Shown in pieces: positions 1 through 64,000 of a DNA stretch of 64,000 bases (position 1 is the first letter of the stretch; the number at the start of each line of letters is the position of its first letter). The position numbers were made by a program, and so were the translations under genes. The notes beneath the pieces are model-generated. The model saw nothing but the letters and a program-made list of their open reading frames with translations, was not told the DNA's origin and made no database searches. The DNA comes from a virus, in the IMG/VR virus record IMGVR_UViG_3300026197_000002, positions 28,711 to 92,710 of that record. One strand, given 5' to 3'.

Positions 1-19
1 AAACAATTATCCTCACACT

Positions 20-520
20 ATGTCTACATATTTATTATTACCTTTAGCAGGTCTTAGTAAAACCATGTTTAAGGGATTATATAACGTATATGTAGACCCT
101 GTTGAATTACAATTACATGTATTTTGTAAAGTGGAGAATAGTAAATATGATAATTATGTTAGAAAGTATAATCATATTATTGATAATACAACATACATTT
201 GTTATATTTATTCAATAAGGCAAAAGAATCATAAATACGCATTAAAACTTTTATCAGGTGAAGGAAGTAAGATACCATTAGCTATAAGAGATTATATAGC
301 ACAAAATAGTGGACTTACTTATAAGAAATATACAAAGAATGGTTATATATCAGATTATATAGTTTATTGTCTTATAGATAATAAAGAGTATTTAACAATA
401 ATATATGAGAAGTTTTTTCTACCAATGTATGATACAATAGAAGAAGCTGAAAATGAATTTTATAATTCAGAACTAATCCCTTATATTGAGGGTGATGAAT
501 ATATAAGTAATATACTATAA
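20..520 (+). CDS. hypothetical protein (end of middle operon)
   Basis: 166-aa ORF tightly packed with downstream + strand ORFs; no motif recognised. Confidence 0.75.
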   Translation: MSTYLLLPLAGLSKTMFKGLYNVYVDPVELQLHVFCKVENSKYDNYVRKYNHIIDNTTYICYIYSIRQKNHKYALKLLSGEGSKIPLAIRDYIAQNSGLTYKKYTKNGYISDYIVYCLIDNKEYLTIIYEKFFLPMYDTIEEAENEFYNSELIPYIEGDEYISNIL

Positions 521-521
521 A

Positions 522-800
522 ATGAATAAACAACTTTATGTTTCAGATGTTATTATTAAAAATGATAATGATGAAATAATATTAAAATTAGAAACCTCTA
601 TAATAAAAGGAGGTTTCTTTACTATACTAGATGATGGTAATAGTAAACCTGCACAAGGGTTTACTACCAATATAGATGTAGCTAATAAATACGCTTATGG
701 ATTTATTGATAGAGGTAGAGAATATGGCTATGTAGAATATACACATTTACCATGTTTTAATCATAAAGATATATGGTTTAGATTAAATGATACAAATTAA
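522..800 (+). CDS. hypothetical protein
   Basis: 92-aa ORF; stop overlaps next start (TAATG). Confidence 0.7.
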   Translation: MNKQLYVSDVIIKNDNDEIILKLETSIIKGGFFTILDDGNSKPAQGFTTNIDVANKYAYGFIDRGREYGYVEYTHLPCFNHKDIWFRLNDTN

Positions 801-1024
801 TGAAAAATAACACACACTATTCTCAAAAAGATAGTAATTATGAGCCTTATAAAGTCATATCTAAATGGAATTTGAATTTTAATTTAGGAAATGTTATTAA
901 ATATGTTGTAAGAGCTGGTAAAAAGAAGAATAATTCTTTGGAAGAAGATTTATTAAAAGCTAAACAGTATATTGATTTTGAATTAGAAATGTATTATAAT
1001 AATAAAGATAATGAAAAACAATAA
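800..1024 (+). CDS. DUF3310-family protein
   Basis: HY...EP...I...LNFNLGNVIKYVVRAGKK...EDLLKAKQY matches the DUF3310 consensus. Confidence 0.85.
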   Translation: MKNNTHYSQKDSNYEPYKVISKWNLNFNLGNVIKYVVRAGKKKNNSLEEDLLKAKQYIDFELEMYYNNKDNEKQ

Positions 1025-1193
1025 ATGTTTAAATTGTGGTAATGAAATTTATTCATTACTACCTAAAAAGTATTGTAATTCTAAATGTGGTTATAAATAT
1101 AGAAATAGAAATGTAAAAAAGAATAAAAAGTTAAGAGCTTATTCTTGGAAAAAACAATTTAATTATAAAAGTGAAAAGCAATGGAACAATTAA
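1011..1193 (+). CDS. small zinc-finger protein
   Basis: CLNCG-x9-KYCNSKC followed by basic tail. Confidence 0.6.
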   Translation: MKNNKCLNCGNEIYSLLPKKYCNSKCGYKYRNRNVKKNKKLRAYSWKKQFNYKSEKQWNN

Positions 1194-1687
1194 TTTATTT
1201 GGTACTAGGATTATTGGGATTTTCTATAATATCACTGTATCAAAAAATTAAAAATGCAGTATTTTATTTTAGAAATTATATAAATTCTAATAGTAACTTT
1301 ACTGATGAAGAATATCTAAATATTAGAGAAGATTTAATAGCTAATTATAATAATATACATATAATACAGATAGAACAAGATATTCTTATGAATATCTCGG
1401 TTATTCTAGTATCTCTAGCAGTATATCCTTTTGGTCAGTATAGTTGGTATAGTTTATTAATATTACCTTTTGGATTTTGTGTTATAAGTATATTTAATTA
1501 TATATCTCAAAGATATATTAATGTTGGTAACAACTTAGATATAAATTATGAACCTAAATATACTGAATATTTAGAAGGTAAATGGAGAGTTAAACTATTT
1601 AGAGGTAAATACGGTAGATTATTACTTGGTATATTATCTACTATATATCTTATAGTTATATTATTAATTTTTAATGTAATATTATAA
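1181..1687 (+). CDS. hypothetical membrane protein
   Basis: About four hydrophobic segments (N-terminus, two central, C-terminus). Confidence 0.7.
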   Translation: MEQLIYLVLGLLGFSIISLYQKIKNAVFYFRNYINSNSNFTDEEYLNIREDLIANYNNIHIIQIEQDILMNISVILVSLAVYPFGQYSWYSLLILPFGFCVISIFNYISQRYINVGNNLDINYEPKYTEYLEGKWRVKLFRGKYGRLLLGILSTIYLIVILLIFNVIL

Positions 1688-1953
1688 TGTGTAATCATAA
1701 ATATATTCCTACATATAAGAAATGGATACCTACAAAAGATGGAAACTATATTAAGAAATATAGAGTACTTATATGTGAGAAATGTGGTAAAGATAAAATA
1801 AGTAAATCTCCTGAATCTAAATATAAAATTTTAGATGAAGGACTTAAAAAGATATACGATAAAGTATCTGAAAAACAAGAAGCCGAGTATGTAAGAAATA
1901 CTCATAAATTATTAGATAAATTCAACAATAAAATAGGAGATTTAAAATTATGA
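1687..1953 (+). CDS. small Zn-ribbon protein
   Basis: MCNH...CEKCGK (CxH/CxxC); overlapping start/stop coupling on both sides. Confidence 0.65.
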   Translation: MCNHKYIPTYKKWIPTKDGNYIKKYRVLICEKCGKDKISKSPESKYKILDEGLKKIYDKVSEKQEAEYVRNTHKLLDKFNNKIGDLKL

Positions 1954-2393
1954 TAGTAAAAAAAGTAGAAGAATGGATGACTAAGTTTAATAGACCTTTC
2001 AATACAGATTCATCTAAAAAATTACAAGCAGCTTTTGAAATGTTTAAAGAAGAATATGAAGAATTATGTGAAGCAATAGCTAGGAATGATGAAATTGAAA
2101 TAATGGATGGTATAGCTGATTTATTATGGACAGTAATACAATATAGTTTTACCAAAGGTTATAACCCCACAGATTTAATAGATGCTGTATATGAAAGTAA
2201 TATGAGTAAACTTATTACTGATAAAGAGCAGGGGGAACTAGAAGTATCTAAGTACAACTTGAATAATCCAGAAGTTGAACAGGTATTTCTTGAATATGAT
2301 AATGATAAAGGTTATGGATACCTTAAACGTATTAGAGATGGTAAAATTAGAAAAACCTCTACATTTAAAGAACCTAAATTTATTACACCTTAA
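1950..2393 (+). CDS. MazG-like/all-alpha NTP pyrophosphohydrolase
   Basis: EEYEEL...EIMDGIADLLW...VYESNMSK...DGKIRK...FKEP pattern. Confidence 0.85.
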   Translation: MIVKKVEEWMTKFNRPFNTDSSKKLQAAFEMFKEEYEELCEAIARNDEIEIMDGIADLLWTVIQYSFTKGYNPTDLIDAVYESNMSKLITDKEQGELEVSKYNLNNPEVEQVFLEYDNDKGYGYLKRIRDGKIRKTSTFKEPKFITP

Positions 2394-2394
2394 T

Positions 2395-2595
2395 ATGAGA
2401 ATTAGTAAAGTAATATTAGATAATCAAGATACTCCTGTTACTTGGGAGTATCTTAGATTTAAAGGTATTCCTGAAATGGACAGTGATTCCTTAGAAGGAA
2501 TCATGTTTAATCAAGGATTGGTGTTTAAGACAGGAATTATAATAGATAGTGAGTATATAGAAACTTGGAGAATCCACATAATAAACAATATATAA
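2395..2595 (+). CDS. hypothetical protein (start reassigned to ATG 2395)
   Basis: Track ORF 2275-2595 overlaps the MazG gene; in-frame ATG at 2395 directly follows the MazG stop. Confidence 0.6.
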   Translation: MRISKVILDNQDTPVTWEYLRFKGIPEMDSDSLEGIMFNQGLVFKTGIIIDSEYIETWRIHIINNI

Positions 2596-2596
2596 T

Positions 2597-3112
2597 ATGA
2601 TATTAGTAATATATGATAAGTTAAATGATTCAGCTGTTGGTGATAGAAAGTATATATTAGACGCTTTAAATAAACAGAACTATTATTTTGATGATAGTCG
2701 TGTAATTGATGTTGAAGAATTATTCAGAAGTATGTTAGGAGATATTTCATACTCATATTTTTATTTTAATGAGTTTGCAAGACATATAATAGAACATTAC
2801 CCTGAAGTTATATACAATAGAATACTTGAAAAATATACAGTATTTAAAGATTCTAAATTAATTACTAATGTAAGCAGTAGTTATGATTTTATAAATGATA
2901 AAATTGTAAAGGATAAAGTAGATTCTTCTTATAAAGAACCTCTTGTAATTCACCCTATTGTTGTTATAGATAGATATAATTATTTAAAAGATATATTTAA
3001 GTCTGAATATATATTAACATGTAAAATTGATTGCATAACTAATGGTAAATTAGTTATAGCTGAATTTAATAATAATTTGTTAAAATACTTTAATAAAAAA
3101 TTAGATGTATAA
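2597..3112 (+). CDS. hypothetical protein, possibly degenerate dNMP-kinase fold
   Basis: Weak resemblance in layout (MILVIY..., LITNV) but no intact P-loop. Confidence 0.5.
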   Translation: MILVIYDKLNDSAVGDRKYILDALNKQNYYFDDSRVIDVEELFRSMLGDISYSYFYFNEFARHIIEHYPEVIYNRILEKYTVFKDSKLITNVSSSYDFINDKIVKDKVDSSYKEPLVIHPIVVIDRYNYLKDIFKSEYILTCKIDCITNGKLVIAEFNNNLLKYFNKKLDV

Positions 3113-3117
3113 AATAT

Positions 3118-3148
3118 AAAAGGAAGTTTAATAGACTTCCTTTTTTTT
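3118..3148. terminator. probable bidirectional intrinsic terminator at the convergence of middle and late operons
   Basis: AAAAGGAAGT-ttaatag-ACTTCCTTTT plus T8 on +, A-run on the other side. Confidence 0.85.
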
Positions 3149-3175
3149 AGACCATAGCTCTACTGTATATTAATA

Positions 3176-6100
3176 TTATCTTTTAATATATGATAAAGTT
3201 TCATCTACTTTAAATAATCTATCTACCTGATTTAATACAGGAATTAAATCTCCTGTTTCTTTCCATAACTTTAATTGACCAGCATATCTACCTCTTTCAT
3301 AAGTTTCAAAGATGTATCCAGGTGTATGAAAAGGATTTATAGTTCTATCTAGTAAATCCATAGTATCATCTAGTACGGTTATTGCAGCTGATGGAGTCTT
3401 TAATATTTTAAGAGCTTCCATAGGATTAGTAAATGCTGAAAATTCAGAATTTAATCTACGTACTTGATATTCTAAGAATTGTAAGAATTTCTTATCTTCA
3501 TCATCTCCCACACCTTCTGCTAATCCTGCTATTAACATACCTGCTAATATTGCAAATGTTGCATATTTTAATTCTGCTACAGTTTGCATAACTTTACGTT
3601 TTTTCCAAGTAGGTAATTCTTGCCAAGCCTTAGTTTTAGTTCTACCAAAAAACATTTTAAGTATTTCACCATCTTTTTTAACACTTTTTAAGAACTCTAA
3701 GGTTGCTATATACATACCACCTTCTTCTGACCTAAGATTTTGATTATATCTATCTTCACCATTATAGGTTAATTTAGCCCAACGTTTATCCCATCCAGGT
3801 TTTACCCACTTACGGAATAACATACCAAGTCTACCTAGAGAATACTGTTGCATTACAGTAAGGTCTTGGTATGAATAGTTACCATGATTCTGTCTATATA
3901 ATTCTTTTACACGTCTAGTAAATAAAGTCATTTGATAAGGGTCTACTTTTTCACCAGCTTCTACTTTCTCATATACTGATGGTAAACTATTAAATTCTTC
4001 TTTAATTCTAGCTTTACCTTCTTTACTAAATGGGTCAATACCTTGTATATCTGCCCATTCATCTGCTGATACTATTTTACCATTTTCTAATACTTTATGA
4101 GAGTTCATCATAGCCATTGCCATAGTTACTTGTATCTTATTCTCTCCCATAGATGATAAGAAATATAAAGTATCTGTTGATGTAAGAGATTTAGATACTC
4201 TATCTTCTGACATAGCTGTGCCAAATTCATTAAATTGTTGAATAATATCATGTTCCATCATCCATTTAGTAAAATTACTTTTAGGTACTCTTGTAAATTT
4301 ATCTTTAAACAAAGTTTTCATTTTACCAGCATATTGTTTATATGCTTTACGTAAATCTTTTTTATTATAAAATCTACCACCACTAGCTTCCATTCTATTC
4401 ATTAATGTACCCATTAATAGGTTATTAACTCCTGAAAACATATTAAACCCTAACCCTATAATAGATGTAAATTTAGCTACACCATCACCAATTTTAGGTA
4501 ATGATGTGAGTAATGGTTCTTTTTTATATACATATAGCCCAGAAGAACTATATATCATATTACCATCTGAATCATAACTTATAACTTTTTTATCTAAATC
4601 TTTTTTAATAGTATCAGGTAATTCAGATAAATTATCCTCCTTATTCCACACTACTCCTTTTTTTAAAGTAATAGTTTTACCAACTTTTTTACGTTCTCCA
4701 TACATCATCATATCAATAGCTTTAACTAGACGCTTGTAGGCTTTACTCTCAATACCTTGCATCTGTATAGGATTCCCAGATTGGTCAGTTTTACCATTGT
4801 ATTCCCTAGTAGACATTATATCTTTTAGAGTTTCCATTTCAGAATATACATTTAACATTTCTGAATAATTCTCACTCATTTGAGAAAATGATATTAATGA
4901 CTGAAATAAATCTAATGATACATCATTAGGACTTATATTATGCTTTTTATTGCCTATTGTAGATGTATATTTAATAGGTATAAATTTATGTTCTGTACCA
5001 TCAGCATTTACAAATACAAAATCTTTTTCATTATCTTTTCTAAATGTAAAGTTATCTAAGGCTGATTCTTTTATAGCTCCTAATTTCTTAGCACCTGATT
5101 CATCATATATACGGTCTGTTGAGTTTTTATATATAGGTATTAATTGGAAACCTCTTTTATATTGATTGGGTAAATGGTATTCTGCTAAACCTTTATTGAC
5201 TTTATATGCTACATAAAATCTAGCTTGTCCAGAGAATTTACCATCTTCTAATATTTCATCTATTGTTATACCTTTTTTTAAAGATTCCTCATTAGATTCG
5301 TATACCTTAGTTAATTCTTCTACTTCTTTTTTTAAATCATCATCTAATTCATTAGGTTTTTTAATAGCTCCTGTAAGTTTACCATCAGAATCTCTTGCTA
5401 ACATAAAATCATATAACTTTTCATGTTTTCTAACCCTAGTACTTTTACGTAAAGCATTATAAGCATCCCCTAATTCTCCATTAATAAGAGTTGTTACAAC
5501 TTTTTGATTAACTCTTTCTTTCTTAGACTGCATTATATTATTAACTATTTGTAATACTTGGTCAGGTGCAGTACCTAAACTATTACTCATATATGTTGCA
5601 TAGCTAATATCTTCTGTTGTAGATACCAATAATTGTTTAATATCTTTTTTATTAAGATTAGGGTTAAGATTATATGAATTAAGAAATGATGATATATGTT
5701 TAATTGCTAAACTCTTATAAATAGTACTCATCTTATTACTAAATTTAGCAGTATTCATTATAGCTTCTTCAGCAGTATTTTCCATATCACCTTTACCAAA
5801 CCCTTCTTTTTCATCCATTAACTCAAATAATTGCCCTGTATCTTGAAATAATACATTAGATTTATAAATATGAAACATCTTAGTAAATAATTGTCGTCTT
5901 TCATTATCTGTTAAATCTTCTCTCTTATATCTCTCATTAATTTCCATCAATTTCTCCATAGCAGATGCCGTGTATGTTTCAGCTAGTAATATATAGGAAT
6001 ATATAGCTTCATCTATGGATGCTGAATCTAATGCTTCTTCTGATTTTTCTACTAATTCTACTAATTCTTTTGGTGCATCACCTGAACTTTTTTCTACAAT

Positions 6101-6550
6101 TTTAATTTGGTTCTTTATTTTATTAATTCTAGTAAGTAATGAGTTTCGTTTTTCATTAAACCCTTCTAAATTATCTACTAACTTACTCACTGATGATTCA
6201 GTTATATTCTCTAATTCAACACCCGTAGCTAATAATGAAAAGTTTAATACATCTCCATAGTTGTTATATATAAGACCTTTTTCATAAGTAGGTAATTCAA
6301 ATTCTCCTTTATCACCTTTCCATTTTTGAAAAGCATGAGTTTCTACCAATGCAGCAGCTTTAGATATTACAGCATTAGTATCTATTAAATCTTTATAATC
6401 AGGTTTTGGTGTATCAGTAATACCAGCGGTCTTTAAGTCTTGATATTCTTGTTTAACTTCTCTATTATAATCTTCAATTTCTTTATTCTTTTTATCAAAA
6501 TCCTCTTTAATTGCTTTATAAAAAGGATGACTCATATTAGGACATTTCAT
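3176..6550 (-). CDS. large virion cargo/ejection protein downstream of vRNAP
   Basis: 1124 aa, helical, C-terminal LGMLFRKW motif and hydrophobic segment; position typical of crAss-like ejected proteins. Confidence 0.7.
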   Translation of the reverse strand: MKCPNMSHPFYKAIKEDFDKKNKEIEDYNREVKQEYQDLKTAGITDTPKPDYKDLIDTNAVISKAAALVETHAFQKWKGDKGEFELPTYEKGLIYNNYGDVLNFSLLATGVELENITESSVSKLVDNLEGFNEKRNSLLTRINKIKNQIKIVEKSSGDAPKELVELVEKSEEALDSASIDEAIYSYILLAETYTASAMEKLMEINERYKREDLTDNERRQLFTKMFHIYKSNVLFQDTGQLFELMDEKEGFGKGDMENTAEEAIMNTAKFSNKMSTIYKSLAIKHISSFLNSYNLNPNLNKKDIKQLLVSTTEDISYATYMSNSLGTAPDQVLQIVNNIMQSKKERVNQKVVTTLINGELGDAYNALRKSTRVRKHEKLYDFMLARDSDGKLTGAIKKPNELDDDLKKEVEELTKVYESNEESLKKGITIDEILEDGKFSGQARFYVAYKVNKGLAEYHLPNQYKRGFQLIPIYKNSTDRIYDESGAKKLGAIKESALDNFTFRKDNEKDFVFVNADGTEHKFIPIKYTSTIGNKKHNISPNDVSLDLFQSLISFSQMSENYSEMLNVYSEMETLKDIMSTREYNGKTDQSGNPIQMQGIESKAYKRLVKAIDMMMYGERKKVGKTITLKKGVVWNKEDNLSELPDTIKKDLDKKVISYDSDGNMIYSSSGLYVYKKEPLLTSLPKIGDGVAKFTSIIGLGFNMFSGVNNLLMGTLMNRMEASGGRFYNKKDLRKAYKQYAGKMKTLFKDKFTRVPKSNFTKWMMEHDIIQQFNEFGTAMSEDRVSKSLTSTDTLYFLSSMGENKIQVTMAMAMMNSHKVLENGKIVSADEWADIQGIDPFSKEGKARIKEEFNSLPSVYEKVEAGEKVDPYQMTLFTRRVKELYRQNHGNYSYQDLTVMQQYSLGRLGMLFRKWVKPGWDKRWAKLTYNGEDRYNQNLRSEEGGMYIATLEFLKSVKKDGEILKMFFGRTKTKAWQELPTWKKRKVMQTVAELKYATFAILAGMLIAGLAEGVGDDEDKKFLQFLEYQVRRLNSEFSAFTNPMEALKILKTPSAAITVLDDTMDLLDRTINPFHTPGYIFETYERGRYAGQLKLWKETGDLIPVLNQVDRLFKVDETLSYIKR

Positions 6551-6567
6551 ACATTTAATTTATTAAG

Positions 6568-9500
6568 TTAAAAACAATTCTTTAATATTTCATCAGCTTT
6601 ATTATTCAGGTTATTCCAGCCTTTTTCAGATAAATCTAGGGTACTCCTGCTGTTTATATAATTCTTCAAGTATGTTACAGGAGATAAATTATTAGATTCT
6701 ATATAGGTATCATAACTAGGTAATTCTTTTGGATTTAATCCTTCAAAACTATTAGCTACTTCTTGTACTACTTTATTATATGATTTCTCATCAGCTTGTA
6801 CTTCTGATGATTGTGGAGGTGTATAATTTTCAGGTACAGATGTACTATAATTTTTAACTTGTGATGTACCTAATGGTTGTACTGTGGTATATTTAAGTTT
6901 TAAAGAATCCATAGCTTGCAAAGAATATTCAGGCATACCTGTAAAGTTAGCTACTGTATAATATACTATTGGTAATTCCTTTGGTAAATTATTAAAATCA
7001 TAGAGTTCAACAAATTCTCTATTCTTTTTTTGTCTAAGGAATTGTTCAGGAAAATTACCAATAATTGATTCTATATCATTAATACTATCTGACATAAGTC
7101 CTATAAAATCTTCAGCAGGTATTAATTCAATAAATGACCTAAATGTATTACCTACACCATTTTGTGATAAATTAACTGCTATTAAATCTTTATATAATTC
7201 AGGATTAATTTCAGATAATTCTCTCATAGAATCTATTAATTTGTTGGCTTCAATAGAGTCTAATTTCCTATTAGTAAACTTAATTAAATCCTTACCTTCT
7301 TTATTATAATTAAGTTGAACATCTAATGAGTTAAAGAAGTCATTATTTTTATATGTATCATTTTGTCGTAATGCTATAATACGTTTTCCTAAAGAATCTT
7401 CATTAGCACTATCCAATAAGACTTTCCCCCTAGTCATAAAATCTCTCTTATTATATTCTAATAAGTACTGTTTAAAATCATCATTAATAGTTTTAACTAA
7501 TTTCTCTGCATTATATCCTTTTTGAAATTTAGCATTATCTTCTATAAATTTAATAGTATTACGATATGCTGATTTATTAAACATCTTGTAATACCCTGCC
7601 AATGCTTTTTTACCCTCATAAACTATAGAATTAGCTTTACTAACTGTTGAATAGTTTTGAACGTCTTTTAACCCTGAAAAGTTTTCAAAAGCAGGGTCTA
7701 ACATATCCTCCGTAGCTTTATGTAAAGTATACATATCTTTTCTAAATCCTTTTGTATCAGCATTTATACCACTCATAACTTTTGATAAATTAGAACTTAT
7801 CCTATTCATATTATCATAAATATATATCATAGTTCTAGCATCAGATGAATCAATTTCAGAACCTTTTAACATAGAATCTAAAACAGAATCCATATCATTA
7901 TAATCTTTTATAGGAGTTTTAAGATTAGCATTATATTTACTCAATACTTTATTTCTAACAGCAGATGGTACTAAGCTAGTAAGTTCTGATTCAGCATCTC
8001 TTTTAGCTTTTGCATAATCTCTAATAACAGGATTTCTCATAAACTTAGCAGCTACTAATGGAGATATTCCCATTCTTATCATACTATAAAATACACCAGC
8101 TGTTGTAGGAGATACATTTAGGTAAAAGATATAAGGGTCTTTTGCAACATCTACTGCTGAATTAAGTAATGCCGATAATGTTTCAGATATAAGATTACCA
8201 TCTACATCTATTGCTCCTGAAAATATAGGATTACCTTCTTCATCTTTATTATAATTAAAAGGTATTGTAAATAGTTTTTTAGTCTTTTTATTTCTAAGAC
8301 TTTCAATATCAAACTTAATATCATAATTACTAAACAATGCGTGAGATGTACCGTGTAATGCACCAATACCTATAAGCTCTTTACCCGCTAAGAAATTACT
8401 AAATAATCCATCTTGTGTAGATACACTGAATAATTGATTCATTGAAATTTTATCATAAGCACCGTCTATCTCACTCTTTGGTTTACCTAATTCAAGACTT
8501 CTAATTTCTTTAACTATATCTTTCATATTATCATCTGATATAGGTGACATAAGTTGTCTTACATTTTCAGGTAATTCCATAATTTCTTTTTGCAATTCTA
8601 ACATTCTATTTTGTGCAGATTTCCTATTCATTTTAGGATTAATAGGATTTCTTTTAGATATTTCACTAAGAGAATCTCTTATAGCTTTATTATATTTTTC
8701 TTGATTAAGTTGAGCAGGACTAAGAGGTTTTGATTCATTTTTAGTCCAAACTCCCAATACTTGCCCATCAACTGTTTGCTCTGAATAGTTATATCCTTCA
8801 AATTTTAAATTTTCATATAATCGTTTTTCACCTGAATTGTATAAACCATATTCTTTTTCAAATTCATCAGAAGATAAATCAATAGGTCTTTGTTGTTTAG
8901 TTCTAGGATTGTAATGAATATAATCTTCATTATCAGTTATCAAAGTAGCCCCTGCTTCTAAGGCTTTTAATGCTTCTGTTATAGTTTTATATTGTTGTTC
9001 TTTTCTAATCTGATTGTTACCTCTTTTACCACCAATAGATACAAATATTACATCATTAGAAGAATAATTACCTGTATTAGCATATTTACCTGCTTGTTGC
9101 CTGTATAACTCTGTAGAACTATTTGGGATACCTTCTCCAAAACCTATAAATTGTGTAGCTACACTTGCTTTTATAGCAGCTTTATTATCAGCATATTGTT
9201 TTGGTTTTACAGTAAATAAATTCTTTTTTGTTAAAGGTTTTTGTTGATTTTTAGAAGAGTTATTATTATACTCTTGATTACTCTGGTCAGAACTAGGAGA
9301 TTCTTTTTTAATTTGTAAATCATTCAAATCTTGTCTTGTTAAAAAAGCATCAGTTAGTACCTTAGTTAATTGTTCTTTTTCTAATTTAGATAACTTTTTT
9401 AAATCTCCTAATAACCAATTAACAAACTTTGTCCACCAAGACCATGCTTCACCTTTTTGTTTAACAGCTTGTTCACCTATAGCTTGGACTAAAGATTCTT

Positions 9501-12500
9501 CACTACCCCATTTTTTTATAGCTTCTTGAACAATAGGTGTTTCTCTGTACCATGCAATATAATGATGTGCGTATTCATTAAGCAAAGTATTATTTTTTTG
9601 ATTAATTGCATCAATAAGAACTGTACTAGCTTTAGCAGCATTAACCTCATCAGTAAAACTATTATCAGCTAATAAAGATGTAATAATTTCTTCTCGTATG
9701 TTACTGTTTTTACTAAGCGTATTTGTTACTACGTTGGGTATATAATTTTCATCATAATTAGACATTGCATCATAGACTAAACTTGATGCAGGATTATCTG
9801 TAAAATAATATGCGTCATCAATATCGCCATCATAACCTTCATACTTATCTAAAATTTCTTGCGTACTTTCTATATTTTTTTTAGCAATATAGTGAAGTAA
9901 ACCTTTACCATCAGTGTTTAATTTTTTTAATATTACGTCTAAAATAACTTCTGTAGGAGAATAGTTTATACCTTCTAATGCTGACACCTCTCCTCCAAAA
10001 ACCATTTCATCCATAGAATTTTCTAATCCATCATTATAAATGTAAGTTTTGATTAAATCATCTACATCTTTATTTTCATATTCTGAATAAGATGGGGTTA
10101 TTACATTATATTGTCCTTTAGGTATTTTAATTTGTTGCTTTCCTACAATTCTTTTTTCTCCCTCAACATCTTCCTCATTAATATTAAAATTATTATTATT
10201 TATATAATCTTCGTTAATTTCAATAAAATATGGATTAGTAGAATATCTACTACCATAAGATTCTGCCATAAACCTTTGTGTAGTAAAAGATTTACCATAG
10301 TCTTTTGATAATTGTTCATAAGAAGGGTTTAAAATTAAATTACCGTCATTGTCAATTTTAGGTTTATTAGCTTGCCCTCTCCATAGAGAGTTTTTAAACT
10401 TTTGTTCAGATTCTTGTTCAAAAACTTTATCTTTATACTCATCTAATATAATTTTTTTCTGCTCTTTAGGTATTTGAAGTTCTGTAAGAATTTTGTTTAA
10501 ATCCCAATTATTCTTCTCTCCTTTACTAAATATTTGAATAGCCTTAGGAGATGCTAAAGAATCTGCAGCTTTTAATCTATAATTAATTTGATTATTATCC
10601 TCTTGTTCCAATTTAGGGTCATTGGTAATATCTAAAGATATTTTAGGATATAATTTTGTAAGTTTGTCTTGTAATGTTTCTCTTAAAGTTTTATCATCTA
10701 AAGAATCATTAGAAGTATCAACATCATCTGTTACAGGAGCATAAGTTTCAATAGGTTCATAATATGTTAATGCTAATTCAGTATCAAAATCTTCTTTATT
10801 ATCGTGATATTCTTTTAAATCATTTGTAGCATCTTTAATTTTTTGAACAGCTAATTGCATTTCTTTTGTTTCATTAGCATTTAATATTTCATAGAAGTTA
10901 TTTTTAGCATCATTATATAAACCTTCTGCCATAGATATATCAGACTCAATACCTTCTAACATTTCTACATCATTAATATTATCAGCAATATAATTCTTTA
11001 ATTCTGTTTTATGTTCAGTTAATTCTTGTTCAAATATCCTCATTTCATCATAAGCTACCTTCATAGCATCATAAGATTGCTTATTAATATCAGGCATAGA
11101 TTTAACAGATTCCACAGCATCAGATAACTTATCTTTTAACTTTTTCTGTGTAGCATCAATAGTTAATACATTAGGTAAATATGTAGTAAGTTTATCAACA
11201 TCATAATCTGACCCTGCAATACCTACTATCTCTGATGGCAACTGTATTACATTCCCTGTACTAGATGGTAGAAACTCCACAATTCTCATATTAGCTGCAC
11301 TATTAATACCTTGTGTTGGAATCCTAAATCCTACTATGGTTAATAACCTCTCATCTACTTCACCATTACGTATCATCCTATTAAACTCCTGTAAACCTCC
11401 TTTTAGACTATTAACATAGTTCTTATAACTAGGTGGTAAACTTAATCTAATTTCCATAGCCTTAGTCTTACCATCTTCTAAGGTATATACTGATAAATCA
11501 TTACTTTCTAAAAACTGCCCTTTTACCCTAGCAGCATTTTCATCTTCAAAAGTAGTAGATGCTACCTGAATAGCAGACATACCTGGTCTTTTCTCTTGTA
11601 TAACCTTGTTCATTATAGCAAATAAGATATTCTCTACCTTCTTACTATTCAATAACATATCTATAGTTATACCACCTCTACGTAACTGTCTAATAGAATC
11701 TATTATATTATCATGAGAACCTCTACTATGTGCTTCATCTTCTAGTACTTTAACAAGTTTATCTTTATTATCTACCTTATACCCTAGTACAGTACCATCT
11801 TCATCTTTAATATCTTCTATACCTAACTTCTCTAAAGTTCTATTATAAGCCTCCTCATATAAGTAATCTTGTATAGTATTGTATTCTTTAATAAGTTCTA
11901 TAGCTTTATCATTAATAGGTACACCATCTCTAATAAGATTAGATAATGCCATTTTTCTAAACTGTGTACCAGCAGTAACTTCTTTTTTAACCTTAGGATT
12001 AATATCTACCTGTATTCCAAAGTAATTATAATTAACACCTTGTGTGGCTGATGTATAATCTTTTAATACTACATTACCTAAATCATCATATAATTTAGCA
12101 CCCTCTTTCTTATTATCTAACTTTCTACCTACTTTATTAGCAGATTCAAACTGTAACATACCTACACCAGAATCTGCCATCTGCTTCATCATAGTAAATG
12201 ACTTCTTATATCTTATACTAGGATTACCTTCACTATCCATATCTACACTATACATAGCTGATGGTAATAATGGTGCTACGGAATGCTTATACATAGTGGG
12301 TTTATACAATCTCTGATTCTCATTAGCATCAGTATTATATGTATTATCATTACCAAAATATTGTGTCTTTAATACCTGAACATTAAAGTCTACGCTAGGT
12401 TTCCATTCAACAATCTCTTTAATAGCTTGTTTATGCTCCTTACTATTAGGAGAACTTTCTCTAAGTTCTCTCTCATTTAACATCTTAGTATATAAGTCAT

Positions 12501-15500
12501 ACTCATCCTCATATAACTTCTGATGTGTATCTAACCAATCTCCTGCTCTCCACATAGTAGACCTTACCATATCTAGTGTACCAAAGGCTTGACCATCTGC
12601 TTCTTCCATACCTAAATAAGCACTCATATAAGCAGATACTTTCTTATCTATATCTCCCTTATATCCATCTTTTTCAAACTCATCTCTAAACATACTTTCT
12701 AAGAACTCCCTAGTAGCTTGTTTAGTATCAACTTCTATATCATCTACAATTAGTGTTTTCTCTATATCAGTATTAGCTTCACCATCAAACATTCTAGGGA
12801 AATGTCTATCTAAGAATGTATTAACTTCTTCACCTGTTGCAGAAGTCTTTTTAGTACCATTAGTAGCACTACCACGTTTAGTAAAATCATCAGTACTCTT
12901 ATAATATGCTAAATCCCCGTGTATTAACTTAGACATCTCTAATGAGTATGCTTCCCTATTAATTACATATTTAGCTATTAAAGCAGCTTTTGCTTCACCT
13001 GCTGTAAGGGTTATTCCAATATCTTTTCTAGCTTTAATGTATTCATCTATAAACTGCTTACTTACTACAGTATCTACTATATCCAACTCTCTAATCCTAG
13101 CAACTTCTTGTTTTACCTCCTTTAACATATAATTAGTTAGAGCTTTTCTTAAAATATTAGCAGTATTAGTATCTTGTTCTTCACCTGTAATGAACTCTCT
13201 TATGAAAGCCATATCAGCTTCTGTATTTATTTTACCTGTATCATTTAGCTTAAATACATTATTAGTAACCTTACCATTCTCATTTATTCTAGGTAATATA
13301 TTACCACCAGCATCACTACTCAAATATTCTTGTATAGTCATATTCTTTATATCCTCTACAAGTGATTCATGAGTTTCATCACTAAACAATTGCCCTATCT
13401 TAATATCTTTAAAGAATCTTAACTCTTTACCTTTCTTATTATAATGTTTAACATCATCACCTATTTTATTAAAATGTAATTGTCTGGCTGAATGTATCTC
13501 ATTGATAAGATGGTCTTTATATATATTAAATATTGAATGTTCTAAATTCTTATCATTTTCAGTTTTATTTTTCTCTCTTTTTGCTATAAGACTTACAACA
13601 TTCTCATAACTAATAGGTAATAAATTATCCTTACCAACATATACAGAATACTCTACACCTCTATCAGCAGCTCGTAGGTAGGGAATATAACCGTGTAGAG
13701 TAGCATTTAAGTTTACAGCATATTTATCTATATCTGATAACTTTCTAGTCTTTTTACCCACATTATTAGAATCTTGATAACCATTTAATAATGCAACATC
13801 TACTTTAACACCTTCACCAATAAGTTTTAATATCTTATTATTATTAGTTTGCATATTAAATAATTGTGGTACATCTTCTTTCAACTTATCTAATATCTTA
13901 TTTTTATCAGCCTTATTAGATGTATGTTTTATCTTATTAAATACTAATGATAAATAACTGTTAAGACCAACAGCATATTCTGTTTCACCTTCACTATTGA
14001 ATGCTTGTAATTCTATTTCATCTTCATACTCTTGTTGAATATCTGCTAAACGTAGTAGTAGTTTGGTTACTACAGTGCCTTTTAATTCTTTTTCTAAATC
14101 TTCTTTTGATTTAATATCAGGTAATATATTAACTAATGATTTTGTTACAGAAGAAACTTCTTCTTCTTGTTCAAGATTTTCATAATAAGCACTATTGATA
14201 TTAATACCTATGTTAGATAATTTAGTAAAATCTAATGTTCCATTTTTACTAAAATGTTGTTCTATATTAGCTTTCCAACTATCTACTAATCTCTTAGCTA
14301 CTCTTTGACCAACAGCATCAATCATTTGGAATGAACCATCTTCTGTCCTATTAAGTATTCTAAATTCTAATTTATTCTTACCAAATGATTGCATAAACTG
14401 TATCTGTAATCTAGCGTGTTCAGCATCTACAACATCTTCTGTAACTCTATTACCATTTTCATCTACACCTTTTACTACAGTTTTAACACCTAATTTACTA
14501 CCTAATCTCTCTTTCAATAATTCTAATGAATATCTATCAGAATCATTTTTATCAATAAGTTCATCTATTTTTTCAATGAAGTTACTAAAATTATTACTAG
14601 GTGTATCAGCTAAACTATTTATAATCTTATTAAAGAATGCAGAAGGATTCACTAATTCAGGAGTACCTAAAACGTTATTCCTATCTACTACTATCTTACC
14701 ATCTTGTTTTACCATTTTAGGAATACCGTATACCAACATCTTGATAGGTCTAGGTAATCCATCTTTTGAACTGAAATATATATGTGCTTTACCTAATGGG
14801 TCATTTATCTCATCATAATCATCAGGATTTTTCTCTTTATTATCTGTTACTTCCTCATTCTTTTCATCTATATTATCATCTACTTTAAATTCTATACCAT
14901 ATTGTTTTACTCTATTAGTATGTTCTTTTACTATTTCTCTCCAAGAGTCTTCTTGCATTAATATGTTTGCTATATTTTTTAAACGCTCTTTTGTTTCAGC
15001 ATCATTAGTAGCTTGAAATTTTTGAACAATTTGACTAATAGTAATATTTCTTAAATCTTCTTTTGCTAAATTCAATCTACCATCTTTAATATCTATGGCA
15101 TTATAACCATATAATTCAGATAAATTAAAATCCCTATTACCTGAAAATAAATCTTCTGCTGTACCTTCACTAAATATCTTTTTCATTAAAACAGCACTCA
15201 TACCATTCATAAGAGCTTCTGTTTCAGCAATAGTTAATTTAATATCATCTAATTCAATAGCTCTATAATCTTCTTGTGATGTAGGATTTTGACTATGTGG
15301 GGTGGTATCTTTATATTTACCAGCATCAATATTCTTATATATATCTTCTCTTGTAACAGTCTTTTTAACAAAAATGCTTTTTATCATATTCCATAATTGC
15401 TGAAATATATTTTTACGAGTTTTAGCCGTTGGCTGAATTGAACCATCAGATAACATGTATTCTCTAAACTTTTCAGCAAGATATTCTTTATCAGCTAAGG

Positions 15501-18500
15501 TTTCTCCATAAGATTGTAGAATATCCTTGTATAACCTAGATTGTCTTTCAGTATCTGTTATCTCATCTACTAATGTTTGTTTTTCTTTATTAGTTAAAGC
15601 ATTTCTCCACACAACTTCAAAGGCTTCATGGTATGTAGTACCACCTTCTTCCATATTAGATACTACAACTTCACCTGTTGAAGTAAATAGTCCTAAACCT
15701 TTATTTCTAATTAAAGTATCAACTCTACTATATGGTACATTAGGGAATTTTTCTTTAAACCAAGAGGTTTCTTTTTCTATTTGCTTAGGTGATATTTTTA
15801 CATTAGTCTTTTTAAATATAGGTAATCTAAAAGTCACATTACCTAAATCTATATTATTAATATCAGGTTTTGTTGTGTCAGATGATTTCTCTAATTCTGC
15901 TAATTTTTCATTATAGTCTTTATCAATTGCATCTTTAGCATCTTGTTCAGTTTTAAAACCCATTTTAAAACCAGGTACTTTATACACCTTTTCACCTGAA
16001 ATAGTTTCTTCTTTAATATTATTTAAAGCATTATCTTTTTCTTTATTTAGTTCATCTTTTGTAGTAGCAACATTTTTAGAATCTTCAACAACCTCTTGTT
16101 TAACAGAAGTATCAACTGTTGTAGAAGGTTTTTTCTTACTATCTTCCACAACATCTTTTTTAACCTGTTGTTTCTGGGGTTCACTAGAAGGTTCTTTCCT
16201 AGATTCTTCTATAATCTCCTGTTTTACATTAGGTATTTCAGTAGATTCATATTCATTATATACAGCAGATTTATTTTCTGCTACCTTTTCTATATTATAT
16301 TTCCTCAAAGGTATACCATTATAAACCCTAGTATTAAGTACTTTATCAAATAAGTAATCTTTATATGTTGGAGATTGTTCTAACTTCAATGTTCCATTTT
16401 TTAATACAGGATATAAGAATGGTTTATTTAACATATCTTTATTAACCATATCTACACTAACATTCTTATATTTATTAGCTAAAAAGTTTTTTAATCTGTT
16501 ATATAATTTCCCTTTATTATTTTTTAAATCAGATAATCTAATAACTATTGGACTACCATCTTCAATAAAATCACCTAATTCTCCTGAATCTGTTGTGTTA
16601 TCATAATTAGGGATTGTAATAGTAGGATTCTTAGGGTCAGTAAAATTAAATGATATTTGAGATTTGGGATTTTTATTACCTACTTCATAAGAAATACCAT
16701 CCTTTGTAACTATAGCACCTGTACCATAGTTTAATAAACTATTAATAAGTCCTATATTATTTTTATCACTAAAAAATTTAATAGTTTTATCATTACCATC
16801 AACAGTAGGTAATGTTATAGTAGTATTAGAAACCTCTTTTTTAGGATTTAATACATGTTTTACTAATTCAATTATAGTTTTTAAATCTTGCTCATCATCT
16901 CCCCAACGTTTTTCTGTAACAGGTATCAACCTACCATCTGCTTGTAACAATACATTCCTACCTGTTTTTTTATCTACTTCAAATTCAAAGCTATATTCAT
17001 CTATTGGTATGCTATCTTTATTTTTATCTAATTTTGGGGCTATAATAACAGGTACTAACTTTCTTGACTTAGGAATATTTTTATCATCCAATGCTTTTCT
17101 AACACTAACAGGAGAATCCATTTTAATATACTCTCCACTAGACATTGCCGTAATAGTATATACATCTCCATCATTAACATTTTTATCAGTTATTGCTTCA
17201 AATAATGGAATATATCTATTACCATTAACATCTTTTTTATTTCTAGTAGTATTAATAACAGGATTACCATCTTTATCTAAAAATACAGCTATATGAGTAA
17301 CATTCTTATTATCAATAGCTTTTTTTATTATATTTTCAGCATATACAGATTTGTTATTTTTACCTTTACTTCTTTGTAAATAATCATCTAATAATCCTTC
17401 TTTTCTAAGAGATTCAACACTTCTTATTTTTACTTTTAATTTACCACCACCTTTTGATATATGGTCAGATATATGTTTATCTATTTGTTTTAATCTTACA
17501 GGATTGACACTTTTAGATTGTCTACTTGTATCTGATGTTAATATACTATTATCATGACTTCTAACAGCTTCTTTATATGTATTCCTAGTCCAAGACATAA
17601 ATGATATAGAATCTGCTGTATTCTCTAACTTAGATACTTCTTTTACATTATCTGAACGTTTATCTAGTGAATCTTTTTCATTAGTATATGATTCAGCTGT
17701 TTTTTTATCATTATTAGCTTTTCTCTTTTTCTCATTATCTAATTCTTCTTGTGTTTTCTCCTGTTGCTCATTAGTATCATCTAGGTTATCCTGTTTGGTA
17801 CTAGGTTTTTCTTGTGTAAATTTATTATTTTCTGGCTTATAGTATTTAATTAAATCTTTATTATATTTTCCATCATTAATATCTTCTTTAGCTTCATTTT
17901 TACTAAACCAAGTTAATGGTATACCATCAATTTTTAAAGATTTTAAACCTTCTATATAATAAACTTCTTGAGTTCCTGCTGCATTAGTAGTACTTTTTAA
18001 ATTCTTAATAGCTGCTGTTTTTAAATCTTCATATTCTTTATCACCTTTTTCTTGTGTAGGAGGTTTAACTTTTGGAGGAGTTTGATTCTTAACTTCAGCT
18101 ATTTTAGCATCATATTTAGCATTAATCCTATCATAAGCAATTTGAAAATCTGCTTCTACCCCTAATTCAAATTTTAAATCTAACGCAAGCTGTTTTTTTA
18201 TAGCTTTTACTACTTCCAAAGATTGGGTAGTTTTAGAATTTCCATTTAGTATTGATTTTATTACATCTTCTATTCTATCTGCATTTTGATTTTTTTTCGT
18301 TACAAGTATATTTCCATCTTTATCAAATCTAGCTTCTAATACTATTTTATCTCCTACTTTTCCAATAATTTTAAGATTCTCTATATTTGAAGAATTTATA
18401 TTTATATTATTGACATTTTGATAAACCATATCTGGTTTAGCATCATAGGCATCTAATTCAGCTTCTCTTTCAGATTCTAACTTCTCTATCTCATTTTGTT

Positions 18501-21500
18501 GTTGTTCTTTTAAATTAGAATCTTGATTACTTTCTTTTAAAGTTTTTCTATTCTTAACTTCAGCTATTTTAGCATTGTATTTAGCATTGATTTCATCTTC
18601 AAATAACAGGTCATTCAAATTACTATCTATAAGCTCTTGAACAAAGTTTAATCCTTCAGAAAAAGCTATAACTTTACTACCATCTTTCCTGTTTAAATAT
18701 AAATGTGCAATTATTTTCTTTAATTTTTCATCAGAAGTTCCTTTGTTTTTTTCTCTTTTTATTAAAGTTAAAATTTCTCTAATTTCATTTCTTAACTGTT
18801 TTTCTAAATCTTCTTTTGCTCTACCTTCAAAAACAGACTCGTCTATAGCTTTTAAATGAGCCATTCTTATAAGCCCTTTTGCTTTTACTTTTGAACTATT
18901 TTCTAATTCAGATTCTTTTTCAGCTTCTAATTTTTTTATCTCATCTTGTTGTTCTTGTGTAAGTTCTCCTTCTTGTGTAGTTGTAGTATCTTTTACATTA
19001 GGTTGAGTAGATGTAGATTCTAACGCTTCTAATTCTGCATCATATTTAGCATCAATTTGTTTTATAAGGGCTTCTTTAGTATCAGTATTTTTAAACCTAT
19101 GTTCATCTATAGGTATAGAAATTCCCCAAGAAGTTCCTAATTTCCCTCTACGATACCAACTTATTCCTTTAATATTAGCTTTTGCTTTTTTTCTATTATC
19201 TTCTATTCTAGTTCTTTGTGAATCTATTGATTGATTATTATTAACAACATCATCTCCTTCTATTGTACCATCTTCATTAGTTAATACAGTTTCAGTACCA
19301 TCATTATTTTCAGTAGGTACTTCTCTACTTTTTACAGCAACAGGTGTATGTTCCCATTCATTATTAATAGCTAAGTTATTAACATCAATTATAAATTTAT
19401 TTACAATATTTGGTACAATATCATCTTTGGTAGTAGTAGTTTCTCCCTTTTTATTTGGTTTATTAAGTTCTTCTTTACCTGCAAAAACTTGTGTTAAATT
19501 AGAAGATTTTAATATTTTATCAAATATATTATCTGCTAATTTAGATAAAGATTCAAAAGTTGATACATCTATATCTTTAAAGTTGATGCCATTAGTAGCT
19601 TTTTCTACATAAGTTTTAAAATCTTCATTTTCAATACCTTCTACTTTACCATTTGCTTCTATAAGTTTCTTTAAAAAACTTTCACGTAATACATCTTTTA
19701 ACTCTTTTACCGAAACTATTTTTTCCTTTAACAGACCCATAAAAGCATTTTTCTTTCCTTTAGTTTCTGCATCAGTTAATTTACTTAAAAATTTAGATAA
19801 CTGCTGTATAGCAAATACTTGTTTCTTAGATAATTGGTCATACTGTTCTTTTCCAAAATTACCATCTTTATCTAATATAGAATCTTCTGTTGCATCTGTT
19901 ATATCAAACTCTTTCTGTATACCTACATTTTCAGGTTCAGTTGGTGGATTATTTTGAGCATTATCAATTTTAGCTTTTGTAGTACTTTTAGCAGATTGCA
20001 CAGCAAGAGAATTTGTATTAGCTTCTGTTAAATTAGTTTCAGCTTTTTTAGCTTCTTCTTTTAATTCTTCTGCTGTTTTACTATTTTTTATATTAGTAGT
20101 AGCTTCATTAACTGCTAACTCCTTAATTTCTTTATCTCTTTTTTTATTAGCTTTATCTATCTTTTTAGCAGTCTTTTTACCTTCTTTTCTAAAACCTTCT
20201 ATAATAGATTCTTTATTCTTTTGGAAATCTTTAATCTTATCCAAGGTGTTACTATAACTTTCTAGGATACCCTTGTGATACCTAACTTCTTTACTGTCGT
20301 CTTTATTTAATGCAATATCAACAGCTCTTTTAGTAACATCTTTATCTACTAATCCTTGTAAATATTCAGTTGCTTCTTCTGGTTTAATTTCATCTATTAA
20401 ACTTTGTAACTCATCTTTAATAGAATCTAATTCTTTATCTATTTTATTAATCTCTTCATCTTTTGTTGCATTAGCAAGTTCTGCATTTTTACTTTGAGCT
20501 TTTCCTTTAAGAGTTTCTATTTTATCAGTAATACCTTCTCTTTTCTTATTAATCTTTTCTAATTCTTTAGCAGCATCTTCTCCAAATACATTAGATACTT
20601 CTTTTGGGTCATTTAATATATCATTAACCGTATTATTAAATTCTTCCTTTTGTGTATAATCTTCTAAGAACTTTTGAGATTTTACAACATCTTCTTGCAT
20701 AATATTAGCCCTTGTAATAAATGCAGATAAATGTCCTGTATATAAAGCATTAGCTATATCATCTGATTGTTGCATAGCTTGTAAATCAGATAATACCTTA
20801 ATACCTTCTTTTACATGCTTAGCTTTTTTCTTAGCTATATCTTTATAATTCTCACCACCAAATTTCTCCAATTCAGCATCTGTATAATCAGTTAATCCTT
20901 TTAATTGTGCCTCTGTATAGTCAGGTACATTTTCTAAATTATTATAATCACTAACATATTTATCAAGAGCTTCTCTATCTTTTTCAGGTACTCTCTCTAA
21001 TACTTTTGAAATTCTAGCTTCATCTTTTTGGTCTAAAATAATCTGAAAATCTTTTTCAGACATATTTACCCCAAATTTTAAAGTATCATAATCTTTTGAA
21101 AGTTGTTCAAGATATTTAGCTTTTTCTGTAACACTATTATCAGCTTTTTGAGCTTCTTCAAATGATGCTAGTAAATGCTCCCCCACCCCTGTAGAAAAAG
21201 CTCTTTTCATAGTTAATTCAAATAAGTCATCTTGTAGATTCTTCAAACCTTTCCTAGATTTCTCCATATCTTCCAAGTTACCACTATCATTAACTTTATC
21301 ATACAAGTTAGATATTTTATTAGTAATATTTTCATAAGCCTGCATATCAGAAATCATACTATTACGTAGAGTTCCATATTGCTCTTTAAGGTCTTCTGTG
21401 CTAGTATCAGGTTTTGAAATAGCATTCATAATAACCTTTTGACCACCACCACCTAATGCACCTAATGTAAAAGCTAATGCTCCTTCTTCATCAAAAGTTC

Positions 21501-22746
21501 TATCAGCATAATGTTCCATCTCTGTCAATAAAGCATCTATTGCAAATATACTAGATACTCCTTTTTTACCATCAATACCTGCTTGAACACCTGTTTTTTC
21601 AGCAAACTGATTATTTAATTCCTCTAAACCTTCTTGACCCATTTCAGATAAAACTGCTTTTTTAAAGTTTTCAGGTTTGATAGTTTCTTCTACTTTATCA
21701 AGAGATTTTGTCAAAGTAGCTGTAGGAGCAGCTTTAAAAGCCGCTTTATCTGCAACAGCGTTTTTAGCAGCCCTTCTAGCTTTAGCTATATGTTTAGGAG
21801 ATTTGAATAACATGCCAACAGATGTTAGGTTTAAAGGCATATTCATCATCATATTAATATTAGTAGCTGTACTATAACCATTAATACGTTGCTCTTTAAT
21901 AAATTCTTCTTCTGTTAAACCTCTCTTTTTACTTAATTTCTGTAACTTATCTCTATTTTTAGAATCTTTCCAATACTTCTCTACTTGGTCTGCTGCTGCT
22001 ACACCACCCATTACACCTTCTGTATAAGACAATGCTGCAGATGTTGCTACATGTGGTGCTAATTGATTAGGAGCTTTCATAATAGCATAATTAATACCTT
22101 TGCCAACTTTATTAGCTTGCATTAAATTAGCTATTTTTTTAGAATTAGCGTATGCTTGACCCATAGCTCTAAACCCTGAACCTAATAATTTACCAACTCC
22201 TGCACCTGTTACAGCAAATTCTCCGATACTCTCAAGTAATCCTGAAAATTGTTGCATATACCAAGCACTATCTCCTAAATCCCATGTAGCATTAGGATTA
22301 GCTCTATGTAATTTACCAAAAGGATTATGCACAGCTTCAAAAGTTTCTTGAATATCTTTCTGCATCTCCATTGTAGTACCAGGGTCTACAACACCTAATA
22401 ACTCACCAACACCACCACCTATACCTGCTCCTATATGACCCACATTTTGCACTATACCCATAGGTATATCTGCTATTAAATTAGCACCAACAGTTAATAA
22501 CTCACTAAAAAATCCTTGATTTCTAGCTCTTGCAGCATCTATATCAGCTCTATCATTAAATACACTACGTGTAGGGTCATCATAAGCGTGTTTCCATAAT
22601 CCTGTATCTTCATAATATGTAGATTTACCATGATTATATTCTGTATTTATTGTATAATCTGCTGCACCACCACCCAATGTAGTATTTATAGCTCTATCTA
22701 AAGCATCTGATGATGGATTATATTCCTTTTTTATAGGGTCAGGCAT
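6568..22746 (-). CDS. virion-associated two-barrel RNA polymerase polyprotein (crAss-type), fused to cargo, zincin-like and effector-like domains
   Basis: 5392 aa; GFRIPTQ...GSDYDVDKL catalytic loop (DxDxD at 11194-11208); EEADGQ, FESANKVG, YFGIQVD, GTQFRK motifs; zincin-like YHEAFE (15616-15630); N-terminal Gly/Ala-rich hydrophobic helices. Confidence 0.92.
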   Translation of the reverse strand: MPDPIKKEYNPSSDALDRAINTTLGGGAADYTINTEYNHGKSTYYEDTGLWKHAYDDPTRSVFNDRADIDAARARNQGFFSELLTVGANLIADIPMGIVQNVGHIGAGIGGGVGELLGVVDPGTTMEMQKDIQETFEAVHNPFGKLHRANPNATWDLGDSAWYMQQFSGLLESIGEFAVTGAGVGKLLGSGFRAMGQAYANSKKIANLMQANKVGKGINYAIMKAPNQLAPHVATSAALSYTEGVMGGVAAADQVEKYWKDSKNRDKLQKLSKKRGLTEEEFIKEQRINGYSTATNINMMMNMPLNLTSVGMLFKSPKHIAKARRAAKNAVADKAAFKAAPTATLTKSLDKVEETIKPENFKKAVLSEMGQEGLEELNNQFAEKTGVQAGIDGKKGVSSIFAIDALLTEMEHYADRTFDEEGALAFTLGALGGGGQKVIMNAISKPDTSTEDLKEQYGTLRNSMISDMQAYENITNKISNLYDKVNDSGNLEDMEKSRKGLKNLQDDLFELTMKRAFSTGVGEHLLASFEEAQKADNSVTEKAKYLEQLSKDYDTLKFGVNMSEKDFQIILDQKDEARISKVLERVPEKDREALDKYVSDYNNLENVPDYTEAQLKGLTDYTDAELEKFGGENYKDIAKKKAKHVKEGIKVLSDLQAMQQSDDIANALYTGHLSAFITRANIMQEDVVKSQKFLEDYTQKEEFNNTVNDILNDPKEVSNVFGEDAAKELEKINKKREGITDKIETLKGKAQSKNAELANATKDEEINKIDKELDSIKDELQSLIDEIKPEEATEYLQGLVDKDVTKRAVDIALNKDDSKEVRYHKGILESYSNTLDKIKDFQKNKESIIEGFRKEGKKTAKKIDKANKKRDKEIKELAVNEATTNIKNSKTAEELKEEAKKAETNLTEANTNSLAVQSAKSTTKAKIDNAQNNPPTEPENVGIQKEFDITDATEDSILDKDGNFGKEQYDQLSKKQVFAIQQLSKFLSKLTDAETKGKKNAFMGLLKEKIVSVKELKDVLRESFLKKLIEANGKVEGIENEDFKTYVEKATNGINFKDIDVSTFESLSKLADNIFDKILKSSNLTQVFAGKEELNKPNKKGETTTTKDDIVPNIVNKFIIDVNNLAINNEWEHTPVAVKSREVPTENNDGTETVLTNEDGTIEGDDVVNNNQSIDSQRTRIEDNRKKAKANIKGISWYRRGKLGTSWGISIPIDEHRFKNTDTKEALIKQIDAKYDAELEALESTSTQPNVKDTTTTQEGELTQEQQDEIKKLEAEKESELENSSKVKAKGLIRMAHLKAIDESVFEGRAKEDLEKQLRNEIREILTLIKREKNKGTSDEKLKKIIAHLYLNRKDGSKVIAFSEGLNFVQELIDSNLNDLLFEDEINAKYNAKIAEVKNRKTLKESNQDSNLKEQQQNEIEKLESEREAELDAYDAKPDMVYQNVNNININSSNIENLKIIGKVGDKIVLEARFDKDGNILVTKKNQNADRIEDVIKSILNGNSKTTQSLEVVKAIKKQLALDLKFELGVEADFQIAYDRINAKYDAKIAEVKNQTPPKVKPPTQEKGDKEYEDLKTAAIKNLKSTTNAAGTQEVYYIEGLKSLKIDGIPLTWFSKNEAKEDINDGKYNKDLIKYYKPENNKFTQEKPSTKQDNLDDTNEQQEKTQEELDNEKKRKANNDKKTAESYTNEKDSLDKRSDNVKEVSKLENTADSISFMSWTRNTYKEAVRSHDNSILTSDTSRQSKSVNPVRLKQIDKHISDHISKGGGKLKVKIRSVESLRKEGLLDDYLQRSKGKNNKSVYAENIIKKAIDNKNVTHIAVFLDKDGNPVINTTRNKKDVNGNRYIPLFEAITDKNVNDGDVYTITAMSSGEYIKMDSPVSVRKALDDKNIPKSRKLVPVIIAPKLDKNKDSIPIDEYSFEFEVDKKTGRNVLLQADGRLIPVTEKRWGDDEQDLKTIIELVKHVLNPKKEVSNTTITLPTVDGNDKTIKFFSDKNNIGLINSLLNYGTGAIVTKDGISYEVGNKNPKSQISFNFTDPKNPTITIPNYDNTTDSGELGDFIEDGSPIVIRLSDLKNNKGKLYNRLKNFLANKYKNVSVDMVNKDMLNKPFLYPVLKNGTLKLEQSPTYKDYLFDKVLNTRVYNGIPLRKYNIEKVAENKSAVYNEYESTEIPNVKQEIIEESRKEPSSEPQKQQVKKDVVEDSKKKPSTTVDTSVKQEVVEDSKNVATTKDELNKEKDNALNNIKEETISGEKVYKVPGFKMGFKTEQDAKDAIDKDYNEKLAELEKSSDTTKPDINNIDLGNVTFRLPIFKKTNVKISPKQIEKETSWFKEKFPNVPYSRVDTLIRNKGLGLFTSTGEVVVSNMEEGGTTYHEAFEVVWRNALTNKEKQTLVDEITDTERQSRLYKDILQSYGETLADKEYLAEKFREYMLSDGSIQPTAKTRKNIFQQLWNMIKSIFVKKTVTREDIYKNIDAGKYKDTTPHSQNPTSQEDYRAIELDDIKLTIAETEALMNGMSAVLMKKIFSEGTAEDLFSGNRDFNLSELYGYNAIDIKDGRLNLAKEDLRNITISQIVQKFQATNDAETKERLKNIANILMQEDSWREIVKEHTNRVKQYGIEFKVDDNIDEKNEEVTDNKEKNPDDYDEINDPLGKAHIYFSSKDGLPRPIKMLVYGIPKMVKQDGKIVVDRNNVLGTPELVNPSAFFNKIINSLADTPSNNFSNFIEKIDELIDKNDSDRYSLELLKERLGSKLGVKTVVKGVDENGNRVTEDVVDAEHARLQIQFMQSFGKNKLEFRILNRTEDGSFQMIDAVGQRVAKRLVDSWKANIEQHFSKNGTLDFTKLSNIGININSAYYENLEQEEEVSSVTKSLVNILPDIKSKEDLEKELKGTVVTKLLLRLADIQQEYEDEIELQAFNSEGETEYAVGLNSYLSLVFNKIKHTSNKADKNKILDKLKEDVPQLFNMQTNNNKILKLIGEGVKVDVALLNGYQDSNNVGKKTRKLSDIDKYAVNLNATLHGYIPYLRAADRGVEYSVYVGKDNLLPISYENVVSLIAKREKNKTENDKNLEHSIFNIYKDHLINEIHSARQLHFNKIGDDVKHYNKKGKELRFFKDIKIGQLFSDETHESLVEDIKNMTIQEYLSSDAGGNILPRINENGKVTNNVFKLNDTGKINTEADMAFIREFITGEEQDTNTANILRKALTNYMLKEVKQEVARIRELDIVDTVVSKQFIDEYIKARKDIGITLTAGEAKAALIAKYVINREAYSLEMSKLIHGDLAYYKSTDDFTKRGSATNGTKKTSATGEEVNTFLDRHFPRMFDGEANTDIEKTLIVDDIEVDTKQATREFLESMFRDEFEKDGYKGDIDKKVSAYMSAYLGMEEADGQAFGTLDMVRSTMWRAGDWLDTHQKLYEDEYDLYTKMLNERELRESSPNSKEHKQAIKEIVEWKPSVDFNVQVLKTQYFGNDNTYNTDANENQRLYKPTMYKHSVAPLLPSAMYSVDMDSEGNPSIRYKKSFTMMKQMADSGVGMLQFESANKVGRKLDNKKEGAKLYDDLGNVVLKDYTSATQGVNYNYFGIQVDINPKVKKEVTAGTQFRKMALSNLIRDGVPINDKAIELIKEYNTIQDYLYEEAYNRTLEKLGIEDIKDEDGTVLGYKVDNKDKLVKVLEDEAHSRGSHDNIIDSIRQLRRGGITIDMLLNSKKVENILFAIMNKVIQEKRPGMSAIQVASTTFEDENAARVKGQFLESNDLSVYTLEDGKTKAMEIRLSLPPSYKNYVNSLKGGLQEFNRMIRNGEVDERLLTIVGFRIPTQGINSAANMRIVEFLPSSTGNVIQLPSEIVGIAGSDYDVDKLTTYLPNVLTIDATQKKLKDKLSDAVESVKSMPDINKQSYDAMKVAYDEMRIFEQELTEHKTELKNYIADNINDVEMLEGIESDISMAEGLYNDAKNNFYEILNANETKEMQLAVQKIKDATNDLKEYHDNKEDFDTELALTYYEPIETYAPVTDDVDTSNDSLDDKTLRETLQDKLTKLYPKISLDITNDPKLEQEDNNQINYRLKAADSLASPKAIQIFSKGEKNNWDLNKILTELQIPKEQKKIILDEYKDKVFEQESEQKFKNSLWRGQANKPKIDNDGNLILNPSYEQLSKDYGKSFTTQRFMAESYGSRYSTNPYFIEINEDYINNNNFNINEEDVEGEKRIVGKQQIKIPKGQYNVITPSYSEYENKDVDDLIKTYIYNDGLENSMDEMVFGGEVSALEGINYSPTEVILDVILKKLNTDGKGLLHYIAKKNIESTQEILDKYEGYDGDIDDAYYFTDNPASSLVYDAMSNYDENYIPNVVTNTLSKNSNIREEIITSLLADNSFTDEVNAAKASTVLIDAINQKNNTLLNEYAHHYIAWYRETPIVQEAIKKWGSEESLVQAIGEQAVKQKGEAWSWWTKFVNWLLGDLKKLSKLEKEQLTKVLTDAFLTRQDLNDLQIKKESPSSDQSNQEYNNNSSKNQQKPLTKKNLFTVKPKQYADNKAAIKASVATQFIGFGEGIPNSSTELYRQQAGKYANTGNYSSNDVIFVSIGGKRGNNQIRKEQQYKTITEALKALEAGATLITDNEDYIHYNPRTKQQRPIDLSSDEFEKEYGLYNSGEKRLYENLKFEGYNYSEQTVDGQVLGVWTKNESKPLSPAQLNQEKYNKAIRDSLSEISKRNPINPKMNRKSAQNRMLELQKEIMELPENVRQLMSPISDDNMKDIVKEIRSLELGKPKSEIDGAYDKISMNQLFSVSTQDGLFSNFLAGKELIGIGALHGTSHALFSNYDIKFDIESLRNKKTKKLFTIPFNYNKDEEGNPIFSGAIDVDGNLISETLSALLNSAVDVAKDPYIFYLNVSPTTAGVFYSMIRMGISPLVAAKFMRNPVIRDYAKAKRDAESELTSLVPSAVRNKVLSKYNANLKTPIKDYNDMDSVLDSMLKGSEIDSSDARTMIYIYDNMNRISSNLSKVMSGINADTKGFRKDMYTLHKATEDMLDPAFENFSGLKDVQNYSTVSKANSIVYEGKKALAGYYKMFNKSAYRNTIKFIEDNAKFQKGYNAEKLVKTINDDFKQYLLEYNKRDFMTRGKVLLDSANEDSLGKRIIALRQNDTYKNNDFFNSLDVQLNYNKEGKDLIKFTNRKLDSIEANKLIDSMRELSEINPELYKDLIAVNLSQNGVGNTFRSFIELIPAEDFIGLMSDSINDIESIIGNFPEQFLRQKKNREFVELYDFNNLPKELPIVYYTVANFTGMPEYSLQAMDSLKLKYTTVQPLGTSQVKNYSTSVPENYTPPQSSEVQADEKSYNKVVQEVANSFEGLNPKELPSYDTYIESNNLSPVTYLKNYINSRSTLDLSEKGWNNLNNKADEILKNCF
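18085..18588 (-). repeat. 39-bp direct repeat (18085-18123 and 18550-18588, 2 mismatches) encoding NAKY[D/N]AKIAEVKN
   Basis: attcttaacttcagctattttagcat(ca/tg)tatttagcatt; a 16-bp partial third copy at 19037-19052. Confidence 0.9.
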
Positions 22747-22762
22747 ATTTTATTATGTTTTA

Positions 22763-25207
22763 TTATTTTAATATATTTTCAGAAACTACTTCTTTAGTAG
22801 TATTTAAGTTCAGTTCCATTTGAGTATCACCATGAACATACTTGTTAAGTAATATCGTTCCAACAGTAGCTTCAGGTACAAAACCTGTATCTTGATTAAA
22901 TGCAGCCCGTCTATTTTCATGGTCAGATATAGTATATAATAGTTGTGCATCACCATCTACATATTGTACTTTTCCATGTAGATATTTACCCGTACTACCA
23001 ATAGGTTGTCCTTTTGTTTCTCTAATATCATCATCTACATTATATAATACATCTTGTTGAACCTTAGCTATTGGAGAGAATGTTTGATTAATACCATCTT
23101 CTGCATATAATGCTACTTCATTACCTCCAAGACTGACTGTTATAGTTCCTACATTTTGAGAGAACTTACCATTTGATTCTAAATAGTTTTGAACACCTAA
23201 TCCAAAACCACCTTTTGTAGATATATCTTTTTGCCATGCTGCAATAGGGTCATCTGCTTTACCATAAGTAGTAGGATAATCTTCTTTTAATTTATTTTCA
23301 AATTGTTGAATAGTTAATCTATTTCCATTATAAAATACTTCTCCCATAGCTGCTATTTTAGCAAAGTTACCAAAGTTCTTTCTAAGTTTTTCATCAAATG
23401 CAGAACCTCCACTTAATTGCCAAGTAGCTCTCTCATTATTCTTTTTATCTATTTCTTGAACATAGGCTAATTTTTCAGCAGGTGTAGCATCATATTTAAA
23501 ATCAAGTCCACCCCATTTTTCATACATAGTATTTATTTGCTCATTAGGGTCTTTTTTTGTTGTAGTAGCAACACCAAATATATTAGTCATAAGTTCAGAA
23601 GATTGTTTATGTGCATTATATGAAGATACCATTTCATTAACATCAGTTTTATCAAAACTTTCATCTTGTAATAATATTTTTTTTGCATTTTCTATATCTC
23701 CAGAATCCATAAATTCAAAAAACTTATTAACATTAGGATTTTTTAATAAAGCATTTGTTTCATAAAGATTTTTAGTATGATATTCAGGAGTATTTAATAA
23801 TGGATGTTGTTTTCCTCTAGCTATTTTTAATACATTTCTTTTAAAATTATTACTGTCACTACCTTGTTGAATAATTCTACCATCTTTACCAATTTTAAGA
23901 TTTTGTAATCTATTACCAGCACCTGTTTTTCTACCAACTGTTGCAGTAGATGTAGGATTTCTAGGTCTATTTTTCTCTCTTTCCCTAGCAAGTTTAGCTC
24001 TATAAATCCAAATAGAGTCAGCAGTACGATTTGCATCTCTATCTTGCCAAGTCTTTTTAAATGATGTTTTTTCAGCACCCAAATTAGCACTATCATATAT
24101 TTGTTGTTCAACCACATCCCTAGATATTTCTCTACGTAATTCTTTATCTGACATGTCTAATCTAGCTTTAGCTTTTGCCTTTCTTAAAGATGCTTGTTCG
24201 TCTGTTTCATCTTTATCTATTTTATCAGTATTTGCTAAATTATTTAAGTTTTCTCTATAACTTTTTATGTCTGCATTCCTAGATACTATAAAACCTTCTT
24301 GATTTAAAAAGGCTTTGACCATAGGGTCATTTTCTAACATAGGTTTAATCCTATTATATACTTCTGCAAAAGGTATATATTCTGTTCTATCAGAACCTTT
24401 ATATGTAACAATATATCCATTTCCTGTTGAAGAAGCTGATGCAGAAGCTATTTCTTTTTGGTCAGATGCCCAATTCTTAACAGCATCATTAACTTTTTCT
24501 GTCATATCTACATAAGCAGCAGGAGTATTATGGTCATACATACCATAAGCACCTAAATCATTACCATCAGCACCTACACCTTCCTGTTTAGCATATTGTT
24601 GGTCATAAATCCTTTTTAAATTTTCAGCAGTATAAGAATCTAACCCACCATCTTTACCACCTTTTTTTACCATCTCATCTATCATACCATGATATTCTGC
24701 CCTAGTACGTCTATTATTATACATTGACAATATCTTCTCATCAGATTTAAAATTCTTATGTAACTTATCAATAGCTATATATTTCTGCCTATTAGTAAGT
24801 TCTTCATTTTCAGCAATTTTATCTATTTCTCCATTATAAAAATCTAAACGTTCTTTTTTATGTATTACATCAGGATTTAATACTTTACCAATATTTACAG
24901 CATCTCCTATGGCTTGTTGTGCTGCATCATATTGTTGTTCTAAATTCATAATAGCTTTTTCTACATTAACAGTATCTCCCATATATTGAGATAATGTAGG
25001 AGCATACGATAGACTACTAGAAAACCTAGAACCCATAGGAGAACTCTGTACTCCTGGGGAATCTTGGAAATACTGTTTAGGTGGAGTAACAGATTGGAAT
25101 ATACCTGTCTGTGCAACTTTTACATCATTTTCAGCTTGTAAAGCTTTTTGTTCTGCCAACTGCAACTGTTGGTCAGACATACTTATATTTTTATCTTTCT
25201 TTGCCAT
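22763..25207 (-). CDS. virion cargo/ejection protein upstream of vRNAP
   Basis: 814 aa, helical; conserved crAss-like position. Confidence 0.65.
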   Translation of the reverse strand: MAKKDKNISMSDQQLQLAEQKALQAENDVKVAQTGIFQSVTPPKQYFQDSPGVQSSPMGSRFSSSLSYAPTLSQYMGDTVNVEKAIMNLEQQYDAAQQAIGDAVNIGKVLNPDVIHKKERLDFYNGEIDKIAENEELTNRQKYIAIDKLHKNFKSDEKILSMYNNRRTRAEYHGMIDEMVKKGGKDGGLDSYTAENLKRIYDQQYAKQEGVGADGNDLGAYGMYDHNTPAAYVDMTEKVNDAVKNWASDQKEIASASASSTGNGYIVTYKGSDRTEYIPFAEVYNRIKPMLENDPMVKAFLNQEGFIVSRNADIKSYRENLNNLANTDKIDKDETDEQASLRKAKAKARLDMSDKELRREISRDVVEQQIYDSANLGAEKTSFKKTWQDRDANRTADSIWIYRAKLAREREKNRPRNPTSTATVGRKTGAGNRLQNLKIGKDGRIIQQGSDSNNFKRNVLKIARGKQHPLLNTPEYHTKNLYETNALLKNPNVNKFFEFMDSGDIENAKKILLQDESFDKTDVNEMVSSYNAHKQSSELMTNIFGVATTTKKDPNEQINTMYEKWGGLDFKYDATPAEKLAYVQEIDKKNNERATWQLSGGSAFDEKLRKNFGNFAKIAAMGEVFYNGNRLTIQQFENKLKEDYPTTYGKADDPIAAWQKDISTKGGFGLGVQNYLESNGKFSQNVGTITVSLGGNEVALYAEDGINQTFSPIAKVQQDVLYNVDDDIRETKGQPIGSTGKYLHGKVQYVDGDAQLLYTISDHENRRAAFNQDTGFVPEATVGTILLNKYVHGDTQMELNLNTTKEVVSENILK

Positions 25208-25217
25208 AATCTAAATT

Positions 25218-27041
25218 TTAAATACTGTTAGTAACAAATGGATAATTATACTTTAATTTATTACCAATAGGAGATTTCATATTAGGTAATACTCCTCCCA
25301 TTTTATAGTTTCTTAACAACTTATTTAATTTCTTTCTTTTATTCTTAGTAATAGTACCACCATATTTATTAGTTTGCACATTAGGGTTATCAATATCTGT
25401 AACATCTACTGTACCATCATTAAAATACTTTTTAATCATGTCTAATTGTTCCCTAGATAAATTAGCAGCATTTTCATCTCTTAAGTTAGTTTGACCTCTT
25501 AAACTTAAATGTTTAAGAAAATCTTGTCTTTGAGTCTTTTTATCTTTATCAAATAAAAATTGTTCAGAAGCATTTTGATACCTAATAGCATTATTCTGTG
25601 TACCTATTTGTTGATTCTGCATAGCAGCATTTAATCTATTTTGTTGTGTTTGACTATCTGCTCTAAATTTCTCCTTAGTTAAATCTTGTAATTTACTAGA
25701 AGTAAGTGTTGCTAAATCAGAAGCATTACTACCTCTACGTCTATTTAACGCTTTCCTAGCAGTATTATAATTTTGTTCAATAGGTTGTGTAAACTCTTTT
25801 GCTTTTTCATAATTCATTAATTGAGAAGTATTAAGTTCTGGTACATCTCCTGTATTTCTATTAAAGAAATACCCCAATGTATCAGCATTTAATGTTAAAT
25901 CTCTTAATACATTATTATCTTCACCAATTGTTTCCTTAGCACCTTTTTTAATTCTACCTAATATATTTCTTAAACCGTTACGCTTTTTTAAAGCAGGAGT
26001 ATCCACCATTTCTAAATCTTCAGGTAATCCTGGTTTTGTTGCAGGTTTTCTAGTTAAATCAGCAATATCTATATTATCTAAATTTCTTTTTTTATCATAA
26101 TTATAAAACTTGGGAAATATTTTTTCTACATCTTCACGGTTTAAATTTTTAATTGTTTCCATAATTTTAGGAGGTAATGGTTTACCACCTAATCTCATTT
26201 TCTGTAATTTACCACCATATCTAGCTACACCTGACTCTACAACATCTGTTGCAGCTTCTTGTGCAGGACTGCCTTCCATAGGATTACCTTCCCTCATAGA
26301 TGGGTCAGTAACATTACCTTCAGGCAATGGTGCAGGAGGTTGTGGTTTAATCATCTCTTGATATTGACTAATAGCATCTTGTGCTTTATTAAATACTTTA
26401 TCAAGATTATGACCATATTTACTAATCATATTAGAAGGCTTCTTTTCATACCTAGCTCTCATCTTTTCTATCCTTTCAGTAGCACTAGCTATTGTATTAC
26501 CTGATGGCATAATTAATGCAGCAGATGATATTTCAGTATCACCCGTTGAAGGATTTTCTCTAACAAATTCATTACCTTCTATTTCTACATCCTCTTGACC
26601 ATCCATATCAGTATCTGCTTTAATACCACCCATCTCATGACTTCTACCAACAGCCATACCTCCTTGTGAGCTAGTAGGGTCTACCATACCACCTTCTGTA
26701 ATATTAGCATTCATAGCATTACCACCCATCATAAACTTTTTAAGTTTACCACCATATTTCATACCTAATGGATTACTATTAAGATTCTGATTCATATATG
26801 CTTGATTATTCATACCTACTAAATTAGCTTCATTAGCTAACTTAGCTTGTTTTTTCATCTCTTCTTTTTCTTTCATAGCCTGTATAAAACTAATAGCAGC
26901 TCCTGTACCACCCATGACTAATGATGAAGGGTCAAAAGAACCTTCTTCTCCACCTTTACTTAATAAACCACTTAATGCACCAGCACCTGCTGTAATTGCT
27001 CCACCTGCTAAATATTTCTTTAATCTATTTTTCATAATCAA
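25218..27041 (-). CDS. virion cargo protein with repeated xxGG motifs
   Basis: N-terminal Gly/Ala hydrophobic helices, GRSHEMGGI and VEIEGNE motifs, 7 copies of [YFMAN]-x-x-GG. Confidence 0.75.
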   Translation of the reverse strand: MIMKNRLKKYLAGGAITAGAGALSGLLSKGGEEGSFDPSSLVMGGTGAAISFIQAMKEKEEMKKQAKLANEANLVGMNNQAYMNQNLNSNPLGMKYGGKLKKFMMGGNAMNANITEGGMVDPTSSQGGMAVGRSHEMGGIKADTDMDGQEDVEIEGNEFVRENPSTGDTEISSAALIMPSGNTIASATERIEKMRARYEKKPSNMISKYGHNLDKVFNKAQDAISQYQEMIKPQPPAPLPEGNVTDPSMREGNPMEGSPAQEAATDVVESGVARYGGKLQKMRLGGKPLPPKIMETIKNLNREDVEKIFPKFYNYDKKRNLDNIDIADLTRKPATKPGLPEDLEMVDTPALKKRNGLRNILGRIKKGAKETIGEDNNVLRDLTLNADTLGYFFNRNTGDVPELNTSQLMNYEKAKEFTQPIEQNYNTARKALNRRRGSNASDLATLTSSKLQDLTKEKFRADSQTQQNRLNAAMQNQQIGTQNNAIRYQNASEQFLFDKDKKTQRQDFLKHLSLRGQTNLRDENAANLSREQLDMIKKYFNDGTVDVTDIDNPNVQTNKYGGTITKNKRKKLNKLLRNYKMGGVLPNMKSPIGNKLKYNYPFVTNSI

Positions 27042-27052
27042 TATATTTTAAT

Positions 27053-30000
27053 CTATCTTTGTGTAGGTTTAACATTAGGCTTAACATTATGTACTATAAT
27101 TTGCTTATCAGCATCTTTATATGTAAGTCTAACAACTATCCAATCTGTATTAAACCTTTGTCTTTTATAAAACTTTTTATCTCCTAGAACACCCTCGTCT
27201 AATCTAAAATCATCTATTGGAGGTCTATTAAAATCTTTATTCCACAAGGTATTCTTAGTATCTTCTCTAATAATATTACAATGCCATTCATCCATAGTTC
27301 TACGTAATGTAAGAGTATAATCTAACTTAATAGTTAATCTAGGATTTAATTGAACTGTTGGTGTAGTAAATTTCTCACACCACACTCTCATAGTTTTAAA
27401 AGTATCATCATATTGTGGAATACCATTCTCATCTATAACTTGTGTATTCCAAAATATCTCTCTCCATTGTAACTTTTCAGGATTATAAAATACATAATCT
27501 ATAATACTATCATAAGTTATATCTCCAAAAGTATTATATTTTCCTCTATTATGCAAATATATTTTACTATCTTCTATTGCAAATAAGTTAGACTCTATAT
27601 TATAATTATCATAAAAATACTTACCATTGTAGTCATGGAAAGATACTATCATATCTCTATCAGGATAATATGAACATATAAAACCTCCACTGTTATACTC
27701 TGTTAATACTATTGGAGATACAGAAGTAACTTCTTTAATAGCATTATCTGATTCATCTAATACTATATCCCCTACTATAAGACTATTAATAAAACTTGTA
27801 TCTGCCAATCTATATACTCCTCGTATTTTTATATCATCATCTATATATGTATGATTAACACTATCATAGGTTTTAGCTAATATAATTCTATTATTGTACT
27901 CATCATAAGCAACACTATATCCATTAGATGTAAAAGGATTATCTAAATCAATATTATTTACAATACGCTTATTACACCTAGTAACAGATGTAACACTTGT
28001 TGTTCCAGAAGAATCTCCTGATATATAATAATATTCATTGTCATAATCTGATACCCAACCCACAGGAGGTATATAATTAACAACACATCTTATACCATCT
28101 ATATAAGATATACTTCTTTTGGGTATCGTAGTAATTCCTAGTACACTGTTGTATGTAGCAGTAACATTTACAGTTGCAACAGATATATCAGTTTCATAAT
28201 GTGGTAAATATTTCTTCATATAATTACGCAAACCATTACCTGATATTTCTTTTAAATTATTACTACCAGCATACATAAACCATTTACCTTGTTGTGAATC
28301 AGGAAATACATATATCCCTTTGCTCAATAAACAACCTAATTGGTCTTGTGTGCCAGCATATCCATTTTGTGTAGTAATTATTTCTGTTGGTGGTATTGCA
28401 AATATATCTCCTGCTCCTAATTCTACTTTACCAGCACTTGTAGGTAATTCAGTTCTATCTTTAGTTATAAATAATCCCCTCTCTTGGTGTATTAATAAAT
28501 TAGGGAAATATTCTTGTATGTTGATAATCTCTCCCCTATTTCTAGCAGTCTGTTCATAAGAATCAGCGGATAACCACTTTTTCCAATTAATTAAGGGAGA
28601 TTCAGGTATTTGTTCTAAACTTCTTATTACTTTATATGGTAAAGATACTTCATTGAAATCTGATATAGGATTATATATGAAACTCTGTTTTAAATCATTT
28701 AAAAGATTCCAGAATGTATTATAACCTATATTATTAGGTTCTACTGTCCAATCATAATATGTATATATTTGTGAATCATAATCACCAAATAATGTATCTA
28801 GTGATTGTTTGGGAAAATATCTACTACCCAAATCTCCACCTAATTCATAACGCAATTGTAAATTATAATTACTTTCAGCACAATGAGATATTACATTTCT
28901 TAACCCTCCTAATGACCCGCTATCTTGTGTAGTTTGAGAAGGATAATTCTTAGAATATGTTATATAATTATATTGTCCTTGATAACAATCTCCACCTAAT
29001 ATATCTGTACCTGATGAACCTGAATTATAATATCCTGTACTTACAAGTGTTTGAGAATCATAAGTAGAATAACAATCTTCCCTAGCAGATTTTAATACGC
29101 ATAAATGATTTGGAACATTAATACTAGCATTAGTAGCATCATTTGTACCTACGCTAGGATATACCATAGTATCTTGAAATTCAAAATCTTCTGTATATAC
29201 ACCATCATTATATACTTGTAAATATAATGTAGATTCAGAAGATTCATTTCTAAATGTTGCAAAACCTACATCTGAATTACTATTAGTAGACATGTATTGA
29301 TAATTATCAATCCTTCTATTTTTTTGTGAATCTGTTATAGCAGAACTAGAGTTTAATAATGATTGAACAGGACTATATTCAACAGTTTTTCTATCAACAG
29401 TTCCTGTAGAACCTTCTTCAACAGTTGCTGTTGTTTCATACTTACAAACACCTTCTATATAAGGTTCTATTAATCCAGGTAATCCATATCTAGTATCAAA
29501 AGAGTTAAATCTTAAATATTCATGATTATTGGCACCTGATATAGCTTCATCAACTATAAACCTATCTTCATTACCTGATAATGCAGGAGTAGGTGTACCA
29601 TTATAATCAATATTCCAATTACCTCCCGTAGTCCATAATTCAGATACATCATAACCACCAGATGTACCAGGCGTTGCTACCATATTACCTAACCCCATAC
29701 CATATACAGTGCTATTACTACTATCTCTCTTACTATATAATATTTCCCAATACCTAACATCAGAAGGGATGTTAGTTACATTAGTTACATTTATTCCTAA
29801 TATTGGTAATTCAATTTTGTATATATCAGAATTAGTAGGTCTAAGATTATCATATAGGTATCTCTGTGAAGGAAACCTATGATGTCTAACATTATTTCCT
29901 GCTAAACTAGGAAAGCCTGGGGGATATTGTTCATTACTATTTTCCCAATATCCCATATCACCACCTGTAACACCTGTAACAGTATCTTGTACTTGAAATC

Positions 30001-31213
30001 TTTTTTTATTAGACCATCCACCTGATTGAGCTTGTGTTAATACCGTAGTATCTGATGCAGTAGGAGTTCTACCAGGTATATGAAAAGCTCTTGAATATGT
30101 ACCATCATTGTACCAGAATCTAATATAAAATGAATATACCTCTCCTGCCATAAACCCATTAAACTCTTGTAAAGCATTCATTTCTTCAGCAGAAGATGTA
30201 TTTGATGGAAAATTTATTGACCTATAATCTACAATTGTCCAACCTATTGATATATTATTAGCAAATTGTTGATAATCTAATGTGTCTTTTTGTTCTAAAT
30301 TAGCTCCATATAATCTATCATTTAAAAGAGCTAATGATTTAACTTTATTATATCTGATTTCAGGAACTAATAAATCTTCAACTGTGGTATTATTATAGTT
30401 ATTAAGAGATGTAATTAATATAGATTTAGTACTACTATTATAAGATATTAAATCTGATTTATAAGCTAATAATCCTGTACCACCATTAAATAATACTCCT
30501 ACTTTAATAAAATCATAACGAGTATCTAAATTAGTAAATGTAGCAGTTATAGCTTTATCAGTAATTTGATTACCTGCATCACCCTCATATTGTTCACCAC
30601 TTAAACCAGGTGCTGCAAAATCTCCTGATACTATATAAATAGGATTACTAACATTATATTCAGATGTTTCTGTATCAATAGTTGCATAACTATATGTAAT
30701 ATAATATGTACCACTACGTAACAAACCTTCTTTTGATATACCTGTTGTAATATTAGCTATATTACTACTAGGAAACATCTCTATATCATTAGGGTCATCA
30801 GCATTAGTAACTATATTAGACGTAGGAGTACCAATATTTATAACCTTAGGTGTATTAAAATCATCTGTAAATGCTACAATAATTTCATTATCATTATTAA
30901 ATTCAGATTTACCTACCACAGGATAATCAGCATTAAAGTTTAATGAAGCTATTATACCACCTACGTCTGTAATTTGTGTTACAGTTAAATCAGGTTTCTG
31001 CAAGTAGATACTAGGAGTAGTAGTAAAGATTATACTATATTGTCCTAGAGGTACTACTCCTATAATAGTACCTGTTACAGTAGATATAAGATTATTACCT
31101 AATTCATTAGACGCTTCATCTAATGATTCAGATAATACTATATTTTTAGCAAAGTTTACTTCACCTTCTTGCCTTCTATGAGGACTCCTATCTTGTTGAA
31201 TACCTTTTACCAT
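27053..31213 (-). CDS. tail stabilisation/muzzle protein (P22 gp10-like, crAss-type)
   Basis: 1386 aa, beta-rich; FTDDFNTPKVINI, LYGAN, GEVYSFYIRF, NVRHHRFPS, SFHDY motifs. Confidence 0.8.
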   Translation of the reverse strand: MVKGIQQDRSPHRRQEGEVNFAKNIVLSESLDEASNELGNNLISTVTGTIIGVVPLGQYSIIFTTTPSIYLQKPDLTVTQITDVGGIIASLNFNADYPVVGKSEFNNDNEIIVAFTDDFNTPKVINIGTPTSNIVTNADDPNDIEMFPSSNIANITTGISKEGLLRSGTYYITYSYATIDTETSEYNVSNPIYIVSGDFAAPGLSGEQYEGDAGNQITDKAITATFTNLDTRYDFIKVGVLFNGGTGLLAYKSDLISYNSSTKSILITSLNNYNNTTVEDLLVPEIRYNKVKSLALLNDRLYGANLEQKDTLDYQQFANNISIGWTIVDYRSINFPSNTSSAEEMNALQEFNGFMAGEVYSFYIRFWYNDGTYSRAFHIPGRTPTASDTTVLTQAQSGGWSNKKRFQVQDTVTGVTGGDMGYWENSNEQYPPGFPSLAGNNVRHHRFPSQRYLYDNLRPTNSDIYKIELPILGINVTNVTNIPSDVRYWEILYSKRDSSNSTVYGMGLGNMVATPGTSGGYDVSELWTTGGNWNIDYNGTPTPALSGNEDRFIVDEAISGANNHEYLRFNSFDTRYGLPGLIEPYIEGVCKYETTATVEEGSTGTVDRKTVEYSPVQSLLNSSSAITDSQKNRRIDNYQYMSTNSNSDVGFATFRNESSESTLYLQVYNDGVYTEDFEFQDTMVYPSVGTNDATNASINVPNHLCVLKSAREDCYSTYDSQTLVSTGYYNSGSSGTDILGGDCYQGQYNYITYSKNYPSQTTQDSGSLGGLRNVISHCAESNYNLQLRYELGGDLGSRYFPKQSLDTLFGDYDSQIYTYYDWTVEPNNIGYNTFWNLLNDLKQSFIYNPISDFNEVSLPYKVIRSLEQIPESPLINWKKWLSADSYEQTARNRGEIINIQEYFPNLLIHQERGLFITKDRTELPTSAGKVELGAGDIFAIPPTEIITTQNGYAGTQDQLGCLLSKGIYVFPDSQQGKWFMYAGSNNLKEISGNGLRNYMKKYLPHYETDISVATVNVTATYNSVLGITTIPKRSISYIDGIRCVVNYIPPVGWVSDYDNEYYYISGDSSGTTSVTSVTRCNKRIVNNIDLDNPFTSNGYSVAYDEYNNRIILAKTYDSVNHTYIDDDIKIRGVYRLADTSFINSLIVGDIVLDESDNAIKEVTSVSPIVLTEYNSGGFICSYYPDRDMIVSFHDYNGKYFYDNYNIESNLFAIEDSKIYLHNRGKYNTFGDITYDSIIDYVFYNPEKLQWREIFWNTQVIDENGIPQYDDTFKTMRVWCEKFTTPTVQLNPRLTIKLDYTLTLRRTMDEWHCNIIREDTKNTLWNKDFNRPPIDDFRLDEGVLGDKKFYKRQRFNTDWIVVRLTYKDADKQIIVHNVKPNVKPTQR

Positions 31214-32082
31214 TCTTGTTGTGTTCTAGTAATACTTCTTTCTGTATAAATACTTTCTGCATTATGTCTATAAAAATCTTCAATATTCCAATCAGGTATG
31301 AGTTTAACAAACTCTGATGAGAAACTTCTAATTTGGTCTGATGATGGAAATGATATAGCTACCCTAGCAGCCAATACAGCTTCCTCATATAATTGTTTTA
31401 ATAACATAAATCCTTGACCACCTCTAAATACCGGATGTTCGTAACCCCTACCTACCATCTTTTGTAATACATAATAATACATAGCATCTCTAAGATGTGC
31501 TGAATCAGGTATCATTGGAAAATTATCACAATCTAAATACCAAGTCATAAAATCTATTTCAACAATTCCTTCTTCAAATGAGAACTTATAAGCATCTCCA
31601 TCTATATAATAATATTCTGATATAGTAGTGCTAGGTTGAACACGTTGTAATGTTAATCCTGTATCTCTATTATCTACCAAACTTGTAGATATTTGATTAC
31701 CATCTTCATCAAATTTAATAGTTCTATTTATATAAAGCCTGTCAGTCCAAGTTGTTGCTGTACTTTCCTGTGAATCCCTAGTATCTTCTGAAATACCCCA
31801 GCGTCTATTAGAATTATGATTACGTACATCAGCACCATAACGTAACCTACAACCTTTGTGAGTTACTGCAATAGTTCTATATACAGGACATGGAATATAT
31901 GCTGTATGGTCAGACACATTTAAACTAATATTACCTCTTATTAATGTAGGTTCACAATTAATCTTTTCCATAACTTCAGCTATCCAACCTTTCATAGCAG
32001 AAATGTCATAGTTTGCATCTTTACCTATATCTGTAATAATTTTAAATATTACAGTCTTAACTGATGTATAACGTTCTATCAT
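31207..32082 (-). CDS. tail tubular/ring protein (P22 gp4-like)
   Basis: YTSVKTVI...WIAE...DNFPMIPD...AMYYYV motif; adjacent to stabilisation protein. Confidence 0.75.
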   Translation of the reverse strand: MIERYTSVKTVIFKIITDIGKDANYDISAMKGWIAEVMEKINCEPTLIRGNISLNVSDHTAYIPCPVYRTIAVTHKGCRLRYGADVRNHNSNRRWGISEDTRDSQESTATTWTDRLYINRTIKFDEDGNQISTSLVDNRDTGLTLQRVQPSTTISEYYYIDGDAYKFSFEEGIVEIDFMTWYLDCDNFPMIPDSAHLRDAMYYYVLQKMVGRGYEHPVFRGGQGFMLLKQLYEEAVLAARVAISFPSSDQIRSFSSEFVKLIPDWNIEDFYRHNAESIYTERSITRTQQEW

Positions 32083-32094
32083 TGTTATCTATAT

Positions 32095-32652
32095 TTAACG
32101 TACAAAATTCTTCCTTCTATTAATCTTTTTATATTTATGTATTAAATTAGAATTAGCATTATTAGCTTTAACTAATAAACCCTTAGCACCAAGTTTATCA
32201 GGAGTATTATTATTAGTAGGTTTAAAGTTATGCCACATTCTACCAAATTCCCCCTTATCCCAATTAAATCTTAAAAACCTATTATTATCATATAATACTA
32301 ACCACTTCTCACCATCAGGTGCTGTTTTTTTATTATAAGGAGTTCCTCCTCTAGCTATAATACTCCTTTTAATCTCATTAGATTTTCCCCAATTAACCTT
32401 AGCATTTTTAACTTTATTTTCATCATTTAAAGAAAATACCTTTTCACAATTAATTACATTAATAGACCCAACAGTTCTACCTAATGAAAATGATTTACCT
32501 TGATAAATGATTTTATCTAATGCTTTTTTCATCATTCTTTCAGCAATTAATCTAAATAGATTATATTGCATAATATCTTTTACCTTATTTTTTTTAGCTT
32601 TATTTTTATACCATTTATAAATATCAGTAAAAGTAACACTTTTATTTCCCAT
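32095..32652 (-). CDS. IHF/HU-like basic protein (crAss tail-module type)
   Basis: DIYKWY...IIYQGKSFSLGRTVGSINV...VNWGKS...RFNWDK. Confidence 0.65.
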   Translation of the reverse strand: MGNKSVTFTDIYKWYKNKAKKNKVKDIMQYNLFRLIAERMMKKALDKIIYQGKSFSLGRTVGSINVINCEKVFSLNDENKVKNAKVNWGKSNEIKRSIIARGGTPYNKKTAPDGEKWLVLYDNNRFLRFNWDKGEFGRMWHNFKPTNNNTPDKLGAKGLLVKANNANSNLIHKYKKINRRKNFVR

Positions 32653-32670
32653 AATTTTATCTATTATTTA

Positions 32671-33291
32671 TTACCTTAAATCTTCATCAATTTCAGCATG
32701 TTGTGTTTGTGGTTGTAATGGTGTTAGTAATCTATAAATATTACTAATAATTTGTGATGCCATATCATCTGAAACATGTAACTTATCAGGTTTACAATCA
32801 GAACAATCATATTCTTCAAGAGATAATGGGTCATCATATACCGCTACAATATTTATTTTAGTTAATAATTGATTATTCAATATATATACATAATCATTAA
32901 TTAATGTCCACCTTAAATCTTTAGATGTCCATTTACTGTGCTTAAAAAATGGTATCTCTTGTGGATTAATATAACCTATCCAATTAAGTAAATCTACAGT
33001 AGATACTTTATATTGAGGCATTCCCTCTATATTAATAGCTGTTGGTATTTGTAATTTAGTCTTTAATGCAGCACATATAGGTAAATTACATTCATTAGCT
33101 AATGTAGAAGATTCTAATTCAAATGTAATAGATGATTCATACTTAGAAGGGTCATCCCCCTTCTTAATACGCTGCTTCAACATCCTAGCCCTTTCTTGAA
33201 CAACCAATTTACCTATTGTATTAATAATAGATTCATCAGTATCTCTGCCTAAAATGTTTATAATCTCATATTCTATTTCTTTAATTGTCAT
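32671..33291 (-). CDS. tail ring/structural protein
   Basis: MTIKEI...ERARMLKQ...LKTKLQIP...NDYVYILN...VYDDP pattern. Confidence 0.65.
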   Translation of the reverse strand: MTIKEIEYEIINILGRDTDESIINTIGKLVVQERARMLKQRIKKGDDPSKYESSITFELESSTLANECNLPICAALKTKLQIPTAINIEGMPQYKVSTVDLLNWIGYINPQEIPFFKHSKWTSKDLRWTLINDYVYILNNQLLTKINIVAVYDDPLSLEEYDCSDCKPDKLHVSDDMASQIISNIYRLLTPLQPQTQHAEIDEDLR

Positions 33292-33598
33292 CTTTTAAAT
33301 CATATTTATCTGTATAATTAAACCCATATTCCTCTATATACTTACTAAAATCTACTGCAAAGAAATCACTACAAGTAGGAACTTCTGTAATTTTACCACC
33401 TAATTCCATAAAGGCAAAAAATGCCCATTTTAATAATTCTAAATCAAAAGTTCTAACCCATAAAGGGTCTTTTGCAGTAATCTCTTCTAATGACCAAAAT
33501 TTATTAAATAAAACATCCATATCTATAACATCCCAAAATGTTTTATTAAAATGTTCTGTTAATATAGGAGCTTCATTATTTTCTATTAATAATTCCAT
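33281..33598 (-). CDS. hypothetical protein (start likely ATG 33598)
   Basis: MELLIENN start lies 4 nt past the upstream stop, avoiding overlap. Confidence 0.55.
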   Translation of the reverse strand: MELLIENNEAPILTEHFNKTFWDVIDMDVLFNKFWSLEEITAKDPLWVRTFDLELLKWAFFAFMELGGKITEVPTCSDFFAVDFSKYIEEYGFNYTDKYDLKDDN

Positions 33599-33602
33599 AT
33601 TT

Positions 33603-34163
33603 TTAACATCCACAAGGTTTATAACAATCATCACAATATGTCGCAATACGTGATACTAATTTTACTAAATTAGAAGAATCTTCACTATATGCTGCTATCT
33701 CATCAATAGTAGTAATTACAGCAGATTCTGTCTGAACATCTGTCCAATAATGGTCTAACTTAACCATATAATTAAGAACTGTAAATAATATTACTTTATC
33801 TTTATCATAACATTTATAACAATCATTACATAAATTATTCTCTATTAAATTCTTAGTAATCTTTAACATACAATTTAATAAAGATTGATAAGAACCAACA
33901 AGTATATAATATACATTACTAGCATGATAACCTGTAAATTCTATAAGATATAACCCTTCATCTAGTTCAAACTCATAACTTGTAGAAGTATCTACATTAA
34001 CATAGGTAGTACTAGATGTTACTGTTAAATCTAAATTTACTAATTTAGCTGTTATAGTTGGAGTAGTTGTACCCGTTAAATCAGCAGGAGTAATAATAGT
34101 ATATTTAGAGGCTGTGTCTTTAGTTATTGTATGAACAAATGTATTTATTGTAATATTTGCCAT
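33603..34163 (-). CDS. putative tail hub/fibre-attachment protein
   Basis: Beta-rich N-terminus (LDEGLY), Cys-rich C-terminus (CNDC, CDDC...CGC). Confidence 0.5.
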   Translation of the reverse strand: MANITINTFVHTITKDTASKYTIITPADLTGTTTPTITAKLVNLDLTVTSSTTYVNVDTSTSYEFELDEGLYLIEFTGYHASNVYYILVGSYQSLLNCMLKITKNLIENNLCNDCYKCYDKDKVILFTVLNYMVKLDHYWTDVQTESAVITTIDEIAAYSEDSSNLVKLVSRIATYCDDCYKPCGC

Positions 34164-34175
34164 TATTGTTTAATT

Positions 34176-35399
34176 TTATGGTTCTAATTGAGTACTAATA
34201 GCCTTAGCTTGCATATCTTGATATTGCATTTCTAATGCTGCAATATCTACTGCTCTATCTACTATATTCTGATGTAAGGCTTCATTGAGTTCCGAGTTCC
34301 ACCCAGACCTTAAATTTATAGGTCTAGGTATTCTTATATAATCTAGGTAAACCTTGTTGATAGATACATTATCTGCAACATATAGTATAATATTATTATT
34401 AGTCCTATTATATAAAGGTCTATCTTTACTAGGCTTATCTATTGGAGAATCTATATATTCATAAGTCTTTTTTATATCAATATTTCTACCTATACCTGTA
34501 CCTTCAAAAGGAATATTTGCTAAATTTACATTTCTAGTAGTATATTGAACAGCATTAAATATACCCCTACTTCTATAATCATTTATAATATAATAATTAG
34601 AATCAGTAGGTGTAACACTATATGAAGCACCTCCTGAATTAATTTCTAATTCCATAAACTTACCACTTGCATAAGTTTCATCATCTGATACAAATATAAA
34701 ACTATTAGGGTAATATAAATCATCAAATCTTTCCCAATATACTTCTAAGTTTAGAAATTCATCTAATAAGAATGTATCAGCAGGATTATTACGTATAGCT
34801 GATGCAGTAGTAATATCTAATCTATTTTCTCTATTTAAGAAATCAAGTATATGATTAACTACATGGTAAGCATCATTCCAACTTTCAATAGTCCAATTAT
34901 AATCTGATGAATCAAATAATGTTATAGGAGTACCTGATTGGTCATAGTTAATCTTAATAGTATAACTATTTAATGTAGCAAACATATCTTTATTCATTGG
35001 TACAATAGATATAAATTTATCTACATTTGAATCTGTTATATTATTACCTGATAAAGGATTACATTTATTTCCAGCATCAATATCAGGTTTAACGTTTACT
35101 GTATATAAATGATTACCAGGTAGTTGAAAATAAAAAGTGTTTACGTGAGGTTCAAATAAATGATGAGGTTCTTTAATAACATAACAATCTAACACTCTAT
35201 TTTTAGTAAGAATATTAGAAAAATCTTCACTATTCTTATCTATCTTATTACCATGTAATTTCCATTGAGATTCTATAACCCCTAATTGACCTCTTGTTAA
35301 ATACATATCTATCTCATCTTCTGTAAAAGTAACATCTTGATAAGAAGCTATTTTATTTAACCCTTGTAGAAATCTAATATGTAATTCTTGTACTAACAT
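34176..35399 (-). CDS. tail ring protein (crAss gene-73-like) with internal insertion
   Basis: MLVQELHIRF...DEIDMYLTRGQ and YLDYIRIP...ELNEALHQNIVDRAV. Confidence 0.7.
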   Translation of the reverse strand: MLVQELHIRFLQGLNKIASYQDVTFTEDEIDMYLTRGQLGVIESQWKLHGNKIDKNSEDFSNILTKNRVLDCYVIKEPHHLFEPHVNTFYFQLPGNHLYTVNVKPDIDAGNKCNPLSGNNITDSNVDKFISIVPMNKDMFATLNSYTIKINYDQSGTPITLFDSSDYNWTIESWNDAYHVVNHILDFLNRENRLDITTASAIRNNPADTFLLDEFLNLEVYWERFDDLYYPNSFIFVSDDETYASGKFMELEINSGGASYSVTPTDSNYYIINDYRSRGIFNAVQYTTRNVNLANIPFEGTGIGRNIDIKKTYEYIDSPIDKPSKDRPLYNRTNNNIILYVADNVSINKVYLDYIRIPRPINLRSGWNSELNEALHQNIVDRAVDIAALEMQYQDMQAKAISTQLEP

Positions 35400-35415
35400 A
35401 AGATGTGAAGTTTAG

Positions 35416-35489
35416 AAGCGAGAGAAGGATTTGAACCTCCGACCTCCAGATTATGAGTCTGACGAGCTACCTGACTGCTCTATCTCGCA
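35416..35489 (-). tRNA. tRNA-Met (CAT), initiator-like; CCA not encoded
   Basis: TGCGAGATAGAGCAGTCAGGTAGCTCGTCAGACTCATAATCTGGAGGTCGGAGGTTCAAATCCTTCTCTCGCTT folds as a cloverleaf; 1:72 mismatch; A11:U24. Confidence 0.93.
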
Positions 35490-35500
35490 ATATTAAAATA

Positions 35501-35534
35501 AAATATAGTAAGCATAATTATACTTACTATATTT
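35501..35534 (-). terminator. hairpin (terminator or processing site) just upstream of the tRNA
   Basis: AAATATAGTAAG-N10-CTTACTATATTT, T-rich tail on minus strand. Confidence 0.6.
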
Positions 35535-35543
35535 ATGAAAAAC

Positions 35544-36788
35544 TTATAGTCCTAAAACTGTATCAATTGCAGCATTTAATGCACTAGGAGTAGTTGCGTT
35601 TGTCTGCTTACAACAAATAACAAATTCTTCAGGAACTTCATCCCAATCTTTTTTATTAATACCTGTTGTTTTTCTAGTTAAAGTATATACACTATAAAAT
35701 GCCCCAATCTCTGATAATTCAGGTGCTTGTGGGTAACTATCTTTGTGCATAGTATTTTTAGAAGTATATCCTAAATTAATAGAATTAAATTCTTCATAAC
35801 CTTTAACTTGCTTATAAGAACCTGCTTCAGTTACTCTACCTACAACAGCATCAGATACAGTTGCAACATCTAAATCATCTCTTGTAGATGTACTAAATAT
35901 TTCTTCAACATTTACATCAGCAGTAGTAATTTTAATACCAACTTCACTAGGTACAGTAGCACCAGCATCAACAGTATCAGCGTTAGCAATAGTAGCAGTT
36001 TCACCTCTGTAAGGTTGGTCTAATACTAGAGTAGTACCTGTAGTTCCTGTTACAGCTTGGTAAACATCTCCACCAAGTGATACATAATCTCCTACACCAA
36101 CTCCGTGAGCAGCAGAAGTAGTCAATGTTGTAGCACCTTTTACAGCAGCAACAGTAGCTGATGCAGAAAATGCAGAACCTGTAGCATTAGATGATACAGT
36201 AGCAATATATCTTCTTACCTGATTATAGCTATGATATGCAGCATTGTCATCATTTGAAATTTTACTTGCTAATTTTTGTGCAATAACAAAATCTTCACTT
36301 GTAGAAGATGCAGCAGTTACATCTGCTGATGTAGCAACATATTGAAATGTAAATCCATCAGCAGGATAAGTCAATTCTGTAAGGTTCTTAATATTAACTA
36401 CAAAAGAATCATTTTTTGTTAAAGTAGTAATACCTAATGAACCTGTTGCATTAACATCATCATAACCAATATAACTTACCTGCTTAACAGGTGCTACATA
36501 TTCTTGCTTATTAACATCATATTCAGCAATATCAATTTCATGACTACGGTACATAAAATGATTACCATCTTCACTATCAACTCTTTGTCCAATAAAAAAT
36601 GGTGTACCTGTTGAAATAGCGGAAGTAGTGCTTTCCCATCTACGGTTAGAGCTATTGTATGTAAAGAATTGTACTTCTTTATCGCTCATAGTTTGGGTAG
36701 TATCACCAGAAGCTAATGCTGTAGCAGCAGTAATAAAAGCTCTGTTAATATTTCTTTTCCAAACTCTATTTTTTGTTTCTTTTAACAT
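35544..36788 (-). CDS. auxiliary capsid/head protein (crAss gene-74-like)
   Basis: Ala/Thr/Ser-rich beta protein, YVAPVKQVSYIGY motif, position near MCP. Confidence 0.65.
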   Translation of the reverse strand: MLKETKNRVWKRNINRAFITAATALASGDTTQTMSDKEVQFFTYNSSNRRWESTTSAISTGTPFFIGQRVDSEDGNHFMYRSHEIDIAEYDVNKQEYVAPVKQVSYIGYDDVNATGSLGITTLTKNDSFVVNIKNLTELTYPADGFTFQYVATSADVTAASSTSEDFVIAQKLASKISNDDNAAYHSYNQVRRYIATVSSNATGSAFSASATVAAVKGATTLTTSAAHGVGVGDYVSLGGDVYQAVTGTTGTTLVLDQPYRGETATIANADTVDAGATVPSEVGIKITTADVNVEEIFSTSTRDDLDVATVSDAVVGRVTEAGSYKQVKGYEEFNSINLGYTSKNTMHKDSYPQAPELSEIGAFYSVYTLTRKTTGINKKDWDEVPEEFVICCKQTNATTPSALNAAIDTVLGL

Positions 36789-36835
36789 AATCTAATATTT
36801 TTTTGTTATAATAGTTAAATAAAATAGTTTATACC

Positions 36836-36867
36836 CAAAGATATAAACTATAATAATTGTGACCAAG
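36836..36867 (-). promoter_or_regulatory. Bacteroidota sigma-A-type promoter (CTTG-N20-TATCTTTG), overlapping a terminator-like hairpin 36824-36851
   Basis: Matches -33/-7 consensus TTTG-N19-21-TAnnTTTG apart from C at the first -33 position. Confidence 0.5.
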
Positions 36868-36883
36868 AAAACTTAGTATAAAG

Positions 36884-37477
36884 TTATTTAATACTATTTC
36901 TTCTATCTTCCAAATCTTCAAGAGTTTTATGATGTAAATGTAATTTATCTGTAATATCTTGACAATCACCTTCTAGGGTAGCTATTACATCAACAGGTCT
37001 TATTAAAAAGAATCTAACTCCATTGTGCATAAATCCTCTATAATTCTGATAATATCTAGCATCTAATATAACTCTCTGACCTATTTCAAATCTATCTCCT
37101 GATGACCCTACAACAGTATGACCAACTTCTTGAACAAATGTTCCCTTACCTTCACTAATAAATGCAGATGCTATAATATCTGTATTAGGAACATATATTT
37201 CAAAATAACCTGATGTAACTAAAATGTTATCATTTTCTAATGTAGCCATTACAGGTAATCCCTCAACTATTGCAACAGTCTTACCATCTACTTTTGCCCA
37301 ACCATCAGGTAAATACTTATACAAGGGTTCACCAGAATCTTCCATAATCTTCTGGACATCCTTATAGGTATCATACATATCAAGATATGTAGTTTCTCCA
37401 TAGTCTTTTATTAATTCTACAAATCTAACCCTATTAGCATTTTCCATTGCTAAATCCTTATTCTTTTTATCTTTCAT
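36884..37477 (-). CDS. GroES/Cpn10-like co-chaperonin with N-terminal extension
   Basis: NDNILV...IIASA...TVVG...FEIGQRVIL...HNGVRFFLIRPVDVIATL resembles GroES. Confidence 0.65.
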   Translation of the reverse strand: MKDKKNKDLAMENANRVRFVELIKDYGETTYLDMYDTYKDVQKIMEDSGEPLYKYLPDGWAKVDGKTVAIVEGLPVMATLENDNILVTSGYFEIYVPNTDIIASAFISEGKGTFVQEVGHTVVGSSGDRFEIGQRVILDARYYQNYRGFMHNGVRFFLIRPVDVIATLEGDCQDITDKLHLHHKTLEDLEDRRNSIK

Positions 37478-37508
37478 AATTCTATAATTTTATTAAGTTT
37501 AAATACTA

Positions 37509-38627
37509 TTAGTCTAAGTTAATTCTATTACTATTAGGATTATATAAATCTTGTACCTTCTTATGATATTGGTCTTGAATAGATGTTTCATATTGAGATA
37601 CTTGTTTATTAAATGATATTAAAAATTGCTTATTTACAGGATTACTCATCCAACGTAAAGCTGCTAATTCATCACCTATTGTAGTTTCCCCATGATAATA
37701 TTTCTCACCTGTTTTATCTAAGCATCCTGCTAATACATATTTGAATAGTTTTAACTTATTCTTTTTATTATTATCTTCATGAATACTTAAAAATACTTCA
37801 GGGTATGATTTAACTAAATCATCCATTTTCATTAATGTTGCACCTTCATCTAAACATAATTCTGTTACATTATCTGTTTTCAATGCGGCAACACCTTTAT
37901 CTTTAAATAAGTGGATATATAAAGGATAATCTTCTTTTTCTAATGCTAAATATTGTTCATTAGCTTTACGTCTAAGTTTAATTTCTTCAATTCTTTTATC
38001 AGTCATACTATCTTCATTATGAACATAATATTCATGCTTTATATTTATTAAAGTCATATCCTTAGCAACATTCTTTTTTTCTTTAATAAACCTATAAATA
38101 ATATAGTCTTTGAAATTAATAGGTTCTTTTTTATAAGATTTTTCAGTTATTATTTTACCATCTCTATCAACAGTTGTTTCAAATTCTATTTCTTTAAAAC
38201 CAATCTCTAATTCAATACCACCTGTACTAGATACTCTAACATTAACGTTATAATACCATTCATCTATTTGTTCATTAAAATACCCCTTATTATCACCATA
38301 ATCATTAATCCCTAACAGTTTTTGAAACAGGTAAACTTTCTCACCAATCTCCAAGCCTGTTTTAGGTTTACCTGTTCTCTTATCTAATGATACAGTAAAT
38401 GAAGTAACCATGTTTTGATATTGAGGAGCTACTTTATCTTTATTACCTTTTTCATTATTATATTTATTCATATAATACTGATAAGGGGTAGTTACAGGAA
38501 ATATTTGAATCTTATTACTTCCCAAAGGTTCATCTTTAAAAATTCCCGTATATATTTTTAAATGTTGTGTTTCAACATTTTCTTCTTTTTTAGTACTTTT
38601 AGTAGTACTTTTTGTCTGTTTAGCCAT
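37509..38627 (-). CDS. conserved crAss protein adjacent to MCP (gene-75-like)
   Basis: TGLE...GIELEIG...PINFKDYIIYRF...TIG...ALRWM. Confidence 0.7.
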   Translation of the reverse strand: MAKQTKSTTKSTKKEENVETQHLKIYTGIFKDEPLGSNKIQIFPVTTPYQYYMNKYNNEKGNKDKVAPQYQNMVTSFTVSLDKRTGKPKTGLEIGEKVYLFQKLLGINDYGDNKGYFNEQIDEWYYNVNVRVSSTGGIELEIGFKEIEFETTVDRDGKIITEKSYKKEPINFKDYIIYRFIKEKKNVAKDMTLINIKHEYYVHNEDSMTDKRIEEIKLRRKANEQYLALEKEDYPLYIHLFKDKGVAALKTDNVTELCLDEGATLMKMDDLVKSYPEVFLSIHEDNNKKNKLKLFKYVLAGCLDKTGEKYYHGETTIGDELAALRWMSNPVNKQFLISFNKQVSQYETSIQDQYHKKVQDLYNPNSNRINLD

Positions 38628-38648
38628 AATGTATATTAAGTTTTGTTA

Positions 38649-38680
38649 CAAATATATAAAAACTCTATAATTAAGCCAAA
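38649..38680 (-). promoter_or_regulatory. Bacteroidota sigma-A-type promoter TTTG-N20-TATATTTG
   Basis: Exact consensus, 21 nt upstream of the 38627 start. Confidence 0.8.
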
Positions 38681-38684
38681 TAAA

Positions 38685-38703
38685 AACTACCAAAATGGTA
38701 GTT
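38685..38703 (-). terminator. intrinsic terminator after MCP
   Basis: AACTACCA-N3-TGGTAGTT followed by TTTATTT on minus strand. Confidence 0.6.
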
Positions 38704-38732
38704 CTTATTTAAACTTAATAAAATTATGCGAA

Positions 38733-40241
38733 TTATGATAGTTTTATAATACCATGTAAACTTGTATTTGGTCTACGCATAGTAATACCACAAGTACCAA
38801 TTCTGTGTGCAGCACTAACATCCTTATCAGTAGTAGTAATATTATTATTAGCTACTTGAATATCTGAGGGATAAGATGCCATACCTGGTTGATTTTTATC
38901 AATTACTTCTCTACCTTTTTCATATACATACTGAAGGTTAGTTTCACCATCCATAGATACATCATCTAAGAATACCATTCTGTATGATTCTAAAGGTAAG
39001 TTAGTTCTAGGATGTCTAGGCGATTTAATAGCTCTTAAACCGTGGTCAAATAATCTATTATGAATTACCTCTACACTATAACCCCCAATGAAATATACTT
39101 TAGTAATATATCCACCAACAGCCATTTCCATATTATTAGAATTATCCTTAGCATTAGATAACATTTTATCATTAGTTGTATTCCAACCTGCAACATTAGA
39201 TGTTAAATAATCTTTCATAGCTCTATCAAATTCTTCCATACCACCTTGACCTGTAATTAATTTTACAGTCTTGCCGTTAGTTTCAGGATTAGCAAAGAAT
39301 ACATCCATAATAATTGAATTAAGATAATCATAAGTTAATCTTGTATATTCAAACTTATTAGGAATTTGTTGTAATACCCCTGCACCTTGACGAATAACAC
39401 CAGAACTATTAGCTTCTGTTAAATGGATTCTACCATTTTCATCTTTATTATACTCACCATACCACATGATTGTTTCTTTACTTCTCATCCAATCAAGTTC
39501 AAACATCCATTGGTCTTGATCAATTAAATAATTAGATGTCTTATTATTACCTGCTGGTACAGATACAGTAAGTTGCTTATTAGCTACATTACCTCTCCAA
39601 TTACGTGAAGCTCTTAATACATTAATCTGATTAGTAGCTTTACCAGGTAATACTCTGTGTCCTGAACCTGGTGCTTCTGATTTATCTTCACTATGACTAC
39701 TCCACATCATTGCCCATTTAGTTCCAACTGCCCAATCATCTTCTGGTAAGAAATATGATGATTTATTAGAATCTAATTGACAAGTATATTTATATCCAGC
39801 AGATACAGGAATAGCACTTGTTTGAATACGTACACGTACTTCATTCTCGGATTCAATAGTATAACCTTTTTTAAATGTATCAGTTTCAAAAATTAATTCA
39901 AATGTCTGATAATCTTGTCCTACTTTATCACCTGGTTGATATGTAGTACTACTAATACTATCCATTCTATGAACATGACCCATGATTAACCATTCGTAAT
40001 CCATAGTGTTCATCTTTTTAGCTGACCTAGAAGTTTCTCTACCATTAGTAAGAGCTTCTCCGATAGTCATTTGGTGTAATAGTAATTCACCTTCAAACTG
40101 ATTACCAAATAAATGAGTAGTGGTTTGTGTAAGTAATTCAGGCTTCATCCATTCTGTGCCATAAAAATCACCAACAGATAATTCTGATGAATTATTAACT
40201 TCTGTATCTAGGATTTTTAAATCCTTAATTAAATCTTTCAT
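38733..40241 (-). CDS. major capsid protein (crAss-type HK97 fold)
   Basis: 502 aa; YEWLIMG, GAGVLQQI, LITGQGGMEEF, HPRTNLPLESYRMVFLD motifs. Confidence 0.9.
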   Translation of the reverse strand: MKDLIKDLKILDTEVNNSSELSVGDFYGTEWMKPELLTQTTTHLFGNQFEGELLLHQMTIGEALTNGRETSRSAKKMNTMDYEWLIMGHVHRMDSISSTTYQPGDKVGQDYQTFELIFETDTFKKGYTIESENEVRVRIQTSAIPVSAGYKYTCQLDSNKSSYFLPEDDWAVGTKWAMMWSSHSEDKSEAPGSGHRVLPGKATNQINVLRASRNWRGNVANKQLTVSVPAGNNKTSNYLIDQDQWMFELDWMRSKETIMWYGEYNKDENGRIHLTEANSSGVIRQGAGVLQQIPNKFEYTRLTYDYLNSIIMDVFFANPETNGKTVKLITGQGGMEEFDRAMKDYLTSNVAGWNTTNDKMLSNAKDNSNNMEMAVGGYITKVYFIGGYSVEVIHNRLFDHGLRAIKSPRHPRTNLPLESYRMVFLDDVSMDGETNLQYVYEKGREVIDKNQPGMASYPSDIQVANNNITTTDKDVSAAHRIGTCGITMRRPNTSLHGIIKLS

Positions 40242-40282
40242 AAGTTATAATAGTTAAATTTTAGTTGTATAGTTAAATTAAT

Positions 40283-41386
40283 TTATTTTTTTCTTTTATT
40301 ACTATTTGCAATTTGTTGTGCCAATTCTATAATTGTACTAGGGTTATCATAATTACCCTGTTTAGTATTACGCTTTTTACCCTTAGATACTTTATTACGT
40401 TTTAAATAATCTTGAACACTTCTTGTAGCAGCTTTTGCTTCTACAATGTCTGATATATTACCTCCTCTATATTCATAAAATAAAGATTCTAAACCATTTT
40501 CGTCAAGAGGTGTTAATACTACTAAATCTCCATTATCATTAGGTACAATTTTTTGATTTTCTAATCCTGTAGCTATATATTTTAAAAACTTATCTTTATC
40601 AGAATTAGGAATCTTTAATTTGCCAGCAACACCTTTATCAATATGTTCTTGCAATCTATCAATATTTTTATCAAATCTTTCTTGTTTTAACTGCAATTTT
40701 TGTTTCTCTTTTTGAATGGCTAATTGATTTTTTTCAGTAAATTCATTATTTCTTTTTTCAGCAATAGTCTTAGCCTTATCATATAAATCTCCTTCATCTT
40801 TCATTTTACCTATCTTATCGTTGATTTCATCTTCTGTAAACCAACCACCCCTTTGCATTTCCTCTCTTACTAACTTTTCAGATAAAACTTCATCATTTTC
40901 TTTTAAATCTATTTCACCTGTTTCATTATAAGCACTAACTATATTAGACATTGTATTATAAACATCTCCACCTTTATATGCAATATCTAATAAATTATAT
41001 ATATCAGGATGTTCTTTTTGAATACTTGTATAAATAGACTCTTGTAAAGATTTACCATATTTATCAGTAATATATTTAGCAACACCTTCAACAGATTGAT
41101 TATCAGCAATATCCTCTACTTCTAATTCTAAACCTAGTAATTTATTAAGTTCATTAAACAAATTAGGTTTTTCCTCACCATCTTCAATATCATCCTCTAA
41201 ATCATCTTCTGGAACATCCTCTGAATTTTCTAGCTCATCCTCGTCAGTACTAGAATCATCAGGGGTATCTAAATCATCATCTTGTACTTCTGGATTATCT
41301 AAATCATTATCAGTATCTTCTATATTATCATTTTCATTAGATTTCTCTGATAATCCATTCAATAATTCTTTTAAATCGTTTGCCAT
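40283..41386 (-). CDS. putative scaffolding protein (crAss gene-77-like)
   Basis: Very acidic N-terminus, coiled coil, immediately upstream of MCP. Confidence 0.65.
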   Translation of the reverse strand: MANDLKELLNGLSEKSNENDNIEDTDNDLDNPEVQDDDLDTPDDSSTDEDELENSEDVPEDDLEDDIEDGEEKPNLFNELNKLLGLELEVEDIADNQSVEGVAKYITDKYGKSLQESIYTSIQKEHPDIYNLLDIAYKGGDVYNTMSNIVSAYNETGEIDLKENDEVLSEKLVREEMQRGGWFTEDEINDKIGKMKDEGDLYDKAKTIAEKRNNEFTEKNQLAIQKEKQKLQLKQERFDKNIDRLQEHIDKGVAGKLKIPNSDKDKFLKYIATGLENQKIVPNDNGDLVVLTPLDENGLESLFYEYRGGNISDIVEAKAATRSVQDYLKRNKVSKGKKRNTKQGNYDNPSTIIELAQQIANSNKRKK

Positions 41387-41412
41387 AATTTTATTTTATT
41401 AAGTTATTATAA

Positions 41413-41907
41413 TTAAAAAGGTAATTTTATTTTACCCAACACATATAGTATTAGAAGTCCTAGAATTATTAATATGATAATTAACCAAGTTAAAGTTCTA
41501 ACATATTTACGTTTTTCAGCTTTAAGTTTACGTTTCTCCTTAGCTAATTTAGTTTCAAGATTCTTTTGTATTCTTGAAAGTTTTATATTGTCATCCTGTA
41601 ATCTAAGAACTTTACGTTTTTCTATTCTAGCTAATTTAACAGCTAAATCCATACTATCTTTAACAGCAGCATATCGTTGTTTAGCCAATTGCCAATTAGC
41701 TTTTAATTGCTGTCTTAAAGAAGTATTATCTAACTTTTTTAAACTAACTAAAGTTCTTTTAATAATTCTAAGTTTTCTAGGAGATACACTTTTAAAACAA
41801 GTACTATAAGCTGTTTGTAAATTGTTTTCAAGAGCTTGTACGTTATCCTGTGCTTTAATAGATGTTCCTAGTACAACTAATAATAATATAAGTAATAATC
41901 TTTTCAT
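41413..41907 (-). CDS. membrane/periplasmic coiled-coil protein, spanin-like (start likely ATG 41907)
   Basis: Signal peptide MKRLLL...IKA-Q, coiled coil, C-terminal TM; the track's ATG at 41922 falls inside the promoter. Confidence 0.55.
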   Translation of the reverse strand: MKRLLLILLLVVLGTSIKAQDNVQALENNLQTAYSTCFKSVSPRKLRIIKRTLVSLKKLDNTSLRQQLKANWQLAKQRYAAVKDSMDLAVKLARIEKRKVLRLQDDNIKLSRIQKNLETKLAKEKRKLKAEKRKYVRTLTWLIIILIILGLLILYVLGKIKLPF

Positions 41908-41911
41908 GTCA

Positions 41912-41942
41912 CAAATATACACATTATTATATTACTAACAAG
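41912..41942 (-). promoter_or_regulatory. Bacteroidota sigma-A-type promoter CTTG-N19-TATATTTG
   Basis: -7 box ends 4 nt before ATG 41907; may also drive scaffold and MCP. Confidence 0.7.
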
Positions 41943-41965
41943 CTAAAACCTAATATTCAGTTTTA

Positions 41966-42232
41966 TTAGACTTTTTTACCACATTTATTACAAATAGTAT
42001 CATCTACAATAGGTAATACATTAGATTCTACATTACTATCAGTATTAGATGTAAAGATTCCTGTAACTATAATAGATGTTATAGGTAATAATGTATGTAT
42101 TATATTAGCTACTATTTTAGGATTAACTATAATACCAATCCATATAGTTACAAAAGTGCATACTATAATCATTACACTTATAGTAGACACTAACTTATAT
42201 GACCTAGATGTTAATTTATCTAATATACTCAT
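41966..42232 (-). CDS. small 2-TM protein, holin-like
   Basis: Two hydrophobic helices; C-terminal CxxC. Confidence 0.5.
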   Translation of the reverse strand: MSILDKLTSRSYKLVSTISVMIIVCTFVTIWIGIIVNPKIVANIIHTLLPITSIIVTGIFTSNTDSNVESNVLPIVDDTICNKCGKKV

Positions 42233-42468
42233 TTCCTACCTATTATACTCCCAATAAATCCTTTTATTACTTGCATCAATATACCTGCTCCTATAAAAAC
42301 AACAGAGAACCAAAAGAATGTACTATAATCTTCTATAATCCACAATCTAGGAGATATAATAAAATCTATAATTAAACATATTATCCCTATTACTATCATA
42401 GGAACATTTAAGTTTTCTAATTTCCCTCCACCTGTCAAATAATATAAAACTTGTTTTATCTTTTTCAT
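42229..42468 (-). CDS. small 2-TM protein, holin-like
   Basis: Two hydrophobic helices, basic termini. Confidence 0.5.
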   Translation of the reverse strand: MKKIKQVLYYLTGGGKLENLNVPMIVIGIICLIIDFIISPRLWIIEDYSTFFWFSVVFIGAGILMQVIKGFIGSIIGRK

Positions 42469-42947
42469 TGTAATTGCTTTTTTAAATTAGATATTTCTTT
42501 TTTCAAACTCTTTATTTCAAATTCAAGAGTAATTACTTTTTTGTTTAATTTACTTTCTTTTCTATCAAATAATCTACCCGCAGCATCTAATTGTCCTGAT
42601 AAAATATTTATATCTTTTGATAAATTATTTGATTTACTTTTTGTGTAATTTTTTATTGTTTCTATATTATCCTCTATATGCGTTTTTAACAGAATTAATT
42701 TATTTTCAAAAAATTTAGATGTGTAATTTTTATCTGACTTTTGTAATTGTGTTAATTCTCCAACTTTTCTGTGTAAAGTATAAATACTATAAAAAAATAC
42801 CCACCCTACAAAATCATATAATGTAAAATCTTTATTTGTATTTAATAAGAATATAAGATATAATATATTCATTATTAGGAATATTAGAAATATCCCTAAT
42901 TTAGATTCTATAAAATATTCAAATTTCTTTTTTACTTTCTCTATCAT
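42465..42947 (-). CDS. membrane-anchored coiled-coil protein
   Basis: Two N-terminal TM segments and C-terminal heptads. Confidence 0.55.
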   Translation of the reverse strand: MIEKVKKKFEYFIESKLGIFLIFLIMNILYLIFLLNTNKDFTLYDFVGWVFFYSIYTLHRKVGELTQLQKSDKNYTSKFFENKLILLKTHIEDNIETIKNYTKSKSNNLSKDINILSGQLDAAGRLFDRKESKLNKKVITLEFEIKSLKKEISNLKKQLQ

Positions 42948-42965
42948 CTTATATAATTTTTATAA

Positions 42966-43157
42966 TTAAATCCAAGTATTTTGAATTTGTTTATATTCCT
43001 CTTGTTCTATTAACCAATTAATATTAATTGGTAATTCAGCATTAAAATATTCTATCCTAACATAAGAACCTTCTGAAAATACCATAGCCCCTTTTTTAAT
43101 AGCTATTTTTAAATCTTCTTTTTCTTTTGTAGTTAAGTTCTTTTTTAATTGTGGCAT
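42966..43157 (-). CDS. small hypothetical protein (start likely ATG 43157)
   Basis: MPQLKK start avoids overlap with the fibre gene; possible fibre-associated protein. Confidence 0.45.
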   Translation of the reverse strand: MPQLKKNLTTKEKEDLKIAIKKGAMVFSEGSYVRIEYFNAELPININWLIEQEEYKQIQNTWI

Positions 43158-43183
43158 AATATTAATCAAATTGATTGTACGTC

Positions 43184-45913
43184 TTATAATAATTTTTTGT
43201 TCGTATACATAAACAACCATTCCCCTGCAACTAAATTGCTTTGTCTAAATTTTATAATTTCATAATTATTACCGATTACCAAAATATTCGTTGCACTTGG
43301 TAATCTTAGATTTGAAGAATGTACGAAATCTACTGTTAGTCCTGCATCAACCTCAATAGTAAGCTCATGATTACTATTTTCATCTTGTAATATGTCTGTT
43401 ATAGTTTCTGTTGCATTTGAGGATGTGAGTATAATTCTACCAATATGGGGTTGATTACTCAAATCAATTACAGATAATCCTGTAATATCGTAAGTTCTCC
43501 AAAAGTTAGAAAATCCAGGCACACAGTTTTGATTTTCAACTAATACAGGTATTGTTTCATTATTTATAGTGAAATTTTTAATGGTACAAGCTACTAATTG
43601 TCCATTAGTTAAATCAGTGTTTTCTATACTACCATTTGATATTTCACAGGATTGTATCGCAGTATTAGAGTTAGATGTTAAGTTTATTATTTTGCTGCGG
43701 GATTCAATATTAGAATCTCTAATAATACCTTTATAATTTAATAATTCTAAGAAAGAATCATGTTTAACTCTAACATCATTTACTTTATCATTACCCCATT
43801 GGAAGTTTTCAATGTTATCAATATAATCTAATGAGTAATAATCATTTGATTCTAATGATTGAGTTTCTGAAAAATATAAAGACTGCACTCTACTTGAGCT
43901 TCCACTAAAAGTATTACCATTCGCATCTATCCAAAAAATCCAAGTTTCTGTTTGACTTCTTACAGATGTAATACCTATCAATGCGGCAAGGGAACTTAAT
44001 GAATAATTTGTAATAGTAGGGGATAAATCTTCTGCATTCTCTAACTCTATTTTGTGCATAACAGAAGGTGTAAAGTTATCTCCAACAAAAAGATATAATT
44101 TTCCATTATCTTGTACTGAAGTAACATTAGCGATTGTAGCACCTGTACCAAAACTTGATAGATTAACAATTGATGGTGTATTTGATAAAGAGTTTCCGAA
44201 ATCTAGCCTATTTAACTCTTCTCCGACAGTATCCGTAGCATAGAAAAAATAATATTTTGCATTTTCTTTTATTAGTGTTGAAAAAGCACGCTCTCTTCCA
44301 TTGAATCCTATTGAAAAACTAACCCTGTTTCTTACTTCTTCAGTATGTATATTTAAAATTGAATCTCCAAAATTATAAACACAAAAATCAAAACTATCTC
44401 CACCTAATGTATGTTTATTAGCAAAAAACACTTTAATTTCACTATTTTCTACAAAAACAGTCATACCATAAGCACCGCCGCCATTTGCAGTTCCATCATC
44501 CAAAGTAACACTTTTTACAAATGTTAAAGAAGACGCTAGAGCTGTATTAAATTCATATATAGATATTGTATTTCTTGAAGAATCATTAAATACGGAATTT
44601 TGGTATAATAAATACCATTTTGAATTTTTTTCATTATAAAAAGTGCTAATAAATAAAACGTTTTCACAATTACTTAAAACTCCTAAAGACACTTTAGAGG
44701 GAATATTATTAAAAGAGTTTCCAAAGTCTAATCTATATAACACATCTGTAGCACTATCAACAACAAAACCATAACAATTGCCATCTAAATCTTTTTGCAT
44801 TGCTATTGCCCTATTATTTACGCTATTAGTTGGTAAAACTCCACTAATTACACTATTGTTTTGTATAGGAGTACCGCTAAGCTCGCCTTGAACTAAATCT
44901 ATAAAACCATCTTCCGTAGTAAATGTAAAACTTTGGTTAGATGTCTTTTGTAAAGCTATCATTCCAGCCCAATCCATCTGATTACCTCTCTTATCCTCTC
45001 TATATCTAATAGTATCAGTATCAAAATCATAAAGAATATTATCAATTTCAGTTATACTATTAGGCACTTCAGTCCAATCTGAGTTTGTTTCGGGTTCTGA
45101 ACTCTTACTACCTATGTTAAAGTTAAATGTTTTACCATTCCATATTACAGTATTTGCATTAGTACTTGCTTCCCATATAGGGAAGGTTTGGTAGTCTGGA
45201 ACTAATGCGAAATATTTTGCTGTTGTATCTAACTCACTAACCGACACAGGTTTAATTAGAATATTCCCATTCGTATTAAGGTGCGTTCTTTTTAATGATG
45301 TATTTATTAAGTAACGTTTAGATACATCTAAGTTGTTTGCATCTTTTAATGCTTTTAATGCGTCATAACTTATTTCTTCGTATACAATACTACTTAATAA
45401 TTGTTCTTCTGTCACATTACTTGCATTACCAACCCATATATAATCTTCTGTTAAAGTATTCTTTTGATATACTTGATTTAATACATCAGGTGTTGCAATT
45501 AAAGATGCCCCTGTGCTACCAATAGCAGTATTTGCTTGTACTTCAGCTAACGTAGCTACTTCTAGTAATCCCTTGACTGTCGTAGTAGCATCTGTATTAT
45601 ATAGATTAGCAATTTCTTGAGCAGTAACTTTAGTGGGTAATCCTGTAGTTATATCTATTATTTCTAAAACATCTGAAGAATCTAATGTACCAATATCTGG
45701 TAAATCTTTAATAGATATAGGTTTTAATTCACCATCAGGATTTATACGTATAGCATCCCAATCTTCTGAATTTTTAAATAACCCATCTATTAATCTTAAA
45801 ATAGCAATTATAGTATCTTTTTGACCAAATTTTTCATTATTATTAGTCTTTATAAAATTCCATAATCTTTCTATATAATCTTTAGTGAATAATAATTTTC
45901 CTAATTTTTTCAT
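43184..45913 (-). CDS. tail fibre/spike protein with inserted beta-propeller
   Basis: DATTTVKGLLEVAT fibre repeat; RLDFGNS blade repeats; C-terminal beta-helix-like repeats. Confidence 0.7.
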   Translation of the reverse strand: MKKLGKLLFTKDYIERLWNFIKTNNNEKFGQKDTIIAILRLIDGLFKNSEDWDAIRINPDGELKPISIKDLPDIGTLDSSDVLEIIDITTGLPTKVTAQEIANLYNTDATTTVKGLLEVATLAEVQANTAIGSTGASLIATPDVLNQVYQKNTLTEDYIWVGNASNVTEEQLLSSIVYEEISYDALKALKDANNLDVSKRYLINTSLKRTHLNTNGNILIKPVSVSELDTTAKYFALVPDYQTFPIWEASTNANTVIWNGKTFNFNIGSKSSEPETNSDWTEVPNSITEIDNILYDFDTDTIRYREDKRGNQMDWAGMIALQKTSNQSFTFTTEDGFIDLVQGELSGTPIQNNSVISGVLPTNSVNNRAIAMQKDLDGNCYGFVVDSATDVLYRLDFGNSFNNIPSKVSLGVLSNCENVLFISTFYNEKNSKWYLLYQNSVFNDSSRNTISIYEFNTALASSLTFVKSVTLDDGTANGGGAYGMTVFVENSEIKVFFANKHTLGGDSFDFCVYNFGDSILNIHTEEVRNRVSFSIGFNGRERAFSTLIKENAKYYFFYATDTVGEELNRLDFGNSLSNTPSIVNLSSFGTGATIANVTSVQDNGKLYLFVGDNFTPSVMHKIELENAEDLSPTITNYSLSSLAALIGITSVRSQTETWIFWIDANGNTFSGSSSRVQSLYFSETQSLESNDYYSLDYIDNIENFQWGNDKVNDVRVKHDSFLELLNYKGIIRDSNIESRSKIINLTSNSNTAIQSCEISNGSIENTDLTNGQLVACTIKNFTINNETIPVLVENQNCVPGFSNFWRTYDITGLSVIDLSNQPHIGRIILTSSNATETITDILQDENSNHELTIEVDAGLTVDFVHSSNLRLPSATNILVIGNNYEIIKFRQSNLVAGEWLFMYTNKKLL

Positions 45914-45938
45914 TGTAATAGTTGTGTAGTTATATTTA

Positions 45939-45969
45939 CAAATATATTAAATATTAAATGTATTCCAAG
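45939..45969 (-). promoter_or_regulatory. Bacteroidota sigma-A-type promoter CTTG-N19-TATATTTG
   Basis: Near-consensus, in the intergenic gap upstream of 45913. Confidence 0.75.
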
Positions 45970-45989
45970 TATTAATAATATATAGTTAA

Positions 45990-48863
45990 TTACATATTTT
46001 CTAAGTGTGAACCTTTTTTCCATGAAGCATAAAATATATCAACTGATAATACTATTAAATTACCCGCAAATGTATCTGCCATAGATGTTCCTGTTCTACC
46101 ATAAGTTAATGAGAATATATCTACAACTCCTGTTGAACCAGATATAGATGCTTCAGGTATTTCTAAAGGATAACTAAAACTTTTAACAATATTATTTTCA
46201 GAAACACCAATAGATATAATTTCATTAACAGACCTTTGATTAATTGATAATACAGGAGCAGAAGCAGAAGTCTTATATATGTCATCTCCAATACTATTTG
46301 TTCCCCATTGTAGATTAAACTCAATATTCCCAGCACTAGCATCATCTACCATATAATATATAGTCAAATACAGTGGACAAGAAGTATCTATATTTAAAGG
46401 TAATTTTTTACCACCACCTTTATATCTATCACTAGATGAAGAAAATGAATTTTGATTACCTGCTACAACTAATGTTTTTGAAAAATATAAATCATGATTA
46501 GATATAGAGCTTGTAAGAGTTATTTGAACAAACCTATCTAATCCTAAATTTGTATAATATCTACTTTTACCAAAAGATTCATAAAATCCATCATCATTAA
46601 ACTCTGTTCTATCTGTACCAATTTTGACTTTTGATATTGTAGGAGATGTAGTAATAGTACTTGTAGTTACTAATCTCAACCAATAATATGTAGTACCTAA
46701 TGTCATAGGGTCATTTTTAGCCCAAGTATTTAACATTCTGTAATCAAACCTTACTTGATAATCAGTTGGAGATTGTGTTAAAAAATCATTACCATAAGAT
46801 ACATAAGGAGCAGTGGCTTTACATAAATTAAAGTTTACAGATTCCCAAGATGTTCCATTCCAATATTGAAACTCCATAGTACCCGCTCCTAATGCTGTGG
46901 CTACCGTAGTAGTAACTTTAATACTTGTGAATGCTAAACCTTGAACATTAGAAAAATATAATGCTCCATTTGTAATGTTGTCCATAGTAACTGTACCCGC
47001 AGAAACAGTCTTTAATGTATTACTAACATCCGTAAAAATACCTCCTGATGATTCAGTATATACTAACATTCCCACTGTAAATGAATCACCTTTACCTGTT
47101 ACAAATTCTCTACCTGCTGTAGGAAATCCTACATGTAATTCTTGTGCAACATTTAAGGCTTCTTCTTCAACAGTTTTATCAATCAATGTACCCACAATCT
47201 CCACGGCTCCTGTAAGTACTACTTTTGTTAAATCAACACTTACATTATATACTTCCCATTTAGGATTACCTGATATAATAACATCTGTAGTACAATCTTT
47301 TACTTCGCAATTATGAAATTCTAATGTTCCACCACCAACAGCTTCCCAACCTGTTACACAATATAATGTAACAGTATTATCTATCTTTGATACAACACCA
47401 TCTTCAAAATATATACCTGTACCAAATGCAGTTGTTTGTGTTAAATCTCCTGAAATATTAGCACCATCTATTATAACATTACAATTTGTCCTACAATAAA
47501 TACCTATTGTATTATTAGTTAATTGTAAATCACTTCCTATATAATTACCTTCTCCTAAATCTAATCCTCGTAATAATGACTCTCTTATAGATAATAAACC
47601 TGTATGAATATTTAATAAAAAACTACTAGAATTAATTTTATTTAATCTAAAACCTGTTCTAATGTTATCTATTCTAATATCATTAGTATATATTACTTGT
47701 TGTGTACCAGCACCACCATCTTTTATAGTAATAGCTTCAGTATTAGGAGTAGTATTTAAACTAGAACCTCCTACAATATTAATATTACCTAATGGAGATG
47801 CCGTACCATTAAATCCTGTATATTCTATCTCAAATATTGTAGAACCTGCAACATCCTCTGCAACATCTATGGTAGAATCAAATACTCCCAAACCTCTTAT
47901 ACTATAATAAGGATTATTTAAGGTTACAGTATTTCTCAACCTATAACTCCCTATTACAAATATATTATATTTATTATTAACAGTAGCATTAGCTTCTGCA
48001 TAAGTTACAGCATTTTCCAAAGATTGATATTTATGACCTGCAATGTCAGTAGTAAAATTAGAATTTACCCATATAATATTATCAATAGCTCCCAAAGTAT
48101 TTTGAATATGAGAAGGTCTAACTACAAGAGAAGCTCCTGTAACAGGGTCTACATCTATACTATCTTCAAATTCTAATAATGTAGCTAATCTAACAACACC
48201 TCTTAATGTTTCAGTAGCATCATCTGCTATATTAACTACATAATATTTATCATCTGTACTATTATATATTACTATATAATCATGATTGGCTTTAAATTCT
48301 CCAACTCCAAATATTTTACCATCTTTTCTCTCAACTGTTTTAACACCTGTACCATTAATATCTAATGTAATACCTGTTACAGTATTTGTATTAATACATC
48401 TAACATAAGCCCAAGCACCATCTTCTAATATAAATTCTTCTATTGTAGTAGTATAATTATCTACATTAGCTAATTCCCCATAATATCTACTATTTCCATT
48501 TAATAATATCCAATTATCTTCACTAGATGCAGGATAATCTACTAGCAACCAGACTTCCCTAGTATCTTCTTGAAATACAATAGAACCTTCTTTTACTTCA
48601 TTAGTCTTAGACTTAATACTAGGTTCATCAGATAATAATGCTAACCTAGTAGTTTTATTAGGTACTTCTATATACTCTAATTCTAATAATCTTGCTAACT
48701 CTCTTAAATATAAATAAGTTAATTCAAATCCTTCTTGATTTATATTATTATGATTGTGATTGTATTTTAATACAAATCTATCTCTATAATTTTTATCTAT
48801 ATTTGCAGCATCTACAATATATTTAAAATTGTTTACATAATCTAACTTTACTCCTTTTGGCAT
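45990..48863 (-). CDS. tail spike/fibre with parallel beta-helix (possible depolymerase)
   Basis: NTNTVTGITLDINGTG fibre domain, DATETLRGVVRLAT repeat, KYQSLENAV beta-helix cap followed by GI/GF stacked repeats. Confidence 0.7.
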   Translation of the reverse strand: MPKGVKLDYVNNFKYIVDAANIDKNYRDRFVLKYNHNHNNINQEGFELTYLYLRELARLLELEYIEVPNKTTRLALLSDEPSIKSKTNEVKEGSIVFQEDTREVWLLVDYPASSEDNWILLNGNSRYYGELANVDNYTTTIEEFILEDGAWAYVRCINTNTVTGITLDINGTGVKTVERKDGKIFGVGEFKANHDYIVIYNSTDDKYYVVNIADDATETLRGVVRLATLLEFEDSIDVDPVTGASLVVRPSHIQNTLGAIDNIIWVNSNFTTDIAGHKYQSLENAVTYAEANATVNNKYNIFVIGSYRLRNTVTLNNPYYSIRGLGVFDSTIDVAEDVAGSTIFEIEYTGFNGTASPLGNINIVGGSSLNTTPNTEAITIKDGGAGTQQVIYTNDIRIDNIRTGFRLNKINSSSFLLNIHTGLLSIRESLLRGLDLGEGNYIGSDLQLTNNTIGIYCRTNCNVIIDGANISGDLTQTTAFGTGIYFEDGVVSKIDNTVTLYCVTGWEAVGGGTLEFHNCEVKDCTTDVIISGNPKWEVYNVSVDLTKVVLTGAVEIVGTLIDKTVEEEALNVAQELHVGFPTAGREFVTGKGDSFTVGMLVYTESSGGIFTDVSNTLKTVSAGTVTMDNITNGALYFSNVQGLAFTSIKVTTTVATALGAGTMEFQYWNGTSWESVNFNLCKATAPYVSYGNDFLTQSPTDYQVRFDYRMLNTWAKNDPMTLGTTYYWLRLVTTSTITTSPTISKVKIGTDRTEFNDDGFYESFGKSRYYTNLGLDRFVQITLTSSISNHDLYFSKTLVVAGNQNSFSSSSDRYKGGGKKLPLNIDTSCPLYLTIYYMVDDASAGNIEFNLQWGTNSIGDDIYKTSASAPVLSINQRSVNEIISIGVSENNIVKSFSYPLEIPEASISGSTGVVDIFSLTYGRTGTSMADTFAGNLIVLSVDIFYASWKKGSHLENM

Positions 48864-48873
48864 ATCTAATTAA

Positions 48874-51387
48874 TTAAAGGTTTTTAGTATTTTTAATAGC
48901 TTTATTTGTTTGCTTAGTAGATTCTCCTGATGTAGGATTACTTGCTTTAGCTTTTGCATTCATTTTAGCTATTCTTTCTTCCATAGCTAATTTCTTTTCT
49001 TGTATAAGATTCTTTTGTTGATTAATTCTAATATCAGCAGAATCTTTTGCCATTTTACCCATTAATTCAGTACGTCTTAATGAGTTTTCTTCAACATTTC
49101 TAATATCTTCTATCCCATCACCATCTGCATCAAGTGTATTCTGGAAACTTAACTGATTGTTCTGACCTTGAATATATAACTCTTCTTTTTTATGTTCATG
49201 TCTATTATCATCAATTTCCATTTGTGCCAACTTATCAATTTCAGCTTCTAACTCTTTCATCTCCATATCAAACTGTCTTTGCATCTCAACAGCTTCTTTT
49301 TCTGATTGCTGTTGTTGAGCCATTGCTTGCTCCTCTTTATTCTTTAACTGATATAGTATATCTTTTAACATTGCACTATTGTTAGCATATATGATTTCAG
49401 ATAATTCATAAGGATTATTACCTTGTGTAGCTAACTTTTCAGCAATACCCCTCATCTTCTCTAACTTACGTCTTTCTTCATTAGACTTATTCATAAATAT
49501 ACCATACTCACTATTCATGTGGTCATACCCATCTATATCTACATGAGCCACACTATTATCATCTCTAACAACAGTTAAATGCTTACCCTCTAAATAAGCA
49601 AATTGTGTCATATCTAAAGTTTTTTGTAATAACCTTTTTTCAAAAGATTCAAACTTGTGAAAAAAGTATTCTGTTATTGCCATACTCCTAGAAATAGATT
49701 GTTCAACAGAACCCACTGCTTGTGATGCTTGCTGTTGTGATTTTCTAGGTTCTGATATACCTACATATCTATCCCATAAATTCTGTATCTGTAATAATAA
49801 TTGAGAATAAAAATTAATCTCATTAAAAGATGTAACATTTATCTTACCTAAGAATTGCGATAACCCCAACTTCCTAATATCAGGGTCTGATAAAGTATAG
49901 AACCCTACACCTAATTCCCTAAAAGTTTCTAGGAATTTCTGCCAATTCCAATCTTCCCTACCTTCTCCTCCCATAACAGCTTCAATAGGCATTAAGACCC
50001 CTTCACCCTGACTCTTTTTTACAGCTTTTTCTAACCTATAAAATATAGAACTAAATAATTTTTGATAAGGTCTACCCATTTTTAAAAATGAAGTAAAATC
50101 TGTTTCTGTTCTATAATAGTATATACCATTATATGATAGCTTCCTAGTTTGTGTAAATAATCTATTAATACCTAAGAATATTCTCCATCTATCAAACTTC
50201 CCATTACCTAAATGTTTTTTATTAGGATATTTCCAATTCTTGGCATTATTTCTATTTTTAAAATGAGAACCGTAAGGGTCTACTACCCATCCTTCCCATA
50301 TATCATCTACCCACTCATATTCTATTGACCAACCTAAGGATTCTAAATCATCAGTTAGTTTAAACTCTTCTGATACTTCAACTTGTTCTAACTCTCCTGT
50401 TAGCATATCAGGATATGTAACAATACCTATTTTTCTATACATTCTCCATTGACAATGTATAACTTCTATTAACACATCATTACTAACATTGTTCCATTGG
50501 GTAGATTTAAAATAATGTGGATAAATAGAACCTAATCTATTCATACCTGTCAGAGATGTATCATCTAATAATTCAACCATGTCATCATCCATCTCATCTC
50601 TAAAATAATCTAATATCTGTGACGGCGACCAATTATATCTTACACATACCCAATCAGCATCTTCTATAAATCTATATGTATAATCATTACTATTAGCAGC
50701 ATGGTCTATATCCTTAGGACTAATTGGAATATTAGTTACATCATCATCTCTAACATCAGTTCTACAATATGTTTGACCAGCTATTAAAAAATGTTTCCAC
50801 ATTTCAATACGCTTATCTTCATATTCATCTTCCTGTGTATAATAATCCATTATATTCTGACCTCTCAACGCCTTATTATCTTTATAAGAAGTATTCCACT
50901 TATCTAACTTTTTATCCAAAGATTGTGATTCAGGCTCATTACCTAAGTTTAAATCAGTAAACCTATTAAATAAATCTTTTTTAATAAATGCAGATTCTTC
51001 TTCTTTTTTCTTAGATGCAGCATCAGGACTCTTATTCTCTACTTGATAAGATAAAGGTCTGTCAATCATCTCACCTATAAGTAATGCAAAATTACTATAT
51101 AATAAATTATAATCATCTACTTTACTCTCATTACCTTTATCATTATTCTTTTCATTGGTAGGATTAGTTACGGTGTTTACCCAGGATTTAGGAACTTTTC
51201 CCGCTGCTAAATCATATAAATCTGTTAATTCATCATAATGGTCATACCTGTTTAAATCTCCATAAAATCTACTATTAGAATATATATACTCTATCCAATC
51301 CTTCATCACATCAAAATTATCTTTCATCTTTTCACGTTCTGAAAGTTTTGCAGGAGGTCGTTGTGTATTTAATAAATGATTTGCCAT
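48874..51387 (-). CDS. portal protein
   Basis: 837 aa directly after TerL; LLIGE, FIEDADW, WVDDIWEG, GRPYQ, VGISEPR motifs of crAss portals. Confidence 0.9.
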   Translation of the reverse strand: MANHLLNTQRPPAKLSEREKMKDNFDVMKDWIEYIYSNSRFYGDLNRYDHYDELTDLYDLAAGKVPKSWVNTVTNPTNEKNNDKGNESKVDDYNLLYSNFALLIGEMIDRPLSYQVENKSPDAASKKKEEESAFIKKDLFNRFTDLNLGNEPESQSLDKKLDKWNTSYKDNKALRGQNIMDYYTQEDEYEDKRIEMWKHFLIAGQTYCRTDVRDDDVTNIPISPKDIDHAANSNDYTYRFIEDADWVCVRYNWSPSQILDYFRDEMDDDMVELLDDTSLTGMNRLGSIYPHYFKSTQWNNVSNDVLIEVIHCQWRMYRKIGIVTYPDMLTGELEQVEVSEEFKLTDDLESLGWSIEYEWVDDIWEGWVVDPYGSHFKNRNNAKNWKYPNKKHLGNGKFDRWRIFLGINRLFTQTRKLSYNGIYYYRTETDFTSFLKMGRPYQKLFSSIFYRLEKAVKKSQGEGVLMPIEAVMGGEGREDWNWQKFLETFRELGVGFYTLSDPDIRKLGLSQFLGKINVTSFNEINFYSQLLLQIQNLWDRYVGISEPRKSQQQASQAVGSVEQSISRSMAITEYFFHKFESFEKRLLQKTLDMTQFAYLEGKHLTVVRDDNSVAHVDIDGYDHMNSEYGIFMNKSNEERRKLEKMRGIAEKLATQGNNPYELSEIIYANNSAMLKDILYQLKNKEEQAMAQQQQSEKEAVEMQRQFDMEMKELEAEIDKLAQMEIDDNRHEHKKEELYIQGQNNQLSFQNTLDADGDGIEDIRNVEENSLRRTELMGKMAKDSADIRINQQKNLIQEKKLAMEERIAKMNAKAKASNPTSGESTKQTNKAIKNTKNL

Positions 51388-53669
51388 TATTGATTATTTA
51401 TATATTGTTTCATATTTTCCCATATATCATTGTAAACTCCTTTTTCTACCGTATTATTCAAATTTTGCATAAATTGCTTATGACAAAACATATATAATCT
51501 CATTGAAGATATACGGTCAAAGTTCCCGTCTATGACAAAACTAATACATTCTTTTAAGAAACCAATATCCATTATAGTATTTAACCTATACTGATATACA
51601 GTTTTATTTTTATCAGTATCGTCTACAACAGATACTTCCTCCATTAACCATTCAGCTAAATATTTATATCCCAACTTATTCATCTCATCAGTAAAAGTAT
51701 TTCCAAGAGGAAGGTTCTTATTCCTAGACCTTTCTTTTGGGTCTAGCATATCTAATGAATGTTCTAGTAGATGTGTCTTCTTCCATTCCCTTGCATAATC
51801 TATTGCAGATTGACCACCCCCACGTCTTTCAAAATTAATCTTACAATTATAATATTCTGCTAACTTAAATACATTAGACCACCAAGTTTTTAAATCAGGT
51901 CTACCTATATATTTAGCTACAATAGTACCTGTATATAAATTAATAGGAACATTTCTATCATACTCCTTTATAACATAACATGCACCAATAGATGTAAAAT
52001 TATCTGTTTGGTCAGAAGCAAAAGGGTCTACTACAATAGTGTAGAGATTCTTAGGTATCTTCCGTACTTTATCATAGTGTTCTTGACCGTGAGAATTAAT
52101 TGTCTTATAATCATATACAACTCTTTTAGGTGTTTCTAATATACTAATACAACCTTCTATATTATCCACTCTATCATCTACAGGATAATCATTAAAAGGT
52201 ATTAAATTATTATCAGGTTTAAATGTAACACCACTCTTAGCTCTCTCTAATTTACCATGTGTCCATAACTTATCTAAATCCTCACTCTGTATTCTAATTA
52301 ACTGCTCTTCTAATAACTTAGTAGGAAATATATTACCCTTAATACGCTGTAAAGCCTCCATTGGTGAAAAAGGATATTCTGCTGCATATTGTGTTACATT
52401 AGTTTCATTACCACTAGCTCTAATCTTTTGTCTTTCCTTAATATGATGTAAATAACCACGTAAAGTATCCATGTTACCATCATCATCCATATATAAACCT
52501 ATGCAATATTGAACAGGAAAAAAGAATCCACACTTCTTACCATATCTACCCTTATCCCAATAATTAATAAATTCTACCATATTATTAGCAGTAGGTGTAT
52601 AAAACATCTCTCTTAATCCTATAATTCCTATACCATCTTCACCACCTGTACCCCACGGAATCAATGTACCAATAACATAACCATCTTGTTCTACCAAAGG
52701 TCTACTAGCGGATAATACATTCTTCAATGTTGGAAATGAACCTGCTTCTTCAAACATTACATATAATCCATCTAATCCCCTAACTTTTTTTTCTTGACTT
52801 AATGCTACACCTTGTATTTCAGAACCTTTCCATATCTCATTCTTCCTCTTATCATACTTACTAGCTCTACGGTGCATCTTAGACATTGGACTATTTACTA
52901 CTTGATGTGGCTTTAACATAGCACCATTAGTATTAATATTTAAAAAATCAATAGTATCCCAACATACCTTATCTAATATCCTTTTAGCACCACTAATCAT
53001 ATCCTTAGTATACCCACAATATATAACAGTCTTTTTAAAGTCTGTAACGTAAGTGTGAACCCCTATTGACCCCATAACTTCTGTAAATCCTGTACGTCTA
53101 GGTTTTACAACGCTAAGATGTTTACCCTTATTCTTAGCTTCTTCCTGTAATGCCCAAAAGAAATGATAATGTATTATCCAAAATTTAGGAAACCCATCCA
53201 CCTTCTTACCTATACCAAGTTCCTTATCTACTTCAACAGTAATTTGCATCCTCCTATAATTTAGGAAAAAATAGTGCAACCCTGTAATATCTATTTGGTC
53301 AGGAGTACCTACATTAATACTATAACCTTCTCTACATCTCCTATATTCTTCTTCCCAAAACTCTTTATATTTCCTACTCTTACGCCTATATTCACAATAC
53401 TTACCTGTTTCAATAAATCTATTAGCCGCTTCAGATAACTTATGAGTATCTCTAAATGTAGAAGGAGTCTTATGATTATGATACATATTAGGTAACATTG
53501 GCATATAATCAGATAAGATTTCTTCATTAGCCTCTATATTAAATTCATCAAATATCTCCTTTATATCTTCTGTTAATATCAAATCACCGTTTGAATCATA
53601 ATTCAATGTATACCCAAACGGTGTTTCTATTTCTCTATCAATAAAAGATATTAATTCAAGTTCATCCAT
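51387..53669 (-). CDS. terL: terminase large subunit
   Basis: ITGLHYFFLNY, Walker A KPRRTGFT, Walker B YVMFEEAG, GTGG, nuclease VDP and GNFDRIS. Confidence 0.95.
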   Translation of the reverse strand: MDELELISFIDREIETPFGYTLNYDSNGDLILTEDIKEIFDEFNIEANEEILSDYMPMLPNMYHNHKTPSTFRDTHKLSEAANRFIETGKYCEYRRKSRKYKEFWEEEYRRCREGYSINVGTPDQIDITGLHYFFLNYRRMQITVEVDKELGIGKKVDGFPKFWIIHYHFFWALQEEAKNKGKHLSVVKPRRTGFTEVMGSIGVHTYVTDFKKTVIYCGYTKDMISGAKRILDKVCWDTIDFLNINTNGAMLKPHQVVNSPMSKMHRRASKYDKRKNEIWKGSEIQGVALSQEKKVRGLDGLYVMFEEAGSFPTLKNVLSASRPLVEQDGYVIGTLIPWGTGGEDGIGIIGLREMFYTPTANNMVEFINYWDKGRYGKKCGFFFPVQYCIGLYMDDDGNMDTLRGYLHHIKERQKIRASGNETNVTQYAAEYPFSPMEALQRIKGNIFPTKLLEEQLIRIQSEDLDKLWTHGKLERAKSGVTFKPDNNLIPFNDYPVDDRVDNIEGCISILETPKRVVYDYKTINSHGQEHYDKVRKIPKNLYTIVVDPFASDQTDNFTSIGACYVIKEYDRNVPINLYTGTIVAKYIGRPDLKTWWSNVFKLAEYYNCKINFERRGGGQSAIDYAREWKKTHLLEHSLDMLDPKERSRNKNLPLGNTFTDEMNKLGYKYLAEWLMEEVSVVDDTDKNKTVYQYRLNTIMDIGFLKECISFVIDGNFDRISSMRLYMFCHKQFMQNLNNTVEKGVYNDIWENMKQYINNQ

Positions 53670-53686
53670 AATTCTATAAGTTTATC

Positions 53687-54316
53687 CTAGAAGTCTTCAC
53701 CTTCATCTATCTCACCATAGTTATCCGTATTATCTTTTTTGTTTTCAACATATTTACTCTTTAAGTCCATTAAAGTTTCTAATAATACTTTAAAAGATTT
53801 AGCATTTGCATTAGCTTTATTAATCATATCTAAACCACTAGCTATCTCATCATTCTCTAATTTATCTAAATTCTCTAAATCATTATCTATCTTTTCAGCT
53901 ATCTTATTATTAAATTTAATATACCTATGTATAGCCTTCCTAGTAGATTCTAGTGCATCATATATAATATCACGAGTTAATTTCTTATACACCTTAATAC
54001 ATTCCAATAATATATCATCCTTCTCCCAACTATATTTATCATCCTTACTCTCTAATTCAGATACATATAATGCTTCCTCAATTCTTTCATCTTCTGTTAA
54101 ATCTATTTCAGAAGTAGGACTAAAAGAATGATATATAAACTTTAAAGCTCTAACATCTTTTGGTGCAGATATTCTCTTATCATTTCTACCATCTTTATTA
54201 CCAGACTCTCTCCTATAATCCCTAGAACATAATTTGTTATAACAATCATAGTGTAACATATACGGAGCTAATAATATCTCCCCTGTATCCATATCTAATC
54301 TAATTGGTCTATCCAT
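53687..54316 (-). CDS. conserved helical protein upstream of TerL (candidate small terminase)
   Basis: Position and KFIY...SP...ER pattern; function inferred from synteny only. Confidence 0.5.
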   Translation of the reverse strand: MDRPIRLDMDTGEILLAPYMLHYDCYNKLCSRDYRRESGNKDGRNDKRISAPKDVRALKFIYHSFSPTSEIDLTEDERIEEALYVSELESKDDKYSWEKDDILLECIKVYKKLTRDIIYDALESTRKAIHRYIKFNNKIAEKIDNDLENLDKLENDEIASGLDMINKANANAKSFKVLLETLMDLKSKYVENKKDNTDNYGEIDEGEDF

Positions 54317-54585
54317 TATTTCTTCTTTTTATAAACTCTCTTTTCTTGTGAATTAAGATGCTTATGCAACCTATTCTTATTAATCTTAAATCTACCTAAC
54401 CCATGTAATAATACATCTTTATCATTATTAGTACGTAAGTGCATCTCTAAATAATCAGATATAATATTAAATACTAATCTAACATCCTTAACCGATACCC
54501 CTAAGTCATCATTCAACTCTTTACCTAATTCAGCAAAAGTTATATCTTCTGCAACTTCTTCTATAATATTCTTATTCACTCTCAT
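54316..54585 (-). CDS. HU/IHF-like DNA-binding protein
   Basis: ELNDDLGVSVKDVRLV...VLLHGLGRFKI. Confidence 0.75.
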   Translation of the reverse strand: MRVNKNIIEEVAEDITFAELGKELNDDLGVSVKDVRLVFNIISDYLEMHLRTNNDKDVLLHGLGRFKINKNRLHKHLNSQEKRVYKKKK

Positions 54586-56188
54586 AACAATTTATTAATA
54601 TTTTACTGTAATCATCACAATCATATCTAAAATATTCATCCTCTTTAAGATGAATAACTATTAACTCATCTATCTCAAATATTGTAGCATCTTCTAGTAA
54701 TACCTTATATGTTCCTAGTTGTAACTGATATTTATTAAAAGCATTTGCCACCAATGTATCAAAAGGTTTAAGTAAATACTCTGAATAATTTTTAAATAAA
54801 TTAGCATTAGTTTTCCAATCACCTAATGACAATTTACCCGTATGCTTGGATACCATAGGTAAATCTATTGTACCTGCTAAATTATAGTTCTCACTATAAA
54901 CTCTTAACTCTGGTACAATATACCAATAATCCTTACTATAATCTATTAAAAACTTTAAACCATATAATGCTTTATTTTTACAAACTTCTACATTAGATAC
55001 TGATAACTCATCAGCTTTACTAACTACTGCACTATACAACTTATTTCTTAAAGTATCAACTTTATCATTAAAAGCATAATCTATGTCAATTTTATAACAA
55101 CTATACATATACTTAACAACTTCTTCTAAAGCATAATGCACAACAGTACCTTCATTAGCAGCCCTATCTCTATTATTATCCCACTTCTCAATAATCTGCT
55201 CTTTTGTAAAACCTTTATAATTTTTAGTACCAACACATCTACCCGCTATCATATCCCAATCCTTATACTTTTCATAACCTTTATTAAAGGTAGTAACACT
55301 AACTCTTTGGTTATTTTCAACAGTATAAGTATGAGTATCTTCTACAAACTTTAACCTACTAAAAGATTTATCTAATTCCCCTTGAATATCAAATATATTC
55401 CAAGAACTACGTTCAATAGTATTATTACCATACTCCTTTAAAATTAAAGAATATAACCAATTAATACCCTTAGATGTCATCCTTACAACTTTACCAACTT
55501 TATATTCAAAATATCCAGACTCTATATACTTTCTATAAGGTATGTTATTTTTATTTAATATCTTCTTATCCCTTAAAAAAGAATATAAGTTATTCCTACC
55601 CACATTACGCTGCCTCATTATATTAGCAACTTCTGATATATTATATAAATTAGTATCACTATCTATACAAGTATCAAAAAATTCAACCTTAGGTTTAACA
55701 CTTTCTAACATATCCTGCGTATCAGCTAACATCCTTAAAGCCTCTGAAAAACTAGAAGGTAACTTATTAATCATCTCATTACGTACTTTTACAAGAGTTT
55801 TCTCACAATTCAATAGGTAATCCCGGTATCTACTAGCATTATCTGTTTTAGCCATCATAGCTAAATGCTGCCCTGTACGTAAAGTAATAGCATAGTCCAT
55901 CTTTATATTACCCTTCAACTTTCTACCTGTATTACTATCCTCAATAGGTGTGTAATCTATACCATTATTAAATAACGTATCTTTCTTAGCAGTACCTACT
56001 AAATTACGTCTTACCCACTTAGACCAATTACTAGGATGTAATCCTAAACCATTATACAATTCTCTCAATGATACAACCTTAGAAACTTCACCATTAATCT
56101 CTATGTCTTTAACAGTAAGTAATTCTAACTTATTATCCATATAGTCAGGTATTATATCATCATCTGATATTTTAATATTGCTTGACAT
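54572..56188 (-). CDS. AntA/AntB + ANT(KilAC) antirepressor-like domains fused to PD-(D/E)XK nuclease
   Basis: VSLRELY...GIDY...DYAIT; LPSSFSEAL...KPKVEFFD...GRNNLYSFLR...TSKG; then HTY...SVTT...AGTIDL...DWKT...YQLQLGTY. Confidence 0.85.
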   Translation of the reverse strand: MSSNIKISDDDIIPDYMDNKLELLTVKDIEINGEVSKVVSLRELYNGLGLHPSNWSKWVRRNLVGTAKKDTLFNNGIDYTPIEDSNTGRKLKGNIKMDYAITLRTGQHLAMMAKTDNASRYRDYLLNCEKTLVKVRNEMINKLPSSFSEALRMLADTQDMLESVKPKVEFFDTCIDSDTNLYNISEVANIMRQRNVGRNNLYSFLRDKKILNKNNIPYRKYIESGYFEYKVGKVVRMTSKGINWLYSLILKEYGNNTIERSSWNIFDIQGELDKSFSRLKFVEDTHTYTVENNQRVSVTTFNKGYEKYKDWDMIAGRCVGTKNYKGFTKEQIIEKWDNNRDRAANEGTVVHYALEEVVKYMYSCYKIDIDYAFNDKVDTLRNKLYSAVVSKADELSVSNVEVCKNKALYGLKFLIDYSKDYWYIVPELRVYSENYNLAGTIDLPMVSKHTGKLSLGDWKTNANLFKNYSEYLLKPFDTLVANAFNKYQLQLGTYKVLLEDATIFEIDELIVIHLKEDEYFRYDCDDYSKILINCYESE

Positions 56189-56390
56189 CTTCTGTATAAT
56201 GTTTAATTGTCCTATTTATCATATTTTGATTAATATGTTTTTTATAAGAATCTAAGTTCTCATAATATATATCCTTTAATTGAGGATACTTATTCAATAT
56301 CTCACCACATTGCTCAATAAAGATGTGTGGGTATTTTAACATCTTATCAATATATTTACGGTGTATCTTTTTAGCTTTTTTACTTTTCAT
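56172..56390 (-). CDS. hypothetical protein
   Basis: 72-aa ORF within operon, A-rich leader. Confidence 0.55.
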   Translation of the reverse strand: MKSKKAKKIHRKYIDKMLKYPHIFIEQCGEILNKYPQLKDIYYENLDSYKKHINQNMINRTIKHYTEDVKQY

Positions 56391-56400
56391 AATTTTATAT

Positions 56401-56955
56401 TTAATATTCTATACGATAACCTAATTCAGTACTATTCTCTAATTTAATATCTTCCAATAAAATATTCTTTAATTCTTCAAACTTAGCATCTAATCTACCT
56501 CCTAGATAATCTTGCTCACTCTGGAAACTTATATAAACACCTGGGGATTCCTTGTCTATACTATACCACCCACCATTATAATACATAGGTACAGGAATTA
56601 TATAATCCATGTTGTCATCCTCTATCACATCATGTGCTACCATTAAATCTAATACTATCTGACATACATTATGGAAATCAAACTTCCTCCTACTATCTCT
56701 TACAAAATGAAATTTAACTATAATAGGAGAACTCCTATCTATATCTACATCTTTAAATATCTTTTCAAATTCATTATCCCTAGTCTTATAATTAGTGTAT
56801 TCCTTCTTACTAACACTGAACTTCTGTACCCCTAACTTCTGTAAATACTTTTTAACAGTCTTACTATGAAATACCCCTTTAGAAGTTTTAACTTTACTGT
56901 TCTTAGAACTAGGAACATTGTTGGGAATAAATATACAATCATCTAATAAATTCAT
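56401..56955 (-). CDS. rusA: RusA-like Holliday junction resolvase
   Basis: VPSSKNS...RRKFDFHN...LDLM...IEDDN (RusA acidic residue pattern). Confidence 0.8.
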   Translation of the reverse strand: MNLLDDCIFIPNNVPSSKNSKVKTSKGVFHSKTVKKYLQKLGVQKFSVSKKEYTNYKTRDNEFEKIFKDVDIDRSSPIIVKFHFVRDSRRKFDFHNVCQIVLDLMVAHDVIEDDNMDYIIPVPMYYNGGWYSIDKESPGVYISFQSEQDYLGGRLDAKFEELKNILLEDIKLENSTELGYRIEY

Positions 56956-56973
56956 AATTTTATACAGTTTTTA

Positions 56974-57005
56974 CAAACATAGTTAAAACTATATATATCT
57001 ACAAA
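56974..57005 (-). promoter_or_regulatory. Bacteroidota sigma-A-type promoter TTTG-N20-TATGTTTG heading the late operon
   Basis: Exact consensus 18 nt upstream of the RusA-like start. Confidence 0.8.
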
Positions 57006-57617
57006 TAATATGGGAAATAAAATGCTATTATATTTAGGTGTGAAAAAGGCAGAGATACAGCTGTAACGTTTTACTGCACGTAGTGTAAGTACTACAAACA
57101 AGTTTTATTAAATGTTTTATAGTTTCTTGTTTTAACGTTTAACAAGTGTTTACCTGTTTGTAAAACTAACGTTTTACAGAGGGAAAAAGTTGCCTATTAA
57201 TAGGTTATTAACAAAACATTAACAACTACCCTATATTTGTTAGGAACTTCTAGGAAATCCTGTATTGTAAAAGCTGTTCCTATAATAATTACTTGTAGTA
57301 TATACACCATCAATATAATACCCTAGACCTAAAAATAATTTTTGAAAAATATTATTTAACAATGAGGAATTTATGAGATTCTTATGTGGGTAATACTATA
57401 TCCCCCCTATTCTTATAATTTGGAGTATTTTTAAATTTAGCGTATTTGTAAATGTGTGGGGTTATTTTACAAAAAATTCCCTATTAAAAAACAAAAATCC
57501 AATTATCCCCCTCAAAAATAAATTAACAACAATTATTTTTACTAGGTTTCCACAGCCTACAATTCTACGTTGCCACTAGGTTTCACCACAGGGTCAAGAG
57601 TCTACAAAGATGGAAGA

Positions 57618-57652
57618 AAAACCTTCCAGGTTTTCTCTTTGAAGAACACCTC
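57618..57652 (+). promoter_or_regulatory. hairpin + GAACACCTC element, copy 1 (candidate vRNAP early promoter)
   Basis: AAAACCT-TCC-AGGTTTT; GAACACCTC at 57644. Confidence 0.7.
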
Positions 57653-57700
57653 ATACATAGTTTGATTGAATTTTAAATTAATTATTAAATACATAGAACT

Positions 57701-57889
57701 ATGAAGAATATACAAACACTTGAAGACGCTAAGAAAATATGCAAATCTTATAATACTGTAGACGGCATCAAAGATGAAAAGATTTTGCTAAATTTGGAGA
57801 AGCAATGGAATGCAAACCCTAAAAGATTCGTAAGATTCCCTTACGGGACTTACGACTTAAAGGACAAGTACTTGCTTATATGGAAATAA
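57701..57889 (+). CDS. early hypothetical protein
   Basis: 62-aa ORF between element 1 and a hairpin. Confidence 0.7.
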   Translation: MKNIQTLEDAKKICKSYNTVDGIKDEKILLNLEKQWNANPKRFVRFPYGTYDLKDKYLLIWK

Positions 57890-57899
57890 TTTGTCTTAT

Positions 57900-57933
57900 A
57901 TATCCTACTCTCTAACAAGAGTAGGGTATATTT
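57900..57933 (+). terminator. terminator-like hairpin
   Basis: TATCCTACTCT-ctaaca-AGAGTAGGGTA then tattt (weak U-tract). Confidence 0.65.
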
Positions 57934-57937
57934 AAAG

Positions 57938-57973
57938 AACAACCTTACAGGTTGTTTCTGTTAAGAACACCTC
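57938..57973 (+). promoter_or_regulatory. hairpin + GAACACCTC element, copy 2
   Basis: AACAACCT-TAC-AGGTTGTT; GAACACCTC at 57965. Confidence 0.7.
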
Positions 57974-58027
57974 ATTTATATATTGAGATAAGGTATTCTT
58001 ATCTCTCAACTTTAAAATTATATAGTT

Positions 58028-58246
58028 ATGTATTACATACTTAGCACCTGTCACATTACAGGTAAAATTGAAAGAGTAAGATACTTTGACAGTATTAATG
58101 AAGCTGTAGACGCTCTTACAAAGATGAACGTAATGGAACATCAAAGTTTTTCTATTCACACTGACCAAGCTGCTATTTTGTATAGCAGCTTGGAAAAAAA
58201 ACTCTGTCAATTTCCAGCTGAAAAGCTGGTAAAGCACGGGGATTAA
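58028..58246 (+). CDS. early hypothetical protein
   Basis: 72-aa ORF with A/T-rich leader, followed by terminator. Confidence 0.65.
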   Translation: MYYILSTCHITGKIERVRYFDSINEAVDALTKMNVMEHQSFSIHTDQAAILYSSLEKKLCQFPAEKLVKHGD

Positions 58247-58250
58247 TTGC

Positions 58251-58289
58251 AAAGCTCTTCTAGCATCTAGTAGAAGGGCTTTTTTTTTT
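58251..58289 (+). terminator. intrinsic terminator
   Basis: AAAGCTCTTCTA-N8-TAGAAGGGCTTT + long T run. Confidence 0.85.
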
Positions 58290-58320
58290 GTTTTTTCAAC
58301 TTTTAAAATTAAATATCGTT

Positions 58321-58557
58321 ATGAAGATTATAAGTAGACGTGGTGTAACAGCCACAATAAGTAACGGGTTCGTTAGACCTAAAAAAGATATAAAGACCTC
58401 CAATGGATTGGTATTTAGCGGTAGTAAGTACTTATTACTTACTACCAACCAAGGTAGTTACGTCAAGTTTTGCAGTGCTTTCAACTTCCTTGATGCAGTA
58501 AAGCACTACTGTATTAATGAGCGTGTTAATTTACAGGATTGGTATAAAGTCCTGTAA
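58321..58557 (+). CDS. early hypothetical protein (start ATG 58321)
   Basis: Track start (TTG 58288) lies in the terminator T-run; ATG 58321 follows an A-rich leader. Confidence 0.65.
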   Translation: MKIISRRGVTATISNGFVRPKKDIKTSNGLVFSGSKYLLLTTNQGSYVKFCSAFNFLDAVKHYCINERVNLQDWYKVL

Positions 58558-58562
58558 GTTAT

Positions 58563-58598
58563 AAGATTCTCCTAGTAGATACTAGGAGGGTCTTTTTT
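58563..58598 (+). terminator. intrinsic terminator
   Basis: AAGATTCTCCTAGT-agat-ACTAGGAGGGTCTT-TTTT. Confidence 0.85.
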
Positions 58599-58603
58599 AC
58601 AAT

Positions 58604-58638
58604 TAACCCTTACAGGGTTATTCTATGAGGAACACCTC
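58604..58638 (+). promoter_or_regulatory. hairpin + GAACACCTC element, copy 3
   Basis: TAACCCT-TAC-AGGGTTA; GAACACCTC at 58630. Confidence 0.7.
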
Positions 58639-58718
58639 ATTTAGTTGTGGAGTTTAATTATTTAAAAAACAGGGTTGTAAAGGCAATCCTTGTGCATTAT
58701 GCACTAAATGTTAATAAT

Positions 58719-59057
58719 ATGAAAATGTTAGAAGAAGGAGAAAGCAGAATTTTAACAGGACTTTGCATAGAAAAAAGTCTTATGGAAAAAAAAGATTCTA
58801 ACGGCAACAATCGCTACGCCGTTAGTATAGAAAACCACCCACGAACATTGTATGTTGGAGAATGGTGTAAGTTTGAAACAGGGGATACCTTACAAGTTAC
58901 CCTAACAGGAAAAAAGTTTAATGATAAAATCTACGAGAACGTAGGAAAAATCATTAATACAACCGCTGCCTACAACAAAGAATTAGTAAGAAAAGAAACT
59001 GCCATTCTTAACGCTAAAAAGAACTTCCAAGAGGAAACAGGTATTCAATTATTTTAA
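58719..59057 (+). CDS. early protein, possible OB-fold (start likely ATG 58719)
   Basis: Beta-strand pattern ILTGLCIEK...RYAVSI...FETGDTLQVTLTGKKFNDKIYENV. Confidence 0.55.
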   Translation: MKMLEEGESRILTGLCIEKSLMEKKDSNGNNRYAVSIENHPRTLYVGEWCKFETGDTLQVTLTGKKFNDKIYENVGKIINTTAAYNKELVRKETAILNAKKNFQEETGIQLF

Positions 59058-59072
59058 TTGTACCTGTTTCAC

Positions 59073-59105
59073 AATACATACCCTAGAAATAGGGTATGTA
59101 TTTTT
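59073..59105 (+). terminator. intrinsic terminator
   Basis: AATACATACCCTA-GAAA-TAGGGTATGTATT-TTT. Confidence 0.9.
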
Positions 59106-59111
59106 AAAACC

Positions 59112-59144
59112 ACCCTTACAGGGTTATACTGTTAAGAACACCTC
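59112..59144 (+). promoter_or_regulatory. hairpin + GAACACCTC element, copy 4
   Basis: ACCCT-TAC-AGGGT; GAACACCTC at 59136. Confidence 0.7.
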
Positions 59145-59149
59145 TTTTA

Positions 59150-59585
59150 TTTATTGATGTGGTGTTATAGTATAGTACTATAACATACAATCAACGTGCA
59201 AATCTTCAAGTATGTATAGGACTTAGGTTTGTTAGAATAATGTTCCCAACATTATGTAGTTGATTTTGGTGGATGTTTTTTGGTTATGTGTAAGTAGTAG
59301 AAACTACCTTATCACACCCCTATAAACACTCCACACATCACTATAATATCCTACGATAACCTCGTAGTATCTAGTTTTACCTGCAAGTATGCGTAGAACT
59401 TAGGTTAGATATTATACATTATTGGTCTATATATATCCAAAATATATACACCATATAAATACCTACTGCCAACCTATAAAGCAGTTTAACGGTATTTAAC
59501 CCAAAGAACGTAAGAGTTCACTACATATAATATAATGTAGAAGTTACTATGAAAGACCATAGGGTAAGTAATTAAACCTGCCCAA
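59150..59585 (+). ncRNA. candidate large structured RNA or structured leader
   Basis: No ORF of 60 aa or more; about 10 consecutive stem-loops, e.g. TGTTATAGTA/TACTATAACA, ATAATGTT/AACATTAT, CTACGA/TCGTAG, GAAC-gtaaga-GTTC, CTACAT/ATGTAG, CTATG/CATAG. Confidence 0.5.
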
Positions 59586-59613
59586 TATTATTATTAACAT
59601 TAAAACAGATATT

Positions 59614-59946
59614 ATGAAGGATTTAGAAAAATTAGAAAATGCTATTGCAGTGGCTAAATTAAAACTGCAAGAAGAAACTTCCAGATTAAAGAAAGATATA
59701 CAATATGCAGAAAATGCACGTGTATCTTACCTACATGAAAACTTTTTCTTATTTGAAAAAGTTTTCGCTGCTGAAAAAGCAGAATTTTTCGTAAAAAATC
59801 TTCCTGCTTGGGAGAAAGAACTAATATCAGAAAATATTGTTTCTGATATTAGTTCTGATGTAAACATCAGAATTTGGTGTAAAAAAATAAAGCAAGTTTC
59901 AGAACTACAAGAACTTTCGTATAATGTTCTGAAACTAAAAGTTTAA
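59614..59946 (+). CDS. early hypothetical protein
   Basis: 110-aa helical ORF, A-rich leader. Confidence 0.7.
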   Translation: MKDLEKLENAIAVAKLKLQEETSRLKKDIQYAENARVSYLHENFFLFEKVFAAEKAEFFVKNLPAWEKELISENIVSDISSDVNIRIWCKKIKQVSELQELSYNVLKLKV

Positions 59947-60049
59947 ACTTTTAATAGCTATCCACATATAGCTTTAAGGAAATATAACTCTCTTGTAGAA
60001 GTGAGGTATATAAACCAAATGTGGAGTGTAATTCTCTTATGAATTAAAA

Positions 60050-60139
60050 GACAGTACTGAACCCAAGTAATAAGCCTGGCAGAGGAATTGGTGATAGGTG
60101 TAAAAAACCTTATGGTAGGTTCAAATCCTACTACTGTCG
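60050..60139 (+). ncRNA. tRNA-like RNA 1 (non-canonical)
   Basis: Acceptor GACAGTA/TACTGTC, T-arm GTAGG-TTCAAAT-CCTAC; enlarged irregular D region. Confidence 0.65.
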
Positions 60140-60196
60140 CTAAATTATTATTTAACTTTAAAGAGGTACAGTTGAAATACTGTACCTCATATTACT

Positions 60197-60835
60197 ATGA
60201 TAGACAGTAAAAAATATAGTCTAGTTGAGGCAATTTTGATGATTAAAGAATTGCCTATCTTACCTGCAAAAAAAGCAAAAATTGTCCAAAAAGTACTTCT
60301 GGCAGCAGGTGAAGAAGGAAAGCTAATGGATGCCAATTATTTGGCAAACAAGCTCCCAGAATCGGGAGTAAAAGGGTTTTTTAACCCTTCAGCAGTAGAA
60401 GATGTGGGGTGTTTCAACTTCATAAAACACCCTGCTGACAACCGATACCATTTAGCAACAAGTATAAATGGTATCTGGATGATTGAATCACCTGAAGAAG
60501 GAGAGCCATTCAAATATCAGCCTTGTTGGAAAGCTGATAGTGATGAAACTGCACTATATTACCTAATGACGAAGGGCAATCCTTCAAAAAAAGTTGCCCA
60601 AGAAATATGTGATAAGTTCAACTTGCCATTATCTCCTGTATTACAGGATGAAAATGGCTACGATTATTGGACTGTTGCTATCACTACATATAATTTACAG
60701 GTTATTGACCAGTCATCTGGTTATCCTGTAAATGATGCACGTGGTGGTAGCTTCTGCACAAAAGCAGAAGCAGAGGAGTATATGAAAAATACTCCTTTAG
60801 AAATTGGGTTAGATTGGGATTGCCAAATATCTTAA
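60197..60835 (+). CDS. early hypothetical protein
   Basis: 212-aa ORF; no motif recognised. Confidence 0.75.
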   Translation: MIDSKKYSLVEAILMIKELPILPAKKAKIVQKVLLAAGEEGKLMDANYLANKLPESGVKGFFNPSAVEDVGCFNFIKHPADNRYHLATSINGIWMIESPEEGEPFKYQPCWKADSDETALYYLMTKGNPSKKVAQEICDKFNLPLSPVLQDENGYDYWTVAITTYNLQVIDQSSGYPVNDARGGSFCTKAEAEEYMKNTPLEIGLDWDCQIS

Positions 60836-61056
60836 TCTCTAAATCATAGGCATTCGTAAGATGTAAGTCCTATACATTAAAAAAACGTATTAATCTAGTT
60901 TTCTTTTTAAAAGTTTTGTATATTTCAAGCGTTTGTAAGAGTTCGTAAACTTACATACTTTATGGCTTCAAAGCAGGTGTAGTACCCTGTTATTCTTATG
61001 TCAATTAGATTTACCAAGTCTAATTATGGAAAGTAATTCTAAGTACACGAATTACA

Positions 61057-61149
61057 GACCTTATTGACACGTTTGCTCAATTAAGAGTATAGGAATACCT
61101 AGTAGCACGTGGTGGTGTCTAGGCGTGAGTGCAAATCTCACTGAAGTCT
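61057..61149 (+). ncRNA. tRNA-like RNA 2 (non-canonical)
   Basis: Acceptor GACCTTA/TGAAGTC (one mismatch, one G.U), T-arm GTGAG-TGCAAAT-CTCAC; internal hairpins TGCTC/GAGTA and CCTAG/CTAGG. Confidence 0.55.
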
Positions 61150-61295
61150 GCTGATATTTCCCAGAAATGGAGAATGTAAGCCCTTAAATGGGATAAGTTT
61201 GAGTTATAAATTCCTTATACTCAAATGAAGGCAGCAAGTTGGATACTTGCGTTTTATATATCTTAATTTTATTCCTGTATAAAAAACAAAGACAT

Positions 61296-61630
61296 AGGGG
61301 TAACAGGTTTAGACCCGTCAAGTAAAAAAAGATATATAATCCTAATTAACATTATAGTTGCAAATATAATTGTTAATATTGTGCGGACACCTTTAATTAG
61401 GTGTAATATCTTACTATGAGGATAGTAAGGGCTCTTACTGTTAGGAGAAATAACAGGAATTAGTATCATCAGGTCAAAATAGACTTACTTCTATAAATAT
61501 ATAATAAGTAGTTTATTGATTACCTGATGATTTCTATTTTACCCTTACCACAAAGGGTTTATCTGCTATGTAGATAGAAAGTATGCCATCAAACAAATGA
61601 TGAAGCGTGGTTAGATAACTTGAATGGACA
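61296..61630 (+). ncRNA. tmRNA-like element lacking T-arm and 3' acceptor strand (tentative)
   Basis: 5' AGGGGTA-ACAGGTTTAGAC; long-range CCGTCAAGT/ACTTGAATGG; ATAGTT-GCA-AAT resume-like motif; 19-codon frame ending in a hairpin; H-type pseudoknot. Confidence 0.4.
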
Positions 61631-61654
61631 GTATATACTGTCCATTTTTTTTTT
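61623..61654 (+). terminator. intrinsic terminator closing the ncRNA cluster
   Basis: AATGGACAGT-atat-ACTGTCCATT + T run. Confidence 0.85.
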
Positions 61655-61672
61655 AATCAAACTTAAAAAACT

Positions 61673-62128
61673 ATGAATAAAGATATTGAAAAAGCTCTAC
61701 TATGGTGGAGTAATCTTTCTACTAAAGAAAAGTGGAATAAGATTCTAAAAGATTGTGAAAATATTGATGAAACTTTATCTCTTGCTGATATGAGAGAATT
61801 AAACATTCTCTACATGTGGGAAAAAAGTGAAAATATTAAAGCCAATCTTGACTTTAACAAAATAATAGAGTCAGGGGGAAAAATTACATCAATAGTCGGA
61901 ACAGCTGCTGAAGTCTATCCACAACTAATAGGTAAAACAGTAGCTTTTGCTACAACAGTTGGATATTTCAATTTTGATTATGTAATTGAAGTTGAAAGCG
62001 TAGAAGAGAAAGAACATGAGTTTGCATTAAAAGGAACTTTTATCAGTAAAGATAAAAAGTTCAAAACAGAAAATTGTTGTGGGAAAAAAGTAGTATGTTT
62101 ATTCTGGGTAATTGAATACCCTGAATAA
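61673..62128 (+). CDS. early hypothetical protein
   Basis: 151-aa ORF; N-terminal ALLWWSNLSTKEK module; A-rich leader. Confidence 0.75.
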   Translation: MNKDIEKALLWWSNLSTKEKWNKILKDCENIDETLSLADMRELNILYMWEKSENIKANLDFNKIIESGGKITSIVGTAAEVYPQLIGKTVAFATTVGYFNFDYVIEVESVEEKEHEFALKGTFISKDKKFKTENCCGKKVVCLFWVIEYPE

Positions 62129-62280
62129 TTAATTACCTTAAATGATTAATTAAGACCTAGATAAGTCATAAAACTGTCTATTATTTAAACTACCATTCCA
62201 ACTTCACAAGGGTTGGCTACATTAGTAGAGTAGTGAGTGGATAATAAGAATACACATAAATAAAATTAAAATATAAAATT

Positions 62281-63432
62281 ATGAGAAAAATAATCATCAT
62301 CATTATAGCTATCATCTTATCATATATGGTAGCTGCTCCCGTGTTACACGCACAGGTAGAGCAACAAGATTTTGAAACATTTGTATACCAAACTATGAGT
62401 GCTAATGGCACTTATGAAGGTAATACAAAGGTTGTTGTTCAGTATAATGCTGAACATAACACTAGATTTACAACACTGTATGAGATATATGTATCTCAAA
62501 GAAACAACCAGGTAATACTAGGAACACCTAGTGTATCTAAGGTTGTTATAGATAACTGTAATAAAGTTGTGAATAACCAAAAAGCAATTATTGATAGTTT
62601 AACTAAAAACTTCACAAAACTACAAGTAGCTCTTGTAGAATGTGAAGAGTTAAAAACAGTATCTAATGAGGTAGCTCCTCAAATTGATACTGTTGTAACA
62701 ACTATTACATCTAATGAGTGGATAGCTACTACTCATGAAGACGTATTTTTGAGTAAAGATTCTATCCAATGGCTAAGGGTAGAAGATTTATCAACCAATA
62801 TCATTCTTATAAATCTCTCCATTAAGCCAAATGGAGTATATTATGAGAACGGTAACTTCGTACTTACAGCTTCTTTCTGGAAATGGCTATCCAGAAATAA
62901 GAATAAGTATAATAAAGTAAGACCTGCTGATACGTATGTCAGTATGCAAGGTGTAGGGCATTCTACTTACTTGTTTATATTAGGGATAGCTTCCTTAATA
63001 TTGTTGCATTTAAGTAGGTATGAAAGAACTCATCCTAATAATTTTAAGATTTTGCTAACCTTAATATTATTGGGTATGTTTATATCTATACCTGCTGCTA
63101 GCAATGCACAAGATAGTGTGCAAGATGACAAGAGAATCATAGAACACTCTCGGTACACCTATATTCCCCTAGATTACCTAGACGTAGGTGATATAGTAAG
63201 ATTACGAGGTAACAACCTTGATGTTTACGTGAAATATCAAGGTAAAATGCAATGGGTTCACGTACCTACTGCTAAATGGAGTGTTCAATATATGGACTAC
63301 TTAGCTAGTAGTTCATTAGGTGTAAACTGTTACACCATATCTTTGCCACTTCCTATACGTAAGCAAGTATGGGATAGACACTATGCTTCTAATGATGATA
63401 AACCAAAGCTAGGTTTACATCAGATGAAGTAA
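62281..63432 (+). CDS. secreted/membrane protein with N-terminal and internal signal-peptide-like segments
   Basis: MRKIII...VLHA-QVE; TM segment; then KILLTLILLGMFISIPAASNA-QDS. Confidence 0.7.
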   Translation: MRKIIIIIIAIILSYMVAAPVLHAQVEQQDFETFVYQTMSANGTYEGNTKVVVQYNAEHNTRFTTLYEIYVSQRNNQVILGTPSVSKVVIDNCNKVVNNQKAIIDSLTKNFTKLQVALVECEELKTVSNEVAPQIDTVVTTITSNEWIATTHEDVFLSKDSIQWLRVEDLSTNIILINLSIKPNGVYYENGNFVLTASFWKWLSRNKNKYNKVRPADTYVSMQGVGHSTYLFILGIASLILLHLSRYERTHPNNFKILLTLILLGMFISIPAASNAQDSVQDDKRIIEHSRYTYIPLDYLDVGDIVRLRGNNLDVYVKYQGKMQWVHVPTAKWSVQYMDYLASSSLGVNCYTISLPLPIRKQVWDRHYASNDDKPKLGLHQMK

Positions 63433-63439
63433 ATTCCAA

Positions 63440-63478
63440 AGAGGTTATGTAAAGCTAGCATAACCTCTATTTTATTTA
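63440..63478 (+). terminator. intrinsic terminator
   Basis: AGAGGTTATG-N9-CATAACCTCT-ATTTTATTT. Confidence 0.8.
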
Positions 63479-63543
63479 ATTAAATAAGTATTAGTCAAAG
63501 GACAATACAATCTTAAACAATTTTTTAATTAAATCAAAATATT

Positions 63544-63729
63544 ATGAAAAGCAGATTATTGTATAGACTACTAAAAACAATGGAAAATGATAAAGTAGGT
63601 AAATCTACCACTTCTTATACTAAAAACAAAAGTAGCAGAAATGCTTATATAAAAAATAAAATTGCAAAGCGTAGGCTGCGGAATAAAACGGCTTATAAGA
63701 GCCGTAGGATAAATAGTAAAAAGAAATAA
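63544..63729 (+). CDS. small very basic protein
   Basis: KIAKRRLRNKTAYKSRRINSKKK basic C-terminus. Confidence 0.6.
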   Translation: MKSRLLYRLLKTMENDKVGKSTTSYTKNKSSRNAYIKNKIAKRRLRNKTAYKSRRINSKKK

Positions 63730-63763
63730 TCAATAACTCTTATTTACGAATTAAAGTAGGATT

Positions 63764-63976
63764 ATGGAAAATTTATTAGGTAAAAGGGTACAAGTGAGAG
63801 TTCCTCTTAGGAGTAATAACTTTCCTTGTAACCCTACAAACAGGTTCACCACCGTAGTAGGTGTGTGTAACTTTATAGGAGTAAATGAATTACACGGCAA
63901 CTTTCAAGTTACCATAGGTAGAACTCCTATATGGTATGAAGGGTTTACATTATCTGATGTAACTCTTGTGGTTTAA
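63764..63976 (+). CDS. early hypothetical protein
   Basis: 70-aa beta-rich ORF (SH3/Sm-like layout). Confidence 0.65.
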   Translation: MENLLGKRVQVRVPLRSNNFPCNPTNRFTTVVGVCNFIGVNELHGNFQVTIGRTPIWYEGFTLSDVTLVV

Positions 63977-64000
63977 ATTTAAAACATTATAAATTATATG

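Follow-up and report, generated by a model that had tools for sequence, protein, structure and literature searches.

Organization of the early region

The genome in the present study, that of an uncultured crAss-like phage (IMG/VR record IMGVR_UViG_3300026197_000002), is carried by a 92.7-kb contig, the ends of which overlap by 320 nt with 3 mismatches, indicating that this genome of approximately 92.4 kb is essentially complete. Coordinates refer to the window, which is the whole 64,000-nt stretch of the contig that was analyzed. A 56-nt element occurs four times (E1 to E4) within the first 1.5 kb of a rightward block of roughly 38 kb, each copy being on the + strand in one orientation. The copies head the first four rightward transcription units, namely, three small orphan open reading frames (ORFs) and one ORF-free structured stretch, as follows:

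57610..57665, + strand: E1, with a 7-bp hairpin at 57618-57634 (AAAACCT-TCC-AGGTTTT), the box GAACACCTC at 57644-57652, and TTGA at 57662-57665; very head of the rightward block, 36 nt ahead of ORF o1
57701..57889, + strand: o1, 62-aa ORF downstream of E1, without a family match
57898..57931, + strand: terminator-like hairpin after o1, -18 kcal/mol, z -5.6, weak U-tract, ending 7 nt before the E2 hairpin
57931..57986, + strand: E2, with an 8-bp hairpin at 57938-57956 (loop TAC), the box at 57965-57973, and TTGA at 57983-57986
58028..58246, + strand: o2, 72-aa ORF downstream of E2, without a family match
58321..58557, + strand: o3, 78-aa ORF with only a terminator (58251-58282) ahead and no element of its own
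58563..58594, + strand: terminator-like hairpin after o3, -20 kcal/mol, U-run, ending 10 nt before the E3 hairpin
58596..58651, + strand: E3, with a 7-bp hairpin at 58604-58620 (loop TAC), the box at 58630-58638, and TGGA at 58648-58651
58719..59057, + strand: o4, 112-aa ORF downstream of E3, without a family match
59073..59102, + strand: terminator-like hairpin after o4, -17.9 kcal/mol, U-run, ending 10 nt before the E4 hairpin
59102..59157, + strand: E4, with a 5-bp hairpin at 59112-59124 (loop TAC), the box at 59136-59144, and TTGA at 59154-59157
59154..59612, + strand: candidate early non-coding RNA, ORF-free and highly structured, downstream of E4

Searches of Pfam and PHROGs gave no match for o1 to o9, no relatives of the early proteins o4 and o6 were found in IMG/VR, and the ORFs flanking the elements are mutually unrelated. 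Element and start codon are separated by a variable distance (36, 42, and 68 nt), while approximately 470 nt without an ORF follow E4. The initial annotation had placed copies 2-4 directly behind terminator-like hairpins, and this arrangement was confirmed, with gaps of 7-10 nt and predicted energies of -18, -20, and -18 kcal/mol (z -4.5 to -5.6). Since o3 lacks an element of its own, terminator read-through must occur. When folded as RNA, the stretch behind E4 gave z values of -5.3 for the + strand and -2.9 for the - strand. Structured RNA starts right at TTGA in E2 and E4, and the RNA hairpin predicted for E2 (-13 kcal/mol) begins at the GA of this motif. The ORF-free structured stretch is reminiscent of phage phi14:2, in which early intergenic regions are transcribed at very high levels (10.1101/2020.03.07.982082).

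The composite terminator/promoter layout at the borders of small orphan early genes resembles the promoter-early stem-loop (PeSL) cassettes of T4-type phages, in which terminator/promoter units flank such genes in a plastic region (PMC2839356, PMC4122927). The repeats may be regarded mainly as recombination modules, the similarity of which is kept by early-gene shuffling and which may contain a promoter of any kind; we consider this improbable. The recurring order of terminator, 7-10 nt, element, and orphan ORF, in which the ORFs are unrelated, agrees with such a role, as do the absence of long repeated regulatory units of this type from the relatives tested and the exchange in plastic regions that is mediated by PeSLs as small composite terminator/promoter sequences (PMC4122927). 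However, the promoter in a PeSL is a host sigma70 early promoter and its stem-loop is the terminator itself, whereas the elements described here are not of the host type and contain a separate small triloop hairpin, the distance of which from a non-host box is fixed at 18 nt. Furthermore, only the 56-nt element was conserved between the cassettes, and not the terminator hairpins. Recombination is compatible with the reading of the elements as phage-specific early promoters, and accounts for their similarity, but not for the signal.

A conserved 56-nt element

Each copy comprises a stem of 5-8 bp, a 3-nt loop, GAACACCTC, and T(T/G)GA (hereafter TKGA). All four copies were located on the + strand at the positions given to them in the initial annotation, and the box starts exactly 18 nt past the loop center in every copy (boxes at 57644, 57965, 58630, and 59136), which upholds the fixed spacing previously claimed. 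The hairpin and box of that description were recovered, whereas the conserved unit is longer than claimed, extending over 56 nt and including TKGA, which lies 9 nt past the box. The copies were 71-82% identical to the reference copy, and 30 of the 58 columns in the alignment were invariant, among them TKGA and, in the interval separating hairpin and box, CT, T, and A.

The exact 9-mer GAACACCTC occurs four times in the 92.7-kb contig and is absent from the other strand. With a weight matrix of the element, leave-one-out scores were 39-61 bits, while all other contig positions on both strands scored 12 bits or less and shuffled genomes reached approximately 1 bit. The genome has a G+C content of 28%, and, within this AT-rich region, G+C is highest in the box. 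Conservation of the element has sharp edges, which, taken together with the unrelated flanking ORFs, indicates that the similarity of the copies is not the leftover of a segmental duplication. The family has only four members, and this small number counts against the promoter reading discussed below.

Several other identities were considered and dropped. The spacings of 321, 665, and 506 nt, with a gene downstream of every copy, do not fit iterons or an origin. As the distance to the start codon varies, ACACCTC was not regarded as a Shine-Dalgarno or anti-Shine-Dalgarno sequence, and integron attC-like sites as well as known RNA families and tRNA/tmRNA were also discarded.

Hairpin pairing and the template-strand loop

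The loops of E1 to E4 are TCC, TAC, TAC, and TAC, which read GGA or GTA on the template strand; thus, the previous claim of a 5'-GNA-3' template-strand loop holds in all four copies. This loop is asymmetric (TNC/GNA) and invariant. In the stem, 87.5% of the cells were paired and compensatory changes were present in 3 of the 8 pairs, as compared among four sequences. The covariation score of 0.333 (0.127 in shuffles) was reached by 6 of 500 shuffles, and pairing collapsed once the partners were slid against each other. The covariation of the stem that had been claimed was thus reproduced with a score above 494 of the 500 shuffles, and, at four sequences, it is supportive, but not conclusive. 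The stem is AT-rich beyond CCT/AGG, the closing pair is T:A, and the predicted stability of the hairpins as single-stranded DNA was -3 to -7 kcal/mol.

An equally good fold was predicted for the hairpin in RNA, and the element may act at that level in a long transcript starting upstream of E1, whether in processing, in antitermination (nut-like), or as part of a leader. Lambda nut sites likewise combine a hairpin with a linear box, although the nut box precedes its hairpin, and the read-through implied by o3 is also in line with a long transcript. Nevertheless, four nut sites within 1.5 kb, positioned after rather than before terminators, make little sense, no full host-type promoter (TTG/TTTG plus TAnnTTTG) was found on the + strand in the 660 nt upstream of E1, and the varying distance to the start codon and lack of an ORF behind E4 speak against a role in RNA. 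Moreover, the + RNA would not carry the GNA loop, which belongs to the opposite strand. An RNA-level function is, hence, very improbable in our estimation.

Host-type promoters and polymerases

The primary-sigma promoters of Bacteroidota have TTG at -33 and TAnnTTTG at -7. In the same genome, matches to TTG/TTTG, 17-23 nt, and TAnnTTTG precede late genes at window positions 57005, 45968, 38680, and 36866, one example of a signal for host RNA polymerase (RNAP) being the following:

56974..57005, - strand: host-type Bacteroidota promoter, TTTG-N20-TATGTTTG, ahead of the first leftward gene

None of the four elements matched this pattern; no TAnnTTTG is aligned among them, nor is TTG conserved at the distance required. 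The elements are, thus, unlike the host promoters of the late region, as originally described, and a host sigma-A promoter was dropped as their identity. The middle promoters of phi14:2, ahead of g070, g075, g108, and g110, are likewise of the host type. The presence of host-type signals at late genes, but not in the elements, favors the interpretation of the latter as phage-specific promoters, and one candidate reader is encoded in the window:

6568..22746, - strand: virion RNAP homologue, a 5392-aa ORF matching phi14:2 gp66 (PDB 6VR4) with E = 7e-18

The GSDYDVDKL of this ORF aligned with the catalytic GSDFDIDKM of gp66, which contains the DxDxD motif, in agreement with the two-barrel virion RNAP named in the initial annotation; the homology to 6VR4 covers roughly residues 3200-5392. 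Pfam and PHROGs gave no match for its halves. No match to Sigma70_r2, r4, or r4_2 was obtained at E <= 1 anywhere in the genome. Regarding T7-like RNAP, no PF00940 match was detected in the genome in a search that control genomes could not validate. The presence of a gp66 homologue, combined with the lack of a detected sigma70-family or T7-like RNAP gene, suggests the virion RNAP as the reader of the elements. A phage-encoded sigma was rejected as the reader because no sigma domain matched in the genome, and T7-like RNAP was also dropped, the likeness between E3 and the beginning of the T3 promoter being judged a coincidence. Sigma-54 geometry was dismissed on spacing.

The elements may instead be promoters for host RNAP with an unrecognized specificity factor, for instance an alternative sigma of the host or, if phage-encoded, a divergent sigma or appropriator, in which case the palindrome would be the double-stranded operator of a dimeric phage regulator co-switching the early units. 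The AAC core of ECF-type -35 boxes has a counterpart in GAAC, which is followed by the second conserved block TKGA, palindromes of 17-19 bp are typical of repressor or activator operators beside promoters, and the crAss-like phage cr55_1 is annotated with a sigma factor. In phi14:2, rifampicin still moderately affected early transcription (10.1101/2020.03.07.982082), which also favors the involvement of host RNAP. However, TKGA lies 14 nt after AAC, as opposed to the ECF spacer of 16-18 nt, and no CGT-type -10 is present; on these grounds and the lack of phage sigma domains, an ECF-sigma promoter was dropped as their identity, although a host ECF sigma may nevertheless be involved. A factor made by the phage, moreover, cannot act on the very first genes. 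As for the operator, a symmetric dimer site predicts half-sites with conserved letters around a free center, the opposite of what was found, since the outer letters of the stem vary yet pair, while the asymmetric loop is fixed; a hairpin is favored over a symmetric dimer site by the stem covariation and invariant asymmetric loop, which a dimer does not need. We regard host RNAP with such a factor as unlikely.

Searches in related phages

The initial annotation had proposed a covariance-model search in related Crassvirales, and this search returned nothing: the best matches of the model (R1) in 24 records, comprising 22 IMG/VR crAss-like records, phi14:2, and cr55_1, scored below 20 bits with E values of 0.03-0.05 per genome, which is the level of chance. 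A pattern scan with the hairpin core and box gave 2 matches in IMG/VR and at least 120 in JGI metagenomes, those listed being chance matches in G+C-rich coding DNA. Comparisons of the region with GenBank phages by megablast and distant blastn yielded no match. The relatives of TerL are at most 39% identical, indicating that no close relatives are available from which further stem covariation could be drawn.

Analogous elements were also sought. Hairpin-anchored k-mer scans and intergenic 9-mer scans of IMG/VR TerL loci revealed nothing analogous, and a self-BLAST family finder, for which the recovery of E1 to E4 from the present genome served as the positive control, yielded no comparable family in cr55_1 or in four complete relatives. 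The same applied to the heads of the early blocks of cr55_1, phi14:2, and crAss001 when investigated by self-BLAST and hairpin listings. The generality of this architecture is, thus, not supported by the 22 IMG/VR records, phi14:2, cr55_1, or crAss001, in which no homologous or analogous element was found; this result for the relatives searched counts against the main reading.

Discussion

The closest parallel to the elements is found in coliphage N4 (Schitoviridae), the early promoters P1-P3 of which are read by the injected virion RNAP gp50, a T7-like single-subunit enzyme; these three hairpin promoters lie together in the 10% of the genome that is injected first, and form by supercoil-driven extrusion stabilized by SSB (PMC4496689). 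The N4 hairpin has a stem of 5-7 bp, the variable bases of which need only pair, and a 3-nt loop centered at -11; its template-strand loop 5'-GNA-3' (sheared G:A) is part of a GC-rich heptamer with a C:G closing pair, and conservation runs from -17 to +1, ending 11 nt past the loop center (PMC4496689). The present elements similarly occur in few copies at the head of the early region (four within 1.5 kb at the start of the rightward block) and have small hairpins (stems of 7, 8, 7, and 5 bp) with a 3-nt loop that reads 5'-GNA-3' on the template strand, that of E1 being GGA as in N4 P2. Variable stem letters keep pairing, here in four sequences only, and a giant virion-packaged polymerase is predicted from the gp66 homologue. 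The clustering of hairpin promoters in the first-injected 10% of N4 (PMC4496689) thus provides a precedent for early hairpin promoters. On the other hand, the two enzymes are unrelated, being of the two-barrel gp66 type here and T7-like in N4, and conservation extends 43 nt past the loop center and includes an invariant 9-mer, whereas that in N4 stops at +1, which suggests a different geometry. Since the hairpins are AT-rich, closed by T:A, and only modestly stable, unlike the GC-rich heptamer of N4, their extrusion at physiological supercoiling is doubtful. The hairpin-promoter interpretation in the initial annotation consequently stands as far as a promoter-like class distinct from the host type at the head of the block is concerned, whereas the parallel with N4 breaks down at the GC-rich heptamer with a C:G closing pair.

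A second parallel is the Thermus phage P23-45, in which pre-early promoters are read by the two-barrel virion RNAP gp96; their AT-rich motif was found by aligning upstream regions, was mapped by the sequencing of transcription start sites and ChIP-seq, and is retained in phages carrying a gp96-type enzyme (PMC10770324). A phage-specific motif ahead of the first genes together with a two-barrel virion-borne RNAP is common to both phages. The box described here is comparatively G+C-rich, in contrast to the AT-rich motif of P23-45; furthermore, the word hairpin has 0 occurrences in PMC10770324, while a hairpin is part of the present elements. In the case of phi14:2, no motif common to the upstream regions of early transcripts was detected, and gp66 efficiently transcribed unrelated single-stranded M13 DNA (10.1101/2020.03.07.982082), both of which count against the main reading.

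The occurrence of only four copies in the contig, all on the coding strand and scoring 39-61 bits against 12 bits or less elsewhere, argues for phage-specific promoters, as do their clustering at the head of the block, the terminators 7-10 nt ahead, and the structured RNA from TTGA. That the four elements are promoters is, in our view, quite probable. With respect to their reader, the chances that it is the virion RNAP are evenly balanced, and the recognition of an extruded or single-stranded hairpin is possible, but doubtful. We hold with about even confidence the reading as a whole, namely, phage-specific early promoters most likely read by an injected gp66-type virion RNAP. That this enzyme converged in its promoter logic with the T7-like virion polymerase of N4, to which it is unrelated, appears rather unlikely.

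In the proposed mechanism, the four elements would start the first four rightward units, one being a structured non-coding RNA and the other three small orphan ORFs, and intrinsic terminators would insulate each unit from the preceding one. The injected gp66-type virion RNAP, alone or with a co-injected factor, may read the GAACACCTC box at a fixed distance from the small upstream hairpin, the template-strand loop of which is 5'-GNA-3'. Transcription would most likely start at or just past TKGA, approximately 40 nt from the loop center. Alternatively, the start would fall 16-20 nt from the loop center, among the purines that surround the G of GAACACCTC; such a geometry would be closer to that of N4.

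Crassvirales dominate among human gut phages, and are also common in the environment. To our knowledge, no promoter has so far been defined for their injected two-barrel RNAP, for which phi14:2 represents the one experimental study. The genome described here offers a compact candidate signal with separable parts, namely, the stem, GNA loop, 9-mer box, and TKGA, which can be synthesized and tested in vitro without phage culture. If the proposed reading is true, this signal would be the first defined promoter for the crAss virion RNAP family, and a positive result would also reveal whether the structure-specific recognition of promoters evolved on two occasions among virion polymerases.

Results

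At the head of the rightward gene block, four copies of one element, each composed of a hairpin, a GAACACCTC box, and T(T/G)GA, were delimited by a repeat finder.

57610-57665, + strand: E1, 56-nt unit
57931-57986, + strand: E2, 56-nt unit
58596-58651, + strand: E3, 56-nt unit
59102-59157, + strand: E4, 56-nt unit

The four copies reported in the initial annotation match in position exactly. Perfect inverted repeats of 7, 8, 7, and 5 bp in E1 to E4, respectively, each enclose a 3-nt loop, which reads TCC in one element and TAC in the other three, and the fixed spacing claimed between the loop centre and GAACACCTC was 18 nt in all four copies. In the alignment of the copies, 30 of 58 columns are invariant, comprising CCTT-N-CAGG and the 9-mer GAACACCTC as well as a T two bases past the AGG arm, followed by CT, T, and A ahead of the box; T(T/G)GA, starting 9 nt past the box, is also conserved, and conservation has sharp edges on both flanks. 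The genome has a G+C content of 28%, and the 9-mer has just four occurrences in the 92.7-kb contig, all on one strand. Leave-one-out weight-matrix scores of the copies were 39-61 bits, while the rest of the contig, on both strands, reached 12 bits at most and shuffled genomes peaked at approximately 1 bit. The observation of four elements is solid, and a chance origin of the four-copy element is excluded.

The hairpin is the predicted fold on either strand, with a modest stability as ssDNA (-3 to -7 kcal/mol). Four of the eight stem pairs are invariant, three are changed on both sides (A:T/C:G twice and A:T/T:A once), and one is missing from the shorter stems. Paired cells make up 87.5% of the stem alignment, and pairing was destroyed once the partners were slid as a control. 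The covariation score (0.333 vs 0.127 in shuffles, reached by 6 of 500 shuffles) upholds the earlier proposal that the stems covary, on four sequences only. Loop letters 1 and 3 are invariant and asymmetric, being T-C on the top strand and G-A on the template strand, and the proposed 5'-GNA-3' template loop thus holds in all copies. The main rival explanation is that host RNA polymerase reads the elements with an unrecognised factor and that the palindrome is an operator. A symmetric dimeric DNA-binding protein is expected to leave fixed half-site letters and a free centre, whereas in the four copies the outer stem letters drift and the pairing and asymmetric loop are retained; this pattern favours a recognised structure over a symmetric dimer site, although four sequences are insufficient to settle the matter.

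The window is the final 64 kb of a 92,710-nt IMG/VR contig, the termini of which are identical over 320 nt save 3 mismatches (window 63681-64000 vs genome 1-320). It follows that the genome is essentially complete (approximately 92.4 kb), with a circular map or a terminal repeat, despite its label "linear, 63%". The gene layout is the usual crAss arrangement of two opposed blocks.

Window 3176-56955, - strand: leftward block, structural genes (TerL, portal, major capsid protein)
From window ~57600, + strand: rightward block, crossing the contig junction and continuing through helicase genes

The two-barrel virion RNA polymerase (vRNAP) postulated earlier is encoded by a 5392-aa ORF in the leftward block, the C-terminal half of which matches the phi14:2 virion RNA polymerase gp66 (PDB 6VR4, E = 7e-18), with its GSDYDVDKL aligned to the catalytic GSDFDIDKM of gp66. 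The N-terminal half of this gene contains a three-copy DNA repeat (18085-18123, 18550-18588, and 19037-19052; genome 46795, 47260, and 47747), the sole other repeat family obtained from the self-BLAST finder in this genome. TerL identity was at most 39% to any of 5.8 billion proteins and approximately 32% to named Crassvirales; the lineage is deep and so far solitary. A 273-aa leucine-rich-repeat protein (sequence L238, 3558-4379; Pfam LRR_14, E = 7e-33), an unusual find in a phage, is also encoded in the rightward block.

All four elements point rightward and lie no more than 1.5 kb into the rightward block; a divergent intergenic region of 660 nt is found directly upstream of E1. This region contains a direct repeat, ACTAGGTTTCCACAG / ACTAGGTTTCACCACAG (57541-57555 and 57575-57591), and the C-runs CCCCCC and CCCCC (57403-57408 and 57508-57512), odd at 28% G+C; a regulator site, an origin, and a packaging signal are possibilities. 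As had been described, E2, E3, and E4 follow strong terminator-like hairpins (-18 to -20 kcal/mol, z -4.5 to -5.6), each starting 7-10 nt past one. The ORFs downstream of E1, E2, and E3 encode 62, 72, and 112 aa, and a further ORF, o3 (78 aa), has a terminator alone ahead of it and no element; these four ORFs show no mutual relatedness and no family match in Pfam or PHROG. E4 is followed by approximately 470 nt without an ORF, and the stretch 59154-59612, in which the + strand RNA folds with z -5.3 vs shuffles (- strand, z -2.9) and a 36-nt direct repeat occurs at 59204 and 59381, is a candidate early non-coding RNA. ARAGORN detected no tRNA or tmRNA in window 56000-64000, and no Rfam match there approached a gathering score. 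A stable RNA hairpin is predicted in both E2 and E4, starting at most 2 bases from TTGA. The repeated layout of terminator, element, and small gene or RNA is typical of phage early regions with dedicated promoters. The ORF-free stretch recalls phi14:2, whose rightward block opens with long early intergenic stretches that are transcribed at very high levels (10.1101/2020.03.07.982082).

Leftward late genes carry canonical Bacteroidota signals (TTG/TTTG, 17-23 nt, TAnnTTTG) ahead of them at window 57005, 45968, 38680, and 36866, and the extracted sequences of phi14:2 middle promoters likewise have this form. Consistent with the dissimilarity noted initially, E1-E4 contain no aligned TAnnTTTG, the near-matches of E1 and E3 occupying different columns, which rules them out as host-type promoters. 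Sigma-54 or ECF promoter geometry was looked for in the elements and was absent. Across the genome, Sigma70 regions 2, 4, and 4_2 gave no match at E <= 1, and no T7-like RNAP family match was obtained in a search without a valid control.

When IMG/VR and JGI metagenomes were scanned for the pattern, the matches listed were all chance occurrences in G+C-rich DNA, and blastn against GenBank phages returned no element match. The covariance-model search proposed for related Crassvirales covered 22 related IMG/VR records, phi14:2, and cr55_1, all of which scored below 20 bits. A de novo family finder, which recovers all four copies in this genome as a positive control, detected no repeated regulatory unit of a comparable kind in cr55_1 or in four complete relatives. 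Nor was a comparable element seen where the early block begins in cr55_1, phi14:2, or crAss001, each of which was inspected. This absence is consistent with the phi14:2 study, in which early transcripts lacked a shared upstream motif (10.1101/2020.03.07.982082). The element is thus lineage-specific in sequence, and the comparisons do not establish its architecture as general.

The crAss-like contig IMGVR_UViG_3300001450_005553 carries four same-strand GATTGAGTGT copies (2323, 3559, 3627, and 4043), three of them preceded by AAGGGTyaTT, 3.6-5.3 kb upstream of TerL, and these may represent a private promoter box of that phage. In phi14:2, one hairpin, TTGGGGA-gta-TCCCCAA (7 bp, 3-nt loop; L240 47611-47627, record ~98029), precedes g111, with which the rightward genes begin, by approximately 80 nt; since it is unique in that genome, it may be due to chance. 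In crAss001 (record 96272-96787), three copies of an AGAnTTACTTCAA-containing repeat are spaced by approximately 242 nt in the 900-nt non-coding gp95-gp96 gap.

Discussion

Their context gives good support to the reading that E1-E4 are early transcription signals that form a phage-specific class of their own, which is probable. Since no other non-host specificity factor was detectable and the elements head the first genes of the block, their most economical reader is the injected polymerase, to which we assign roughly even chances. Structure-specific recognition of the hairpin is an attractive, though less likely, possibility.

The three virion-RNAP promoters of N4 lie within the first-injected 10% of the genome. 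Their conservation spans -17 to +1, and the GC-rich heptamer has its centre at -11. The template-strand loop consists of G(-10), G(-11), and A(-12) and contains a G:A pair of the sheared type; for the variable stem letters, pairing is the sole requirement (PMC4496689). The resemblance to N4 suggested initially stands for the clustering, triloop, GNA loop, and covariation, and the template loop of E1, GGA, is that of N4 P2; it does not extend to the closing pair, which is T:A instead of C:G, or to the GC-rich stem, which is AT-rich here. Moreover, the polymerase is two-barrel here and T7-like in N4, and the conserved block reaches 43 nt past the loop centre, with a 9-mer box absent from N4. By these differences, E1-E4 may function like N4 promoters but do not belong to the N4 promoter family. 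If transcription starts at T(T/G)GA, the end of the block, the hairpin would lie near -40 and act as an upstream module, whereas a start among the purines that surround the G of GAACACCTC would bring the geometry nearer to that of N4.
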